A DNA stretch of 64,000 bases, taken from NCBI RefSeq assembly GCF_902459465.1, contig NW_022985734.1:1-64000 (forward strand). Direction: 5' to 3'. Position 1 is the stretch's first letter, and each line of letters opens with the position of its first letter. Below are positions 1 through 64,000 of this stretch, one piece after another. This DNA is from Asterias rubens (taxonomy: Eukaryota). The position numbers and the translations under genes were made by a program. Under the pieces are notes generated by a model. It searched no databases, had not been told where the DNA came from, and saw nothing but the letters and a program-made list of their open reading frames with translations.

Positions 1-1001
1 CTTTCTGAATTACGGTCCTTGTAAAGTAATAAAGTGCTGTATTTACGTGTAGACATCTTGTGCACTTCTATCAAGTCCCCAAATATCTCAAAAATTCCAG
101 ACAACAACCATCTAGAACTTCGCTTACATGATTCAAGACAACTTGCCTCACCACATTTGAGTTTTAGTAAAGATACAAATAAATCGTACATGTCTGCAAG
201 AAGAAACGCCTCATGACTGTTGCATAGCTTACAAATTTCCTTACAGGTCATGCAAAGTGCTGTTCTTGTGTGACATTTCTTTATGACTCTCTAAACTTAA
301 CTCAACATCCTCCAAACGTGTAACAGGTACTACTTTCCTTTTAGCCACAGAATAGCAAGTAAAGCAAAGAGAACTGAAAGTAGTAATTGTTACCTCGTCA
401 ATTGAAATATTTAGTTGCAGATATGCATTGTTAATATCCAGATTTGTACATGCATACCTTCTACAATTAACCAGAATGACACCACAAACCACACACTTTG
501 CATTTGACTGAATGTTGTATATGAAGATTTGTGTAAACTGCACAAAGAAACACAGCTTGGTATAAATAAACAGTCAATGGTTGGAAAACAGGATTGAAAA
601 GTTTCCAAAGAAATAGAGCTATCTGCCACTGAAACTGTTGAACACATGTCATATTTGTTAAGGTAACAAAGAGGTCTTTGCTTAGATCTTGTTTTTTCTG
701 GCGTATAGACTGGATTGTTACTTTTTTTTGTAAATTTGTGCCTGCATGCATTACAAATGCAACCATCCTCACTCAAATGTGGCAAGTAAGTTCTAAAATA
801 TTGTTTAACCTTTGAGTTGCTCAAGATGCTAAGATGGGTCCATTTTGTACTGGATCTTGAGCAAATTTGGCACGGACCACACTCAACTTTCTGACAAGGG
901 GGTCGAGCTCGTTTTGAACCCCCTTGAGATTGCTTCACCCCTGCAATGACATACGTTACCTCCTTGGCTTCCTGTTTTGTTGTTGTCCATTTGCCCATCA
1001 T
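1..1001 (-). pseudogene. N-terminal part of the Academ transposase (inverted copy) with 1-2 nt indels
   Basis: Starts MMGKWTTTKQEAKEVTYVIAGVKQSQGG at ATG 1001 and matches the 14543 ORF. Frameshifts near 525 (missing T) and 270 (missing CA) relative to the + copy. Confidence 0.8.
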
Positions 1002-1358
1002 TCCTCCAGGAAAACTTGACTGAAGCCTCCCAAGGTACCTGTGTAAAATGAATACGTGTATACACACTTAAATAACAAAACACACACGAACAAACAATGC
1101 AAATTAATGCTATAGTGCAGAAAGACTAAAACAAAAATATAAATGAACAGAAAAATAGATGAAATATTTGCAACAAAACAATCTTAAATCTTCTTGGCCA
1201 GGTGCTTCAAATTTGTTTGTTAAAACCTTTTCATTTCCAGGAAAGGAAAACATCTCAGTGCAGAAAAAAAAGTATCCATTGAAAATGCAACGTAATAAGG
1301 TTCTAAATTGTCAGACCTTACATGGCCAATTGAAAACCTTAATGATTGCTATAAAAAT

Positions 1359-2456
1359 TTATAAACTAACCTTCCATTTTCGCCGCCTCCGTCTTTTCAC
1401 GATTTGCTTTTTTCTTTTGCGTCGCCTCTTCCCTTGCTTGCGTGATGCAACATAAGGTGTCTCTGCCTTCGGAAGGCGCACTTGTTGGTGTGAAGCACCT
1501 CGAGAATGGTGAAAATTGCTGTTGACCTCCTCATACCGTATTGTGGCCATAGCCACATAAGGTTTGATGAAGTACATCACTGGTTTGGTACTAGACAAAC
1601 TCCTCCCAAGCTGCAAAAAACCTTCTCTGTCCTCGATGACTTGTCTTGACTTCCTCTGTTTTCTTGACATTTTGGGAGGCTTGGTTGTGACAGAAGGAGG
1701 AGGCTTAGTGGTGTCCGATGTCTTTGAGGTTGTACTGGAACTTGTGGGAGGCTTTGGGATGTCAATGCACCGCTTGGTCTTTGGGCATTTCGCTGAGATT
1801 TTCTTCCTCGGTGTTCGGACCAGTTTCTTCAGCTCATGTGGACAATGGGGTTGGGGTGTACCACGAGGGTCTATGGGTTTTGACATTTTCTCTAATTGCT
1901 TCTGTATAAGCCGGCTAAGAGGTAATTTCCGTCCCAGTTAAGATGAAGTCCATCTTTAGCAAGATGGCATTCATGGAACATGTCACTGAAATCTAAAAAC
2001 TTGCAATGTGAAAAATTGTGACAAATATTGGCCAGCTTAATATTGTGCATTACCCGAGATAGATTAAGTCGGCTATCATCTGAACGGGGTAAAATACCAC
2101 TTACCACTATCTCAGTAAGGGGGAAGTTTTCCCTTACAGTGGTAAGTAGTCTCCTGTAGGCTTGGATGTTGCTGTGAAGGAAGCCCTGTTCAAGGTTATT
2201 TGTTCCGACATGCAAAAATATAACGTCAGCAGTATGCAACTGATGGGCGTTATTAATAACATACTGACGAAGAATTTGCACAGTTGCCCCTCGACGAGTG
2301 TGCACGTCTGGGCTCAACAGGCAACTGTCAAAGTTCTCCCGCAAGTATTTAGTAAGGGAGTCACCCAATATCAGAGCACTAATCTTTCGAGGTGGTCCAA
2401 ACACAGGCTGTTGGGATGGTAGCTGTGGGTCTGGCCATTTCAGAGGTCGGCCTAAC
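1359..2456 (-). CDS. SGNH/GDSL hydrolase with a Thr/Pro/Lys-rich linker and a very basic C-terminal tail, encoded inside the Academ element
   Basis: SGNH blocks present: ILGDSL (catalytic Ser), RGAT, HVGTNN, DGLH (DxxH). Polypyrimidine tract plus CAG acceptor at 2457-2480. A 1-nt T-run deletion near 1918 splits ORFs 1892-2473 and 1359-1886; the + copy is continuous across this point. Confidence 0.85.
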
Positions 2457-3386
2457 CTGTAATAATCAAACAAATAAAAATAAAAATTGTCAACAAAAGT
2501 ACATTTTGAAAAAAAAAGGAGTAGTGAAAAAGGTAGAACAAATTTAATCTAGTTTAACCCAACCAGCAATCAATCCATACATTTTAAAAATAGAACCAAC
2601 TACTCAATCCCCTAACACTAACAGCCTCCTCGATTGTCATTACATAGCGAGGCCGAGGCTGAGACCAAGGCCGTCCGAAGTCGCCCTCAAACTGATGGAG
2701 GGATCATGATTAAATTGCAACTAAATGTTCAAGTTGGACTAATCTCATGTAGTAGGGCTAAATAAAATAGGTTCCATAATAAACATGACATGCCGTGTAA
2801 TTGCACACAATGACATTTTAATTGAGTTAATTGAGCTTTGACTCAGGGCCTAAAAAAAATTATTATAAATTAATAATAAATATTGAAACCAATGTATTGT
2901 CCTTACTCCTTGACCTTGTCATGCTTGTGTAGGCCTAATTAACAGTTAACAAATGGAGAATCCAAATATCCACCACAAACCAATTAAAACATTTTTTTTT
3001 TATTAAATACTATTTATAATTAAAGACCTACATAGTACATGTACTTGTAGGCCCTAAAAAATAATAATAATAATAGGCTAGCTCAGTTGGACAGTAGCTG
3101 GGCGCTATAAACAAAAATACATTAAATTAATTAGTTCAGAACAGTCATCAGTACTCTCAAAACACGAAGCAGCCGACAACAACAGCCATGCGTGTGAAAA
3201 CGTGCACGGTAAAATCGGTCACAAAACAAGAAATCTCGCGAAAAGCAAAAGTGCATTACGATCCTACATTGCCTTCGCCACACGTCAAATAATATACCAA
3301 ACGATAGCTTACAGTTACACTTTAATCTTTCGATGTCTAGTGGTTTTATTTTCTCTTTTTATTTAGCTGGGTCAGGGCGCTGCAAA

Positions 3387-3418
3387 CCAAAAACTACCCC
3401 AAGTCAATCCTGACACTA
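3387..3418 (-). repeat. Candidate 5' terminal inverted repeat of the Academ element (imperfect)
   Basis: CCAAAAACTACCCCAAGTCAATCCTGACACTA aligns with 22051-22085 CCAAAAAGACAAACCCCAAACAATCGGGAACACTA. Both end in ACACTA followed by TA, giving TAG...CTA termini. Confidence 0.5.
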
Positions 3419-3516
3419 TACAAAATGTTCAGTGGTAAAAAAAAGGGCTATAAAGTCATAGAAACTTAACAAATTTGGTATCATTTGACTCGGAAAAATA
3501 TTCTACGTGTACTTAC

Positions 3517-3524
3517 CACGCCAT
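3517..3524 (-). CDS. Candidate first coding exon (ATG GCG TG|gtaagt) of the coactosin-like gene, on the opposite strand from exons 2-4
   Basis: Strong GTAAGT donor at 3511-3516 (minus strand). The phase-2 TG completes a Trp codon with the first G of the exon at 23168, the usual split-Trp intron position in coactosins. No similarity to the normal coactosin N-terminal helix. Confidence 0.35.
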
Positions 3525-3799
3525 CTTGTGTGCCACCTGAAGCGTGTGAGCATCGTGCCGTGTGCAAAAAGGGTCGTCGAACTCTCGCAGTTTATCGCGC
3601 AAATCGCGCAGTCGCTTCTGCACGTTGGCTGTGCAGATAAAACTCGGGATTTGACCTCATTAACGCACGCAGTGCGGACTGACTGTACACCAACCACTCC
3701 AAGCCCCACCAAACACTATCAGTCACTCTACCATCAACCCTTTCACAATAACAAGTGCCTACATACATTAGTCTGACGATAACGCATTAAGAATTCGTC

Positions 3800-5403
3800 A
3801 TGGGTAAGTAGAAAAGTTATTATCCTGAAGCTGAAATGTATGTTTTATTTGGTCAGTCAATCAACGTCAGATCGTCGTAGCAGGTCGTTTTCTTCGTAAA
3901 TGGAAGTGAGTTCGAATCCCAGTCATGACACCTGGGCCCAATTTCATAGACATGCTATTAAAAAGCACAAAAATTTTGCTAAGCATGAAATTTCTTCCTT
4001 GAATAAAAACAGAATTACCAACCAAATTCCACATGATTATCAGGATAAGCAAACAACAGCTGAATACCAGTAACAAGCAATATGCAACAATGGACATTTG
4101 ATTGGTAATCTGTTTTTATCGAGGAAGAATTTCATGCTAAGCAGATTTGTGTGCTAAGCAACTCTATGAATTTGGGCCCTGTGCCCTTGGGCAGGGCACT
4201 CAAGCATAATTGCTGCGTAAAAGGTTAATATAACAACGAATTGTCTGCGTTTTGATTGTTTAATCTATAGCTGTCGTCTCCAGCATCAAGGTACCTGGTA
4301 CAATGAATGGGATCTAAAGTGATCATCAACGCTTGTTTGGCCCTCTCGGGGTTTTCAGTGGGGAGTACCATACGGCTGTCGAACTGACGGTAGTTTGTTG
4401 TTTTTTTATTTTAATTTTTTTCATTCGAGTAATAGTTATTGTTAGAGAATTGTGTATTTAATCGAAATTTAACAATTTAATCGTCGCCAGCAGCAACGAA
4501 AATATAGATTGTTTCTTTAAAGGCACTGGACACTATTGGTAATTACTCAAATAGTTTTTAGCATGATGATGATGATGATTAAAAAAAACATTTTGTTTTC
4601 AATTATTCAGAGGACGAAATACCTCCCACTCCGCTTGTGGGAAAAACCGCTGACACTGGTGAGAATGATACATTTGGCATGACCGTGGTGTGGCGGGGTG
4701 GCAGCTCCGTCACCAGCTGGACCGGACAGCTTCATGTCTGTGGCGGCGAAGAGACCCTCAGGACTACATGGATACTGGCGTCAAAGGTGGAGGACGTGTA
4801 AAGAAGAACTGGGAGGCCATACATAGTATAAACTTGGGGTTTAGACCTGGGTCCCATCCAAAGGATGAGGAGATGAATTGGTTGAACAGGGCCACAGCAA
4901 ATCATTGGATACAAGTAGGCCAGTACATGTCACATCCATAAAATCAAATGTTGTTATTAAACGTGTACGTAGAATTGACTGCAAAAAATGAATGCGTTTC
5001 ACCAGTCGAATACAGTGCAGTCCGATCTTGATAATTTTCATCATTGTTAGGGCAAACTTCTGGGGCGAACCACCCCCCCCCCCCCCCACCACCACCACCA
5101 AGAAAAAGAAAAAAGAAATGAAAACACATTTTCATTTCCGTTTTATAAATAAATTAATGTAGATGATAATAATACGCAATTATTGATGTTATAAGAAAAA
5201 AATATGGTGTATAGTGCCATGCATAATAAGCAAAGCCTCAACCGACCAACAATTAGAAATCAGTTTCCATATTATTAATTCTAACCTTATATCCCTTGCA
5301 ATATTTCAGAATTGGCCAGGACTTGTTTAAAAGGTACAAGTTCAAGCATGACGACATCCATACCATGAGAGACTTGGCTCGTTGGCAAAAGGACGAAAAA
5401 TAG
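3800..5403 (+). CDS. Avidin/streptavidin-family biotin-binding protein without a signal peptide; about 5 single-base frameshifts (assembly errors or pseudogene). Exons about 3800-3803, 4271-4389, 4611-4826, 5310-5403
   Basis: Frame-corrected: MAVVSSIK-GTWYNE-GSKVII..GVFSGEYHTAVELT / EDEIPPTPLVGK..TFGMTVVWRGGSSVTSWTGQ..TLRTTWILASKV..NWEA / IGQDLFKRY. This follows the avidin pattern GxWxNxLGS, GxYxTAV, FGxTVxW, TxWxGQ, LxTxW, WxA..G. Canonical GT/AG sites. Confidence 0.8.
3905..4215 (+). mobile_element. tRNA-derived SINE fragment interrupted by a MITE
   Basis: B-box GAGTTCGAATCCC followed by GTCATGACAC[MITE]CTGTGCCCTTGGGCAGGGCACT, matching the SINE at 51319. Confidence 0.6.
3935..4178. mobile_element. 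MITE, PIF/Harbinger-like, with a 3-bp CTG target-site duplication
   Basis: TIRs GGCCCAATTTCATAGA / TCTATGAATTTGGGCC; CTG on both sides (3932-3934, 4179-4181). Confidence 0.8.
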
Positions 5404-5693
5404 ACCGGAGAACGGATGTACTCGTATGGTGTTGCTGATCAAACAAAGGATTGACTAGCCTCTCTTTTAAAATACTAACAGTTTTAAAATTCAAGCATAC
5501 AATACTTTTTATGGAACGATTTTTGTTTTTTTGATTTTTTTTGGCTGATTAGAACTAAACGGCTGGATCAATTTTAGGGTTTTGGAGTATATTTTTGTTT
5601 CCTTTAAAACAAAGTATACTTTGAGTTGTTTAACCGTTGATTTGTTTAGTCCTATTATAAATGTAGATGCATGCAATAAAACTAACATTTTAA

Positions 5694-6080
5694 AGGTGGT
5701 TGTGTTTTTAGTAAATGTCCACAGATTTACATTAAACTTACAGGGTTTGAAGACAATGATAGCGGAAAGCTTCCCTTCAAACATTACAAACTAAGGTTCT
5801 GTAGTTTTTGAAAGATGATTAAGACAAGTTACAAAGTAATTTTCGTCTCTATAAGACGAAAATTATTTTAGCATAAACCATAGCATAACTGGTTAATGCG
5901 TTTTTACATGCTAAAACTGAGACGAAAAATTATTTGTTTTACTCATTTCTCAAAAAAACTACAGCACCTCAGTAAGTAAAATTTCAAGGGAAGCTTTCTA
6001 CATCATTATCTTCAAACTGTGTAAATTTAATGTAAATATGTGGACATTGTGTTTGTTTTAGGAAAAGGTATATAGACCCT
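5694..6080. mobile_element. Palindromic MITE (TTAA-AGG terminus, internal TTTTCGTCTC/GAGACGAAAA hairpin)
   Basis: Arms TGTCCACAGATTTACA..GAAAGCTTCCC and their reverse complement. Family members at 11045-11185 and 58790-58965/59466-59640. Confidence 0.7.
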
Positions 6081-6152
6081 TCAATAGCGTTGTTTAACTA
6101 TCTGAAATCTGGTCAATAATAATTTTCACCAATGCATGCAGTGAGTCAGTCC

Positions 6153-6218
6153 CAATCAGTCAATCAATCAATCAATCAATCATTCAAGCAATCAATCAAT
6201 CATTCAAGCAATCAATCT
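6153..6218. repeat. (CAAT)n microsatellite
   Basis: CAATCAATCAATC.. tract. Confidence 0.9.
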
Positions 6219-7391
6219 TGACAGTTATTTAGGTGCCAATTCAAGAATCATACTGCCGGACAAATAGAACGTTTTAATGCATTTTATAAAATTACACCTT
6301 TGGTTTTTTAAACGTTTTATTCTTTTCATCCTATACAAATGTATAGTTGTAAACAGTAAACATTTACCTGTGCAAATTTAACTTCAAAAGGTGGTCGCGT
6401 TTTTGAGATTTCGCCGAAACTCCGGGAGCGAATATCGTCAACGCAGGAATAATATTCCTTATAAGGAATACACAATCTAATATTCAAACTTTGGGGGGAG
6501 GGGAGTTTTGTCTTTTTCTTACAAAGCCTGTCCAAAACTTCCGTAGGCCTACTTCTTACCACGTAAGGCTGTGTTGCCTTTAATTTTCAGAATTCTTACC
6601 AAGCGTGTACCAAGCGTGTACCGACCCTTTAGGGAGATTGTCACACCCTACGTGCGCCCCCCCCCCCCCAAACAAAAAAGGAGGAACTTTACAATGTGTT
6701 TTCTTCTTAGAAGTAGTTGTAACGGCTCTTTTTTCATCTGAACGGTGGACAAAATTTAGCTACTGGTGAGGGCAACAGAGGCCATGACCCAGTGGACTAT
6801 GTTGCCCTTGTTCTTGGCATTTGTGCCCTTTAAAAGTTTCCCTAAAACGATTTCACAATAGAAATGCCCTAGACAAATTAAGCATGGCCTCGCCCTGTCA
6901 AAAGTACAATTCCAGGCTTGATTTTGTTTGAACAAAGTTCAAGTGAAATATGTTTACCCGAAACATGAAAGGATTGTTAGGTTAAAGTCATCGACGGCAT
7001 GGCCAGAGTTCATCAGCCAAACTTCTTGAACAAAACCATTAGAGGCACCAAAATCATTTCTTTATCTCGTTTTTTAGCTTCGCGAATTCAGTTCCATGAA
7101 GGAAGTTTAAGCTCAAAACAATTACTATATTTTGTTCAGAAAAGAGTTTGTTTGTTTTTATTATATTTCTATAAGAAATAATTTAACAACATAAAAGAGT
7201 ATTATCATGTGCTTATCATTTAGAGAAAATAGCTGAAAGATTGTATTGACTTTAAAACTTACAATTTTACAATGATTACAACCAAGGAAATTTGGAGTAG
7301 AAATGGGTTGTAGGTTGTAGGTTCTAAAAAGCTGACAGGTATTGGAACAAAATATCACTCAACATGGGTCATAAAAAAATACTGTCTTTAA

Positions 7392-7733
7392 AGGAACATG
7401 TTGCCTTGGATCGGGCGAAGTGGTCTATAAAAAGCGTTTATAACCGTTTGTTAGAAAATGCATGTACAATACAATGATCCACACAATTTGCCTCGAACTG
7501 CGTTGTTTTTATTTTACTTTGCGAACTAAGACGGTCGGCCATTTATGAGAGTCAAAAATTTGACTCCCATAAAAAAAATGGCCGACCGTGTTAGTCGACC
7601 AATTTTGAGGCGTGTTTGTGTGTATCATTGTATTCTACTTTTACAACATCTTTCCATCCATATGTATTTTATAACAAACGGTAATAAACGCTTTTCAAAG
7701 ACCAACTCGGCCGATACTAGGCAACGTGTTCCT
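7392..7733. mobile_element. MITE with TTAA target-site duplication (Kolobok-like, AGG terminus)
   Basis: TTAA|AGGAACATGTTGCC ... GGCAACGTGTTCCT|TTAA. Confidence 0.8.
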
Positions 7734-8573
7734 TTAAAAATAAAATGATTTCATATATTATTAAAGGCTTCTTTTAAATTTGCTATAAAATTATTCAAAG
7801 GCGGCTTTTTAAACAGGGATTTGTTTTGCATAAATGAATAAACCAAATAAAGATTTGTTGCTACTTATCAATATTATATTAAGCTTATTTTGATAATTTC
7901 TTATGCAATCATGTTAAACATTTTGGGACATGGCAGCAGCGTACTTACCGCGTCATTCCATCTCGGTAATGTGTGCATGCTCAAATTAACCTGGTAAGCC
8001 TGCTGCCACCTAGTGTTCAAAGTCTCCCAGTAGGGACTGAGAGATAAATACCTTTTGTTGTTTTATTTTCCTTTATTTAAAAGTACTTCCCTTTTTTATG
8101 TTTCGGCAACTTTGGGGCAGGCAGCGTTGTCATTCAATTATTACAGGTGATACTCAAGACAATAAAACATTCCCATGAAATATGCAAATTGCACATCGCG
8201 TGTGGTTTGAGCAAACATGGTGGACATCAAGCCTTTTGTGTTTGGGTCTGATGGTGTAAGTGACGCATACGCGTTTGTGCGTCTTCCTAGTGCACGTTTA
8301 TCAGCCAAAGTGTCTGGTGAACATGTATAGTTGTACACATTCAAGCCGGGGCCCAATAACAAAAGAAGATACGGTCAACGGTTCGGTAAAGGTCCCCGGT
8401 TGGAAAACGTGTACAAAACCAATGGGAGCTGTTGCAAAAAAAGTTTGAGTAGGCCTCTATAAACAAAAGAGGGAGATTAGGACGTCCAAGGTTGCATACA
8501 TACACGAACTTGTTTGCGTTCATGTAAATAGTAACTTTCACAAGGGGCTAATTCCTACAAAGTTTTCCACATG

Positions 8574-11500
8574 TCAATGATTTTCTAAGTCATTGTTAAT
8601 GCTGGCCAGACGTGATCTCGATGTAGGTGTTGTACCGTCAGCCATCTGCAAGGATTCCTCAAACGGTCTGGGTAGAGTTGAGTACGGTGGGGGCGCCCCA
8701 GCTGGGTTCATAATAACCGGTGGATGGGGGTCCCTCGGGTAGTCTACTGCCCTCTCGGTAAACTCAAGATCGGTGTACTGATCTCCCTCTGAAGTGAACA
8801 TCGGGGCACCCCTACCCGGGTGACTTGAATCTGGAGTCGGTCGACGCTGATGTTGTTGTCGTGGGGGCCCGCCGCCCTCTTGTGACGTGTTCCTTGATCT
8901 GGATTGACTGGACCGATGAGGGCGCCGCACGCTGCTTTCTCGGGCCCGCTTGGAGCGAACCCTTTTCGCCATGAGGGCTAGAATAGTGAAGATGATGATC
9001 GCGAGGAGCACCACCATCAAGATGACAATGATGACGATCACGGTGATCCCCAAGCTGCTCCCCGCGGGACTTGGTGTACTGGCTGTGTGTAAAACAAATG
9101 GGAAGGTCAACGGATGTCAGAGGTCAGAGTTCATTTCTCATATCAATGAACATTAAATCACATTTAACAATGAAAAAGAAAACTTCAGAAAAGTTGTCCA
9201 TCTTCTTAACCATGCTGAAATTCTACCTGATCTTGAACCTCTTCTGTAACAATTTAACAATGGTTATAGAAGAGGTTCAAGATCATACAAGTAGAATTCC
9301 AGAATGGTTAAGAAAATGAACAACTTTTCTGAAGTACTTTGCTCAATCGGGTGCAAGCCGTGAAGGATTGGAGACATTTTATTAGAACAACACTCTGCCC
9401 CGGGATTATAGTCATGATCGTGTACATAACAGGCATAAGAGCATTGTAAATAAAGTCTCCATGAGCCAAGCAATTACAACTTGGTTTCACATAGTAAAAT
9501 AACCAGCAGCAATAACTGAAAGGGTCACCTAACAATAATACAACTTATAAGCACAAGGTAGAAATACAAACACATACTAAGGCCAAAAGCGTAAAAAAGT
9601 AAAATGTTATGTACCAAAAAAGACATTTAAACGAATTGTTACAGTATTTTGGGCAAGCTGGTGATGGTATTATTTCCTCTATCTCTCTGTGTTGCATTAT
9701 TAACTAAGTTTAAACTTTGAAGGGGTTAACAAGGAGCCGGTGTGGCAGGAGATTCTGTCCCCGGAGTTTCAGCCCCTCCCAATAACGTACGGCGATCTGT
9801 GTTTAGAAACTTCTTCTGAAGGCGCCCTCTTTTAAAACATCTTCCATCAGCTGAGTGACGTACACCACAAAACAACCGTTAGTTAAGCATTTACATGACC
9901 AGCGTCGTTTGCAGTACAACTTCACTGCGCATGCCATACGTACACCACCAAACAACCACTAGTTTAGCATTGGTACTTGCGCAAACTTGACCCGTGTGTC
10001 TACTGTAGTTGGTGACTCACCTAAACATCTGGGATCGCCCTCCTCCGAGTAAGAAGCACTGGGGCAGTTCTGCTCTCCGTCGCACACCAGACTCTTGTCA
10101 ATGCAGAACTGCGTATCGCGAGTCCCACTGACGTCACACTCATAGCAAGACCCATCTACGTTCAATTTAAATAAAATGATTCTTTGTAATAGCTAATTAA
10201 CTTAATTCATGTTTTAGTTCAGCTAAACTGTCATTTGGTAATTTGGTTAACTAGTAGTACTTTAGTTATGTAGGTAGGTAGGTAGGTAGGTAGGTAGGGA
10301 GGGAGGAGGTAGCTAGGTAGCTAGTCAGCCAGTCACTCACTTGTCGCTCACTTAGTCGCTCACTTAGTCATTCACGTAGTCACTCACTCAGTCACTTACT
10401 CAGTCCCTTAGACAGACACTCAGTCACTTAGTCAGCCACGTCGCTACTTCGTCACTTGGTAACTCGGTCACTCAGTAACTTGGTAACTCCGTCAGTGACA
10501 CACTTACTCTCGGTCGCTGAGTCAGTCACTCAGCCGGTCACTCACTCAATCTTTCAGTCACATAGTACTCAGTCATTTATACTTACCGGGTTCTGTTTTG
10601 AATGCTGTATAACTTATAGAAAAGGCACTATCTTCTCGAGACTGAACAGATCTCAGCGTTAGAAACACTTGGTTGCCAGTTGACTCAATGGGTTGGCTGG
10701 GTTTGACGAGGCCACATAAACCGTGGGGGAAGGTGGGTAAAAGTGACATAGCGCCCTCAGTGTTGCTCCCTAGAAACATCAGCCGATTTCCGCCTCCGCA
10801 CGTGTTCACGTTGAGGTTTGTAAGTTTGACTTCGTTAACGGTAAGACTTAGTCTGGTGCCCGGTGGTGAGAACAGGGCCAGGCTGCAGTTGAGGTCGGGC
10901 GAGAAACGAGGTATGGAGGAGAACACCTGACCTGATAGTGTGCCCTCGATCGTGTCGCCACAGCCTGTGAAGTTTGCAGACCGTGTTTGCATGTCCATGT
11001 AAGCTTAAATTCGAGGGGAAAAAATAAGTTTATTATAGTTAAAGGGTCTAGGTACTTTTTGTAGGTCACACAACACAATGTCCACATTAAACCAACACCG
11101 TATGAAGATAGCGATGGTAGAAAGCTTCCCAAGTCACCAAAATAATTTTCGTCTCAGGAGACGAAAATTATTTTAGCATGTAAAAAGTATTTTGGTGACA
11201 TTGTCTGCTTAAATGATTTTTTTCCCCAATTTTGCCCGATTTTAAAATAAAAATCAATTTAAGTGATATATGGCTACCAGTAAACAAGTAAACAACAATT
11301 AGTATAAACAATTGTTATTGGTTATGTTATTGTTATTATTATTGTAGGGTCATGTCACGTGAGAACAATTCAACCACAGTTCAAGGCCATCTCCAAATAT
11401 TCAAACAATTTATCATAAATGAGACATTATTGTGGATAGTTGGAAATTGAGGGAAATTGCTAAACTGCTAAGAGTGTGTTTCTTTAGCATGCAGTGCAGT

Positions 11501-12323
11501 TAGTTGCTGGTGTGGCAAGAGATCCGGTCCCCGGAGATTCGGGTCCCCCATATGGGAAACTGTGTACAAACTTCTGCTGATAGCGCCCTCTTTTGAATCA
11601 TCCTCCTCCAGCCCATGGTAGTTTTCCATTTAGGGGACAAAATCTCTAAAAGAAAGATTTCTCTTAGAGCACCGCCATCCAATTTGCTTCTCAAATGTGC
11701 CTCCTACGGGGTGCGACAAGGCCAAGATTATTCTACTTTCAAGGTAACCCGTACAACGCTTTGTGGGTTATAAACGCATAATTGGTAAACAAACAGAGAC
11801 TTGAGTATCAATTGAAACTCGCATCATAAATAAAGAATTCAAATTTTGAGTTGTTACCCATACACACCGATGAGTGTTAGCAATGTACACTCAATACTTA
11901 TACATGTACTAGTGGCATTAACAAACTGGGTCCAATTTCGTAGAGCTGCTTAAGCGCAAAAATAGCTAAGCAAAACAAACCTATAAATGCTTACCAGGAT
12001 AAGGTTACCAGCAGCACTACCATGTCACATGTACATTTTGAGACTGGTATCCTGCTCATTTCTGATAAGAAACGTTGAATATTATTCTGTATGTTCTGCT
12101 TAAGCACCTCTATGAACTTGGACCCTGATCTCAGGCACTTCGTATAATGATCTGCAGCTAATAAACTACTCTTAATGTTTAACTCTTGTTTCTCATTTAA
12201 AAGAAAATAAATGATTGACATAGATTCTAAGCAATACATTGGTATCTATAACGTGTACTCACCAACAGACCGGGTACGTACTGTGGTCAGCAAGCAAGCC
12301 ACAAAAGTCCACATCACGTTCAT
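8574..12323 (-). CDS. CUB + LDLa domain single-pass membrane protein with a cytoplasmic PPxY motif. Exons 12263-12323, 10587-11003, 10021-10155, 8574-9082
   Basis: Signal-like N-terminus MNVMWTFVACLLTTV. CUB domain (GCGDTI..DLNCSLAL..CG..GLCG..STGNQVFL..FSISY). LDLa-like exon (C..CIDKSLVCDGEQNC..SEE..C). Hydrophobic helix ITVIVIIVILMVVLLAIIIFTILALM, then APPPYSTL. All three introns are phase 1 with GT/AG. Confidence 0.85.
10274..10572. repeat. (TAGG)n microsatellite followed by a degenerate (GTCACTCA)-type tract
   Basis: Seen directly; intronic in the CUB-LDLa gene. Confidence 0.85.
11929..12124. mobile_element. MITE, PIF/Harbinger-like, CTG target-site duplication
   Basis: CTG|GGTCCAATTTCGTAGAG ... 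CTCTATGAACTTGGACC|CTG. Confidence 0.75.
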
Positions 12324-13046
12324 CTGACCTGTCCTTTTCATGTTTGAGAAAATTATATTGTCCCTGACGTTTCGATTACCAACAACAAGTTTTTTGGCTA
12401 GGGCCGATATTCCACGGCCGTTTGCTGTATCTTTTTGGGTTGGCCAAGGTAGCCAGTCAATATTGGTGGGAGGGACAACACAACAATTAAGTAGCCAAAA
12501 TCAATTTTAAGAAGTTTGAATTTTTAGTGTAGCGTTGTGTAATCCAGTATTACCGTGGAGGTACAACATACTGAACTGTATATACAGACGTTTGAGGTCC
12601 ACGGCCAAGGAGCGATGCCGTGCGTAATCCAGTAGCTGAATGTAGCCACCTGTTCAATGCTTTCTGCGTAACACCGGTAGCTGCAATGTTGCTGACGACC
12701 TGCGTAATACTAGTAGCTGTAAACTTGATTGGAATCATCTGCGTATTCCGGTGACTGAATGTTCCTGTCATTGGTTCCAATAAACTATAAACCAAGAATG
12801 ATTTCCGCACATTCCGGTAGCCCTGTGTCCGTTGATATAACAGCAGGTGTTCCATCAATGTTTACAAGTTAACATTAAGTTTACGTCCGCCATAGTAATT
12901 GTACATACAAAATGTGTCTGCCTTTATCAGATGAATTGTTGCGTTACAGTTTTATCTTCAGAATGAGCAAATGAGTCACTAATAATCCATCGAGAATGAC
13001 TAAACGTGGTTCCCCTCCATGCAAACCAATGGTGTTTAATACTCAC

Positions 13047-13310
13047 TTTTCAATCACTTGAAATACCATAATAACTCAAAGGAGAGCTTCACACACAAAA
13101 CATACACATTGAATCGATATTCTACTGGATACGTGGCTCTGTTCCCTTGAGTTTTTGAGTTTTCACACCGTGACGCAGAGTTTACGGGCACACCTTGGCA
13201 CAACAGCTCAACCAAACGATATTCTACTGGATACGTGGCTCTGTTCCCTTGAGTTTTTGAGTTTTCACACCGTGACGCAGAGTTTACGGGCACACCTTGG
13301 CACAACAGCT
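13047..13310 (-). other. Probable 5'-UTR exon of the CUB-LDLa gene
   Basis: GTGAGT donor on the minus strand at 13041-13046. The ATG-bearing exon has its own acceptor at 12329-12330, so an upstream exon is required. Confidence 0.45.
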
Positions 13311-13313
13311 CAA
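13115..13313. repeat. Perfect 97-bp tandem duplication (5-bp spacer) at the Academ junction
   Basis: 13115-13211 is identical to 13217-13313. Confidence 0.95.
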
Positions 13314-14117
13314 GCCTACAGGAGACTACTTACCACTGTAAGGGAAAACTTCCCCCTTACTGAGATAGTGGTAAGTGGTATTTTACCCCGTTCAGATGAT
13401 AGCCGACTTAATCTATCTCGGGTAATGCACAATATTAAGCTGGCCAATATTTGTCACAATTTTTCACATTGCAAGTTTTTAGATTTCAGTGACATGTTCC
13501 ATGAATGCCATCTTGCTAAAGATGGACTTCATCTTAACTGGGACGGAAATTACCTCTTTAGCCGGCTTATACAGAAGCAATTAGAGAAAATGTCAAAACC
13601 CATAGACCCTCGTGGTACACCCCAACCCCATTGTCCACATGAGCTGAAGAAACTGGTCCGAACACCGAGGAAGAAAATCTCAGCGAAATGCCCAAAGACC
13701 AAGCGGTGCATTGACATCCCAAAGCCTCCCACAAGTTCCAGTACAACCTCAAAGACATCGGACACCACTAAGCCTCCTCCTTCTGTCACAACCAAGCCTC
13801 CCAAAATGTCAAGAAAACAGAGGAAGTCAAGACAAGTCATCGAGGACAGAGAAGGTTTTTTGCAGCTTGGGAGGAGTTTGTCTAGTACCAAACCAGTGAT
13901 GTACTTCATCAAACCTTATGTGGCTATGGCCACAATACGGTATGAGGAGGTCAACAGCAATTTTCACCATTCTCGAGGTGCTTCACACCAACAAGTGCGC
14001 CTTCCGAAGGCAGAGACACCTTATGTTGCATCACGCAAGCAAGGGAAGAGGCGACGCAAAAGAAAAAAGCAAATCGTGAAAAGACGGAGGCGGCGAAAAT
14101 GGAAGGTTAGTTTATAA
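13311..14117 (+). CDS. 3' part of the SGNH hydrolase gene (from IQAYRR onwards; lacks the GDS and GTNN blocks at this position)
   Basis: Matches the minus-strand copy; retains DGLH and the basic tail. The first ~52 aa of the listed ORF 13155-14117 come from unrelated duplicated flank. Confidence 0.85.
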   Translation, partial: QAYRRLLTTVRENFPLTEIVVSGILPRSDDSRLNLSRVMHNIKLANICHNFSHCKFLDFSDMFHECHLAKDGLHLNWDGNYLFSRLIQKQLEKMSKPIDPRGTPQPHCPHELKKLVRTPRKKISAKCPKTKRCIDIPKPPTSSSTTSKTSDTTKPPPSVTTKPPKMSRKQRKSRQVIEDREGFLQLGRSLSSTKPVMYFIKPYVAMATIRYEEVNSNFHHSRGASHQQVRLPKAETPYVASRKQGKRRRKRKKQIVKRRRRRKWKVSL

Positions 14118-14478
14118 ATTTTTATAGCAATCATTAAGGTTTTCAATTGGCCATGTAAGGTCTGACAATTTAGAACCTTATTACGTTGCATTTTCAATGG
14201 ATACAGTTTTTTTTCTGCACTGAGATGTTTTCCTTTCCTGGAAATGAAAAGGTTTTAACAAACAAATTTGAAGCACCTGGCCAAGAAGATTTAAGATTGT
14301 TTTGTTGCAAATATTTCATCTATTTTTCTGTTCATTTATATTTTTTGTTTTAGTCTTTCTGCACTATAGCATTAATTTGCATTGTTTGTTCGTGTGATGT
14401 TTTGTTATTTAAGTGTGTATACACGTATTCATTTTACACAGGTACCTTGGGAGGCTTCAGTCAAGTTTTCCTGGAGGA

Positions 14479-17400
14479 ATGATGGGCAAATGGACAACAA
14501 CAAAACAGGAAGCCAAGGAGGTAACAATATGTCATTGCAGGGGTGAAGCAATCTCAAGGGGGTTCAAAACGAGCTCGACCCCCTTGTCAGAAAGTTGAGT
14601 GTGGTCCGTGCCAAATTTGCTCAAGATCCAGTACAAAATGGACCCATCTTAGCATCTTGAGCAACTCAAAGGTTAAACAATATTTTAGAACTTACTTGCC
14701 ACATTTGAGTGAGGATGGTTGCATTTGTAATGCATGCAGGCACAAATTTACAAAAAAAAGTAACAATCCAGTCTATACGCCAGAAAAAACAAGATCTAAG
14801 CAAAGACCTCTTTGTTACCTTAACAAATATGACATGTGTTCAACAGTTTCAGTGGCAGATAGCTCTATTTCTTTGGAAACTTTTCAATCCTGTTTTCCAA
14901 CCATTGACTGTTTATTTATACCAAGCTGTGTTTCTTTGTGCAGTTTACACAAATCTTTCATATACAACATTCAGTCAAATGCAAAGTGTGTGGTTTGTGG
15001 TGTCATTCTGGTTAATTGTAGAAGGTATGCATGTACAAATCTGGATATTAACAATGCATATCTGCAACTAAATATTTCAATTGACGAGGTAACAATTACT
15101 ACTTTCAGTTCTCTTTGCTTTACTTGCTATTCTGTCGCTAAAAGGAAAGTAGTACCTGTTACACGTTTGGAGGATGTTGAGTTAAGTTTAGAGAGTCATA
15201 AAGAAATGTCACACACAAGAACAGCACTTTGCATGACCTGTAAGGAAATTTGTAAGCTATGCAACAGTCATGAGGCGTTTCTTCTTGCAGACATGTACGA
15301 TTTATTTGTATCTTTACTAAAACTCAAATGTGGTGAGGCAAGTTGTCTTGAATCATGTAAGCGAAGTTCTAGATGGTTGTTGTCTGGAATTTTTGAGATA
15401 TTTGGGGACTTGATAGAAGTGCACAAGATGTCTACACGTAAATACAGCACTTTATTACTTTACAAGGACCTTAATTTCAGAAAGGCCTTGCATTTGTCAT
15501 GTGCCAAATTACGGTATCATTCTAAAAGAAGTGGGGATGAGATGTTCTCTGAAGATTTTAAACCCACATTAAATTCTGAAAGAGATATCAATAAGATGGC
15601 TCTTTATTTCCTGCCTCATATAAATAGAAAACTCAAGCACCAATCTGGAGAGATCACTAAACACTACACACAAAATCTAATGGAAACTGGCTCTTTTAAC
15701 TTTGATTCCCTGTTCGACATGATTGACCCAGAAGTGTGGAATACTGTTTCTTTGTTGACTGCAAACAACGATGAGTTAAAATATTTCAGTGAATGTGGAT
15801 CATTGTTTGGAAATGGCAAGCTTGTTTTCCCAAGCTACTCAAAACCACATGGAAGACAGCGACGCAACAGAAGAATAATTCTCATTATGGTTATGCAGTT
15901 CACTTACAATGAATCCAACAACTATCCATTTCATATTGTCATTGCAAATTGTGTGAAACGACTTTCACATTCATCAAAACTAATTAAATTGTTGAATCAG
16001 TCTGGCTTCTGCACTTCTGAAGACACTTTAGATAGATTCTTAGAAACCATAAAACAGCTTCGCCAACAGTCGGGTTTACTTTCTACACTAGAATCCAATA
16101 CTTTTACCATAGTAAGTGTTGATAATATTGATGTTCTTGCTAGCAGTGCTGCAGTCACATCACAGGGTTTAGGAAGAAGTTGGCATGGAACATCGGTCAT
16201 GGCACAACAGCCAAAACCCTTGACAGAAAAACTCTCCCCCACTGGAGAACTGATTGACATTATTGGACAAAAATCTTCTCCAATAACCTCTGACTTTCAA
16301 ACTGTACAAGTATATGGAGATGGGCGTTGCCTGTACAGATGCATTGCATCTTACAGCAATTCCAATATACTACTTTGTAAACGGAATGAGGTTGGTATAC
16401 CTGTTGATCAAACTATGTTCCATTTAGAGCAGCAATTTGCAGATTACTTCAGATATTCTGTTTGTCAACATTTAGAACAACATCTCGAACTTTTAGAAGA
16501 ACTTCCAGAGGGAATTAAACAGGTGCTTTTGGAATCTTCAAATGATCAATTTTATTCTTCATTTTCTGAAAAAGTTGCTGATGGCAGAAACTCTGGCACC
16601 TATGCTGGTCATTTGGAGATGTGTTCTCTAGCATGTGTATTACGTACAGATATATGTGTTTATCAGAAAACTGTCCACGGTCTGACACTAGTTGCAAGAT
16701 ATCCCACTAAGCCAATGTCCATGTATCACATCTGTTTACTGTACCGTCCCGGATCAAATGCTATTACAAGTCATTTTGATTTAATGTATCATGGTAGTTG
16801 TCGACCAAACTGCCAAATTCTACTTGATACAAATGACACAACATTCAATAAATGGCATGATGGAGTAAAAGGTTTTGGAGGTTTGATAAAACCAAATTTA
16901 CTAGATTTTGTTTCGGGTAGTCCACAAGAAGCTATCCAGAGGACATGTGATGACAGGCAATTGCATCCTCAGGCTTCTGCTGATGGTGAGGAAACGAGTA
17001 GTTCATCTGAACGTTATTTTACACCATCATTGATCATGGACGCACCCAAAAAACCTTCAGTAAGAAGAAAACTTAGCCCATCAAATCTCAACGTTCCTGA
17101 AAAAGGACATTTTGCTACCCCATTTTTCAAAACTTTCATTCGTCAACAGTTGTCAGTGAGTACTTTTTTTCCATCTGGCGAAGAAAAGCTTCAGCAGAAG
17201 CAACTTCACTATGACATGTTTATGCACATTTCAGAAAGATACGTTTCTGTTGTTGATGTAACAAAACATACTGTCCCTGGACTGAAGTGTAACATGTTAC
17301 TGCATTCAAAGGCCCGATGTAAAAAATCAAAGTTTTCTTACATTTATGTACTCAATGAGAAAGCTGACTGTGCTCAAACTGTAAAATCGGTCATTGGTCT

Positions 17401-20400
17401 TCTGTATGACCTTTTCAAAATTTCAAAATCCATTAACCACCTCGTTATTGCAGGTGATGGTGCAACAGTTAAGATATTGTTGGATGTAAAGAAAGAATAT
17501 GGTGAAGTATTGGACTGGGTTATACCCTATTTAGGTGATTGGCATGTATTGAAGAACTTTCAAGAAGTTGTAATGAAAGTGTTTTGGGATGCCGGCTTAA
17601 AGGACATCGCCAAGTTAACCCACAAAAATAGTACCTTGAACAATTTGAAAACTTGCAGTAATTTCAAAAGAACACATAGGTTTCTATTACAAGTTTATGA
17701 GGCAATTTATGTTCATCAATTCAAGTGTTTTCTGGATTGTAGAGATGGAAAAGATGAAAGTTCCATCTCTAATGAAGCTTTCCATAAAATTGTCACAAAC
17801 GTTGTGGAGCAAGTGCATATTCAAGGTGATTTCTGTGATTATTTTGATATTGAGGAGTTTGTGTCTAAGGTACATATGCCACTTCATGGGTGTCTACCAA
17901 CTTTGCTTGATGAATTCAATGAATTTTGTATCAAAATGGCTGAGAAGTATGAAACTTTCAAATTTTGGAATAGGTTTCTGAAAGAAGATTGTTTCTGCTA
18001 TATTCAGTTGTGGATAGCCATGCGAACGGGTAATTGGAATTTGCGTCTAGGTGCCCTAAAAGAAATGGGTCCTTTATTCCATGCCTTTGATAGGCAGAAC
18101 TACTCTAAAATGATTCCAATTCACCTGAGTCAAATGCATGGCCTACCAACCTACATATTAGACCATTTCAGAAACGGGGCGTTTGTTTCTAGTATACGTG
18201 GATTTAACTTTTCATCTGTTGGGATAGATGAAGCTCATGAAATGCTGATTAACAAAGACTGTAAAATGGCACTGTCTAGAAGCTTACCAACAAACATGGA
18301 AAAAATTTCCGGAACCTTGGAGTTTCAGGCTCAACTCCTTGACAACTTTCAAAGTCAATTGTCTGATTCTATTTTTAAACCTCTTCAGAGAGATTTTGCT
18401 CCATCTGTCATAATGTCTGAATTACAAAATGTTAAGGCATATTTTTCAAAGGTTTCCAGTTGTTCTATGTTCAGTGAAGATCAAGCACATACTCTTTACC
18501 ACCCTTTTGAACACACACCTGCCTCTGCAGTTCAACAGAAAGCTCTACTATCATACAGAGAGGTTGGAAACTCATCTTACGACACTTACGTGCGATTTAA
18601 TATTTTGAATGAAACCAGCACTGCCAAACCTGTCATTAGAAAGCATAGGCTGAAAACATTTGCCAAAGACAAAGTAACGAAGAGAACGATAAATTACTTA
18701 GAAAAGGAAAAAAAAATGATTACTCTTTGTTACAAAAGAACAATCTCATTTTCTGAACAGCACAACCAGCCTATTCATCAGCTTTTCCAATTTATTGAAA
18801 CTCCTCGAGCACTATGTACTCCTTCAGGCTTGCCGAGCAAAGGGGCTAAGTATATTATGTATAACCTCTTTGGCAAGAGATATTCACAATCATTTTCACC
18901 TATCACAGAGAACCACACTTTCCCACCTGGGACCTGTCTAATTGCAGAAGGAATGAACATCATATACATTAATCCACTGCCTGGTTTTAGATGTTTTGCA
19001 GAATATGCTTCGCTCATTGTGTCAAGATGGGTAACACCCTTTTTCAAAAAAAAGTATAAGGAAGTACGAATTCTCTTTGACCAGGTTCGCTCGCAAGGAA
19101 TCTCTCCAAAGGGCTTTGAGAGAGAACGACGAGATGCTGGCCAAGATGACGATATTGAAGTGTTTGATTCAATAACTGATCAAACACCTCTGCCTCAAAA
19201 TTGGTCAAAATTTCTCAAAGTGCGAACAAATAAACGAAAGTTATGCCAATATCTGTCTAATAAGTTAATAGACATTGTTTCAGCATCTTTTCAAACAACA
19301 GATCAAAAGTTTGTCACTTCTGGAGGTTTTCTGTCCAATGCCCCCGAAAGAACAGAATGGACAGGCAAATGTGTTACCTTGGCTGGCATATCATCACACA
19401 GTATCATTCATAATCATGAAGAAAGTGATACCCAAATATGGTTACATGTTAATGATACATCATGCTCATATGTTCATGTTTACTCTGTAGACAGGGATGT
19501 AGGCATGATAGGTTTGCCGTTATCTTTTGAGGGTAAAATAATAACAATTCAGTACAAGGCATCTGGAACTGATGACAAATATCTAAACCTAAACATACTG
19601 AGAACTGCATTAAGCAGAGATTCAGATCTGGCCCCACTAGTGAAGCATGGTTGCGATGTTCACAAAATAATGCAAATGCTATATATTTGCACTGGCTGTG
19701 ATTTTGTATCTTACTTTGCAAGACTTGGAAAGACAACATTCCTGAAAGTGTTTCTTCAGTTTGCAGAATTTATTTCAGGAAGTAGTTCTACTCAAACTGA
19801 TGGCCAGTTGTGTTTTGATGATGTACAATTTAACCATGATCGAGGGCTTCTTTCGTTTTATCGATTGGTTGGTTGTGTTTACTTCCAAGCCAACCGTGCA
19901 TCTTTGAATCAACATGCTAGTAATCCTGTAGAACTATTTGATAGCATTCAGTCATCTTCCATTGTAGATCATCATTCAAAGTTTCTTTCCATTATCCGTA
20001 AAGCTTCTTGGCAAGGTGTTTATGAAGACACTCTTCTTCCTTCCGACACTGCACTGTCTTTTCACTGGCTGAGGTCATGTTGGGTGAGCCATGTTTGGGG
20101 TAAATCACTCCAACCAATTTTTAATTACCCTGACTTAAACTTATATGGATGGGAGCACATTCTTGATTCTGGAGAGGTAACAATTAAATGGGATTCTACA
20201 TCAAATATGGAGAGAATACGTAAAAATGTACTTCACTTAACCAGAGGTTGTTCATGTGCTAAGAACAAATGTTCAAGTCGCCAATGTAAGTGCAAAAAAA
20301 TTAATGAAGCATGTGGCCCAGGTTGCACATGTAGAAATTGTGAAAACCGTCCTGTGCAAAGTACGCCAATTGTCTCTGTTCAAGATGGTGAGCAAACATT

Positions 20401-20557
20401 TTCTGATGATGAATCGGTGAGTTCATCCATCAGCTTAATTGGTGATGATCATGAATTAGATGAAGATGAGGTTCTTACTATATCAAGAAAGGGTCAAGAA
20501 GTGCAAGTTGTTGACAACCCATTTTCAGATGATAGTTTGTCAGGGGAGGAGTTTTAG
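14479..20557 (+). CDS. Academ transposase: Cys clusters - DDE core with inserted OTU domain - XPG/FEN1-like nuclease - Cys8 (CXC) finger - acidic tail
   Basis: DDE-like motifs IVSVDNID, IAGDGAT..LGDWH, SVGIDEAHEMLINK. XPG/PIN-like motifs IAEGM, LFDQ, K.FERERR, HEESDTQI, SVDRDV, TGCDFVSYF..GKTTF (H3TH). C-terminal GCSCAKNKCSSRQCKCKKINEACGPGCTCRNCEN. This matches the known AcademX architecture. The likely start is ATG 14479, with a 1-nt insertion near 14526 relative to the inverted copy. Confidence 0.82.
16270..16800 (+). other. OTU-family cysteine protease (deubiquitinase-like) domain within the transposase ORF
   Basis: VYGDGRCLYRCIA (Asp/Cys loop), YAGHLEMCSLA..ICVYQ, ICLLY..SHFD (His plus Asp). 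Confidence 0.8.
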
Positions 20558-22050
20558 TATTTACAGCAGTTAATTGTGTACAGTTGGTTGTCTTCTTCAT
20601 ATTTTCATAGTTGCTTTCAGTGATGACAAAAAGGTATGTTTTATCTAGATATATTCATTGTGTATTGCCCAAACTGTTGTGCCAAAAACTTACATCTTGT
20701 ATAATCGTTTATGTATATTGTCTTAATATGTGTTTTATGATGAGTGTGGCCCAAAATAGATATAAGGTTAAGGTGTTGTGTTTGTGCTAAAAATGTTTTA
20801 GATAATTTGGTTATATCCCAAGATGGGATGCCAGATATTGTAAATGTATGGATAACAAGCAGCTCCATCATTGTAAATTACGAGTTATCGTGTAATATGA
20901 TTTTTAAAGTATCTTATATGAACATGTGTTTAAGTGTTTAGAAAAGTGGTGCTTAACATTTAAAAGTAAGAAATATGGAAGCCCCTGAAACTTAGTTGAT
21001 GCATCTTTAGTGCAACACTTACATTACATTTCTCAACTATTTATTTTGCCAAAGAAACTGTAAACATTGCCAATGTAATGGGAAGAACTTGCCATACAGT
21101 TTATTTTTTGTGTTAACCTTATTTTATATAATTTGATACCTTGAAACATTATACAAAGTGTCATTTTAAATTAACTTGCAATGGGTATATAATTTTTTTT
21201 TTAGTTGAACAAGTTTTGAGGTACAGTTGTTACTACCGACAATGTTGAAGTTGGTACATTTTATTAATTTTAAGTGGAGCAGCTGAATATTATTAACTTC
21301 TCATTTAGCAATAAACTTTGTCATAAAAGGTTCATTTAAACATTGCCAACCTACGGGTAAGAACTTACCAAAGATACCTTGCAATGATGTCATGTATTAT
21401 ATTTGTGATTGTTTACTTTCATGTTTAAAATTAAGTTAAGCTAGCTTGCCATTGAACAGTTTGTCTTATAAAAGTATGCGGGTATAAAGTTTACTAAAAC
21501 TTGTTTTTGGTAGCTATTTTGTATTAATGTCAACAGGTGAACTAGCTCTGTTACACGTACCAAATATGTAAATACATTTTTGTAACAAGACCATTTAAAC
21601 ATTGCCAACCTACCAGTTACCACTTACCAAAGATCTTTTATATTTATATTTTTTATTACATCTGAACTTTTTTTGAACTGTGCCTTAACTTTGATAATTA
21701 TATAGTGTTACATGTTTGTGCAGTGTATGTGACTTAAAATAAAGGAACAGTTGATACGAAACAAATCTTATTCTGCTCACTAGAGTTTTTGTGTATCGAG
21801 CATAAAGTTTTATAAAGACTCAAACAAAAGGGCTTCAACCTTGTACCAAGTCATTCCTGACCAAAATTTAAAAAAAATTCTTCTGTCCTTCAAAATTTAA
21901 CCTTTTGTTAAATTAATAATACTCAGACCATCAACCCCTTTTAAATTATATCCTTAGTTCTCCAAGTACCCTAAAATCGTCCATACAAAATGTGCTTAGG
22001 CACCATTCCTTCCCCAAAGACCCGCCAAAAATACCCCCCCCCACCCTTCC

Positions 22051-22085
22051 CCAAAAAGACAAACCCCAAACAATCGGGAACACTA
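22051..22085 (+). repeat. Candidate 3' terminal inverted repeat of the Academ element
   Basis: See the 3387-3418 entry. Confidence 0.5.
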
Positions 22086-22737
22086 TAGCTAACAGTGGTC
22101 ACGAACTTTGTTTACATGTACATCCGGGTACGTACACTGGATGAGTGTGACGTTTCGCGGTTGACCAATCAGCGATCAGAAAATCCATAAGCAAACATGG
22201 CGGCGTATTCACCAAGAGACGTTAACGTTAAATTATGAGAAGTGTTGGCAAAACGAGCGCCCTGACTCAGCTAAATGAAATCAAATGTAAAAAGCTCAGC
22301 GTTTGGATAGAATATAACATTATCTATTCGGTAAGCCCAAATATACGTTGTGGTAGCATTGACAATTAATAGTTACCTCCATGTTTTACGAAGCAAACTG
22401 TTTCGTTTTGAAACACAATTTTCGAGTCCATTTTAGTACTAATAATTGCCAGCAAAATCATTAATTTGTACAACTGGATTAAAGGTCGGTTATTCATCTT
22501 TATAAATCTGTAAATATATTGACAGAAAATTACTTTGATCACATGAAATTGATGAAATTCCTGAGACTACACCACGCTCATTAAATATTCATGGAGAGGT
22601 CAAGCTCCCGAAACTCGTGCATACGCTGCAGATAAAAGAAACGGATATTGTGTGCAGTGCGGACTGACTGGCTATAAAACAGGAGATTGGAACTCATCAA
22701 TACGTATGTTGGGATAAACCAGCCCGAATATACTTAA

Positions 22738-23128
22738 AGGCAGACACTATTGGTAATTACTATTGGTAATTACTCAAAATAATTATTGGCATAAAACCGT
22801 TCTTGATTACGATTAATGGGGAGAGATTGATAGTTTAAAACATTGTGAGAAACGGCTCCCTCTGAAGTGACATAGTTTTCGAGAAAGAAGTAACTTTCCA
22901 CGAATTTGATTTCGAGACCTCAAGTTTAGAATTTGAGGTCTCGAAATCAAGCATCTGAAAGCACACAGCTTTGTGTGACAAGGGTGTTTTTTTCTTTTAT
23001 AGTTATCTCGCAACTCTGACGACCAATTGAGCTCAAACTTTCACAGGTTTGTTATTTTATGCATATGTTGAGATACACCAAGTGAAAAGACTGGTCTTTG
23101 ACAATATTACTAATAGTGTCCAGTGGCT
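22738..23128. mobile_element. Abundant TTAA-flanked MITE (Kolobok-like; TIR AGGCAGTGGACACTATTGGTAAT)
   Basis: TTAA|AGGCAGACACTATTGG ... ATAGTGTCCAGTGGCT|TTAA. Other copies or fragments at 23357-23659, 25650-25880, 30578-30960, 35930-36080, 42020-42297, 48098-48630, 50173-50527 and 51818-52180. Confidence 0.85.
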
Positions 23129-23167
23129 TTAATTGATGATCCCAAAATTGTTGTTATTGGTTTCCAG

Positions 23168-24418
23168 GTGTGTAGCTAAGTATAACGGTAAAAAGATTTA
23201 TCTAGCGGGAACCGGAACCGACTACAGTGAATTCCTGGACAATGCAGGAGGTAATTGCTTTAATAATCCAAGTTAAAGTTCGCTAAAAACAAACCACCAG
23301 AAAGTTTTGAATAGCGAAACATTACACAGCATAGATCAAGGGGAATGGTTATTTAAAGGCAGTCAAGTATAACACTATTGGTAATCATACTCGAAATAAT
23401 TATTAGCTTAAAAACTTACTTGCTAACGATCAATGGAGAGCCGTTGATAAGTGTAAAACATTGTGGGAAACAGCTCCATCAAGCATCTGAAGGCACACAG
23501 ATTCGTGTGACAGGGGTGTTTTATTCTTTCATTATTATCTCGCAGCTTCGACGACCGCTTGAGCTCAAATTGTCACAGGTTTGTTATTTTATACATTATG
23601 TTGAAATACACCAGGTGATAAGACTGGTCTTTGACAATTACCAATAGCGTCCATTGTCTTTAAATGTAAACATTTGTGGGTTCCTTTTTTATTAGATGAC
23701 GAGAGGATGTATAGCTATGTCCGATTCCAGGATGTGGATGGAACAACGGGCGCACGAAAAAAAATGTATGCTTTCATAACGTGGATTGGACCGAGTGTAA
23801 GCCCCCTTGCTAAGGCCAGAGTCAGCACGGACAAAGCCTTCGTTAAACAAATATTTACCGTAAGTATCAATTATGGTTTTATTTAATTTAAATGGTTTTA
23901 ATCTTAATTCAGCTGAAGCCTTTTTTTTATGGATCTAGAAGCACACAAAGTAGTGCAACTAGGGTGTTTTTTTTTCTTTCATTATTTTCTTGCAAATTCG
24001 ATGACCAACTACATGTTCACAGTGAGTATACTGTTAATTGACAATATTACCAAAGGTGTATCCAGTGCCTTTAAAATCTGATTTGTTTTCATGATGTTCC
24101 TAGTATGATGCTATACACTATACATTTTCAGCCCGCTGCTGGCTTGCTACGCTCTCCCCATAATTATGCTCAGATTTATTCACATTACATTTTAAGGGAA
24201 CATAAGTACATTATGTATTTGAAGTTAATGCAATTCTTCTGTTATCACAAATAAACAATGTTTTCAATGATCTAACACTTTGTCTTATATTGTGTCCTTT
24301 TTTTCGTCAGAATTTTGGCAAGGAAATCTTAGCTGACGATGCTAGCGAGTTAGCTGAAGCCAAGGTCTTAAATATTCTGTTAAAGGCAGAAGGCGCAGCA
24401 TACGGAACTGGAAAATAG
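23168..24418 (+). CDS. COTL1: Coactosin-like protein (ADF-H domain), exons 2-4: 23168-23250, 23696-23859, 24311-24418; exon 1 not found upstream on this strand
   Basis: (W)CVAKYNGKKI..GTGTDYSEFL..DDERMYSYVRF..KKMYAFITWIGPSVSPLAKARVSTDKAFVKQIFTNFGKEIL..KAEGAAYGTGK*. Intron phases 2/1/0 are mutually consistent. Confidence 0.85.
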
Positions 24419-26334
24419 AGGGCGGTGTTTCAAGGCTTATTTCTCTTTAAAATGAAACCATGGATTTGTCTACAACACAGTGACTGGACATGCGTGTTTA
24501 AAATTATGGTTATTGGTGTTATGGTTTATTTGTTTTACATATGGTTGATTTGGTTATTACATGTTTTGGTTGATGGGTTATTACATGGTTGATTTTTATT
24601 ACATGAATGGTTTATGTTTACGTTATGTTTTTTTTTTATCACATTGGTTGTTATTATTACATTTATAGTCTTTATTACGTTATGAGTGATACAAATGTAT
24701 TCAAAACAGCCAATTAATAATTGTTTACACACGACGTGCTGTACACAGACTATGTTCAGTTTTCATCCAGCCACAATAATCTTGTTATTTGAAATGTTAA
24801 ACTCGTTGCGGATTTTTTGTACAGATCTGTATGAGTTAACACAATGTACTTCCCTGACATTTTTTAAAATTTCAAAGATTATGCTAAACAGTCTAACTTA
24901 TGTAACTTTGAGCGCAGTTTGCTCAAGACATAGATTTGGTTACAGGGGACTTATACTTTGTGACTTAATTTTGAGAAAACTGCGCTCAAAGTATATTTAG
25001 AATGTTTATCAGTGTGTAATTAACGAGACACTCAAATAACTAGATCGTTGTAATCTTTTGAAAACTCAGGTACAAACATTGTGTACAGCAATTGTCGTAT
25101 GTAAACAATTTGACTGTTTTTAAAAACAGGAGAGGACAAAGTTGTTTGAACTTTCTGCCATGCTGACTTGATCATGAGAACATCAGCAAAATTACTGACA
25201 TTACACTACATATTTATTGAACCACTTTTTAATGTAGTGTGGCGTCCAACATCAGTCTAGAGTCAAACTCAAGTTCTGACGGCTGCCTGCGTCATCGGAA
25301 CACAGAGTGTGGGTTCGACTCCTGCTTGACACTTTCTGTATGTTTTTAATTACACAGGGGTAAATGCATGGGTCCATTTAGTTAAAAGACCTTTGGAATT
25401 TTTTTTTTAATACAAGCAAACTTAATCTGTTGTGGCTTTATTTCACAATAATAGTAGAAATGGCTGTTTACAAACTTCCAACCAAACCTGTTAATGTTTT
25501 TATATGGAGCTGGTCAACTGATGTAATTGTCTTTTGAGGATGATTAAAGTTAATTTAATTGATTTGAATTGAATTCAATTCTTTTTCGTGCAACGCGCCC
25601 CATACCTTTTTAACTCATGTATACAGTCGGCAATATTTATCTTATAGACACTGGACACAACGGGTATATTGTCAAAGACCAGTCTTCTCACTTGGTGCAT
25701 CTCAAAATAAGCATAACATAACAAACCTGTGAAAATTTGAGCTCAATCAGTCGGCGAGGTTGCAAGATGTTAATGATGAAAGAAAAACACCCCTGTGACA
25801 CGAAGTTGCATGCTTTCCGATGCTTGATTTCGCGACCTCAAAATCTAATTATTATGATGTCTCGAAATCAAATTCTTTGAAAATTACTTCTTTCTATGAC
25901 TGGCAACTAGTTACCGATTTATGCTCGTATGTGTTTTATAACACACCTCGGTCTTAAATTAATGTGGCATAAGAAAAGAAACTTGGAAAAGAAAGGAAGC
26001 TTTTTAGGTGTGTTATAAATAAAGTTAATTACCTTTACAGACGTTGAAACTAGCACATAATTGACATGACTGGCAATGAGGTAACCTGTGCACGTCTATT
26101 CCTCGAGGGGCTTTTAGTGACCAGAAGAGCGACCAATTTCCCGAGACTGAAGGCCGAGGGAAATAGGCCCCTGTTCTGGTCACTCACAGGCCCGAAGGGG
26201 GAGTAGACGTACACTAGCTACCGAATTATGCCCGCCAAAATGTGTTTTATAACACACCTCGGTCTTAAATTAATGGAAGCTCTTTAGATTCATATCACGG
26301 TCCACGTCAAGAGAGGGCGCTGTAACCAGGCACT

Positions 26335-26834
26335 NNNNNNNNNNNNNNNNNNNNNNNNNNNNNNNNNNNNNNNNNNNNNNNNNNNNNNNNNNNNNNNNNN
26401 NNNNNNNNNNNNNNNNNNNNNNNNNNNNNNNNNNNNNNNNNNNNNNNNNNNNNNNNNNNNNNNNNNNNNNNNNNNNNNNNNNNNNNNNNNNNNNNNNNNN
26501 NNNNNNNNNNNNNNNNNNNNNNNNNNNNNNNNNNNNNNNNNNNNNNNNNNNNNNNNNNNNNNNNNNNNNNNNNNNNNNNNNNNNNNNNNNNNNNNNNNNN
26601 NNNNNNNNNNNNNNNNNNNNNNNNNNNNNNNNNNNNNNNNNNNNNNNNNNNNNNNNNNNNNNNNNNNNNNNNNNNNNNNNNNNNNNNNNNNNNNNNNNNN
26701 NNNNNNNNNNNNNNNNNNNNNNNNNNNNNNNNNNNNNNNNNNNNNNNNNNNNNNNNNNNNNNNNNNNNNNNNNNNNNNNNNNNNNNNNNNNNNNNNNNNN
26801 NNNNNNNNNNNNNNNNNNNNNNNNNNNNNNNNNN
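26335..26834. other. Assembly gap (500 N)
   Basis: N run. Confidence 1.
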
Positions 26835-26842
26835 GTTTTATA

Positions 26843-27010
26843 GCGGGTCTGGTTCACTGGACCCAAGCTCTGCGCTGTCAGCAACAGGGTGTGGGTTCAA
26901 ATCCTGGTCATGACATTTGTGCCCTTGAGAGAGGCGCTTCACCACAAATTGGATAATACAAGTGGATATAATACCCTTGCCTAAAATATCCCTACGACAC
27001 TGTGAAGGGA
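26843..27010 (+). mobile_element. tRNA-derived SINE fragment
   Basis: GGGTTCAAATCCTGGTCATGACATTTGTGCCCTTGAG resembles the SINE head at 51319. Confidence 0.55.
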
Positions 27011-27650
27011 GATACCTGTCAATTTCAACCCAGGAGACGGTGCGCCTGGTGGCAGTTGTTTTGGGTCGATGGCCCCCCCCCCCCCAAAAAAAGCCCTGTT
27101 GTTTTGGAGTGGCCGTCCGTGGGCATATATTTATAGGCGATCTCTCATAAAAACATAAACAATTTCAAAGTAAAAAAATATAGCACATGTTGAGTGTTGA
27201 CACACTATGGTATTGGTCTTAATATTTTAAATTTCATACTGCTCAATAACCCTGTGATTATAATGCCTTCGTCGTCATTGACCTGGTCTATATATGTGGA
27301 TTTTTTTTTTTTTTTTTTTGGGGGGGACACACAGCAATAACACGTTTTTCTTAATGTGATTGAAATTGTGTTAAAATACTTGCAGCTTCAAATTTTGACC
27401 AACATTCCCGAAAAATGTGTTGTTGGATACGGTGGGAAATTGTTGCTTTATTTTATTGTTGTTGGATTATAGCTTCTGCCTAACTCACTTCCTTTGATAT
27501 CACCACATACATTAGATCAATCATTGAGCTATGATCAAAAGAATCGCCCACGCACCCTGTGGTGGTAGTCAATACACGATAAGCCTACAGGAACGTTGCA
27601 GAATTGGTTTTTGCTAACAAACAGTTGCTGGCAGTGTAAGCACTTTATAT

Positions 27651-30453
27651 AACTACGGAGCTCCATGAGTGCCATCCCACTTATTGAGATACTGACATAA
27701 TTTATCTCATCAAGACGACTTATTTCGTGGTATAAGTTAACTTACCGACATATTTTATCTAGCTAAGTCGACTTATTCAAAACAATCAGTCGACTATTAG
27801 CAACAGTTTATCTCACCAAGTCGACTTAGATAAAACAAAAGGTCGACTTGCTGACATAATTTGTCTTGCCAAGTCAACTTACTGAGAGTACTAAGCCAAC
27901 TTACCGACATAACTTATCTCGCCAAGTCGACTTAGATAAAACAATAAGTCAACTTGCTGACGTAATTTTTTTCAACAAGTCGACTTACTGAGAGTACCAA
28001 GTCGACTTACTGACATAATTTACCTCGCCAAGTCGACTTAGATAAAACAATAAGTCAACTTGCTGACATAATTTATTTCAACAAGTCGATTTACTGAGAG
28101 TACTGAGTCGACATACTGACATAATTTACCTCGCCAAGTCGACTTAGATAAAACAATAAGTCAACTTGCTGACATAATTTACCTCACCAAGTCGACTTAC
28201 TGAGAGTACTAAGTCGACATACTGACATAATTTACCTCGCCAAGTCGACTTAGATAAAACAATAAGTCAACTTGCTGACATAATTTATTTCAACAAGTCG
28301 ACTTACCGAGAGTAATAAGTCGACTTACTGACATAATTTATCTCACCAAGTCGACTTTATAGATAAAATGGCAAGTCGACTTACTGACATATTATCTCAC
28401 CAAGTCGACCTAGATAAAATGATAAATGGACTTACTGACATAATTCATCTCAACCAGTCGACTAATTAAGAAGTTTACTTATACACAGCCTGCATACGTT
28501 GCAACGTGTGTGTATTGAGATTGCGAGTTAGGGCCCGCGTGATCGCTAATAATGTGTGGCGTTTTTTGTGCCTGGGATGCAGAAAAATAACCACAATCTA
28601 AGACTTGAATCAAGTCTACACCTCGTCCAACTCCGATTGTATTAGTCAATTCAGGCATCCTCTTCAATTTTATTTTATGTAACAAGCAAAATTATAAAGT
28701 TACTGATTTTATTTAAAAAATGGTAATGGCTGTTAGCAAACTGCGTCCAACTAACACTACATGGTGTAGTACTTGCAAAATAGTGTTACTGGCCTGACGT
28801 TTTGACCCTACTAAATGGCTACGTGAGAAGAATGAGACAATAAATCATGAATTCAGTTCAAAAGGATAAAAGTTTGTTTTCGTCATATTATTCATCAAAC
28901 TATAAGCCTTTACACAATTAAAATCTTCACAACAAAATGTATAATGGAAGGTACCAGACAGCACGTAACGGAGCCGAGTTGAAAAGTAACAATACCAAAG
29001 TGCAACCATCAGCGGTTGTCAAAAGGATAAAAAGGTTGCTGTCGCCACAACCAACCCCTTATATTCAACGAACCATGTGAATCTATTCACAAAACCTTGT
29101 AAAGAATATCCATGCATAGATTTGTCAGGTGCATAAAATTATGTGCCACTATTGTACCGTCTGTAAGTCAACTTGTCGATATAAATTATATCAGTAAGTT
29201 GACTTATTATTTTATCTAAGTCGACTTGGTGAGATAATTTTTATCAGTAAGTTGACTTATTACTCTCAGTAAGTCGACTTGGTGAGGTAAATTATGTCAG
29301 CAAGTTGACTTATTGTTTTATCTAAGTCGACTTGGCGAGATAAATTATGTCAGTAAGTCGACTTATTACATTCAGTAAGTCGACTTGGCGAGATAAAATA
29401 TGTCAGTAAGTCGACTTAGTACTCTCAGTAAGTCGACTTGGCGAGACAAATTATGTCAGCAAGTCGACTTTTTGTTTTATCTAAGTCGACTTGGTGAGAT
29501 AAACTATGTTGCTTAGTCGACTAATTGTTTTGAATAAGTCGACTAAGCTAGATAAAATATGTCGGTAAGTTAACTTATACCACGAAATAAGTCGTCTTGA
29601 TGAGATAAATTATGTCGGTATCTCAATATGTGGGATGGCACTCCTGGAGCTCCGTAGTTATGTCAGCAAGTTGACTTATTGTTTTATCTAAGTTGACTTG
29701 GTGAGATAAATTATGTCAGTAGGTCGACTTGTTGAAAAAAATTATGTCAGCAAGTTGACTTCTTGTTTTATCTAAGTCGACTTGGCGAGATAAATTATGT
29801 CAGTAAGTCGAGTTAGTACCCTCAGTAAGTCGACTTGGCGAGATAATTTATGGCAGTAAGTCGACTTAGTACTCTCAGTAAGTCGACTTGGCGAGACAAA
29901 TTATGTCAGCAAGTCGACTTTTTGTTTTATCTAAGTCGACTTGGTGAGATAAACTATGTTGCTTAGTCGACTAATTGTTTTGAATAAGTCGACTAAGCTA
30001 GATAAAATATGTCGGTAAGTTAACTTATACCACGAAATAAGTCGTCTTGATGAGATAAATTATGTCGGTATCTCAATATGTGGGATGGCACTCCTGGAGC
30101 TCCGTAAATTGTTTTATCTAAGTCGACTTGGCGAGATAAATTATGTCAGTAAGTCGAGTTAGTACCCTCAGTAAGTCGACTTGGCGAGATAATTTATGTC
30201 AGTAAGTCGACTTAGTACTCTCAGTAAGTCGACTTGGCGAGACAAATTATGTCAGCAAGTCGACTTTTTGTTTTATCTAAGTCGACTTGGTGAGATAAAC
30301 TATGTTGCTTAGTCGACTAATTGTTTTGAATAAGTCGACTAAGCTAGATAAAATATGTCGGTAAGTTAACTTATACCACGAAATAAGTCGTCTTGATGAG
30401 ATAAATTATGTCGGTATCTCAATATGTGGGATGGCACTCCTGGAGCTCCGTAG
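27651..30453. mobile_element. Fold-back-type non-autonomous element: long inverted arms made of AAGTCGACTT tandem repeats around a ~700-bp spacer
   Basis: Left arm 27651-28465 begins ACTACGGAGCTCCATGAGTGCCATCCCAC. Right arm 29163-30453 is its reverse complement, with the terminal block repeated three times (ending about 29657, 30106, 30453). Confidence 0.75.
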
Positions 30454-33075
30454 GTACACAATGCATGACATCGATTAAAAATAGTTCACTGAACGCAAAA
30501 CGGGAAATAATGTATAATTTGTTTCATTACATATGAAGTGATCCTGGAAATAACGGCACATAATGCCCAGGGATTATTAAAGACAGTCGAAACTAGTGGT
30601 AATTGTGAAAGACCAGTCTTCTCACTTTGTGTATCTCAACATTATGCATAAAATAACAAACCTGTTACTATGACCTCGATTGGTTGTCGAAGTTGCGATG
30701 AAAGAAAAAACTCTCTTGTCACACGAAGTTGTATATTTCAGATGCTTGATTGAGGGACCTCAAAAAAAATTCTAATTCTGAGGTCTCGGAGTCAAATTCA
30801 AATATTTCGTGGAAAATGACTTATTTCACGAAAACTACGAATTACTTCAGACGGAGTCATTTCTCACACAATGTGTTATACTATCAACAGCTCTCCATTG
30901 CTTGTTACCAAGTAAGTTTTCATGCTTACACTTTTTTGAGTAACTACCTCAGCTTGGAACTGATTTTAAAAAAAACATGAACACCAAACTGATAGTTTTT
31001 GTGATACTTCTTGTAATCATATGACACAGACCTTTTAACGGCACTGGACGCCTTTGACAATTTTCACAGTCTCACTTGGTGTATCTCAACGATGCATAAA
31101 ATAACAAAAACTATGACAAGTTTTGACTCAATTGGTCATCAAAGTTGCAAGAGAATATTGAAAGAAAAGACACCCTTATGTTGAACTAAATAATGTGTGT
31201 GCTTTCAGATTTGAGTGAGAAATTACCTGATTCTCACAAACTACGCTGACGGAGCAATTTCTCACAATTTGTCATACTATATACTAACTCTTCATGAATT
31301 TCGCTCTTCATTACCAAGACAGTTTTTATGTTGAATTTCTTTTTTCAGTAATTCCCAATAGAGTTCACTTATTAGAGTTTGAGTTTAATTTCCTTACCAC
31401 CGTGTTTCAGTAGCGTCGTTCTGTACATCCAAATACGCCTCTTGCATCGTCTCCTTTGCCTCTTCACAGGGTGACGCCATTTTAAAACACTGTCAGAACT
31501 GATGAGCTCAAAAAAAGAAGAAGGAACTCACGATCAGACGTACATGGAGGGTAAATGTTCGACTAGTGTTCTGACGTTTTACACGGTTTATCATACGTGG
31601 GATACGGTACACAGTATCCTATCCAATCAGAAGCCATGACGTACAATACATCCCGCCCACCACGGTGTCATCCAATCAAGGTGGGAGTACCAAACCGTCT
31701 CCAACGTCCACTGTTACTAATGAATGAGCAATAATGCATTATTCATTCTAATTCCGCTTGTAGGAAAAGTACGTGTATGTGTGTGGTATTGGAAAACCAC
31801 GTGACAACGAAAGACTCTGGTGTCTCTCCCGACATCCGGAAAAATCTCGGGGGATCTCGTCATCTTGGTCTTGGAAATCAGGGAAAAGAAGATTGTACAA
31901 TCTCGGTACGGGCAAAGGCAAACCAAAAATGCATGTGCAAATGAAGAGTCGGAAAATGCTGCCAAATGAATTCCACAGCAGTGACATTTCGTCGTCGGCA
32001 AAATACGGTGGTGTCGGTGGTATTGCTGACAAAGTCTTGTAGCAAAGGTCGATGAACATAAATACCACAACTGGATCCATGGTGGAGGCGAACAGACACT
32101 CACTGCAGTAATAATGATCAGGTGTGCAATGAAACTGAATATTGGAGCTACAGACCAGACCAACTAACGCAGCAATGCGCTCAATAAACAACCCTTGAAT
32201 TTCCCGGGAAAGAATTCTTTTGTGCTTTAAAGAGTCTTTACACTGAATGCTTACAGTGGTATGTTCTCACAAGCTGTATTTAAATAAGCGCGAATAATGA
32301 ATGCATAAAATATTCATCAATGGGCAGAAATTACAATGACGTAGTCGATGTGCTCACACACGATTGGATGAATGACATAAGGCGGGCCTTGTTTCGTCAA
32401 GTGTCTTCTGATTGGATGGTACTCGTAGAACGGTTAAACACGTACAATGAACCGTCTAAACGAAAGAACTCTACTATAAGACAACAGTCCGAGTAGGGTG
32501 GAGCCTTCAGTATCGAGCTTGTGATTGGGCATTGGCAAGATCTGGACGTGCTACGGTGCTTTGAACGTGTAAAACGAATGATCACTTACTAGTACGCCGT
32601 GTTGGTTACTTGGTTGACGTTTAAACCCCATTTATTGAGTTAAGGCGTGTTTTATAATACATAGAATACCTTGGAACCTCTAACCAGAACCACGGAGGAA
32701 TTTGTTTTAGTTAATACTGTAGTGTCTCAATTAAAGGGGCACTCTGACCATTAAAATGGATGTTTCCTGTGATTGGTAACTATGAAATCATGTTCTTATA
32801 ATGTCTACCTCCATGGTCCTACACCACAAGAGCAAGGACAGAGACTCTCTATATATTATGGTCCTAAATTTCTCAAATCTTGTGATTTCTTTTTATCTAA
32901 AAGGGTAGGTCGGGTCCAGAGTGTAATTTGTGTTTTAACTATTTTGATGCAAGGTCTTTTCCCCATTTTAATCACGGTATTGTTTTGACTGTTTAAAGGG
33001 AAGGTACAGGTTTAGTAATTACTCAAACACAAAGCTGTTCCGTGTTCTTTTGCTTTGATTATGTGTTAACATTAC

Positions 33076-33596
33076 CAAGGAGTCTATAACTGAAAAAAAG
33101 TTTGAAAAATACTGTACAGTGTCTTGAGTTATGGTGCCACTTCATGGGGTTACGGTAACCTAAGGCTAATCTCTAACGCCCAAGCAGTCTGTAACTGAAA
33201 AAAGTTAGAAAATCGGTTGTGTAGTTCTTGAGATATGGTGCCACTTCTGGTTGACCCGGAAGTAGAGGTCAACTTGGGGTCATGGATTTTCAAAGTTTAT
33301 TTTTAATGCCTTAGGAGCATAAAACTGAACAAACAGGATTGAAAATCGGTTGTATAGTACTTGGCGTATGGTCCCACTTCCGGTTCACCCGGACGTAGAG
33401 GCCAGCATGGGGTCACGAGTTTTCACAGTCAATATTAATGTCAAGGAGTCTGTAAGTGAAAACAAATTGAAAATCGGTTGAGTAGTTCTTGAGATATGGT
33501 CCCACTTCCGGTTGACCCGGAAGTAGAGGTCAAATTGAGGTCACGGTTTTTCCAAATTTTTCTCCTATCCCCAAGGAGTCTTATAACTACAAACAG
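33076..33596. repeat. Degenerate ~105-130-bp tandem repeat (4-5 units) with a CTTCCGG-N-CCGGAAG hairpin
   Basis: CCAAGGAGTCT..AACTGAAA..GAAAATCGGTTG..CTTGAGATATGGTCCCACTTCCGGTTGACCCGGAAGTAGAGG recurs. Confidence 0.75.
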
Positions 33597-33991
33597 TCGA
33601 CATTCTTAAAGAAGAATGTCGTCTTCCTGTGATAATTTATCTCGGAATGTCGACATCCTAAAAGTAGGATGTCGTCTTCCTGTGATAATTTATCTCGGGA
33701 GGTCGACATCCTAAAAGTAGGATGTCGTCTTGCTGTGATAATTTATCTCGGTATGTCGACATCCTAAACGTCAGTTGTCATCTTCCTGTGATAATTTATC
33801 TCGGGAAGTCGACATTCTAAAAGAAGAATGTCGTCTTCCTGTGATAATTTATCTCGGAATGTCGATATCCCAAAAGTAGGATGTCGTCTTGCTGTGATAA
33901 TTTATCTCGGGAAGTCGACATCCTAAAATTAGGATGTCGTCTTCCTGTGATAACTTATCTCGGGAAGTTGAAATCCCGAAAGTAGGATTTC
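33597..33991. repeat. 53-bp tandem array (about 7.5 units) with an internal hairpin
   Basis: Unit GTCGACATCCTAAAAGTAGGATGTCGTCTTCCTGTGATAATTTATCTCGGGAA. Confidence 0.95.
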
Positions 33992-36584
33992 TTTTGTTGA
34001 AAGGATTTTACTTGTATACGTTTTGTTAACTAGTATTACATTTCCAACAATATTTCTAATATTCATGGTCATGAACTACGTTAAACTAAAATAATGGACG
34101 AAACAAAATGTCCCACGTAAAACTCCATAAGGTTTGAAACATAATGGTCCCGCAAGTTCAAATACGCGCGAGACTTGCTTAGTCTACACAGAAGGTAATA
34201 AATAATTTATTACAAGCAAATGCAATCGTACAATAATAGAAAACCAAAACTAAAAATCAATGCAAAACACATGTAGGGGATGGAGGGCCCAAAAAAAGCA
34301 AACCTTAACGGACCCCCCCCCCCCCCCCCCCTTTTTCTAACGAAGAAAGCAATGTAAGCAATTCTATTTAGTGGGTGTAATCTTATTTAGCGGCAAAACA
34401 ATTCAAAACTACAGGAAGAACAAACACAAAAACAGTTAGCGTAAAATAAAACTTAACCATATACTTAAATGAAACAGATAAACAAAATACCCAAAATAAA
34501 TACTAGAGAAATTGGGCCCCACAACTCTTGCTAGGAAAAAAACCATGTCGAAATATACCATTGTTATCCATTAGAGACGTTTTGTAGTCACCTTGGTTGG
34601 GGAGCGAGGAATCTAGCACAAACACACGAAAATCCCATGGCTGGGACATCAGTTTATACACCAGACAAATCTATTATATGGATATTCTTTTGAATATTTT
34701 ATTTTGTGCACATGGTCCGTGATTCATGGTCCATTGAATATAAGTGGGCGGTTGTATCAACAACAGACTTTTATCCTTTTGATCACCATCAGCCCCATGT
34801 ATAATAAACTTCAACGGCTAACGATTGCACTTTTGGTATTGTCATTGTTAATTTCCGGTTCCATTATGTGCTGTCTGTTACCCTCCACGCATAGATTTTC
34901 TTGTGAATAGTAGCTGTGTATGATTCATGGTTCGCTGAATAATGTGGCAATAACAAACTTTTATCATTTTTAACTGAATGCTTGATTTATTATCTAGAGG
35001 TAAATGGTTGAGGCCAGTAAGAGTATTGTGCACGTACACCATGTAGTTTTTGTTGGAAATCGTTTGCTAACAGCCATTTAAGTTACCCTTTGAAATAAAA
35101 TCAGAAAAATTATAAGTTTGCTTGTTGCATAAAATTAAATTGAAGATGATGCCTGAATTGATTTTTACAATCAGAGTTGGACTCTAGACTGACGTGTTGG
35201 ACTCCTTGAACACTCCAAGTGGTTCAATAGGTAGTGCAATTCCAATACTTATGCTGATGTTCTCATGATGTCAGCATCAACAGGAAGTTCCAACAACTTT
35301 GTCCCCTTGTACAATTAAATATGCAAATATGGGTCACGTGGTTAATTAATTACGATTTTTTGGGGGGTCGGTGTTTTGATGTTTGATCTAGTACAAGTTG
35401 ATTTCACAGAACTCTTAACCACCAAACTCTGCGCTTATGATCACCATTTTTCGCTTACTGTGTTTTTAAACATCATCGTGTCATGCATGCACACAGGTTA
35501 TGTTGGGCTAACATTTGAGAAAAAGAAAAGGCAACACTATCGATATAAAGATAAGAATCAAACTTAAATATTACTTGGGGGATAAAAAAATATTGATTTT
35601 GGACTGAGATTCGAACTCGCTATTCTCAGATGTGTAGTCGCGACTGATGACCACTAGGCTAGAAGGGCACGATGTAAAAATAATGGGTTTTTACATGTGC
35701 GCATCAACAGAGGGGATTATGATCCGGCGAAATAATTCTCGTTTCATGATTTTGCGACCATTGTCACTAAATATGAACTGCTAACGCCTAGTACTATTAT
35801 TAAGTAGGTTGAAATGTAGTATTAGATGCCTCTAGGGTTTTTTGACGACGACGTCGATGTTGTCAAAAACCCCTATCTAATTACGCACGTTCGTTTTAAC
35901 GAAAACCCATGCACAGAGTAATTGGTCCAGAACGCGGTGTTTTTTTCTATCATAATTTTCTCGCAACCTCGATGGCCGATTCAGCCAAAACTTTCACTGG
36001 CTTGTTATTTTATGCTTATGATGGGATACACTAAGTGAGAACACTGGTCTCCGACAATTACCAAACGTGTACAGTGCCTTTAAATAATGTTATTGTGCAA
36101 TTTTATGTAATGAATGTTTGTATCCATCCTGTCATTGCGCTGTCGGATGCACTGGAAAAAAATATCAGCATAACACTTTTGTTAGCAATCTATGGAGAGC
36201 GGTTGACTTTACTTTTTTTTTTTAAATCGATGTCATGAAAAATTGTGTTATTGGATTTCACTATTTTCTCGTGACCCAGATCGATCTCAAACTTCTACAG
36301 GTTTGTCAGTTTATATTAATATAGTGGATTACATAAAGTGCTTACGCTGTCAGCAACTGTTCGTTAGCAAAAAACAATTAGTGTCCTTTAATTAAGTGAA
36401 TCGTTATAGACTGTGTACAAGAGTTGTGTTTTAAAAAAAGTATGGGACGTGTGCACGACTAAGGCTAGCAATCCCTCTCGTCTGGACAACAGCAATGCCA
36501 TTCTCTACGGTTTTACCCATGGCCAGGCTGAACAAAACAGACTCATTCAGAAACTCCAAAACCGTGCTGCCCGTCCCTCATATT

Positions 36585-36788
36585 AGGGACTTTTCGTTTT
36601 CAACGACGGATGGTTCTGCGACGGTAAAGATGACATTTGGCGTCATCTGCGCATGCGTCGGCTTTGAGGACGGTCGTCCTTCAATTTCTGCGACAGTACT
36701 TGGGATGAATCTTCGTTGTGCTGAAAACGACAACGTTTAGCTGAACAACCGTCGCAGAACCATCCGTCGCCGAAAACGAAAAGTCCCT
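36585..36788. mobile_element. MITE with long, near-perfect TIRs and an ATT target-site duplication (probably PIF/Harbinger)
   Basis: ATT|AGGGACTTTTCGTTTTCAACGACGGATGGTTCTGCGACGGT ... ACCGTCGCAGAACCATCCGTCGCCGAAAACGAAAAGTCCCT|ATT. Confidence 0.85.
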
Positions 36789-37684
36789 ATTAAATCATAT
36801 ACCAGCGGCCGATTTCACGAAACGCTAGGATCAATCCTATCTCGAGTTAAGACGAGTAACCCGTCCTAACTTAGGATGGGTTCAATGCGTCCTACGTATT
36901 TGGATACAGAACTGAACCCGTTCTAAGTCCTATTTGCACCGTTGTGGGCGTTGAGGGCGACTGACTCTTTGTCAGTCGCGATTCTGGTGTCCACCGGATG
37001 GACGTTTTGGGCGGAAGGTCCCAAAGTTTTAAAAAGATTTATTCCTCGTGCCCGAATTACCATTGGGAAATCTGGAGTGGACGGCAATGGTAAAACCACT
37101 GGGTGGGTGTCGATGGCTTAGGACCAAGGTAGTATCTATAGTATATATGCTTTCGGGAGGGAAAGGTAAATTTTCTTATTTTCGACCATTTAGACCCATG
37201 TGAGGGAAAATGTGTTTCACTTGCCGGACACAATGGCGGCCGGTCCTTTTGCCCTTGGGTGCATTTGTATGGGACATAATGGTACCCTTTGTAAAATCGT
37301 TGAGAGGTTAACAATGGCACGTTTCTTGGTGGTATCAAGTGTCCATGGTGGTCAGTGGATTGCTTGCGGGCCCATGGGTGTCGCATGAGTGGGTACATGA
37401 GTGTAAGTGTAAGTGCCAGCGCGCACACAGACATCCAAGAGTGATTTTATCGGGGTAGAGAGGACCATCGAGGTATGGTGGTGTGTTGAGATAACTTGAT
37501 GCACCATTGAGGGTCGTGCTAGTTAGTTTAAAAATTCCGTGCTCGGCGCCAGGTTTTGTTCTTTGCCGTAGAACATTTTTTTTTCTTGTTGAGGTTAAAC
37601 TGCAGGGCTTTTGAATTGAGATCCGAAATATTCGGCGCTTCGGATCGGTACCCTAGATAATGGTCCGGAGTTCAGTGCTCCAAT

Positions 37685-39362
37685 GGGGAGAGCCCCCCTT
37701 TTATTTGGTTAGCTTTGCATCCATGTTTTAGATAAACCCGGAAAAGTTTGTAATTTAAATGGGAGTGCCTATCTTTGGTGAGCCTTGCATAAGGCATGGG
37801 TAGTGCCCTATAGTAATGAACATGGTAAGTGCGTGTTTTCTGGTAGTGCCCCTTTTGTTTAGCTTTACATCGGGGAGTGCCCTTAACTAATGAACCCGAA
37901 ACAATGGCCGTTTGAAATGGGGAGTGCCCATCTTTGGTTAGCTTTCCTTCGGGGAGTGCACCAAGTATAATTAACCCGGAAAAATCGGGTGTAAATATGG
38001 GGAGTGCCCATCTTTGTTTGCTTTATGCATGTATCGGGAAGTGCCCCAAGTATAAACCCAGAAAATGGGTGTTTTAAACGGAGAGTGCCCATCGTTGGTT
38101 AGCTTTACATCGGGGAGTGCCCCAAAGTAACGAACCCGAAAGAAAAGAAAAATGGGGGGTGCCCATCTCTGGTTAGCTTTAGATCCCCAAAATGGGTGTT
38201 TTAATGGGGAGTGCCCATCTTTGGTTTAGCTTTCCTTCGGGGAGCGCCCCAAGTATTATAATGAACCCGAAAAAATTGGGTGTTTTAAATGGGGAGTGTA
38301 GTGTTCACGTGATCACACTCGGTTATGCAAATGAGTTGACCTCGTGTAAGGTCACACGGAGGCAGAGTGGAAAACTGAGGAACAGAGAATAAAGCACATG
38401 TTGATGCAGAAATTGAATTCGTATATTATTGCTTTTAATAGTGTTGATGATTGAATTCGTTAGTCTATTAAGAAATTACAGGGAGTGCCTATTTTTGTTT
38501 AGTTTTATGTTCTGAAATGCCCCAAGTATGAACCCGGAAAATGGGTGTTTTAAATGGGGAGTGCCCATCTTCTTCGGGGAGTGCCCCAAGTATTGAACCC
38601 GGAAAATTGTGGGTTTTAAATGGGGAGTGCCCATCTTCGGTTAGCTTTCCTTTTGGGAGTGCCCCAAGGATTGAACCCGGAAAATTGGGTGTTTAAGATG
38701 GGAAGTGCCCATCCTTGGTTAGTTTTCCTTCGGGGAGTGCCCCAAGTAATGAACCCGACAAAATCGGTTATGTAATGGGGAGTACCCATCTTTGGTTAGT
38801 TTTATATCCGGAAGTGCCCCAAGTATACACCCGGAAAATGGGTGTTTTAAATGGGGAGTTCCCATCTTTAGTTAGCTCCTTCGGGGAGTGCCCCGAGTAT
38901 TGAACCCGGAAAATCGGGTGTTTTTAATGGGGAGTGTCCATCTTTGTTTAGCTTTCTTTCGGGGAGTGCCCCAGTAATGAACCCATAAAAATTGGTGTTT
39001 TAATTGGGGACGGAATGGCCCATCTTCTTGTTTAGCTTTTCATCGGGGAGAGCCCCAAGTAATAAACCCGGAAAAAAAAAAAAAATAAAAAAAAAATGGG
39101 TGTTTGAAATGGAGAGTGACCATCTTTGGTTTTTCATCGGGGAGTGATCCCATTAATAATACTCAAAAAAAAAAAAAAAAAACGCTTTGGATGGCGAGTG
39201 CCCCACTTGGGTAGGCCTTGCGTAATGAGGGAGTGCCCTGAGTAATGAGCCCTGAAAATGGGTGTTTCTAAACGGGGAGTGCCCCTCTCTTTTGGTCTTG
39301 GCCGGCACTGGGGCGTCCCCCTTGCTTGGGCCTTGGAAGTTAGGGAAAAGCGGGGAGTGCCC
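37685..39362. repeat. GGGGAGTGCCC tandem array (~78-bp dimeric unit), interrupted at about 38300-38480
   Basis: Unit AAAATGGGTGTTTTAAATGGGGAGTGCCCATCTTTGGTTAGCTTTCCTTCGGGGAGTGCCCCAAGTAATGAACCCGG. Confidence 0.9.
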
Positions 39363-41074
39363 CCTTAGGTTTAGGCGTATTTTGGTTTAATCGGCCAATG
39401 GACGCTGGAAAATCTCTACAGGCAAAATGAGGTCTAGTATTTGGAGAGTGCCTCCATCCAGAGATCATGATTTGAAGCTTTAAGACGTACAAAATAAGTT
39501 TGTATACATATTTGTGTAGAGCCAGTAGGGGAGATGGCCTTAGCTTTGATCCACACCGGGTCTTCGTCAGATGTGTAAGCAAACACAAGCAACATAGCAA
39601 AAGGAGGGCAAAGAACTATGGGAAGGCTCCGAAAAAGCGGAAATTATACCCATTCAAAGTTGTTATCTTACAGACATGTGGTGGCTGCGATCCCTTAAGA
39701 GTAACATAGTGAGGACAGAATGATGGTCAATGGAAGGGTGGATTACCGGCCAAAAAGGCTAGCTAGTAGGGGAGCAGGACTTTCGTATCTTATAAAGTTA
39801 GAAATAAAAGGAAAGGCAACGGGGAATGCCACACTTCCGGTTTTGGCGGGCAGCAGGGGAAGGCCCTAGGAAATGGACTTGGAGGTGTGCACTCTGAAAG
39901 TTTGGCGCCTCTGTTGGTTTGGCCTTTGGCCTTAGTTAGCCTTGGTAGGAGGGCGGTATTTATAGGTACGGCTCAGGGGGAGTACCCCCTCAGTTACCCC
40001 TTAGTCTGAATGGCGTTGCGTTTATGCATTGAGTATGGTCTGAGAGTGTTCTAAATGGGGAGTGCCTTTATAGTGGTTTTGGCACCATAATATAGGAAAC
40101 TGGCCCGGTTAATGGGGTTCCTATAAGACTAGAGCTCAATAAAAAAAGCTTCTTAAAGGAGGTTTGGCATATTGTTTGCACTTGTATCACGGTTATTCAA
40201 TGCAGGCAAAGTCGGCTCTGAAAGTCCATAAACCTGGCAGGCTTCAGTTGCTTAAGGCTTCCCGAGACCGGTTAAGGATCGTAACGTAGCTTATGTTATG
40301 GCTCTACGATCGTAACGTAGCTTATGTTATGGCTCTCCTTCGTAAGTACGTCTCCGAGTTCGCACCTCTATCACCCGAGGACATCAAAGAGAAGCAGTTG
40401 TATGTGCCGAGAGACAGTGATGTCTGTTTCCGTTGCCGAAAAAGGGGTAAAATTTTTATCGAGACTGCAAGGAAATACTCTAAGTTTTCCCGAGCCGGTT
40501 TGGCATGGTGGACTTTTAGTCAACGTACGTCGGGGGAAGGGAGCCCTCGGGTGATATTTGGGTTTTCTATGTGCATGCTCTAAAGTGGGGAATCATTAGA
40601 TTTTCAGGTTTGTTCGAGAAATGCCTCGCCCCCTACTTACTCACAAAAAAAAAGTTGCACGTAGAACACTGAGTCGTTTTGTAGTATTGTGGTTTAGTGT
40701 GTCAAATAAAACAATTTGAGCGGTTGGCAGTTGTGAGATGTATTCATTATTTATTGTCCGAGTTTTGTTTCCTTTTTATAAACTTTATAGAACGGTCATT
40801 GGCCGTTGGAAATGTTTTATAAGCTGTGCTTTGAACGGTTTCTCTCTTGATTAAACCTCGGAGTATAGGCGGTTCTTGAAGATATTTGGAACCCATGTGT
40901 GGGAGCGCTCATCTTGCTACCCCTTTGACTATGTTGCAGCTCAGGCTGCAAGGCGGCGCAGAGGTTCGTGTTTCTGGGTAGATATATCATGAGTTGTTGC
41001 AGGGCCCCCCGATGGATCAGAGCCAAGTCCTGCTAAAGTTCTTTCAGGTGTTTGCCGGCCTAATTTTCAAGCCC

Positions 41075-41382
41075 TGCGGTTTCGAGACCCAGATTTATTT
41101 GTAGCTGGAAGGTCTGCACGATCATCCCAAGCGTGGAATGACATATTGACTGAGTGCCCTCACGCCGGCCAGCAGATAGGGCGATGGTTGCGTCAGGGCG
41201 TAGACTTGTTTGAGTTTTCCCAACCCTTTAGAGGGAAATACCGGGGTAGAACCTTTGACTCGGCTATCCTTCCACCCATGTACTTTTCTAACGCCCCTAT
41301 TTGCAAGGAATTCACCCCTTTCATTATTGAGACAATTTCGAAGCGCCTTGTAGAGGGTTCAGTGGAGCTTTTGGGGCGGTAA
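41075..41382 (+). mobile_element. Truncated N-terminal region of a DIRS-like (tyrosine-recombinase retrotransposon) RT ORF
   Basis: LRFRDPDLFVAG..W.DIL..WLRQGVDLFEF..FRGKYRGRTFDS..PPMYFSNAPICKEF..FI.ETI..RL.EGSV. I recall this pattern immediately upstream of the RT core in invertebrate DIRS-type ORFs. It breaks off before the RT core. Confidence 0.55.
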
Positions 41383-43038
41383 AAAGCACAAACCGCCGAG
41401 GTGTGTCAATGCGCTCACCATCGAACCTCTCCAAAACAGACTAGTTTTGTCGATGAAGGGGCCAAACATCTGCTGTAAGGATACACCTTTCAAATTAGTT
41501 CCATTGGGGAATACTGTGTAGCCTTGATCAAGGCTGTGTAATAAAGCTAAAACCATAGAGCACCTCAGCCGCCCGAATGTCCCCCGACTGACTCTAACAG
41601 AATAGCACACCATACTCTCACTCTCACCCACACACCCACACAGCGCCTGTAATGTACATCCACGCAGCCCCGCACTCTGAAAGATGCACAACAGCGCCCT
41701 CATTAGGCTCGAAAATACACAACTGCGCTATAATGCGAAGCCGTGTTGTCAATTTATTTTATACGATAACTCACAAGAAACCATTAGAGGATTATTTCAA
41801 TAATTATGGGAAAAGAAGCCCGAACTCCGTACAAATAATTAATAACTATTAATATTGCCGTACTACATATTACCCCAAAAGGGAAATAATTAAAGGCCGA
41901 ATCCTACTACACAATTGACCCAATTAGAGGATTATTTAAAAAAGGGAAAGAAAGCCCGAATTCCGTACAATTATTGCTCAAGCAGCTCTATGAAATTGGC
42001 CCCCGAGGGGGAGAAGGCAATTGTCAAAGACCAATGGTGTATCTCAACATAGGCCTATGCACAAAATAACAAACCTGTGAAAAACATTGAGCTCAATTGG
42101 TCGTTGTGCGATAAATAATAATGGAAGAAAAAACATCCTTATCGCACTATGTGTGCTTTCATGCTTGATTTCGGACTTCAAAATCTAATTCTGAGGTCTC
42201 GCAAATTCAAATATTTTAGTGGAAAATTACTTCTTTCTCGAAAGACAAGTTACTTCTGAGGGAGCCGTTTCTCACATACCAATAGTGTCCAGTGCAAATC
42301 ACAATGGAGTCAAGGCCAGAATACCACAGTTTCTCACACAATATTTGACGTAATTTTCCCTGCATCTTTAAACGACCTTATTAAATAATGAGAAGAATAA
42401 GTCACAATATGTACAGTGATGAACTAGAAGCATTCTCAAGTAGCCTTCCGTTTTATTCATTCTTTTATGTATGTAATAACAGAAGGCTAATATAGAAAGT
42501 CAAACTAAAAATAGAGGGCGGTATTGCGTGAAACGAGCCTCGAATTGTGACATCAGATGTTCAGGCTACGATAATTATTCGCTCGGCCCCAGCGGCCAGT
42601 CTATCCAGGACCACTGGGATGGGCTAATCGCTTGCACAGATTCTTGTTCAGGAAGTATGTCATGCGTACAGTGCATATAAATATGGTGCAGTGTGAGTGT
42701 GATTCATGATGGGACTGCGCATTATCAAACCAATGACAGTGCATGATACGTTTGCCCATCCCAGCGCCTTTGGTTAAAGCAATGTGCTGGGGACGAGCGA
42801 TCGATAATTATCACAAACTGACTTGCTTATGCATATAAACTGCCCAGAGTTGGCGCCCTTGTCGAAGCACAAACGGAGTCAGTCCAGAATAGCACCATTT
42901 CTCAGAGTCTTTGATTTAATCTGCACAGCATCTTTAATACAAGACTTGCAGTCCAGAGGCGTTAATATCTCTCGAAACATCAACATTTCTAATTTATTAT
43001 TATCTTTTCATAAAAATCGAAACAGAAAAGTATTATGA

Positions 43039-45149
43039 TCATTTTATATTCCACTTTGGCCATTCCTTGTCCAGGAAAGTAAGAGGGTCCATCGTGTCAA
43101 TAAAGAGTTTTCCGCGTAGATGGTCTACTTCGTGTTGGATGATTCTAGCGGCATAGCCAGTAGTTCGCCACGAAACCTCTTCCCCTTTCTCATTCAAACC
43201 TGGATAACAAAACAATAACAAGAACATAATAAATGAGCAGGCCTCTATGCTTCGTTTTTGAAAGGCTTGTCTCCTTGTTATGGGAAAATTGTAAATTTCT
43301 GAGTTCAAGAGCACTTCAAGGGCACCAAGGCAATGACCATAGGGCACTGGGGCAATCACCTCCGTTGCCTCCATGAAGTATTAGGCCTGAATGGGTATGT
43401 CAGGGGTGAGAGTAAAATGCTGGGAAAATAGTCTGAAACTTGGATCTGGATCATTGGAGGTTCTTTGAAACGATGAGAATTTTCAAATTTTGCTAACTTA
43501 AGGAGTTACAGAAAACGAGAAAACAGCATCCCAGTGCTGGAGATGTAGATCAAAGAGCAGAAATTGCAAGTGAAAGAACGCTTTGTACATGTACACAACA
43601 CCATGTACAGGTGAAACATTCAAATACGAGCAATTTTTAAAAGATAACAATTAGAAACAGTCGCCCAAAATTATGAACAATTATTTTGTAAAGCATTTGA
43701 AAGATTAAACAGAGAAATATAGTGGCAATGATGCATCAACAGAAACAGGTGTAATTTCGATCCATTAATCGTCGTCTGCTCAGAGCTATACGTATAAGGT
43801 CATCAATGGCAATTTCCTATACGAAATTATCAAAAGGTCCTTAATGAAAAATGCATACAAATGTACCAACGAACCAAAATAGTCAACATAAAAATAAAAA
43901 CATTTGGTTTCTTTAGAATGGTTCTTTTTGCTTAACAAATACTTTGACGACCATTCTTGATCAATAAACCCATATTAACAGGAGCTCCAAAATATCCAGA
44001 CAAGTTGCACTAAGGATCTTAAATAGTTCTGAGCAGCCGCAATATTACAACCCAAACCAATCACATTCTAAACAGTTGAACAAACCTGTTATTTGAACAC
44101 CATAGGCCCGAGGTACACAAGCATCATATCCGCAAAGGCTCATACAGCCTTCTAAAAAGGTCACGACACGTGGGTCAACGACCTTGACTTTCGGATTGAT
44201 GAACACCTTCAGAGGGAAGACTTTACATTCTTGTGCTTTTAGAACCTACAAAGAGTTGAACAAAAAAAAACTTAGTTAAAATATTTTGTTTTGAAAAGAC
44301 TAGAGCAAAGATCGTTAATTTGGAAGGCTAAATAATCTCAGTCAAACTGAGAAGCTGAGCCGAATTGCGAAGGACTTGGCTACAATGTGGTCGAAGGGGC
44401 CTTTTGACAGCTTGTCGCATCGACCATAATAGACCACAGACAGAGAACCAACGCTCTCCTCTCCCATGCCTTCCCCACTGAGCTATTTATGGGCATTTTC
44501 GAATCCACGGTTTCAGCTTTTGATTCGGCTTCATGCTCTATCCTTTCGTCTGAAGTCCTGAGCACATTTGTAAAGCAGGCACAATATTGTCAAAACAACC
44601 GCAGGACCAAGCTGAATCTTGAGCTGAAGCTGTGGTTTCGAAAAGGTCCCATAACATTTCCAAAAAGTATTATCTCACCTCCTCGTCAAACCACTTCAAG
44701 TGTCTCTTCGTTAATTCCATAACGATGATTTGTTTGGCGACGCCCACCTGGGGCGCGGCACAACCGACAGCTCTAACCTTCCTCATCTGTTTCACCATCG
44801 TCCTAATAACGTTCTGTATCTCTGCTGATTTGATCTGCCGAGGGTCGACGGGTGAACTTTGACCCCGGAGTATCGGGTCACCAACTTGGCAGATGTGATC
44901 ATAGGGTGGGACCTTCATCTTGGGTCTTCTCAAGAGACTACGAATCTGCCGAAGAATTTGTTTGCCGAGTGTTTCCTCAATAATCACTCTGCTTGCAAAT
45001 GTTCTCCTTTGCTCAGAAACGTTTAGTTCAATAGGCTTTTGAAGCCTTCTTGTCTCCTGGGCACATATTGGTCTAAGATACTGAGCACTTCTTGTGTTCA
45101 ATGATGGACATACATTTAACAATGCACTGATTCTAACACAAACAGCCAT
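43039..45149 (-). CDS. PDF: Peptide deformylase, mitochondrial (PDF1A type), 263 aa; exons 44679-45149, 44086-44245, 43039-43199
   Basis: Motifs GCAAPQVG, EGCMS, QHEVDHLRG; basic N-terminal presequence; intact frame with GT/AG introns. Confidence 0.95.
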
Positions 45150-45464
45150 AGTTGGTAAGAAAGAGCACACATCCAAGGGCAAGGCCTTATCTAATTCAAT
45201 TAGAGTTTAATCTTGAAGTTTGAAGGTTGAGTATTGCCATCACATTCATCAGATCATGCTGGATAAAAAAAAGAGTCAATAAACTTTGTCATGATGTCAC
45301 TGTCAGGTATGATGTACAGATAAATAGAGATTCACAGTTTAAAGTCATTTAGCCTTTGAGAAAGACTCTGCTAGAGTCGAAACATCAGGCCATTAAATAT
45401 TTTCTGCATCAGTATCAAGAGAGGGCGCTGTTGAACCCACACAACCCACACAAAGGTTAAGTCG

Positions 45465-46025
45465 TGCATGACAACATACACTGCATAGCAAACTGCCCCA
45501 TCCTATTCCCCACAACGCATTGCGGTTCTGAATCGCGATAAACCTTATTGAAATTCTACTCTACCTCTAGCCTAGGTAGGCTACATTACATACCAGCTAG
45601 TTATAAAAACCCTGAGAAAGCATGGAGGTAGTTCTACTTCCCTTTATCCATGCTTTATCATATCTCATATCTGCCATGATCAATGTTGATCGTGCTTCTG
45701 ATTTGTGGTGTGGGTCTGTCCTTGCTCTATGGTCCTACCAGACGTACCTTACAGTCCAGACATGTCGATGACAGCATACACTGCATAGCAAACTGCCCCA
45801 TCTTATTACCCACAACGCATTGCGGTTCTGAATCGCGATAAACCTTATTGAAATTCTACTCCTAGCCTTAGAGGTACGCTACATGCATGGAGGTAGTTCT
45901 ACTGTACTACGTACTCTAGTACTACTTCCCTATCATACTCATTATCTGCCATGTGAACCATGGTGATCGTGCTTCATATTTGTGGTGTTGGCCCTACAGA
46001 CGAACCCTACAGACATGATGACAGT
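45465..46025. repeat. ~300-bp imperfect tandem duplication in the PDF 5' intron
   Basis: CATACACTGCATAGCAAACTGCCCCATC..GAAATTCTACT occurs at about 45476 and 45776. Confidence 0.8.
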
Positions 46026-46306
46026 AGAGTAGTTGCGCGTCTGCGATAACGAGACCCTCCTCCCTGCCCCGAGAGCCCGGGGATTACGAAACTCTGTGCA
46101 CAAAACGGAGCGAAATTTTGTTAACCACGTACAATTTCGACACATGTTGACAGACTAGTCACCAGATTTTCCCTTTTATACCACTTTCAATAATCATGAC
46201 ACAAATTCTACGCGCACAAACTTGATCGTGAATGTCTAACGAATCCATTCATAACACTCATAACGCCATTGAGGAAACATTTTGTAAAAAAGGGACAAAC
46301 ACTTAC

Positions 46307-46997
46307 CACAGACCGGAGTGAACGATAAACTTCCCAAGTTTGGATTGTGAACCTTGTCGGCAGAGGGCGGATGCTTCGGATAGAAGAACACTTGAGGGCG
46401 CTATTTATAGAGGCCTGGGCGGGCGTTGTGTGTCCGGTCCTACTACTTTGCCGTCAACTCGCCGACTTGCCGTCAACTCACCGTCAACTCATTTTCGTGC
46501 CGTCAACTCATTAAATTTACATGAAAAATTTATAAATGGGACACGGAAGTGTTAAGTCTGGGCTAAACTACATATTTCTCATGGTTTTCGGTAAAAATTC
46601 ATTCACAAAAACGACTTTGTGTTGATAAAAAAAAAGTACCAATCATTGACATCTTGGGCCAAGACTAATCAATGTGAAAAAGCAAGATGGCGGCCGACGG
46701 TTTTGCTGTTTCGAGATAATTTTTTCACGAGAAAAAAACTCAATTTTTATTCCGAAATATGACCAAAAACTTTCGCGAATTCTCTTTGAGCTGATACTTT
46801 ACAGTTCTATGTTTCTTTTGTGGATTTTAAATGTATATTGGAGGAGTTGACGGCGAGTTGACGGCGCAAGTGAGTTGACGGCGAGTTGACGGCAAGTTGA
46901 CGGCAAGTAGTAGGACCCGATGTGTCTGCTGTGTGTCAGAGGAGAGAAACGCAACGTTTTCAATTTAGTTTCTGTTGCTAACTTCAAGTTATTCAAT
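46307..46997. promoter_or_regulatory. Probable bidirectional promoter between PDF (-) and KDSR (+)
   Basis: Minus-strand GTAAGT donor at 46301-46306 (putative PDF 5'-UTR exon); KDSR ATG at 46998; YY1-type CAAGATGGCGGC at about 46683. Confidence 0.55.
46436..46917. mobile_element. MITE-like inverted-repeat element with CCGTCAACT subterminal repeats
   Basis: GGTCCTACTACTTTGCCGTCAACTCGCC ... GGCGAGTTGACGGCAAGTTGACGGCAAGTAGTAGGACC; no clear target-site duplication. Confidence 0.75.
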
Positions 46998-49900
46998 ATG
47001 GAATTATCTATTTTGCTGTGCATAGCTGTAGTTGTTTTTGTGCTGTGTCTATTTGGTCTCTTTTGGTTATCCTTGTCGATTCAACCGCCATTGCTGGAGC
47101 TGAAACAAGCCCATGTTATTGTGAGTAAAAACAAAACAAAAAACGTTCTTTTCAAGACATACATAGTCATACTCATACTGCATAGTTCATGAATCAATTA
47201 TGAATTAATGTTGTACATCGCTATGGATGGATGGTATGACTTTTTTCTATACATTCTATTTTATGAGTACAGCCTCAAAAAGTTCTATACTAGGTAGGAC
47301 CTAATTACTCCTTGAACTATATGAGCTTTGAATAATCTCACGCATAGCTGGCCTCTGCTCTGGTCTGGACTAGGCATCTCTGCTAAGTCTACATTATTTA
47401 TAATTTAAAGATAAAATTAAAATATATCATACATAGATTGGTTTCTTATCTCCTGAAACCAAACATTACTGGTCTGAAATGGGGGAAAACGGATTTTCAT
47501 GAAGTGTGTGTGCTTCAATTCTCAAGGGCCGTGGGGTGTTTTACTTTCATGCCTTATGGTATCTCTGGATTCTAATGAAAGGTGTGAAAACATATGACGT
47601 TGCTCCAATGTCGTGCATGCATAAGCACTGTTAATGGCGGACTGTCGCTCGCAACGTAAAACCAAAAATTGAAAAATTTTAACACACCATGAAGCGTAAG
47701 TTTTTAGTGTTAAAAAATTGGATAGATGATTTGAAAAAAAAACCTTTCAGTTTTTTATTGTGAACAATTTTTCTGTTACCCTACTGAAAACACATGACAC
47801 CAGGATATAAATTAAATATGATCCCTCATGACATTCAGTTCACGATACTGGTTGATTGACCCCCCCCCCCCCCCCCCCCGACATTATGTTTTGGTAACGC
47901 AAATCTTGTTTTCTTCTTTTATCTCGCCAAAATTAGGCTCTATGTGTCCTTTGAACTCTCATTGGCCATGTGGGCGACAGAAAATCAACTCCGCAATCTC
48001 AAAATTTGTTATAACATGCTATATATAGGCCCCCTACAGCCTACTCCTTTTTTCTAAATTTGTCATCAGTTAGTTAGTATGACAAATAATTTTTTTTAAG
48101 ACAGTGGACACTATTGCCATTGGTAACTGTCAAAAACTAGTTCTTACAGTTGGTGTATCTTAACATATGCATTTAAAACAACAAACCTGTGAAAACTTGA
48201 GCTCAATGGGAGACTTTCTGGGACGATAGAGGGCAGCAGACTTACCGGGTAAATCCATTGTTCTCAGAATTATGCGCATGTTCAGAACTACGTAAACAAT
48301 GGAAATTTACCCGGTATGTCTGCTGCCGCCTAGCGTTGGAAAGTCTCCTATTGGTAGTCGAAGTTGCGAGATAATAATCAAAGAAAAAAACACCCTTGTC
48401 ACACGAATTTGTGTGCTTTCAGATGCTTGATTTCGAAACCTCAAGTTCTAAATTTCTGAGGTCTCAAAATCAAATTTGTGAAAAATTACTTCTTTCTCGA
48501 AAAATATGTCACTTTAGAGGGAGCCGTTTCTCACAATGTTTTATGCTATCAACCTCTCCCCATCTCTTGTAATCAACTTCAATTCAAGTAAGGTTTTTGC
48601 TAATAAATATTTTAAGTAATATTACCAATAGTGACAGCCAAACAGTGCCCCAGTAACTGGGTCTGAATTCGTAGGTGTTAGAATATAATGCGATAATTCA
48701 AATATTTGCTTGATATTTTTTTTGATAGATAACTGGTGGATCAAGCGGTATCGGGAAAGCAGTTGCTACCGAGGTGTTAAACCAAGGAGCAAGTGTCACA
48801 CTCCTAGCCAGGAATGAAGTAAGAAAACTTACAGCCTATTTCCCCTGTAAAGTATGGGGAGCTAAGTGCAAGTCAGCTGGTGGCGAAAATACTCAAAACA
48901 AAGCCCAAACTCAATGCTCAATTCTGCTAATTGTCACGTTTTACTAAAATAAGCTTGTAAATTTGGATGTTTTCTTTTCTATTGTACTTAAGATTATTCT
49001 ATTGTAATTTTTACTGGAATTTTAACATAATGCGCCTTCAAACAGAATGCGCCTTCAAATGCGCCTTCAAAACAGTCCTGGAGAGAGAGCCCAACATATA
49101 TCTGTATCTGTAACTATATTGTTGAGCCGGCAAAAAAATGTCTAAAGACACACATCACACCAGCTTTGCGCATTATGTAGATGGGATGGCTTAATTTTTG
49201 AAGTGCTTAGCGAGAGTGTCTTTGAAGATATCTAATGAGTTGCTGGAAATCACACTACCGGGTAAGGCGTTCCAGTCCTTGATGGTGGCCGGAAAAAAAC
49301 TGTTGCCGTAGATTTTGGTTGAGTGACGAAGTTGATGAAATTGGAGATTGTGTTTTCTGGAGGGTCGAGTGGAATGTTGAGCAAAGTCTTGAAGAGGGAT
49401 TTCAACTAAGTTATTAACAGATTATTGTTATTATTATTCACACATTTCAGAGTACACATTTTGTAAACAAATTTTTGTAAACAGTTACAAAAGACCTCTT
49501 TCAGTTATAACAAAAATCATGTGACTTCTTGTTTGTTTTACAGGCAAGGTTACAGCAAGCACAGCAAGAACTACAGCAGTATATCACTGATAAGACCAAT
49601 CAGGTACAAAAACTATTAAGTTAAGTTTTCATGCACATTGAGGTCCAAACATGGGGGGACCTGGTGTTCACTGTTTGGTCATGACCTGGGCCCAGTTTCA
49701 TGGCTCTGCTCACCGTAAGTAAAGAATAGGCACTTACGGAAGCAGGGAATTCCATGCCTACCCCAAGCATAATTTCACAGGTAAGCAGGGAATTTTGGCT
49801 TGTGCACGTGTGTACTCCACGTTACTAAGCATTCTATGCTCACTCAGCTAGCGTAGAAATTTGGCGCTTGCACGTAAACAGAGAATGGTGATCATAAGCG

Positions 49901-52900
49901 CGATGGTGGGGAAGCAGAACCATGAAATTGGGCCTAGGTTGGTGGTTGATCGCTGTTAATGGACAGCATCGAAGGAGAGGACCACTAGTACCTCTAACAA
50001 AAAAATATGTACGAATTATCAGAACTTTTTTCTTGCAACCTTGAAGACCTTTTGAGCCCAATTATTCACAGAATTGTTATTTTTTGCATGGGACACATCA
50101 AGTGAGAATACTGGTGTTTGACAATTACCAAACGTGTCCAGTGCATCCCAGATATTTGTTTACCCTCCTTAAAGGCAGTGGACACTCTTGGTAATTACTC
50201 AAAATAATTATTAGCATGAAACCTCACTTGGTAACGATAAAACATTGTGAGAAACGGCTCCCTCTGAAGTGCCATAGTTTTCGAGAAAGAAGACATTTTC
50301 AACGAATTTGATTTCGAGACCTCAAGTTTAGAACTTGAGGTCTCGAAATCAAGCATCTTAATGCACACAACTTCGTGTGACAAGGGTGTTTTTTTCTTTC
50401 ATAGTTATCTCGTAACTCCGACGACCAATCGAGCTAAATTTTCACAGGTTTGTTATTTTATGCATACGTTGAGATACAGCAAGTGAGAAGACTGGTCTTT
50501 GACAATTACCAATAGTGTCTACTGGCTTTAAATTCAATGCAAATGTTAAAAATTTTGGTTTTATTTCAGAGAATTCTTTGCATTCCAGTCGATGTCTGTC
50601 GTGACTATTCAGCAGTTGAAGCTGCCATTAAAAAGGTACGTGTAACTATAACAACAAACCAACAAGACTATGGAAAGTCTAATAAAATAAAATAAAACAT
50701 AAAAATAACAGATGTATGTCTTTCTGTATAATAGACTGCAAGTCTTGGGCAAGTTTAAACTTTCGGGATTGGTCCCATCCATATTGTGAATTCAGTCCTT
50801 TTTTTATTGATGGAAGAATTGCTGTTAAATCTTGTCACTTTCAAAGCTCTTCGTGGCCTACAAAGTATCTCTTGTCTGTATATCTGATCTCTTACATTAA
50901 ACACATTCCTGTTCATCCTCTTCGCTCTGCTGGACAATCCATACTGACTCAAACTAATTTTTTTCCACTTTTTCCACTTCTGCACTTTTGTTTTGGAACG
51001 AATTACCTATTTATGTATCATTCGTCAAGCTGACTCTCTTCAGATTTTCAAGGGACTTTTAAAGACTCATTTGTCTCAATCATTGTTTTGAAACAATTGC
51101 TTTCAGTATATATTTATTTGTTTATGTTCATTGATTTTTTGTTTTTTTTCTGTTGCCCATCATAAGAGGCTCCTGCATTGTACTTCATATAAATGTATTG
51201 TATTATTATTATTACTATTATTATTATTATTACTGACATAGTCAAGTACATGTACTTGCATTCTTGAGATCAAGACGTCGTCTGATATTCAGATTTCATC
51301 TTTACTCTTTCATCGTATGGGGTGTTGTGGCCGAGCGGTTAAGAGCTCCGAATTCAAGCTCTGCTGATTCTGTTCAGCAGAGTGTGAGTTCGAATCCCGG
51401 TCGTGACACTTGTGTCCTTGAGCAAGACACTTTAAAACTATGTTTGCTTCTCTTCACCCAGGGGTAAATGGGTACCTGTGAGGGCAGAGATGGTTCTTGT
51501 GATTGATTTAGCCGAGTAGCGCATTTGTTGCTTGAGGCTGTATACTCCCCAGGGAGCTGAGATGGTTTAAGGAGTGAATCAAGGCCAAGTGACCAGGGGT
51601 AATATCTTGAAGCGCTTTGAGACACCCATAGGGAGTTAAAAAAAACGCTATATAAAACTCAATATTATTGTTATTATGTAGGCCATAGATGTGCTTGGAC
51701 CATGTGATATCCTCGTTAACTCAGCAGGAATGTCCAGAGCCTTATCCTTTGAGGACACACCCATTGAAGACTTCAAGGTAGAACTTAAAAGCTATTATTA
51801 GAATGGTAATTGTTTAAAGGCAGTGGACACTATTGGTAATTACTCAAACTAATTGTTAGCATAAGAAGTTGCATGGTAACAAGCAATGTACAGCTGTTGT
51901 TAGTATAAAACTTTTTGAGAAACGACTCCCTCAGAAGTAACGTAGTTTTCAAGGTAGAAGTAATTTTCCACTAGAATATATGAATTTGATTTTGAGACAT
52001 CAAAACCAAGCATCTTAAAGCACATAACTTCGTGTGACAAGGGTTTTTGCTTCTTCCATTATTCTTCGCAACTTCGACGACCAACTGAGTTCAATTTTTC
52101 ACAGGTTTATTTTTTTGATATGTTGAGATACACCGATTGAGAAGACTGGTCGTTGACAATTACCAATAGTGTCCAGTGTCACTAAGTCGGACTTTGCTTG
52201 AAGGAATTTTTCCTTCATCTAGGATCAGCCCTACCTTATTATTCAGTGGAACTTCTTTGAAACTGATTTTCACTACACCTTTCCCCTTTTTCTTTTCAGA
52301 AAGTGATGGACGCGAACTACATTGGCTCAGTTTACCCAACGAGGGCGGTATTACCATACATGAAGAAGCGTAGGGGTGGTAGGATAGTGTATGTGGCCTC
52401 CCAAGCAGCTCAGCTTGGTGTGTACGGATACACGGCGTATGCTAGCAGCAAGTTTGCTCTCCGTGGACTGGCAGAGACGCTACAGATGGAGGTAAGCAAG
52501 CAATGTTCAGCTGGGGATCGGACGTCCTAAGCAGCGCTGTAGCCACGGTGGGCCACAGTTGGCGGGCCCGCCCAGCACTGACAATTTTTTCGCCCGGCAC
52601 TCGGGCTGTAAAGCAGACTAACGCCCACCTCAAAATTTACCCAGAAATTAATACAAAATTAAAAATACTGCCGATATTGATCACGTTTTTCTATGTTTTG
52701 TAATTTTAAATGCAATGTGTAATTCTTCTGAGCAGGAAATTTGGGAGAAAAAAGTATGAACGTATTCACATGATACTTGTTTCTTGTGTTTTCTTCGTGA
52801 AGTAGTCCGGCTGAATACCCATTGCTTTTTTGTCTGTATGGTCGTGACACATTCTGTGTGCGCTGCTCGACATTTCTGGACTTTGCCAACTTTCAAATGA

Positions 52901-55084
52901 GAATGCCCACCACTAAAATTGTTCTGGCTACAACACTGATTCTAAGGCCAAAGCCAAAGCTGTCAATTCGGATGTCAATTATCAAAAAATTGTACTTTTT
53001 TGTTTCTCTGTTTAGGTCAAACCATACGGTATTTATATTACCATAAGTTTCCCACCTGACGTTGAAACACCAATGCTTGCTGAAGATAAAATAAATATGG
53101 TGAGTTTTAAAAGCATTATTTCCCCTTTTTCTCCTGCATTTGTATGTAATTTGTGCGATTATCTCTTCGAGGCTTGATTTTATTGTAATTCAGGCCTAGC
53201 AACATCATGTGTGTATCTGTATAGTGTAAAACTCTATAGCATTTGCAAACCAGTTGTGTCTGTGCGCATTCGTGAATGTTATTAGCGCAAGCCCTGGGTG
53301 TTCATGTGGTTTTGTTTGCTTTGGTTTTACTTACAGCCAAAAGAGACTGTTCTTATATCGGAGTCGTCTGGTCTTCATCAACCGGACGAAATCGCTCAAA
53401 TTATTGTCAAAGACGCAAAGGTAAAGAAAACATTTCAAGTATTGCAGACACACTAATGAGTTTTTCTTGTTTATTCGTAATGGTTTAATAGATGTTAAAT
53501 ATCACATGCATGTTACTAGGTTGGGATTCGAACCCACGACCCTCGCAATTCTAGAGCAGTGTCTTACCAACTAGACTACCGAGATTGCCCGGTAGGTAGA
53601 GGCAGTTCGAATTCTATGTTTTGGCAGCGGGTACCGCAACGATATAATAGATGTTTTGTCTAGTTAATCCATAATGGTTTTTCCAACAGTCGACTTATTT
53701 AGCTTGATGGCATCACATATTGAGTATTAATTCTTAGAGCGTCCTCAGGCTCAAATTGCATGCAGCACTCAATGGTCGTGCGTATGTGCCAATGCTAACG
53801 CTAATAGATTTGACTTTGCATTCCATATCAGTTTGAATCGATCGCATCGCATGATCAATAAGCGGAAGCTAGTGCAACAGTTTGTGTATGATTCGATTCT
53901 GTTGCATTATGTATTTTATGCTCTTAGTCCTATATAATTGGATATTCTCATTTCGGTTTTGGTTGCATTCTCCCCTAACGCTTTGTGTTCTTCAAATAAG
54001 GCGCTTTTTATGTACGGTTAATATTATTTTTATTATGACTTATGACATGTATATAATTTTAAGGATTCAACATGATTATTTTGTCATTAGCGTGGGAGGT
54101 TTGAGAGTTTCGTTGGATTAGACTAAACGTTGACCTATTTATCAAATTCTCTCACTATTACTTACAGTCCGATGATATAATTTTGATGACTTAACGTTAC
54201 TATTTTTCATTAGCGTGGGAGGTTCCACAGTTTCGTTGGCTTTGATGGTTTTTTCTTGGCCGTCGTTTCCTGTGGTATGTCACCCGTCACTTCACTTCTA
54301 GAGGTGTTTCTGCAGGTAAGTCTGACTCTTAAAGGAACGCGATGCCTTGGATCAGTCGAGTTGGTCATTTGAAATCATTTGTTATGAAATGCAAGTGTTT
54401 CTTCGCGACGTAAAAGGAAAACCGAGCAACCGAGGCCTGGTTCTTAGATAATTTACCTGAAACTTCGTCTCGGTAAAATTATCAAGAACCAGGCCTCGTT
54501 GGGATTAAACCACTAGTTGAAAACCTCTTCACCACACATTGATTCCCTTATTTATGGTCCAAGGAAATTTCGGCGTTAAGAAAAAAATGAGCTGGTTGAT
54601 TTTTTTTCTTTCCAAGTTGCCCGCTTTTTTTTGTGGGAAATGCATATCCCTCAAGGGGTAGATTTTTTGTTTGGTCTTTTTTGTGGTTTTAGAACCAAAT
54701 GGTCAGCCACTTTGAAAGTGACCGTCTGTTACTGTTGGCTTTCCCTGCCAGGGTTATTTGTTTTGCTTCTAATCGTTTTTGTGTACCACACTCACTGGAG
54801 GTTGTTTCCTACATGTGTCTGCCCGCCAAGCCGTGTTCCTCAGTACTTTGCTGAGGGATTGTTTTATTGTTGGATTCTCTTAAAAACTATCGTTTTGTTT
54901 GTCCTTATTTGCAGCTGTTCAATTTTGTTTATTTATTGTATTTCTTTTGTTTCTCCTCTCAACTTTTTTTTGCTAGGTTTTCCTGATGAGCATTTTGAAG
55001 TTGATCTCGTTTTTCTTTGTGGCAAATTTCAACGGGATCGTCATGAGATGCTTCAAGGAAAGAGAAAGCCAAAAACAGAAATGA
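46998..55084 (+). CDS. KDSR: 3-ketodihydrosphingosine reductase, 334 aa; exons 46998-47120, 48729-48818, 49544-49603, 50570-50635, 51682-51777, 52300-52491, 53016-53099, 53337-53420, 54214-54315, 54977-55084
   Basis: N-terminal TM helix; TGGSSGIG Rossmann motif; LVNSAG; YASSK (YxxxK); PPDVETP; C-terminal hydrophobic segments. Ten phase-0 exons, no frameshifts. Confidence 0.95.
48208..48349. mobile_element. Small MITE nested in a TTAA-family MITE (KDSR intron 1)
   Basis: GGAGACTTTC..GATAGAGGGCAGCAGACTTACCGGGTAAAT ... ATTTACCCGGTATGTCTGCTGCCGCCTAGCG..GAAAGTCTCC. Confidence 0.75.
49030..49410 (-). mobile_element. 3' end of a CR1/L2-group LINE (ORF2 C-terminus, 3' UTR, tandem-repeat tail)
   Basis: [49 protein letters not shown], then three (TTTGAAGGCGCAT) repeats. 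Confidence 0.75.
49690..49933. mobile_element. MITE, Harbinger-like TIRs
   Basis: GGCCCAGTTTCATGG ... CCATGAAATTGGGCC. Confidence 0.65.
51319..51675 (+). mobile_element. Full-length tRNA-derived SINE (central conserved-type domain, LINE-like 3' tail)
   Basis: A-box TGGCCGAGCGG, B-box GAGTTCGAATCCC, core CACCCAGGGGTAAATGGGTACC, tail AAGCGCTTTGAG..CGCTATATAAAA. Confidence 0.8.
53516..53592 (-). mobile_element. tRNA-like SINE head
   Basis: GTAGTCTAGTTGGTAAGAC..GGGTTCGAATCCC. Similar degenerate heads at 35601-35667 (-) and 55593-55663 (+). Confidence 0.6.
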
Positions 55085-57336
55085 TGAATTTTGTTTTTAA
55101 ATCATCAACTAATTTCCCTTCAAGTACTGGTGTATATTTTTCGATCAAGTAAATTTGTATTTTTTTATAAATATTGCGTGTACATTTTGTTACTGGGAGA
55201 CTTTTCCTTAACCCCTTCATAATGCACTAACTTGGTAAGGAGCAATGGAGAGCAAGAACACGCATGGCTCTCCAATGCCTTTCTGCACAACTCTGCCGCG
55301 CGCGCCCTGCATACGCGCACCCATGTCTGACCTTAATGTCGGACCTTCGTTGCGTTGTGATTGGTCAATACGCATTGGGGCGGAGCTTAATGGATCTGTC
55401 TATTGAATGAAAGTTTTCACAGATCTGTTATTTGATGCATTAGGTGTTGGGATACACCAAGTATGAATACTTGTCGTTGACAATTACCAAATGTGTCCAG
55501 TGCCTTTAAACCTCCCTCGGGTCACCCTTGTGATAACACAATAAACCAACTCCCCCACTATTCTGGAGGTAGTGTCCTAGAGCTACTCAAAAGGTAATCG
55601 TGGTTCAGTGGTTAGACGGCACGGCTAGCAATCAGAAGGTTGGGGGTCCAAATCCTACCAAGCTAATCGCTGATTTCACAATGAGTTCAATAAGTATTGT
55701 CGTCTTAATAATGAATCACTATTTCTTCATTTGTGCAACTTGTAATCATCATAGACGTTGAACCAATGTTTGTATGAGAGAGTTTGGCTGTCGCCAGCTT
55801 GATGTTTTTTTTTCAATCAGAGTTTGAGTTCCCTTGATGGGAAGATCATCTAAACAAAGCCAAACATTTTTCTACTAAGCAGGAAACCAGTCACATTTTC
55901 TACTTGTAAAAATGTGTTTTAGCTGGTGACCTAATTCTGGTAAGCATCGTTTTGTTAGGCTTGGGCAAAGCTGTCTTGACTTAAATAGTCGAAACATTGA
56001 TAGTGAAGTTCATAACGATCAACTATACGCTATTTTCTACCTTCCGCCCGGGTCGTTGTTGAAAAGCATGACAGTTCTTTTCAAAACTGAGAAGTCTCCT
56101 GATCAATCTGAAAATCTACTCTGTGGTAGTAGAATATGTAGTAAGACGGTTCTCTAAAGGACAAACTTTACCTGGCAAGTAAACACACACATGGTGTTAC
56201 CGCAAACCAAATATGATTCCTTACCATGCAATGCCTCAAATCCAATATGCTGTCTTGACTAGACCACTTTTTGTGCAAATGGTGGAACAAACAATGTGTC
56301 TTATTATTGTAATCTTCTACGAAGACAAACGGGTAATTTCTTGGACTTCATTTTCTTCTGTGTTGTATCAACACATCAAACTCCCACCCGAGTGATTTTG
56401 CCTGCAGATGTTTTTCGCAGAAATCTGGAAAGTACTGAGTAATCTGGTGCTTAATAGACATCAGTGTAAGGGTAACGACAAATTATGTATCAAATAATAA
56501 ATGGAAATTGTTGTAAACCAAACAACTTGTGAACGAGTGTTAAAATTTATTTGCATAATATATACACATGACAATGTACAATAGAATTTACATGTACTGT
56601 ATCTGTTTTAAAAACACAACTCTGAAAATAATCTTCACTCTGTTGTCTCTGGTCATCGGACTTGTCCCCCCCCCCCCCCACTTTCTCATTGACCTCAAGA
56701 TTTTTCAATACAAATGTCTTGCAAAATGAAAAAGGCCTTGCCCTACCATTGTCAATGTTTTAAAACGCCTTACAGATGCTATGTCAGATTTTTGGCCGAT
56801 TTGACCCAAAAATTTTGATTTAAAATTCAATTGGTATTTTGATGGGGGTCGAGAAAGTTACAAGCTTTCATTTGAGCCATTTCTCAAAAAAGTCCGCCAA
56901 GTATTAGTAGCGTAGCAGTGAAATAAATTGCTCAAAATTAGTTTTTGTCGGGATCCCGACAATATACCCGACAATATATCACGTGACCAATTCTTATGTG
57001 TTTTATAAGAAACGCTTTAAATTTTTGTCTTGGTTCTTGACCATTAAAAGTAAAAGTTAAACTTTTTTTCATTAAAGCGGCTGACATGGCATCTTTAATG
57101 AAGTTCAAAAGCCTTAGTGCTAATAAACCCTCCAGCTCTTGCTAATTTTTTGATCAAGTTGACCAACCATTTGAAACCTTAAGCTTGAAACCATTCCACT
57201 GCATGAGGTGCTTATGATTGATGGCACATCTGTGTGGATGAGTAACTGTACACTTATGTAGTGTGTGCATGCACTCGCCATATCATTGCAGACTGGCATC
57301 ATATTATTGTCATTTAAAACCATAGTAGATTAGATT

Positions 57337-57790
57337 GACTGGTCTGACAGTAGGAGGGTTGACTGTGTACTGTGAAGATGCATTCACCACATGACATCAT
57401 ATTGCCAGCTGGCAAAGTGCATCTATCATTCAAACCCCACGGGCAATATTAAAGAGTCAGACAGTAGGAGGTTGACTGTCGAGTGTACCCATTCACCACA
57501 TAATATTATTGCAGTATGGCATAGCCCATCTATCATTCACAACCACAATGGATTATGACTGGTCAAACAGTAGGAGGGTTGACCCTGTAGCAACATTCAC
57601 CACATGATATCATATTGCAGGTCAACATAGTGCATATATTATCATTCATAACCACAGTGCATGATATTGAATGGTCAGACAGTCGGAGGGTTGACTGTGT
57701 GCTGTGTAGTTACATTCAAACTATACATCATATTGCAGGCTGGCATAATCTCTATCATTCAAACCACAGTGGATGATATTAAATCAATGC
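57337..57790. repeat. ~110-bp degenerate tandem repeat (about 4 units); mirrored at about 60640-61100
   Basis: GACAGTAGGAGGGTTGACTG..CATTCACCACAT..ATCATTCA recurs. Confidence 0.8.
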
Positions 57791-57989
57791 ACTATTCTCG
57801 AGTGGCTGGTTGAACATACACTATTGTCAGTTTTGATAAACATACAAAAGGGTGGATCATGGAGAACTATTTATGGTGACTTTGATCAAATCAATAAACT
57901 TTAAAGTAATGGTATGCCACTGTACCGTACCCTCCAACTTCTATAAATAATAGGTGCAATATTGAAATAATCCAACCACGAAGGCGACT

Positions 57990-58232
57990 TCATTCGGCGG
58001 GCAACGCAACTCGTTCACTCTTGTGATGACTATTCCTGTCCAACTCTGCAGGGTCAAGGGTCGGTGGCGCTGGGGCATTGCTGAGGGCTTCTTGCGTCTC
58101 TTTGGCAGTCAGTGGTACCGGCGGGATAGCGGTAACCTCAGCTGGTGGTTGTTTGGTGGTCGTTTTCTTGTTCCACACGAGGCTCTCGCCGACCTGTAAA
58201 GCGGGTCCAAGCTTGCTGGCGATTTCAATTAT
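57990..58232 (-). CDS. Terminal coding exon of an unidentified gene convergent with KDSR
   Basis: TTTCTATAG acceptor, then 80 open codons IIEIASKLGPALQVGESLVWNKKTTTKQPPAEV..ERVALPAE*. GC-rich relative to the flanks. Confidence 0.55.
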   Translation of the reverse strand: MIEIASKLGPALQVGESLVWNKKTTTKQPPAEVTAIPPVPLTAKETQEALSNAPAPPTLDPAELDRNSHHKSERVALPAE

Positions 58233-58333
58233 CTATAGAAACAGAAAGCCTGACATGAATAACTTAATAAAGACCAAAAGGGGAAACTGACTGGGTAAAT
58301 TTTTAAATGATTTGTAGTTGAACAAAGAACAAT

Positions 58334-58406
58334 TTACTAGAGTTGGACTCAAACCAACGATCTCCGGATTAACGCGCCAGGGCTCTACCAACTGAGCTAT
58401 CTAGCC
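58334..58406 (-). tRNA. tRNA-Asn(GTT)-like sequence, probably a pseudo-tRNA or SINE head
   Basis: Cloverleaf can be drawn, but the T-loop is TTTGAGT (C56>T) and there are mismatches at 1:72 and in the anticodon stem. Confidence 0.4.
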
Positions 58407-58965
58407 CTATATTGGCGGTCTCATTCTCTTTTGAAACACTGTCTCTTGATTTCACTTTGTTCATTATGTATGTTTTGACGATTTGATGTATGATTTTATT
58501 AAATGGCGCCAATAAACCATTATCTCCGTATTTTGTAAAAATCTTTGTTTGGGGGTGCCAATCAGAAGCCACACAACTGTTAACTGAGTTTTCAGTCCCT
58601 TCTTGACTGTGTGGGTTTTCCCTAGAACAATGATCTGCATTTTTCCTCCCACATCTAAAAAAAACAACCTGAAATTTCATTGTCTTCTCTCTTCTCGTTT
58701 TGCTCTAATACGAGCATGGTTGTAAAGATGCTGTGCAGATCAGAAAGACTCTGTGAAATACTGGACTCAACTCAAGCGTGTGCTTTGTTTTAAAGAGTCT
58801 ATGTAACTTTTGTAGGACAAAAAACACAATGTCCACAGATTTACACTAAACTTACACAGTTTGAAGATAATGATAGTAGAAAGCTTCCCTGAAAATTTTA
58901 CGTGCTGAGGTGCTGTAGTTTTTGTGAAATGAGTAAAACAATGTCATGAAAATAATTTTCGTCTC

Positions 58966-59465
58966 NNNNNNNNNNNNNNNNNNNNNNNNNNNNNNNNNNN
59001 NNNNNNNNNNNNNNNNNNNNNNNNNNNNNNNNNNNNNNNNNNNNNNNNNNNNNNNNNNNNNNNNNNNNNNNNNNNNNNNNNNNNNNNNNNNNNNNNNNNN
59101 NNNNNNNNNNNNNNNNNNNNNNNNNNNNNNNNNNNNNNNNNNNNNNNNNNNNNNNNNNNNNNNNNNNNNNNNNNNNNNNNNNNNNNNNNNNNNNNNNNNN
59201 NNNNNNNNNNNNNNNNNNNNNNNNNNNNNNNNNNNNNNNNNNNNNNNNNNNNNNNNNNNNNNNNNNNNNNNNNNNNNNNNNNNNNNNNNNNNNNNNNNNN
59301 NNNNNNNNNNNNNNNNNNNNNNNNNNNNNNNNNNNNNNNNNNNNNNNNNNNNNNNNNNNNNNNNNNNNNNNNNNNNNNNNNNNNNNNNNNNNNNNNNNNN
59401 NNNNNNNNNNNNNNNNNNNNNNNNNNNNNNNNNNNNNNNNNNNNNNNNNNNNNNNNNNNNNNNNN
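58966..59465. other. Assembly gap (500 N)
   Basis: N run. Confidence 1.
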
Positions 59466-60023
59466 GAGACGAAAATTATTTTCATGACATTGTTTTACTC
59501 ATTTCACAAAAACTACAGCACCTCAGCACGTAAAATTTTCAGGGAAGCTTTCTACTATCATTATCTTCAAACTGTGTAAGTTTAGTGTAAATCTGTGGAC
59601 ATTGTGTTTTTTGTCCTACAAAAGTTACATAGACTCTTTAAAACAAAGCACACGCTTGAGTTGAGTCCAGTATTTCACAGAGTCTTTCTGATCTGCACAG
59701 CATCTTTACAACCATGCTCGTATTAGAGCAAACGAGAAGAGAGAAGACAATGAAATTTCAGGTTGTTTTTTTTAGATGTGGGAGGAAAAATGCAGATCAT
59801 TGTTCTAGGGAAAACCCACACAGTCAAGAAGGGACTGAAAACTCAGTTAACAGTTGTGTGGCTTCTGATTGGCACCCCCAAACAAAGATTTTTACAAAAT
59901 ACGGAGATAATGGTTTATTGGCGCCAATTAATAAAATCATACATCAAATCGTCAAAACATACATAATGAACAAAGTGAAATCAAGAGACAGTGTTTCAAA
60001 AGAGAATGAGACCGCCAATATAG

Positions 60024-60096
60024 GGCTAGATAGCTCAGTTGGTAGAGCCCTGGCGCGTTAATCCGGAGATCGTTGGTTTGAGTCCAACTCTAGTAA
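60024..60096 (+). tRNA. Mirror copy of the tRNA-Asn(GTT)-like sequence
   Basis: GGCTAGATAGCTCAGTTGGTAGAGCCCTGGCGCGTTAATCCGGAGATCGTTGGTTTGAGTCCAACTCTAGTAA. Confidence 0.4.
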
Positions 60097-60197
60097 ATTG
60101 TTCTTTGTTCAACTACAAATCATTTAAAAATTTACCCAGTCAGTTTCCCCTTTTGGTCTTTATTAAGTTATTCATGTCAGGCTTTCTGTTTCTATAG

Positions 60198-60439
60198 ATA
60201 ATTGAAATCGCCAGCAAGCTTGGACCCGCTTTACAGGTCGGCGAGAGCCTCGTGTGGAACAAGAAAACGACCACCAAACACCACCAGCTGAGGTTACCGC
60301 TATCCCGCCGGTACCACTGACTGCCAAAGAGACGCAAGAAGCCCTCAGCAATGCCCCAGCGCCACCGACCCTTGACCCTGCAGAGTTGGACAGGAATAGT
60401 CATCACAAGAGTGAACGAGTTGCGTTGCCCGCCGAATGA
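60198..60439 (+). pseudogene. Mirror copy of the orphan terminal exon, with a 1-nt deletion
   Basis: AAACACCACC here versus AAACAACCACC in the 57990-58232 copy. Confidence 0.6.
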
Positions 60440-63330
60440 AGTCGCCTTCGTGGTTGGATTATTTCAATATTGCACCTATTATTTATAGAAGTTGGAGGGT
60501 ACGGTACAGTGGCATACCATTACTTTAAAGTTTATTGATTTGATCAAAGTCACCATAAATAGTTCTCCATGATCCACCCTTTTGTATGTTATCAAAACTG
60601 ACAATAGTGTATGTTCAACCAGCCACTCGAGAATAGTGCATTGATTTAATATCATCCACTGTGGTTTGAATGATAGAGATTATGCCAGCCTGCAATATGA
60701 TGTATAGTTGAATGTAACTACACAGCACACAGTCAACCCTCCGACTGTCTGACCATTCAATATCATGCACTGTGGTTATGAATGATAATATATGCACTAT
60801 GTTGACCTGCAATATGATATCATGTGGTGAATGTTGCTACAGGGTCAACCCTCCTACTGTTTGACCAGTCATAATCCATTGTGGTTGTGAATGATAGATG
60901 GGCTATGCCATACTGCAATAATATTATGTGGTGAATGGGTACACTCGACAGTCAACCCTCCTACTGTCTGACTCTTTAATATTGCCCGTGGGGTTTGAAT
61001 GATAGATGCACTTTGCCAGCTGGCAATATGATGTCATGTGGTGAATGCATCTTCACAGTACACAGTCAACCCTCCTACTGTCAGACCAGTCAATCTAATC
61101 TACTATGGTTTTAAATGACAATAATATGATGCCAGTCTGCAATGATATGGCGAGTGCATGCACACACTACATAAGTGTACAGTTACTCATCCACACAGAT
61201 GTGCCATCAATCATAAGCACCTCATGCAGTGGAATGGTTTCAAGCTTAAGGTTTCAAATGGTTGGTCAACTTGATCAAAAAATTAGCAAGAGCTGGAGGG
61301 TTTATTAGCACTAAGGCTTTTGAACTTCATTAAAGATGCCATGTCAGCCGCTTTAATGAAAAAAAGTTTAACTTTTACTTTTAATGGTCAAGAACCAAGA
61401 CAAAAATTTAAAGCGTTTCTTATAAAACACATAAGAATTGGTCACGTGATATATTGTCGGGTATATTGTCGGGATCCCGACAAAAACTAATTTTGAGCAA
61501 TTTATTTCACTGCTACTAATACTTGGCGGACTTTTTTGAGCAATGGCTCAAATGAAAGCTTGTAACTTTCTCGACCCCCATCAAAATACCAATTGAATTT
61601 TAAATCAAAATTTTTGGGTCAAATCGGCCAAAAATCTGACATAGCATCTGTAAGGCGTTTTAAAACATTGACAATGGTAGGGCAAGGCCTTTTTCATTTT
61701 GCAAGACATTTGTATTGAAAAATCTTGAGGTCAATGAGAAAGTGGGGGGGGGGGGGGACAAGTCCGATGACCAGAGACAACAGAGTGAAGATTATTTTCA
61801 GAGTTGTGTTTTTAAAACAGATACAGTACATGTAAATTCTATTGTACATTGTCATGTGTATATATTATGCAAATAAATTTTAACACTCGTTCACAAGTTG
61901 TTTGGTTTACAACAATTTCCATTTATTATTGATACATAATTTGTCGTTACCCTTACACTGATGTCTATTAAGCACCAGATTACTCAGTACTTTCCAGATT
62001 TCTGCGAAAAACAAATCTGCAGGCAAAATCACTCGGGTGGGAGTTTGATGTGTTGATACAACACAGAAGAAAATGAAGTCCAAGAAATTACCCGTTTGTC
62101 TTCGTAGAAGATTACAATAATAAGACACATTGTTTGTCTCACCATTTGCACAAAAAGTGGTCTAGTCAAGACAGCATATTGGATTTGAGGCATTGCATGG
62201 TAAGGAATCATATTTGGTTTGCGGTAACACCATGTGTGTGTTTACTTGCCAGGTAAAGTTGTCCTTTAGAGAACCGTCTTACTACATATTCTACTACCAC
62301 AGAGTAGATTTTCAGATTGATCAGGAGACTTCTCAGTTTGAAAAGAACTGTCATGCTTTTCAACAACGACCCGGGCGGAAGGTAGAAATAGCGTATAGTT
62401 GATCGTTATGAACTTCACTATCAATGTTTCGACTATTAAGTCAAGGACAGCTTTGCCCAAGCCTAACAAAACGATGCTTACCAGAATTAGGTCACCACTA
62501 AAACACATTTTTACAAGTAGAAATGTGACTGGTTTCCTGCTTAGTAGAAAAATGTTTGGCTTTGTTTAGATGATCTTCCCATCAAGGGAACTCAAACTCT
62601 GATTGAAAAAAAACATCAAGCTGGCGACAGCCAAACTCTCTCATACAAACATTGGTTCAACGTCTATGATGATTACAAGTTGCACAAATGAAGAAATAGT
62701 GATTCAGTATTAAGACGACAATACTTATTGAACTCATTGTGAAATCAGCGATTAGCTTGGTAGGATTTGGACCCCCAACCTTCTGATTGCTAGCCGTGCC
62801 GTCTAACCACTGAACCACGATTACCTTTTGAGTAGCTCCAGGACACTACCTCCAGAATAGTGGGGGAGTTGGTTTATTGTGTTATCACAAGGGTGACCCG
62901 AGGGAGGTTTAAAGGCACTGGACATTTGGTAATTGTCAACGACAAGTATTCATACTTGGTGTATCCCAACACCTAATGCATCAAATAACAGATCTGTGAA
63001 AACTTTCATTCAATAGACAGATCCATTAAGCTCCGCCCCAATGCGTATTGACCAATCACAACGCAACGAAGGTCCGACATTAAGGTCAGACATGGGTGCG
63101 CGTATGCAGGGCGCGCGCGGCAGAGTTGTGCAGAAAGGCATTGGAGAGCCATGCGTGTTCTTGCTCTCCATTGCTCCTTACCAAGTTAGTGCATTATGAA
63201 GGGGTTAAGGAAAAGTCTCCCAGTAACAAAATGTACACGCAATATTTATAAAAAAATACAAGTTTACTTGATCGAAAAATATACACCAGTACTTGAAGGG
63301 AAATAGTTGATGATTTCAAAAAAAAATTCA

Positions 63331-63438
63331 TCATTTCTGTTTTTGGCTTTCTCTTTCCTTGAAGCATCTCATGACGATCCCGTTGAAATTTGCCACAAAG
63401 AAAAACGAGATCAACTTCAAAATGCTCATCAGGAAAAC
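63331..63438 (-). pseudogene. KDSR: Mirror copy of KDSR exon 10
   Basis: Reverse complement of 54977-55084 ([35 protein letters not shown]). Confidence 0.85.
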
Positions 63439-64000
63439 CTAGCAAAAAAAAGTTGAGAGGAGAAACAAAATAAATGCAATAAATAAAACAAAATTGAACA
63501 GCTGCAAATAAGGACAAACAAAACGATAGTTTTTAAGAAGAATCCAACAATAAAACAATCCCTCAGCAAAGTACTGAGGAACACGGCTTGGCGGGCAGAC
63601 ACATGTAGGAAACAACCTCCAGTGAGGGTGGTACACAAAAACGATTAGAAGCAAAACAAATAACCCTGGCAGGGAAAGCCAACAGTAACAGAAGGTCACT
63701 TTCAAAGTGGCTGACCATTTGGTTCTAAAACCACAAAAAAAGACCAAACAAAAAATCTACCCCTTGAGGGATATGCATTTCCCACAAAAAAAAGCGGGCA
63801 ACTCGGAAAGAAAACAAATCAACCAGCTCATTTTTTTCTTAACGCCGAATTTCCTTGGACCATAAATAAGGGAATCAATGTGTGGTGAAGAGGTTTTCAA
63901 CTAGTGGTTTAATCCCAACGAGGCCTGGTTCTTGATAATTTTACCGAGACAAAGTTTCAGGTAAATTATCTAAGAACCAGGCCTCGGTTGCTCAGTTTTC

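What the first reader, a model, noticed from the sequence alone, without database searches (positions are those of the whole stretch)
1359..2456. SGNH/GDSL hydrolase gene carried inside an Academ DNA transposon
Seen: a complete catalytic set (GDS, G, GTNN, DGLH) lies between the candidate 5' TIR and the transposase, co-oriented with it and present in both pieces. Established: SGNH esterases are known cargo of non-LTR retrotransposon ORF1s (CR1/L2/RTEX groups). The canonical AcademX description is a single transposase-XPG-Cys8 ORF. I do not recall an SGNH gene in Academ, so this may be an undescribed two-gene Academ lineage. Its role (lipid/membrane association, deacylation, particle formation) is speculation.
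Basis: partly seen in the sequence, partly recalled or inferred. Interest (0 to 1): 0.8.

Follow-up and report, generated by a model that had tools for sequence, protein, structure and literature searches.

The report
Esterase gene inside Academ DNA transposon
A 10.9-kb cut-and-paste jumping gene of the starfish Asterias rubens carries, ahead of its transposase, its own expressed esterase gene of the type otherwise known from LINE retrotransposons, and relatives in sea urchins, brittle stars and other starfish keep the same layout, so this enzyme is a shared accessory of very different mobile elements.

Summary
Window 2456-1371 (minus strand) is exon 2 of an SGNH/GDSL esterase gene (ORF1). It lies inside a 10,885-bp element with 17-bp terminal inverted repeats and 4-bp target duplications.

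- **Copies:** the genome is Asterias rubens. It holds at least 7 copies that are 99% or more identical, and all carry ORF1 at the same place.
- **Other lineages:** at least four diverged lineages in this genome keep ORF1 upstream of the transposase. So do elements in Patiria miniata and Lytechinus variegatus, and four metagenome contig families.
- **Expression:** poly-A RNA reads show ORF1 spliced from an element-internal exon 1. That exon carries the start codon about 160 nt from the element end. The same transcript continues into the transposase exon.
- **Catalytic residues:** Ser, Gly, Asn, Asp and His are kept in nearly all of 50 family representatives.
- **Closest structure:** the zebrafish L2 LINE ORF1p esterase, with profile E = 2e-30. 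In a tree, the Academ-type and LINE-type esterases separate cleanly.
- **Junction (inferred):** in 7 lineages the ORF1 frame ends at a conserved GGGG-stop motif. This motif overlaps the first conserved transposase codons in the -1 frame, and that frame has no ATG. This suggests frameshift coupling like gag-pol.
- **Prior description:** no searchable paper links Academ to an esterase. Repbase and Dfam could not be checked.
- **This window:** neither copy here has an intact ORF1.

The parts
3669..3685 (-). 5' terminal inverted repeat of piece 1 (CAGTCAGTCCGCACTGC)
   Evidence: Homology among 7 copies ends exactly here. There is an exact inverted match to 22654-22670.
3517..3685 (-). Exon 1: 5' leader plus the ORF1 start codon (ATG 3524-3522), 8 nt before the GTAAGT donor
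   Evidence: Splice joint seen in poly-A RNA reads. The sequence CCAAGATGG..TG|GTRAGT is conserved in 4-6 lineages. Coordinates.
2457..3516 (-). Intron 1 (GT..AG, about 1.05 kb)
   Evidence: 6 joint reads, plus 27 and 13 short-overhang reads that carry the end of exon 1.
1371..2456 (-). Exon 2: body of ORF1, made of the SGNH esterase domain, a disordered Ser/Pro/Lys linker and a polybasic C-terminal helix. In this copy the frame is broken by a 1-bp loss at about 1917-1918.
1943..2365 (-). SGNH catalytic core: GDS 2365-2357, Gly 2296-2282, GTNN 2206-2195, DGLH 1954-1943
1039..1370 (-). Intron 2 (GT..AG). It holds the stop codon (1361-1359) that ends ORF1 at 368 aa if the intron is retained.
   Evidence: 6 joint reads plus 13 overhang reads. 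NCBI model P0002 uses this splice.
1..1038 (-). Exon 3 of piece 1: a 34-codon ORF1 extension, the GGGG-TGA junction (941-935) and the start of the transposase frame. It runs off the contig start.
   Evidence: (window = C64:1-64000).
13311..14105 (+). Piece 2: 5'-truncated exon 2 (block V and the tail only), joined to unrelated DNA and a 102-bp tandem duplication (13112-13315)
14106..14441 (+). Intron 2 of piece 2
14540..14546 (+). Conserved GGGG-TGA junction. The spliced ORF1 frame stops here, and the transposase frame (GGG GTG AAG) starts from the same letters at -1.
14543..20557 (+). Transposase open frame of 2004 codons: Cys-rich N-terminus, DUF6589 core with an OTU insert, an XPG/FEN-like nuclease region and a CXC Cys cluster
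22654..22670 (+). 3' terminal inverted repeat of piece 2

Best explanation
The stretch is ORF1 of an autonomous 10.9-kb Academ-type (AcademX-like) DNA transposon of Asterias rubens. ORF1 is an integral gene of the element and has been kept for a long time. It is not cargo picked up once.

Shown:
- The element has 17-bp TIRs and 4-bp TSDs.
- One element-internal promoter region gives a spliced poly-A transcript.
- Exon 1 is about 169 nt long and carries the ATG 8 nt before its donor. It is joined to exon 2, which holds the SGNH esterase, a disordered linker and a polybasic C-terminal helix.
- Exon 2 is joined to exon 3, which holds the transposase frame.
- The catalytic Ser/Gly/Asn/Asp/His residues are conserved across the family.
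- The same ORF1-then-transposase layout is kept in diverged lineages across three echinoderm classes.
- The esterase is homologous to LINE ORF1p esterases but forms a separate group.

Inferred:
- ORF1p is made in excess from this mRNA.
- The transposase has no ATG of its own upstream of its conserved zinc-finger-like N-terminus. It is reached when a ribosome translating ORF1 slips by -1 on G_GGG just before the ORF1 stop. That would give a rare ORF1-transposase fusion, as in gag-pol or IS3 OrfAB.
- By analogy with the ZfL2-1 ORF1p esterase, ORF1p is a low-turnover lipid esterase that binds acidic membranes through its basic surface. Its polybasic helix also looks like a nuclear-localisation or nucleic-acid-binding signal. 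It would help the very large transposase or transpososome at a membrane or nuclear-envelope step, or in nuclear delivery.
- The substrate and the exact step are unknown.
For: - **Copies and ends:** 7 copies at 99% identity or more share both ends. The TIR is CAGTCAGTCCGCACTGC and the TSDs are AACT, ACAA, CAAG, ATGG and TAAA. ORF1 sits 3.43 kb upstream of the same transposase segment in each copy. The upstream 627 bp is shared by 8 loci.
- **Mobilised derivatives:** two loci (C1, C17) carry an identical internal deletion. C1 has its own TSD (TAAA); C17's 5' end is irregular and shows no clear TSD.
- **RNA:** both introns are GT..AG and are supported by poly-A reads. ATG GCG TG|G TTA.. puts the exon-1 ATG in the SGNH frame.
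- **Exon 1 conservation:** the exon-1 design is conserved across lineages that share only about 28-50% protein identity.
- **Linkage elsewhere:** A. rubens L010, L011-13, L014/15 and L017; Patiria miniata L033 and Lytechinus variegatus L034; metagenome contigs L035, L039 and L044.
- **Enzyme:** Pfam hit above cut-off. The AF2 model has pLDDT above 90 over the domain, with SGNH-fold matches. Catalytic residues: Ser 40/40, Gly 48/48, Asn 50/50, Asp 47/49, His 48/49.
- **Relation to LINEs:** the family profile hits PDB 4c1b (ZfL2-1 ORF1p esterase) at E = 2e-30, against 4e-14 for the next hit, a PAF-AH-like protein. In the tree, 35 of 36 C-terminal-esterase proteins form one clade with 97/94 support. 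This clade includes two confirmed LINE ORF1s that sit next to APE-RT ORF2s, and it excludes all Academ-type sequences.
- **Junction:** the motif YTGC[A/T] GGGG T[G/A]A occurs in 7 lineages. The ORF1 frame is open up to it, which NCBI models P0002, P0012 and P0015 confirm by ending in ..G*. There is no ATG in the transposase frame. The only variation (G/A) keeps both the stop in frame 0 and Val in frame -1. The CTG variants rule out a conserved splice acceptor.
Against: - No read, peptide or reporter result shows frameshifting or a fusion protein.
- No significant RNA structure lies downstream of the motif (z from -1.4 to +1.8).
- P-site-only -1 slippage at GGGG is unusual in eukaryotes.
- Transposase-region RNA depth is low, and most reads over ORF1 may come from internal-deletion derivatives.
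- Deletion derivatives of the main family lose the ORF1 tail and still transposed. ORF1 is therefore not needed in cis.
- Esterase activity, lipid binding and nuclear targeting are argued only from homology with ZfL2-1 (PMC3905857) and from composition.
- Academ membership rests on TSD length, DUF6589, XPG-like motifs and a weak fold match, not on comparison with reference Academ sequences.
- More distant Academ-like transposase families in this genome have no SGNH gene nearby. The gene is therefore specific to one clade.
Confidence: 0.8

Rival explanations
1. The SGNH gene is a host gene, or a one-off captured gene fragment, that happens to lie inside this particular transposon family. It would be passenger cargo with no role for the element.
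For: DNA transposons do capture host genes. Fish texim SGNH genes are described as captured by Helitrons (PMC4021074). ORF1 has introns, like a host gene. Deletion derivatives without a complete ORF1 still moved.
Against: Linkage to the transposase holds in lineages with only 28-50% identity and across Asteroidea, Echinoidea and probably Ophiuroidea. The start codon lies in a conserved exon 1 next to the TIR. The ORF1 frame is joined to the transposase start by a conserved motif. The catalytic residues are under long-term constraint.
Confidence: 0.05
2. The SGNH ORF is a remnant of a LINE (CR1/L2-type ORF1) that was nested in, or recently recombined into, an Academ ancestor.
For: The closest solved structure is a LINE ORF1p esterase. 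LINE ORF1 esterases are abundant among the homologues.
Against: There is no RT, poly-A tail or TSD around ORF1. The architecture differs: the esterase is N-terminal, there is no upstream coiled coil, and there is a family-specific 'SPYV + polybasic' tail. Academ-type and LINE-type esterases are separated by a branch with 97/94 support, and a single Academ-type clade is not rejected (AU p = 0.39). An ancient exchange between TE classes remains possible and is compatible with the best explanation.
Confidence: 0.07
3. ORF1 and the transposase are two independently translated proteins, a true two-gene element. The transposase would be made from a rare alternative transcript or by non-AUG initiation, with no frameshift.
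For: No fusion evidence exists. Skipping exon 2 would put the exon-1 ATG in another frame of exon 3. GUG can serve as a weak start codon. Two-protein DNA transposons are known, such as PIF/Harbinger (PMC2836001, abstract).
Against: The exon-2-skipped frame stops after 54 codons in 4 of the 5 copies where it could be assembled. No exon1-to-exon3 joint was seen. Two lineages have GUA, not GUG, at the junction. In three lineages CTG replaces the AG that an acceptor would need. The exact overlap of the ORF1 stop with the transposase start is conserved in 7 lineages.
Confidence: 0.3
4. The element is not an Academ. It belongs to another superfamily or to an unnamed one that happens to share DUF6589.
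For: No reference Academ sequence could be compared. No Pfam XPG hit was found. The fold match to 5'-nucleases is weak (E = 4e-4, model pLDDT 57).
Against: 4-bp TSDs fit AcademX, which gives 3-4 bp (PMC10045372). There is one giant ORF in the order transposase core, then FEN/XPG-type motifs (FDx..K..RR, EESDTQ, SxDRD, GCDF..G), then a Cys cluster. An earlier follow-up on the same ORF reached the same class (s1-150130).
Confidence: 0.1

Closest known systems
ORF1p esterase of non-LTR retrotransposons (CR1, L2, RTEX; ZfL2-1 ORF1p, PDB 4c1b; Kapitonov & Jurka 2003; Schneider et al. 2013, PMC3905857)
   Same: It is a homologous SGNH domain and the best PDB match (E = 2e-30 with the family profile). 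It has the same position upstream of the element's enzyme gene, an intact catalytic set and a basic surface or tail.
   Different: The host element is a cut-and-paste DNA transposon, not a retroelement. The esterase is N-terminal and has no upstream coiled coil. It carries a conserved C-terminal 'SPYV + polybasic helix' module. It forms a separate phylogenetic group.
AcademX DNA transposons (Kapitonov & Jurka 2010; Kojima 2020, as cited in PMC10045372)
   Same: 4-bp TSDs, short TIRs, and one giant ORF with a transposase core, an XPG-like nuclease and a Cys-rich end.
   Different: It has an additional upstream esterase gene that shares the transcript with the transposase. It has a conserved GGGG-stop junction. 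The starfish lineage also has an OTU insert. None of these is mentioned in the papers I could search.
Texim SGNH genes next to Helitrons in fish, and 'texim-like' genes of sea urchin and amphioxus (Tomaszkiewicz et al. 2014, PMC4021074)
   Same: They are SGNH proteins related to CR1 esterases and PAF-AH and are associated with a DNA transposon. That paper lists Lytechinus and Strongylocentrotus members.
   Different: There the gene is read as a host gene captured by Helitrons, and the echinoderm copies are described as not linked to a TE. Here the echinoderm genes are ORF1 of Academ elements. I could not test whether fish texim falls inside this clade.
SGNH ORFs of Ngaro (DIRS-order) elements and of bdelloid Vesta LTR and Athena elements (PMC9210276, PMC5408684)
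   Same: An extra SGNH ORF recruited by a mobile element, with catalytic residues kept and function unknown.
   Different: Those are retroelements and the ORF lies downstream of pol or YR. The bdelloid paper reports independent captures.
Gag-pol of retroelements and OrfA-OrfAB of IS1/IS3 (programmed -1 frameshift); PIF/Harbinger ORF1 + transposase
   Same: An upstream accessory ORF whose translation leads into, or is needed with, the catalytic protein.
   Different: The frameshift here is only inferred. The motif (G_GGG followed by a stop) is not a classical X_XXY_YYZ heptamer. The PIF/Harbinger ORF1 is a Myb-like DNA binder, not an enzyme.

Membership tests
SGNH/GDSL hydrolase superfamily | Conserved blocks I (GDS), II (G), III (GxN) and V (DxxH) carrying the Ser-Asp-His triad and the oxyanion residues | tested here: met
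   All four blocks are present in the window copy. They are conserved in 40/40 to 50/50 family representatives.
SGNH/GDSL hydrolase superfamily | Profile match above the curated threshold, and the SGNH flavodoxin-like fold | tested here: met
   PF13472 scores 40.9 bits against a cut-off of 32.9. The AF2 model has domain pLDDT above 90, and Foldseek gives more than 200 SGNH hits at E <= 1e-3.
SGNH/GDSL hydrolase superfamily | Measured hydrolase activity | not testable with these tools
   Needs recombinant protein and pNP-ester assays.
LINE-type ORF1p esterase (CR1/L2/RTEX) | Specific sequence homology to the LINE ORF1p esterase domain | tested here: met
   4c1b is the top PDB hit: E = 5.8e-6 with a single sequence and 2e-30 with the profile.
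LINE-type ORF1p esterase (CR1/L2/RTEX) | Sits upstream of an APE/RT ORF2, with a coiled coil (or PHD) N-terminal to the esterase | tested here: not met
   The downstream ORF is a DUF6589 transposase. The esterase is N-terminal. Control LINE ORF1s (P0095, P0132) do have APE-RT downstream. The groups also separate in the tree.
AcademX DNA transposons | TSDs of 3-4 bp with short TIRs | tested here: met
   Five insertions have 4-bp TSDs and the TIR is 17 bp. The criterion is from PMC10045372.
AcademX DNA transposons | XPG-type nuclease fused C-terminal to the transposase | tested here: inconclusive
   FEN/XPG-like motifs are conserved in 3 lineages. The fold search gives XRN1/2, T5 FEN, mycobacterial FEN and GEN1, but weakly (best E = 4e-4) and from a low-confidence model. 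There is no Pfam XPG hit or PDB sequence hit.
AcademX DNA transposons | Transposase core homologous to reference Academ transposases | not testable with these tools
   Repbase/Dfam are not available. Only Pfam DUF6589 matched (E = 6e-11), and its link to Academ is not documented in the papers I could search.
AcademX DNA transposons | C-terminal Cys-rich cluster | tested here: inconclusive
   TCR/CXC (PF03638) scores E = 2.4e-3, 18.5 bits, below the 23.5 cut-off. It recurs in L035 and L039.
Texim family | Groups with fish Texim proteins in a tree | not tested
   No fish texim sequence was retrieved by the searches. The link rests on the species list in PMC4021074.
Programmed -1 frameshift systems | Slippery site at the frame overlap, with the upstream frame open and no start codon in the downstream frame | tested here: met
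   G_GGG followed by a stop in 7 lineages.
Programmed -1 frameshift systems | Downstream stimulatory RNA structure, and a detected frameshift product | tested here: not met
   There is no significant structure. No RNA indel at the site reaches 5% or more of reads. A protein product is not testable here.

The most novel reading that the evidence does not exclude
A whole clade of echinoderm Academ DNA transposons is organised like a retroelement. An abundant esterase 'ORF1p' and a rare ORF1-transposase fusion would both be made from one spliced mRNA, the fusion through a conserved -1 slip at G_GGG-stop. The same esterase module is shared by LINEs, Ngaro and LTR elements, Helitron-linked texim and Academ. 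Its role would therefore be a general need of mobile elements, such as a membrane, nuclear-envelope or host-defence step. It would not be something specific to RNA-mediated retrotransposition.
Probability: 0.35. Interest if true: 0.8.

Novelty: new variant of a known kind. Interest (0 to 1): 0.62.

Why it matters
The esterase of LINE ORF1 proteins has been explained in terms of RNP assembly on membranes. Here the same enzyme family is conserved as a spliced, expressed first gene of a cut-and-paste DNA transposon, which has no RNA intermediate. Any common function therefore cannot depend on an RNA intermediate. This narrows the hypotheses and gives a second, simpler system to test them in.

The finding also reinterprets 'texim-like' and 'uncharacterized' SGNH genes annotated in echinoderm genomes as transposon genes. 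It adds a second protein to the Academ superfamily description.

If the GGGG-stop junction is a recoding site, it would be a rare case of gag-pol-style expression in a eukaryotic DNA transposon.

Tried and rejected
- **Alternative first-exon ATG:** I considered an upstream out-of-frame ATG in exon 1 spliced to an acceptor at TTGCAG|GGGTG as the transposase start. I rejected it because that ATG is not conserved and three lineages have CTG instead of CAG.
- **20-nt mini-intron:** splicing out GTAACA..TTGCAG would fuse ORF1 and the transposase in frame. It is too short for a spliceosomal intron, is not conserved in L044, and no such gap appears in reads.
- **Exon-2 skipping as the transposase route:** no reads support it, and the frame closes after 54 codons in 4 of the 5 copies where it could be assembled.
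- **Downstream frameshift-stimulating hairpin:** not significant.
- **XPG by sequence:** no PDB or Pfam hit.
- **Amphioxus:** the SGNH gene P0022 has no Academ transposase beside it, only an unrelated 2118-codon ORF.
- **Papers and data not reachable:** Kojima 2020 could not be read. As a result, the distant Academ-like families and the context of L018 were judged from coordinates only.
- **dN/dS:** not attempted. Copies within a family are 99.7% alike, and between families synonymous sites are saturated.
Full report
**What is at the coordinates**

On the minus strand, ORF 2473-1892 encodes 193 residues with all four SGNH blocks: GDS, a block II Gly, GTNN and DGLH. Pfam Lipase_GDSL_2 matches above its curated cut-off (E = 4e-10, 40.9 bits against 32.9). 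Directly downstream, 1886-1359 encodes a Ser/Pro/Lys-rich region that ends in a polybasic run.

In other copies these two parts form one open frame. The window copy has lost one T at about 1917-1918.

A second, plus-strand piece (13311-22670) is almost identical to the first over their overlap. It starts inside the esterase domain, next to a 102-bp tandem duplication. It continues into a 2004-codon frame with DUF6589, OTU and CXC matches.

**The element**

The genome has 417.6 Mb in 150 contigs, and the window is the first 64 kb of contig C64. NCBI names on identical proteins identify it as Asterias rubens.

Comparing seven loci shows that homology begins and ends at the same bases. This defines a 10,885-bp element with the 17-bp TIR CAGTCAGTCCGCACTGC. 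Its 4-bp TSDs are AACT, ACAA, CAAG, ATGG and TAAA.

In the window, the 5' end of piece 1 is at 3685 and the 3' end of piece 2 is at 22670. The four bases flanking these ends differ (TGTA and GCTA). The two pieces are therefore not simply the two ends of one clean insertion.

Every full or near-full copy has the esterase gene at the same offset from the transposase. Two loci (C1, C17) share one internal deletion, in which element position 1885 is joined to 8020. C1 has its own TSD (TAAA). C17's 5' end is irregular and I saw no clear TSD there. A non-autonomous derivative therefore appears to have been mobilised.

**Expression and gene structure**

Poly-A RNA-seq reads of the same species were laid on the first 4.6 kb of a reference copy. 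They show two GT..AG introns.

- Intron 1 joins element position 169 to 1224.
- Exon 1 ends ..CCAAG ATG GCG TG|, and exon 2 starts G TTA GGC.. .
- The ATG in exon 1 is therefore in frame with the esterase, and the protein starts MAWLGRPLKW...
- Intron 2 removes the ORF1 stop. It extends the frame by 34 codons into the exon that holds the transposase.
- NCBI's model P0002 has exactly this junction.

ORF1 is thus 399 aa when intron 2 is spliced out and 368 aa when it is retained. It is intact in three copies and broken in the window copy, in C15 and in C32.

Many reads jump from within ORF1 to distal transposase sequence. These are transcripts of deletion derivatives. RNA depth over the transposase is low.

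**Is the gene a stable part of the element?**

Yes.

- In A. rubens, every more distant ORF1 homologue that I could inspect is followed by a transposase homologue or by a remnant left after an internal deletion. ORF1 identity in these is 28-49%. The loci are L010, L011-13, L014/15 and L017.
- The three C8 copies keep an intact ORF1 although most of the transposase is gone. NCBI annotates them as genes.
- The same order, ORF1 and then transposase, is found in Patiria miniata (L033) and Lytechinus variegatus (L034).
- It is also found on four metagenome contig families: L035/L036/L037, L039/L040 and L044.
- Named members of the protein clade come from Asterias, Patiria, Lytechinus pictus and L. 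variegatus, and Amphiura filiformis. Branchiostoma also appears, but there no Academ transposase lies beside the gene.
- Exon 1 itself is conserved between lineages. The conserved parts are the TIR, several short blocks, and CCAAGATGG(CG/AT)TG|GTRAGT at the same distance from the end. L034 and L035 have the same ATG-plus-donor design.
- More distant Academ-like transposase families in this genome (about 25% identity) have no SGNH match nearby. The gene therefore marks one clade, not the whole superfamily.

**The protein**

An alignment of 18 full-length relatives at about 27% identity keeps three features:

- the SGNH blocks;
- an IPPELKKL..PKK stretch;
- a C-terminal 'LP..SPYV.RK' motif followed by a polybasic run.

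AlphaFold gives a confident SGNH domain, a disordered linker and a confident long basic helix. Foldseek returns SGNH esterases, PAF-AH Ib and the ZfL2-1 esterase.

Among 50 representatives of the clade, the catalytic residues are almost never replaced.

By sequence, the nearest solved protein is the esterase domain of the zebrafish ZfL2-1 LINE ORF1p. It scores E = 5.8e-6 with one sequence and 2e-30 with the family profile. The next hit, a PAF-AH-like protein, scores 4e-14. ZfL2-1 ORF1p is a weak esterase that binds acidic phospholipids and liposomes (PMC3905857).

In a maximum-likelihood tree, 35 of 36 proteins with a C-terminal esterase form one clade with 97/94 support. That clade includes two that I confirmed as LINE ORF1s beside APE-RT ORF2s. 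All Academ-type sequences lie outside it, and a single Academ-type clade is not rejected (AU p = 0.39). The Academ esterase is therefore a sister group of the LINE esterases, not a recent LINE fragment.

**How the two proteins may be made (inference)**

In six of seven A. rubens copies, the transposase frame opens just after a TAA. It has no ATG before its conserved Cys-rich N-terminus.

The spliced ORF1 frame ends at CAG GGG TGA. The transposase reads GGG GTG AAG from the same letters, one base back.

The same overlap occurs in L044, L039, L035, L. variegatus L034, and the A. rubens L010 and C8 lineages. The motif is [C/T]TGC[A/T] GGGG T[G/A]A. Several points bear on its meaning:

- NCBI models P0002, P0012 and P0015 end exactly there.
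- The only variable base (G/A) preserves both a stop in the ORF1 frame and Val in the -1 frame.
- CTG variants exclude a conserved splice acceptor.
- GUA variants argue against non-AUG initiation.

I therefore favour a -1 slip of the Gly tRNA on G_GGG at the stop, which would give an ORF1-transposase fusion. This is not shown. There is no significant downstream RNA structure, no RNA indel at the site and no protein data.

**Class of the element**

The 4-bp TSDs fit AcademX, which gives 3-4 bp (PMC10045372). The region after the DUF6589 core carries FEN/XPG-type motifs conserved in three lineages.

A low-confidence model of that region matches XRN1/2, T5 FEN, mycobacterial FEN and GEN1, but only weakly. 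I accept the Academ label as likely. I could not compare the element with reference Academ sequences.

**Literature**

SGNH ORFs are described in several mobile elements:

- CR1, L2 and RTEX LINEs;
- Ngaro elements;
- bdelloid LTR and Athena elements (PMC3905857, PMC5408684, PMC9210276).

Fish texim SGNH genes lie next to Helitrons. Sea-urchin and amphioxus 'texim-like' genes were reported as not TE-linked (PMC4021074). Those echinoderm genes are probably the Academ ORF1s described here, but I did not test this.

No held paper combines Academ with esterase, GDSL or SGNH. Kojima 2020 was not available.

**Verdict**

This is a clade of Academ-type DNA transposons with a conserved, expressed first gene for an esterase of the LINE-ORF1 type. 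That gene is probably coupled in translation to the transposase.

It is a new variant of a known kind. I rate interest at about 0.6. The main uncertainty about novelty is what Repbase already records.

Noticed in passing
window 14535-14551 (+) and 930-946 (-); L044 3343; L039 5461; L035 4311; L034 13705; L010 and L013 minus strand: A conserved GGGG-T(G/A)A motif lies where the spliced ORF1 frame stops and the transposase frame begins at -1. No ATG is available to the transposase in any of the 7 lineages. This is a candidate recoding site.
   Followed up: partly
window 1-3685 and 13112-22670: The two inverted pieces overlap over 2.1 kb at nearly 100% identity. Piece 1 runs off the contig start and differs from other copies mainly by small indels, for example in a T run. 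The outer flanks (TGTA and GCTA) are not a matching TSD. Piece 2 is truncated next to a 102-bp tandem duplication (13112-13315). This points to a rearrangement or an assembly problem rather than one clean insertion.
   Followed up: partly
G000:C1:13.91 Mb and G000:C17:8.07 Mb (L026, L027): Two loci carry the same internal deletion derivative, with element position 1885 joined to 8020. The C1 locus has its own TSD (TAAA); the C17 5' end is irregular and shows no clear TSD. RNA reads reveal several further expressed deletion derivatives whose breakpoints lie inside ORF1.
   Followed up: partly
G000:C8:17133553, 19570185, 20784375 (L011-L013): Three copies of a diverged lineage keep an intact 372-378-codon ORF1, while the transposase is reduced to short N- and C-terminal remnants. 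NCBI annotates them as ordinary genes (LOC117293625, LOC117293708).
   Followed up: partly
L034, L035 (and partly L039) compared with window 16258-17040: The sea-urchin and metagenome relatives lack the transposase segment that holds the OTU domain (query residues about 572-835). The OTU insert is therefore specific to the starfish lineages, whereas ORF1 is older.
   Followed up: no
L038 10228-10764 and 13577-19933 (Branchiostoma belcheri): An SGNH gene of the same clade is followed by an uninterrupted 2118-codon ORF. That ORF has no Pfam match and no similarity to the Academ transposase. It may be another kind of element using the same esterase.
   Followed up: partly
(runs X15-X20): Runs labelled with four other coded organisms or samples hold 88-98% of the sampled words of the element's first 4.6 kb. 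Near-identical copies therefore exist outside the source sample, either in related species or through shared DNA. I did not resolve which.
   Followed up: no
G000:C18:6756463, C1:19477538, C22:5217125, C2:16602126, C12:11617772: A separate multi-copy group has 189-codon SGNH-only open frames (E about 1e-12 to the ORF1 profile). No Academ transposase hit is listed nearby. They could be LINE or Ngaro-type esterases.
   Followed up: no
L022/L029 (C15) and L025/L032 (C24c), element position about 7070: Two copies share an insertion of about 1.3 kb at the same internal position of the transposase region.
   Followed up: no

Follow-up and report, generated by a model that had tools for sequence, protein, structure and literature searches.

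Transposases are commonly pictured as a DNA-binding part joined to an RNase H-like cutter, with any further domains attached terminally or within a single familiar loop. The 64,000-nucleotide stretch of Asterias rubens DNA analysed here (the window) raises the question of whether a protease can lie inside the cutter itself. An initial annotation had placed an OTU-like domain at 16270–16800 in a long forward frame, with the motifs GDGRC, YAGHLE and SHFD lying between SVDNID and AGDGAT, the putative sites of the first and second catalytic aspartates of an AcademX transposase. The frame is unbroken and the motifs have the positions claimed (Table 1). What a ubiquitin-type protease does for transposition has been a question ever since Ginger, Mutator and Helitron elements were found to carry OTU and Ulp1 domains. 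We address here whether the domain is a genuine OTU fold, where it sits and what it may contribute.

Table 1. Coordinates of the element, its genes and the transposase domains in the window, ordered by position.
Feature	Nucleotides	Strand	Residues	Remarks
Second, inverted copy of 13311–15476	8–2164	−		99.4–100% identical; runs past the left window edge
SGNH/GDSL hydrolase gene, fuller	1359–2473	−		On the inverted copy
5′ terminal inverted repeat, inverted (second) copy	3669–3685	−		
SGNH/GDSL hydrolase gene, 3′ two-thirds (exon 1)	13311–14105	+		Cut at 13311
GT..AG intron, SGNH frame to transposase leader	14106–14441	+		336 nt; spliced contig (run X18, labelled 'RNA?'), joint 14105/14442
GGGGTGA	14540–14546	+		Conserved in three lineages
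Transposase frame	14543–20557	+		2004 codons, unbroken; GTG start, first in-frame ATG is codon 98
RNase H-like strands β1, β2	16109–16210	+	523–556	Model strands 84–93, 107–117
SVDNID	16115–16132	+	525–530	On β1
D527	16121–16123	+	527	Invariant; candidate first catalytic Asp
D530	16130–16132	+	530	Invariant; candidate first catalytic Asp
OTU cysteine-protease domain	16277–16798	+	~579–752	Pfam, profile against PDB, Foldseek, VIA-align
GDGRC	16316–16330	+	592–596	OTU Cys-loop, with D593
C596	16328–16330	+	596	Predicted catalytic Cys
YAGHLE	16601–16618	+	687–692	Within the OTU region
SHFD	16769–16780	+	743–746	OTU His-loop
H744	16772–16774	+	744	Key OTU residue
D746	16778–16780	+	746	Key OTU residue
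Linker after OTU	16799–17152	+	753–870	Poorly conserved, largely disordered; pLDDT <50 at model residues 359–406
β3, β4, β5 and helices α1, α2 of RNase H fold	17330–17533	+		Model, invariant columns, structural alignment
AGDGAT	17450–17467	+	970–975	
D972	17456–17458	+	972	Predicted second catalytic Asp, end of β4
All-helical insertion domain	17645–18172	+		Model helices 596–771; between β5/α3 and the Glu-bearing helix
DEAHE motif	18230–18241	+		Candidate catalytic Glu E1230/E1233, invariant or near-invariant; model helix 789–805
FEN/XPG/XRN-type 5′ nuclease domain	18935–20101	+	~1465–1853	Model pLDDT 82
Cys-rich CXC domain (tesmin/LIN54 type)	20243–20350	+		'Cys8' of the initial annotation
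3′ terminal inverted repeat	22654–22670	+		17 bp, ending ...GGACTGACTG; element end at 22670

The OTU domain and the transposase core around it

The frame encodes, in order, an N-terminal Cys-rich region, a split DDE core with the nested OTU domain, a FEN/XPG-type nuclease and a CXC domain. On the single sequence, the Pfam OTU model (PF02338) gave a marginal match to residues 592–734 (E = 9e-5; 23.4 bits against a gathering threshold of 23.3), although it is precomputed on several homologues. A phmmer search of the OTU region alone against the PDB returned no match, so that a profile built from 20 sequences was required. This profile matched 36 PDB sequences, all 36 of which are OTU-family proteases, with OTUD5 as the top match (E = 1.2e-5) and its DGAC aligned with GDGRC, the D-G-x-C loop whose nucleophile Cys begins a helix. 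In the AlphaFold2 model of the DDE/OTU part (pLDDT 84), the OTU region has a pLDDT of >93, and the best 50 Foldseek matches in the PDB are all OTU proteins (probability 1.00, TM by target 0.55–0.69). Structure prediction, which had been proposed for residues ~570–760, thus returns an OTU fold, with VIA-align Z-scores of 12.7 for OTUD1, 12.5 for OTUD3 and 12.0 for the CCHFV vOTU (model residues ~122–313; 132–148 aligned residues). Cys596 and His744 are invariant in 20 of 20 Academ OTU homologues, which are 26–62% identical. The position of Asp746 is occupied by Asp or Asn in 19 of the 20 and by Gln in the other (HFQ for HFD), while Asp593 is mostly kept, with Cys in its place in three relatives. 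The agreement of Pfam, profile, Foldseek and VIA-align confirms a genuine OTU fold of ~175 residues, well beyond what chance would give.

The model orders the core as β1 (D527/D530), β2, OTU, linker, β3, α1, β4 (D972), α2, β5, helical domain and the helix bearing E1230/E1233. The β2 strand corresponds to an invariant RSWHGTS motif, and the linker after the OTU domain holds the tail of the insert together with a basic KKPSxRR motif common to relatives that lack the OTU domain. Pfam DUF6589 matches residues 893–1236 (E = 6e-11). We tentatively equate this family, which is spread through animals and fungi, with the Academ transposase of Repbase, on the basis of its architecture and distribution. 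VIA-align of the DDE part gave Z-scores of 10.4 with the P-element transposase, 9.2 with Hermes and 7.1 with RAG-type transposase. Alignments to the P-element, Hermes, ISCth4, Tn5 and integrase cores cover the model from residue 21 or 77 to residue 823, with the alignment of retroviral integrase cores (Z of 6–7) beginning at model residues 77–81. These strand assignments, which are based on the predicted model and alignment ranges rather than on residue-level superposition, support the placement of the OTU domain between β2 and β3, and hence between the predicted first and second catalytic aspartates, as had been proposed.

Asp942 was considered as an alternative first catalytic Asp, which would leave the OTU domain outside the core. 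It was rejected because it lies only 30 residues before Asp972, past β3 and near helix α1, and because the integrase and transposase cores align from model residues 77–81, the strand that holds Asp527 and Asp530.

In the C-terminal half, the predicted nuclease domain matches XRN1/2, FEN1, EXO1, T5 FEN and Rad2 in Foldseek and has seven invariant carboxylates (D1513, E1627, D1629, D1650, D1652, D1693 and D1720). The Pfam TCR family is found in 36 of 41 homologues and LIN54 (5fd3) is matched at E = 6.5e-6. The XPG nuclease and Cys-rich C-terminus named in the initial annotation are therefore both present, as a FEN/XPG-type fold and a CXC domain, in the architecture expected of AcademX.

The explanation that we consider probable is that the frame encodes an Academ-type (DUF6589) transposase with a nested, genuine OTU isopeptidase that has an accessory, ubiquitin-related role. 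In the model, the OTU domain interrupts the catalytic fold of this cut-and-paste transposase, an RNase H-like DDE fold, at an extended β2–β3 excursion. It is presumably active, either as a deubiquitinase or as a protease for a ubiquitin-like modifier such as ISG15 or NEDD8, and would accompany the transposase as an accessory without being indispensable to it. It may shield this very large enzyme from turnover that depends on ubiquitin, or it may clear ubiquitin marks from repair factors or chromatin where the element makes double-strand breaks; protection of the transposase and removal of chromatin ubiquitin had both been suggested in the initial annotation.

Linkage of the transposase to an SGNH hydrolase gene

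The SGNH gene upstream of the transposase is conserved in three sea-star-type lineages, which bears out its assignment to the element in the initial annotation. The joint of the spliced contig keeps an in-frame TAA at 14522–14524. It differs from two other candidate introns that were considered and rejected, a 20-nt GT..AG 'mini-intron' at 14521–14540 and a 435-nt intron to an acceptor at 14540 that would have given an in-frame ATG. The spliced SGNH frame stops at 14544–14546, in overlap with the GTG at 14543–14545 that opens the transposase frame. Because this overlap is conserved in the three lineages, a polyprotein is conceivable. The SGNH and transposase frames might share one spliced mRNA, from which the transposase would be made by a −1 slip or by termination–reinitiation at GGGG-UGA. 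The outcome would be coupled expression or a four-enzyme polyprotein (esterase, DDE transposase, OTU protease and FEN-type nuclease) that the OTU domain processes or protects, a reading that we hold to be unlikely. Apart from the OTU domain, the conserved overlap of stop and start offers a testable example of how a DNA transposon may depart from ordinary translation.

It is quite improbable that the OTU domain serves mainly as an endopeptidase that cleaves its own giant protein into working pieces, in the manner of some viral OTU or papain-like proteases; that protein might be an SGNH–transposase frameshift fusion at GGGGTGA. The overlap, in the −1 frame, is consistent with such a role, as are the disordered linkers that connect at least five modules, and the OTU-like proteases of arteriviruses and tymoviruses, which carry out both polyprotein processing and deubiquitination, provide analogues. 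However, relatives that lack the OTU domain have the same multi-module architecture and need no such protease, the nearest matches by structure include cellular OTUD-type deubiquitinases no less than viral proteases, and the frameshift is putative. An accessory isopeptidase acting on ubiquitin or a related modifier remains our preferred reading.

Evolution of the OTU domain and structure of the element

Among the relatives, 28 are without the OTU domain. In these proteins the 176 residues at 575–750 are absent or nearly so, with mostly 1–15 and up to 58 residues kept at the insert site, and the flanks are conserved; the sea-urchin homologues of 1730–1740 residues have this form. OTU-less clades are nested among OTU-bearing clades in the tree, which requires at least four gains or losses and, with a midpoint root, would correspond to one old gain and three losses. 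Such repeated loss shows that the DDE chemistry does not need the OTU domain. These natural relatives with and without the insert are a ready-made experiment on the tolerance of a DDE fold to insertion and on the contribution of a ubiquitin-type protease to transposition.

Comparison of three lineages gave dN values of 0.32–0.42 for the OTU domain, 0.60–0.75 for the adjacent linker and 0.17–0.22 for the DDE core. Omega was ~0.10 where dS could be computed, but dS is saturated or undefined among the three lineages, so that the omega values are rough and the dN contrasts are usable. Purifying selection on the OTU domain, with constraint clearly above that on the neighbouring linker, is shown by these sequence comparisons. 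A non-catalytic OTU, retained for its fold as a ubiquitin-binding or purely structural module, could account for the changes of Asp593 to Cys or Asp746 to Gln in some lineages and for related proteins such as P0055 in which OTU-like units follow one another in tandem, with the catalytic Cys lacking from one or more of the units. Against this, the nucleophile Cys and the His persist in all 20 Academ OTUs across deep divergence, and the constraint exceeds that on the linker; we regard a non-catalytic module as very unlikely.

The canonical element of 10,881 bp is obtained by joining the reverse complement of 2165–3685 to 13311–22670. An independent contig of 10,883 bp (L002) matches it end to end at 99.75% and terminates exactly at the inverted ends, which consist of a 17-bp perfect repeat and a subterminal 11-mer. 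Within the frame, the window copy and L002 differ at six sites (two synonymous and four not), too few for dN/dS. As assembled, the copy at 13311–22670 is cut at 13311, with the 5′ 1.5 kb missing and no 5′ inverted repeat, and the inverted copy at 8–2164 covers the 5′ part of the transposase frame and the SGNH gene. Inverting 2165–13310 in silico rebuilds the canonical element, with flanks TGTA and GCTA that show no duplication. The flanks in the window share no target-site duplication, but the 5′ flank and the 3′ flank come from different copies; loci L001 and L003 each miss one terminal end and give no flank pair for a target-site duplication.

A domesticated host gene or an assembly artefact in place of a mobile element is highly improbable. 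Pointing that way, the break at 13311 adjoins a tandem duplication of 102 bp, an inverted duplicate of 2.2 kb is found 11 kb from it and the public contigs do not follow the window across 13218–13311. Against it, L002 is bounded exactly by the inverted ends, contig depth is ~4x that of the flank (one DNA run), near-identical copies turn up across public DNA and RNA runs, with five organism codes among the labels of the runs that have them, and other sea stars and marine metagenomes contain orthologous elements whose genes are arranged in the same order.

The data support a young, low-copy element family, which occurs in RNA runs and, in one contig, in spliced form. The initial annotation had taken the intact frame as the sign of a young, possibly active element; the youth of the family and its presence in RNA runs stand, whereas activity has to be qualified, because this copy, as assembled, has neither its 5′ end and inverted repeat nor a conventional ATG. 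As the family is young and is found in RNA runs, its protein could be produced in its natural sequence for direct assay.

Comparison with known transposases and OTU proteins

A full-text search of the accessible literature for Academ together with OTU or XPG returned no paper linking them, and DUF6589 occurred there in one unrelated paper. Placement of an OTU domain inside a DDE core is not described in the literature searched; OTU domains on other transposons are known. The broader proposal that the four-module combination was undescribed is overstated, as databases already contain automatically annotated OTU+DUF6589 proteins of Patiria, Amphiura, Owenia and others, and OTU–DDE fusions have been published for Ginger1 (PMC2836005).

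AcademX is a lineage of the Academ superfamily (Kapitonov & Jurka 2010; Kojima 2020; cited through PMC10045372 and PMC5751038), for which PMC10045372 describes a nuclease rather than a helicase in the transposase and a target-site duplication of 3–4 bp. Like AcademX, the present element encodes one very long transposase in which a predicted DDE RNase H-like domain is combined with a Cys-rich domain at the terminus; the inverted repeats at the element ends are likewise short, and both occur in animals. The nuclease likewise lies in the C-terminal half, here with a predicted FEN/XPG/XRN fold, and Pfam detects no helicase in the 2004-residue protein. The element differs from AcademX in the nested OTU domain between β2 and β3 and in the upstream SGNH hydrolase gene.

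In Ginger1 elements, DDE transposases bear an OTU or Ulp1 domain at the C-terminus (Bao, Kapitonov & Jurka 2010, PMC2836005), and a role of the OTU domain in ubiquitin-dependent repair or turnover has been proposed (PMC2836005). The likeness lies in the fusion of a DDE cut-and-paste transposase to an OTU domain that is optional within the group, and in the marine invertebrate hosts. However, Ginger1 has a Gypsy-type integrase (rve) core, characterised by a GPY/F motif, with the OTU domain appended C-terminally, whereas here the core is of Academ/DUF6589 type and the OTU domain interrupts the catalytic fold. Pfam detects no rve domain in the 2004-residue protein, and its best structural matches are P-element and hAT transposases. 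OTU domains also occur in Helitron and Helentron proteins, including those of echinoderms (cited in PMC2836005; PMC4067079; PMC11417382). In contrast to the present element, these are rolling-circle Rep/helicase proteins without a DDE fold, in which the OTU domain is terminal or a separate module; neither a Rep HUH endonuclease nor a Pif1-type helicase was detected by Pfam in the 2004-residue protein.

The cellular OTUD-type and nairovirus OTUs (OTUD1, OTUD3, OTUD5, yeast Otu2 and CCHFV vOTU) have in common with the Academ OTU a minimal core of ~150 residues, the DGxC Cys-loop and the HxD His-loop, with Z-scores of 11.5–12.7 at a sequence identity of only 12–20%. Unlike them, the Academ OTU has a characteristic RN..G.P insert after the Cys helix and sits within a transposase. 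The transposases of P-element, hAT (Hermes) and RAG type resemble the present protein in that an extensive helical domain is inserted between β5/α3 and the Glu helix. That insertion follows β5 and is not an enzyme of another class, whereas here a protease forms a second, independent insertion, so that a whole enzyme of a different class would lie between catalytic strands 2 and 3 of an RNase H fold that still appears intact in the model.

The OTU domain of the transposase

A single very long open frame is present in the window (14543..20557, forward strand), and the motifs that the initial annotation had named all lie within its unbroken 2004 codons at the positions given there. A search of the PDB with the OTU region as a single sequence returned no matches, and relatives were therefore gathered for a profile. 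Word-indexed protein searches yielded 54 homologous proteins from sea stars (Patiria, Acanthaster, Asterias), a brittle star (Amphiura), sea urchins, an annelid (Owenia), amphioxus and many marine assemblies. The OTU region aligns in 20 of these 54 with identities of 26–62%; across this alignment (n = 20), Gly594, Cys596, Arg599 and His744 are invariant, and Asp593 and the Asp/Asn two residues past the His are near-invariant. The 20-sequence profile matched 36 distinct PDB sequences, all 36 of them OTU-family proteases, including OTUD5 (E = 1.2e-5), OTUD3, OTUB2, OTULIN and nairovirus OTUs, with the catalytic DGAC loop of OTUD5 as the aligned partner of the GDGRC loop.

An AlphaFold2 model of residues 440–1262 (input alignment of 46 sequences; model residue 1 is protein residue 440) had a mean pLDDT of 84, exceeding 93 in the OTU part. 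The best 50 Foldseek matches of this model in the PDB were all OTU domains, and a Foldseek-independent aligner gave Z scores of 12.7 for OTUD1, 12.5 for OTUD3, 12.0 for both CCHFV vOTU and yeast Otu2, and 11.9 for OTUD2. The structural alignments to OTUs span model residues ~122–313, most of them 140–313 (residues 579–752). Because the PDB profile matches, the invariant residues and both structural comparisons concur, we conclude that the OTU domain proposed initially is real, with the predicted Cys/His/Asp arrangement of active OTUs. In one Academ clade (P0029, P0031 and P0032), YGCGRC replaces YGDGRC, an Asp-to-Cys change ahead of the catalytic Cys, and an Asterias amurensis protein (P0033) has HFQ in place of HFD; these substitutions may represent a change of specificity or decay.

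Features of the transposase frame, its predicted fold and the associated hydrolase gene
Feature	Reference	Coordinates	Nucleotides (strand)	Remark
SVDNID	protein	525–530	16115–16132 (+)	
GDGRC	protein	592–596	16316–16330 (+)	
YAGHLE	protein	687–692	(+)	
SHFD	protein	743–746	16769–16780 (+)	
AGDGAT	protein	970–975	17450–17467 (+)	
DUF6589	protein	893–1236		Pfam, E 6e-11
OTU PF02338	protein	592–734		Pfam, E 9e-5, 23.4 bits (cut-off 23.3)
Tesmin-type CXC domain	protein	1901–1936		Pfam, sub-threshold
β1	model	84–93		carries D88/D91 (protein D527/D530)
β2	model	107–117		invariant RSWHGTS motif
OTU domain	model			after β2, before disordered stretch
Disordered stretch	model	359–406		followed by helices
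β3	model	491–498		
α1	model	505–518		
β4	model	528–532		D533 (protein D972) directly after
α2	model			between β4 and β5
β5	model	554–558		followed by α3
All-helical domain	model	596–771		
Helix	model	789–805		carries E791/E794 (protein E1230/E1233)
SGNH/GDSL gene	window		1359–2473 (−)	
SGNH/GDSL gene	window		13311–14117 (+)	
SGNH/GDSL gene	L002		1207–2322	
SGNH/GDSL gene	L003		1539–2870	
SGNH/GDSL gene	L001		4466–5983	

A second model, of residues 1290–1960 (pLDDT 82, pTM 0.80), matched XRN1/XRN2/Rat1, T5 flap endonuclease, FEN1, EXO1 and Rad2/XPG (E down to 6e-6). Seven carboxylates of this nuclease region are invariant in 41 of 41 homologues, and the Cys-rich C-terminal end is a LIN54/tesmin CXC domain. 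Given the XPG-type fold matches and the CXC end, the earlier description of the protein as DDE + XPG + Cys8 holds at the level of fold. The transposase is probably of the Academ type, an assignment drawn from the domain architecture and from the match to Pfam DUF6589, a family distributed over animals and fungi. AcademX elements encode a nuclease and make 3–4 bp duplications, and AcademH elements encode a helicase (PMC10045372). Residues 1–439 (14543–15859) carry conserved CGPCxxC...H and CxCxxCR motifs; a Pfam search of the N-terminal ~440 residues gave no match, and this region is probably the DNA-binding zinc module.

Position and distribution of the OTU domain within the DDE fold

In the model the elements follow the order canonical for an RNase H-like fold, including the large insertion that usually precedes the Glu helix. 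The DDE part aligned with the P-element transposase (Z = 10.4, 322 residues, model range 21..823), Hermes (Z = 9.2), ISCth4 (Z = 9.0), Tn5 (Z = 8.3) and about a dozen retroviral or Ty3 integrase cores (Z = 6–7), whose alignments start at model residues 50–81 (mostly 77–81) and end at 822–823. The first catalytic Asp of the HIV-1, RSV and PFV integrases lies 8–12 residues past the aligned start and thus lands on D88/D91, so that the strands preceding the OTU domain belong to the catalytic sheet. The invariant D942 was rejected as first catalytic Asp, being just 30 residues ahead of D972 and past β3. The OTU domain is thus predicted to sit between strands β2 and β3, on the basis of the predicted model and at the level of alignment ranges; this topology agrees with its proposed location inside the DDE core, between the first and second catalytic Asp.

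When the protein was aligned with all 54 relatives, ~165–180 residues at positions 575–750 were found in 22 others (24 including the query and its own cluster representative), whereas the module is absent or almost absent in 28, mostly with 1–15 residues left (at most 58, in P0025). The OTU-less proteins, typically of 1724–1792 residues, include those of Strongylocentrotus and Diadema. Both classes keep the flanks VSxDNxD, RSWHGTS..QQPxP and then KKPSxRR..FKT. The β2–β3 spacing is still ~200 residues in OTU-less forms; a long excursion pre-existed in the family, within which the OTU domain sits. A maximum-likelihood tree of the conserved parts (48 rows, insert left out) requires at least four gains or losses. 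Under a midpoint root, the basal lineages of one major clade are OTU-bearing (amphioxus, Owenia and a clade of 10 members), and OTU-less lineages are nested at three points, one of them as sister to the clade that holds the query. The simplest reading would be one old gain followed by repeated clean losses, although gain and loss are not strictly separable since the root is not established.

Comparison with the two closest lineages with DNA gave dN values of 0.32–0.42 for the OTU domain, 0.60–0.75 for the adjoining linker, 0.17–0.22 for the post-OTU DDE core and 0.23–0.26 for the nuclease; omega for the OTU domain was ~0.10 where dS was computable, dS being otherwise saturated. The OTU domain is under purifying selection yet dispensable for the family.

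The mobile element and its expression

Positions 8–2164 are an inverted copy of 13311–15476 (identity ~99.4–100%), so that 2.2 kb from the 5′ part of the element recurs almost perfectly, in inverted orientation, 11 kb away; the inverted copy extends on to 3685. The same 17-mer, GCAGTGCGGACTGACTG (+ strand), precedes both 3685 and 22670 together with a shared subterminal 11-mer, and the flanks past these positions diverge. The window provides a 5′ flank from one copy and a 3′ flank from the other, between which no target-site duplication is seen, and the loci L001 and L003 each lack one terminus. Joining the reverse complement of 2165–3685 to 13311–22670 gives 10,881 bp, which an independent 10,883-bp public contig (L002) matches end to end at 99.75%, fixing the termini. 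As assembled, the frame-bearing copy stops at 13311, beside a 102-bp tandem duplication (13112–13315), and contigs from four public runs leave the window at this junction and go on with canonical upstream sequence. Because these contigs do not cross 13311 as the window does, the junction reflects either genuine rearrangement between two copies lying head to head or faulty assembly; either the copy with the studied frame lacks the 5′ inverted repeat or the assembly is wrong there. Depth of the element contig was ~4x that of the flank in one DNA run. In runs under five organism codes, at least 88% of sampled words were present, with mismatches to the window at 10 of ~5,200 positions.

The closest sister element (P0003, loci L003–L008) encodes a 66% identical protein of 1960 residues, which is itself identical on 13 marine metagenome contigs, two of them TARA records by name; this points to a further young family, whose host would be a planktonic or larval animal. 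Just past the element's 3′ end, 22880–25900 contains a cluster of ~530-bp direct repeats (22946–24059) with inverted partners (25666–25895), a layout resembling a fold-back or MITE-like repeat distinct from the element. Runs of 500 N (gaps or masked) occupy 26335–26834 and 58966–59465.

A GDSL/SGNH hydrolase gene lies upstream of the transposase in L002, in the Acanthaster locus L001 and in the metagenomic locus L003, confirming its suggested place in the element as a conserved passenger of this Academ lineage in three divergent hosts. The GDS, GTNN and DGLH blocks are intact in the fuller window copy, and the tail is long, basic and Ser/Thr/Pro/Lys-rich. Near 1917 the reading frame of the left window copy shifts with respect to the right copy and the public contigs.

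The transposase frame starts with GTG, with an in-frame TAA seven codons upstream; its first ATG is codon 98, and the first conserved N-terminal motifs, including the Cys-rich one, all precede it. In rRNA-depleted RNA runs the whole element appears unspliced (depth 112–144, flanks <10), with DNA carry-over possible. A GT..AG joint in one contig of a run labelled 'RNA?' (X18) removes a 336-nt intron (14106–14441), after which the SGNH frame continues for 34 codons to a TGA (14544–14546) that overlaps the transposase GTG (14543–14545). The sequence CAG GGG TGA (..Q G stop) is kept in the Acanthaster and L003 lineages, and in Acanthaster the upstream gene, as modelled by NCBI, stops at that same TGA. 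Since a shift of −1 leads from the SGNH frame into the transposase frame, ribosomes might slip on GGGG or might terminate and reinitiate; the conserved stop/GTG overlap suggests translational coupling or frameshifting.

Possible function and comparison with known elements

The OTU domain is catalytically equipped, tethered via flexible linkers to the back of the DDE fold, conserved and optional. The chances are even that it would be an active isopeptidase that targets either the transposase itself, in cis, or, close to the sites where the DDE and FEN-type nucleases break DNA, ubiquitinated chromatin or repair factors. For the OTU and Ulp1 domains carried by Ginger1, Mutator and Helitron elements, a comparable role has been put forward (PMC2836005). 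Alternatively, it may be a self-processing protease or a non-catalytic module. That the frame is not a mobile element is effectively excluded.

A hAT-like (DUF4371) protein (P0062) has an N-terminal OTU of the same clade, and another protein (P0055), with a weak Mab-21-like match, has a tandem array of three OTU-like repeats, of which one or more lack the catalytic Cys. This OTU subfamily has thus passed from one transposon superfamily to another and may also have entered host genes.

OTU was among the accessory-domain filters of a fungal DNA transposon survey (PMC5751038). The initial view that the combination was undescribed stands in part: OTU+DUF6589 proteins are already deposited in public databases under automatic names, but no paper in the literature searched describes an OTU in Academ or a protease nested between β2 and β3. 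OTUs are likewise known on Helitrons and on the DDE transposase of Ginger1. In Ginger1 the OTU is fused to the C-terminus of an integrase-type enzyme, whereas in the Academ transposase it is nested between β2 and β3; within the literature searched, a protease at this point of the fold, with naturally occurring sisters that lack it, is undescribed.
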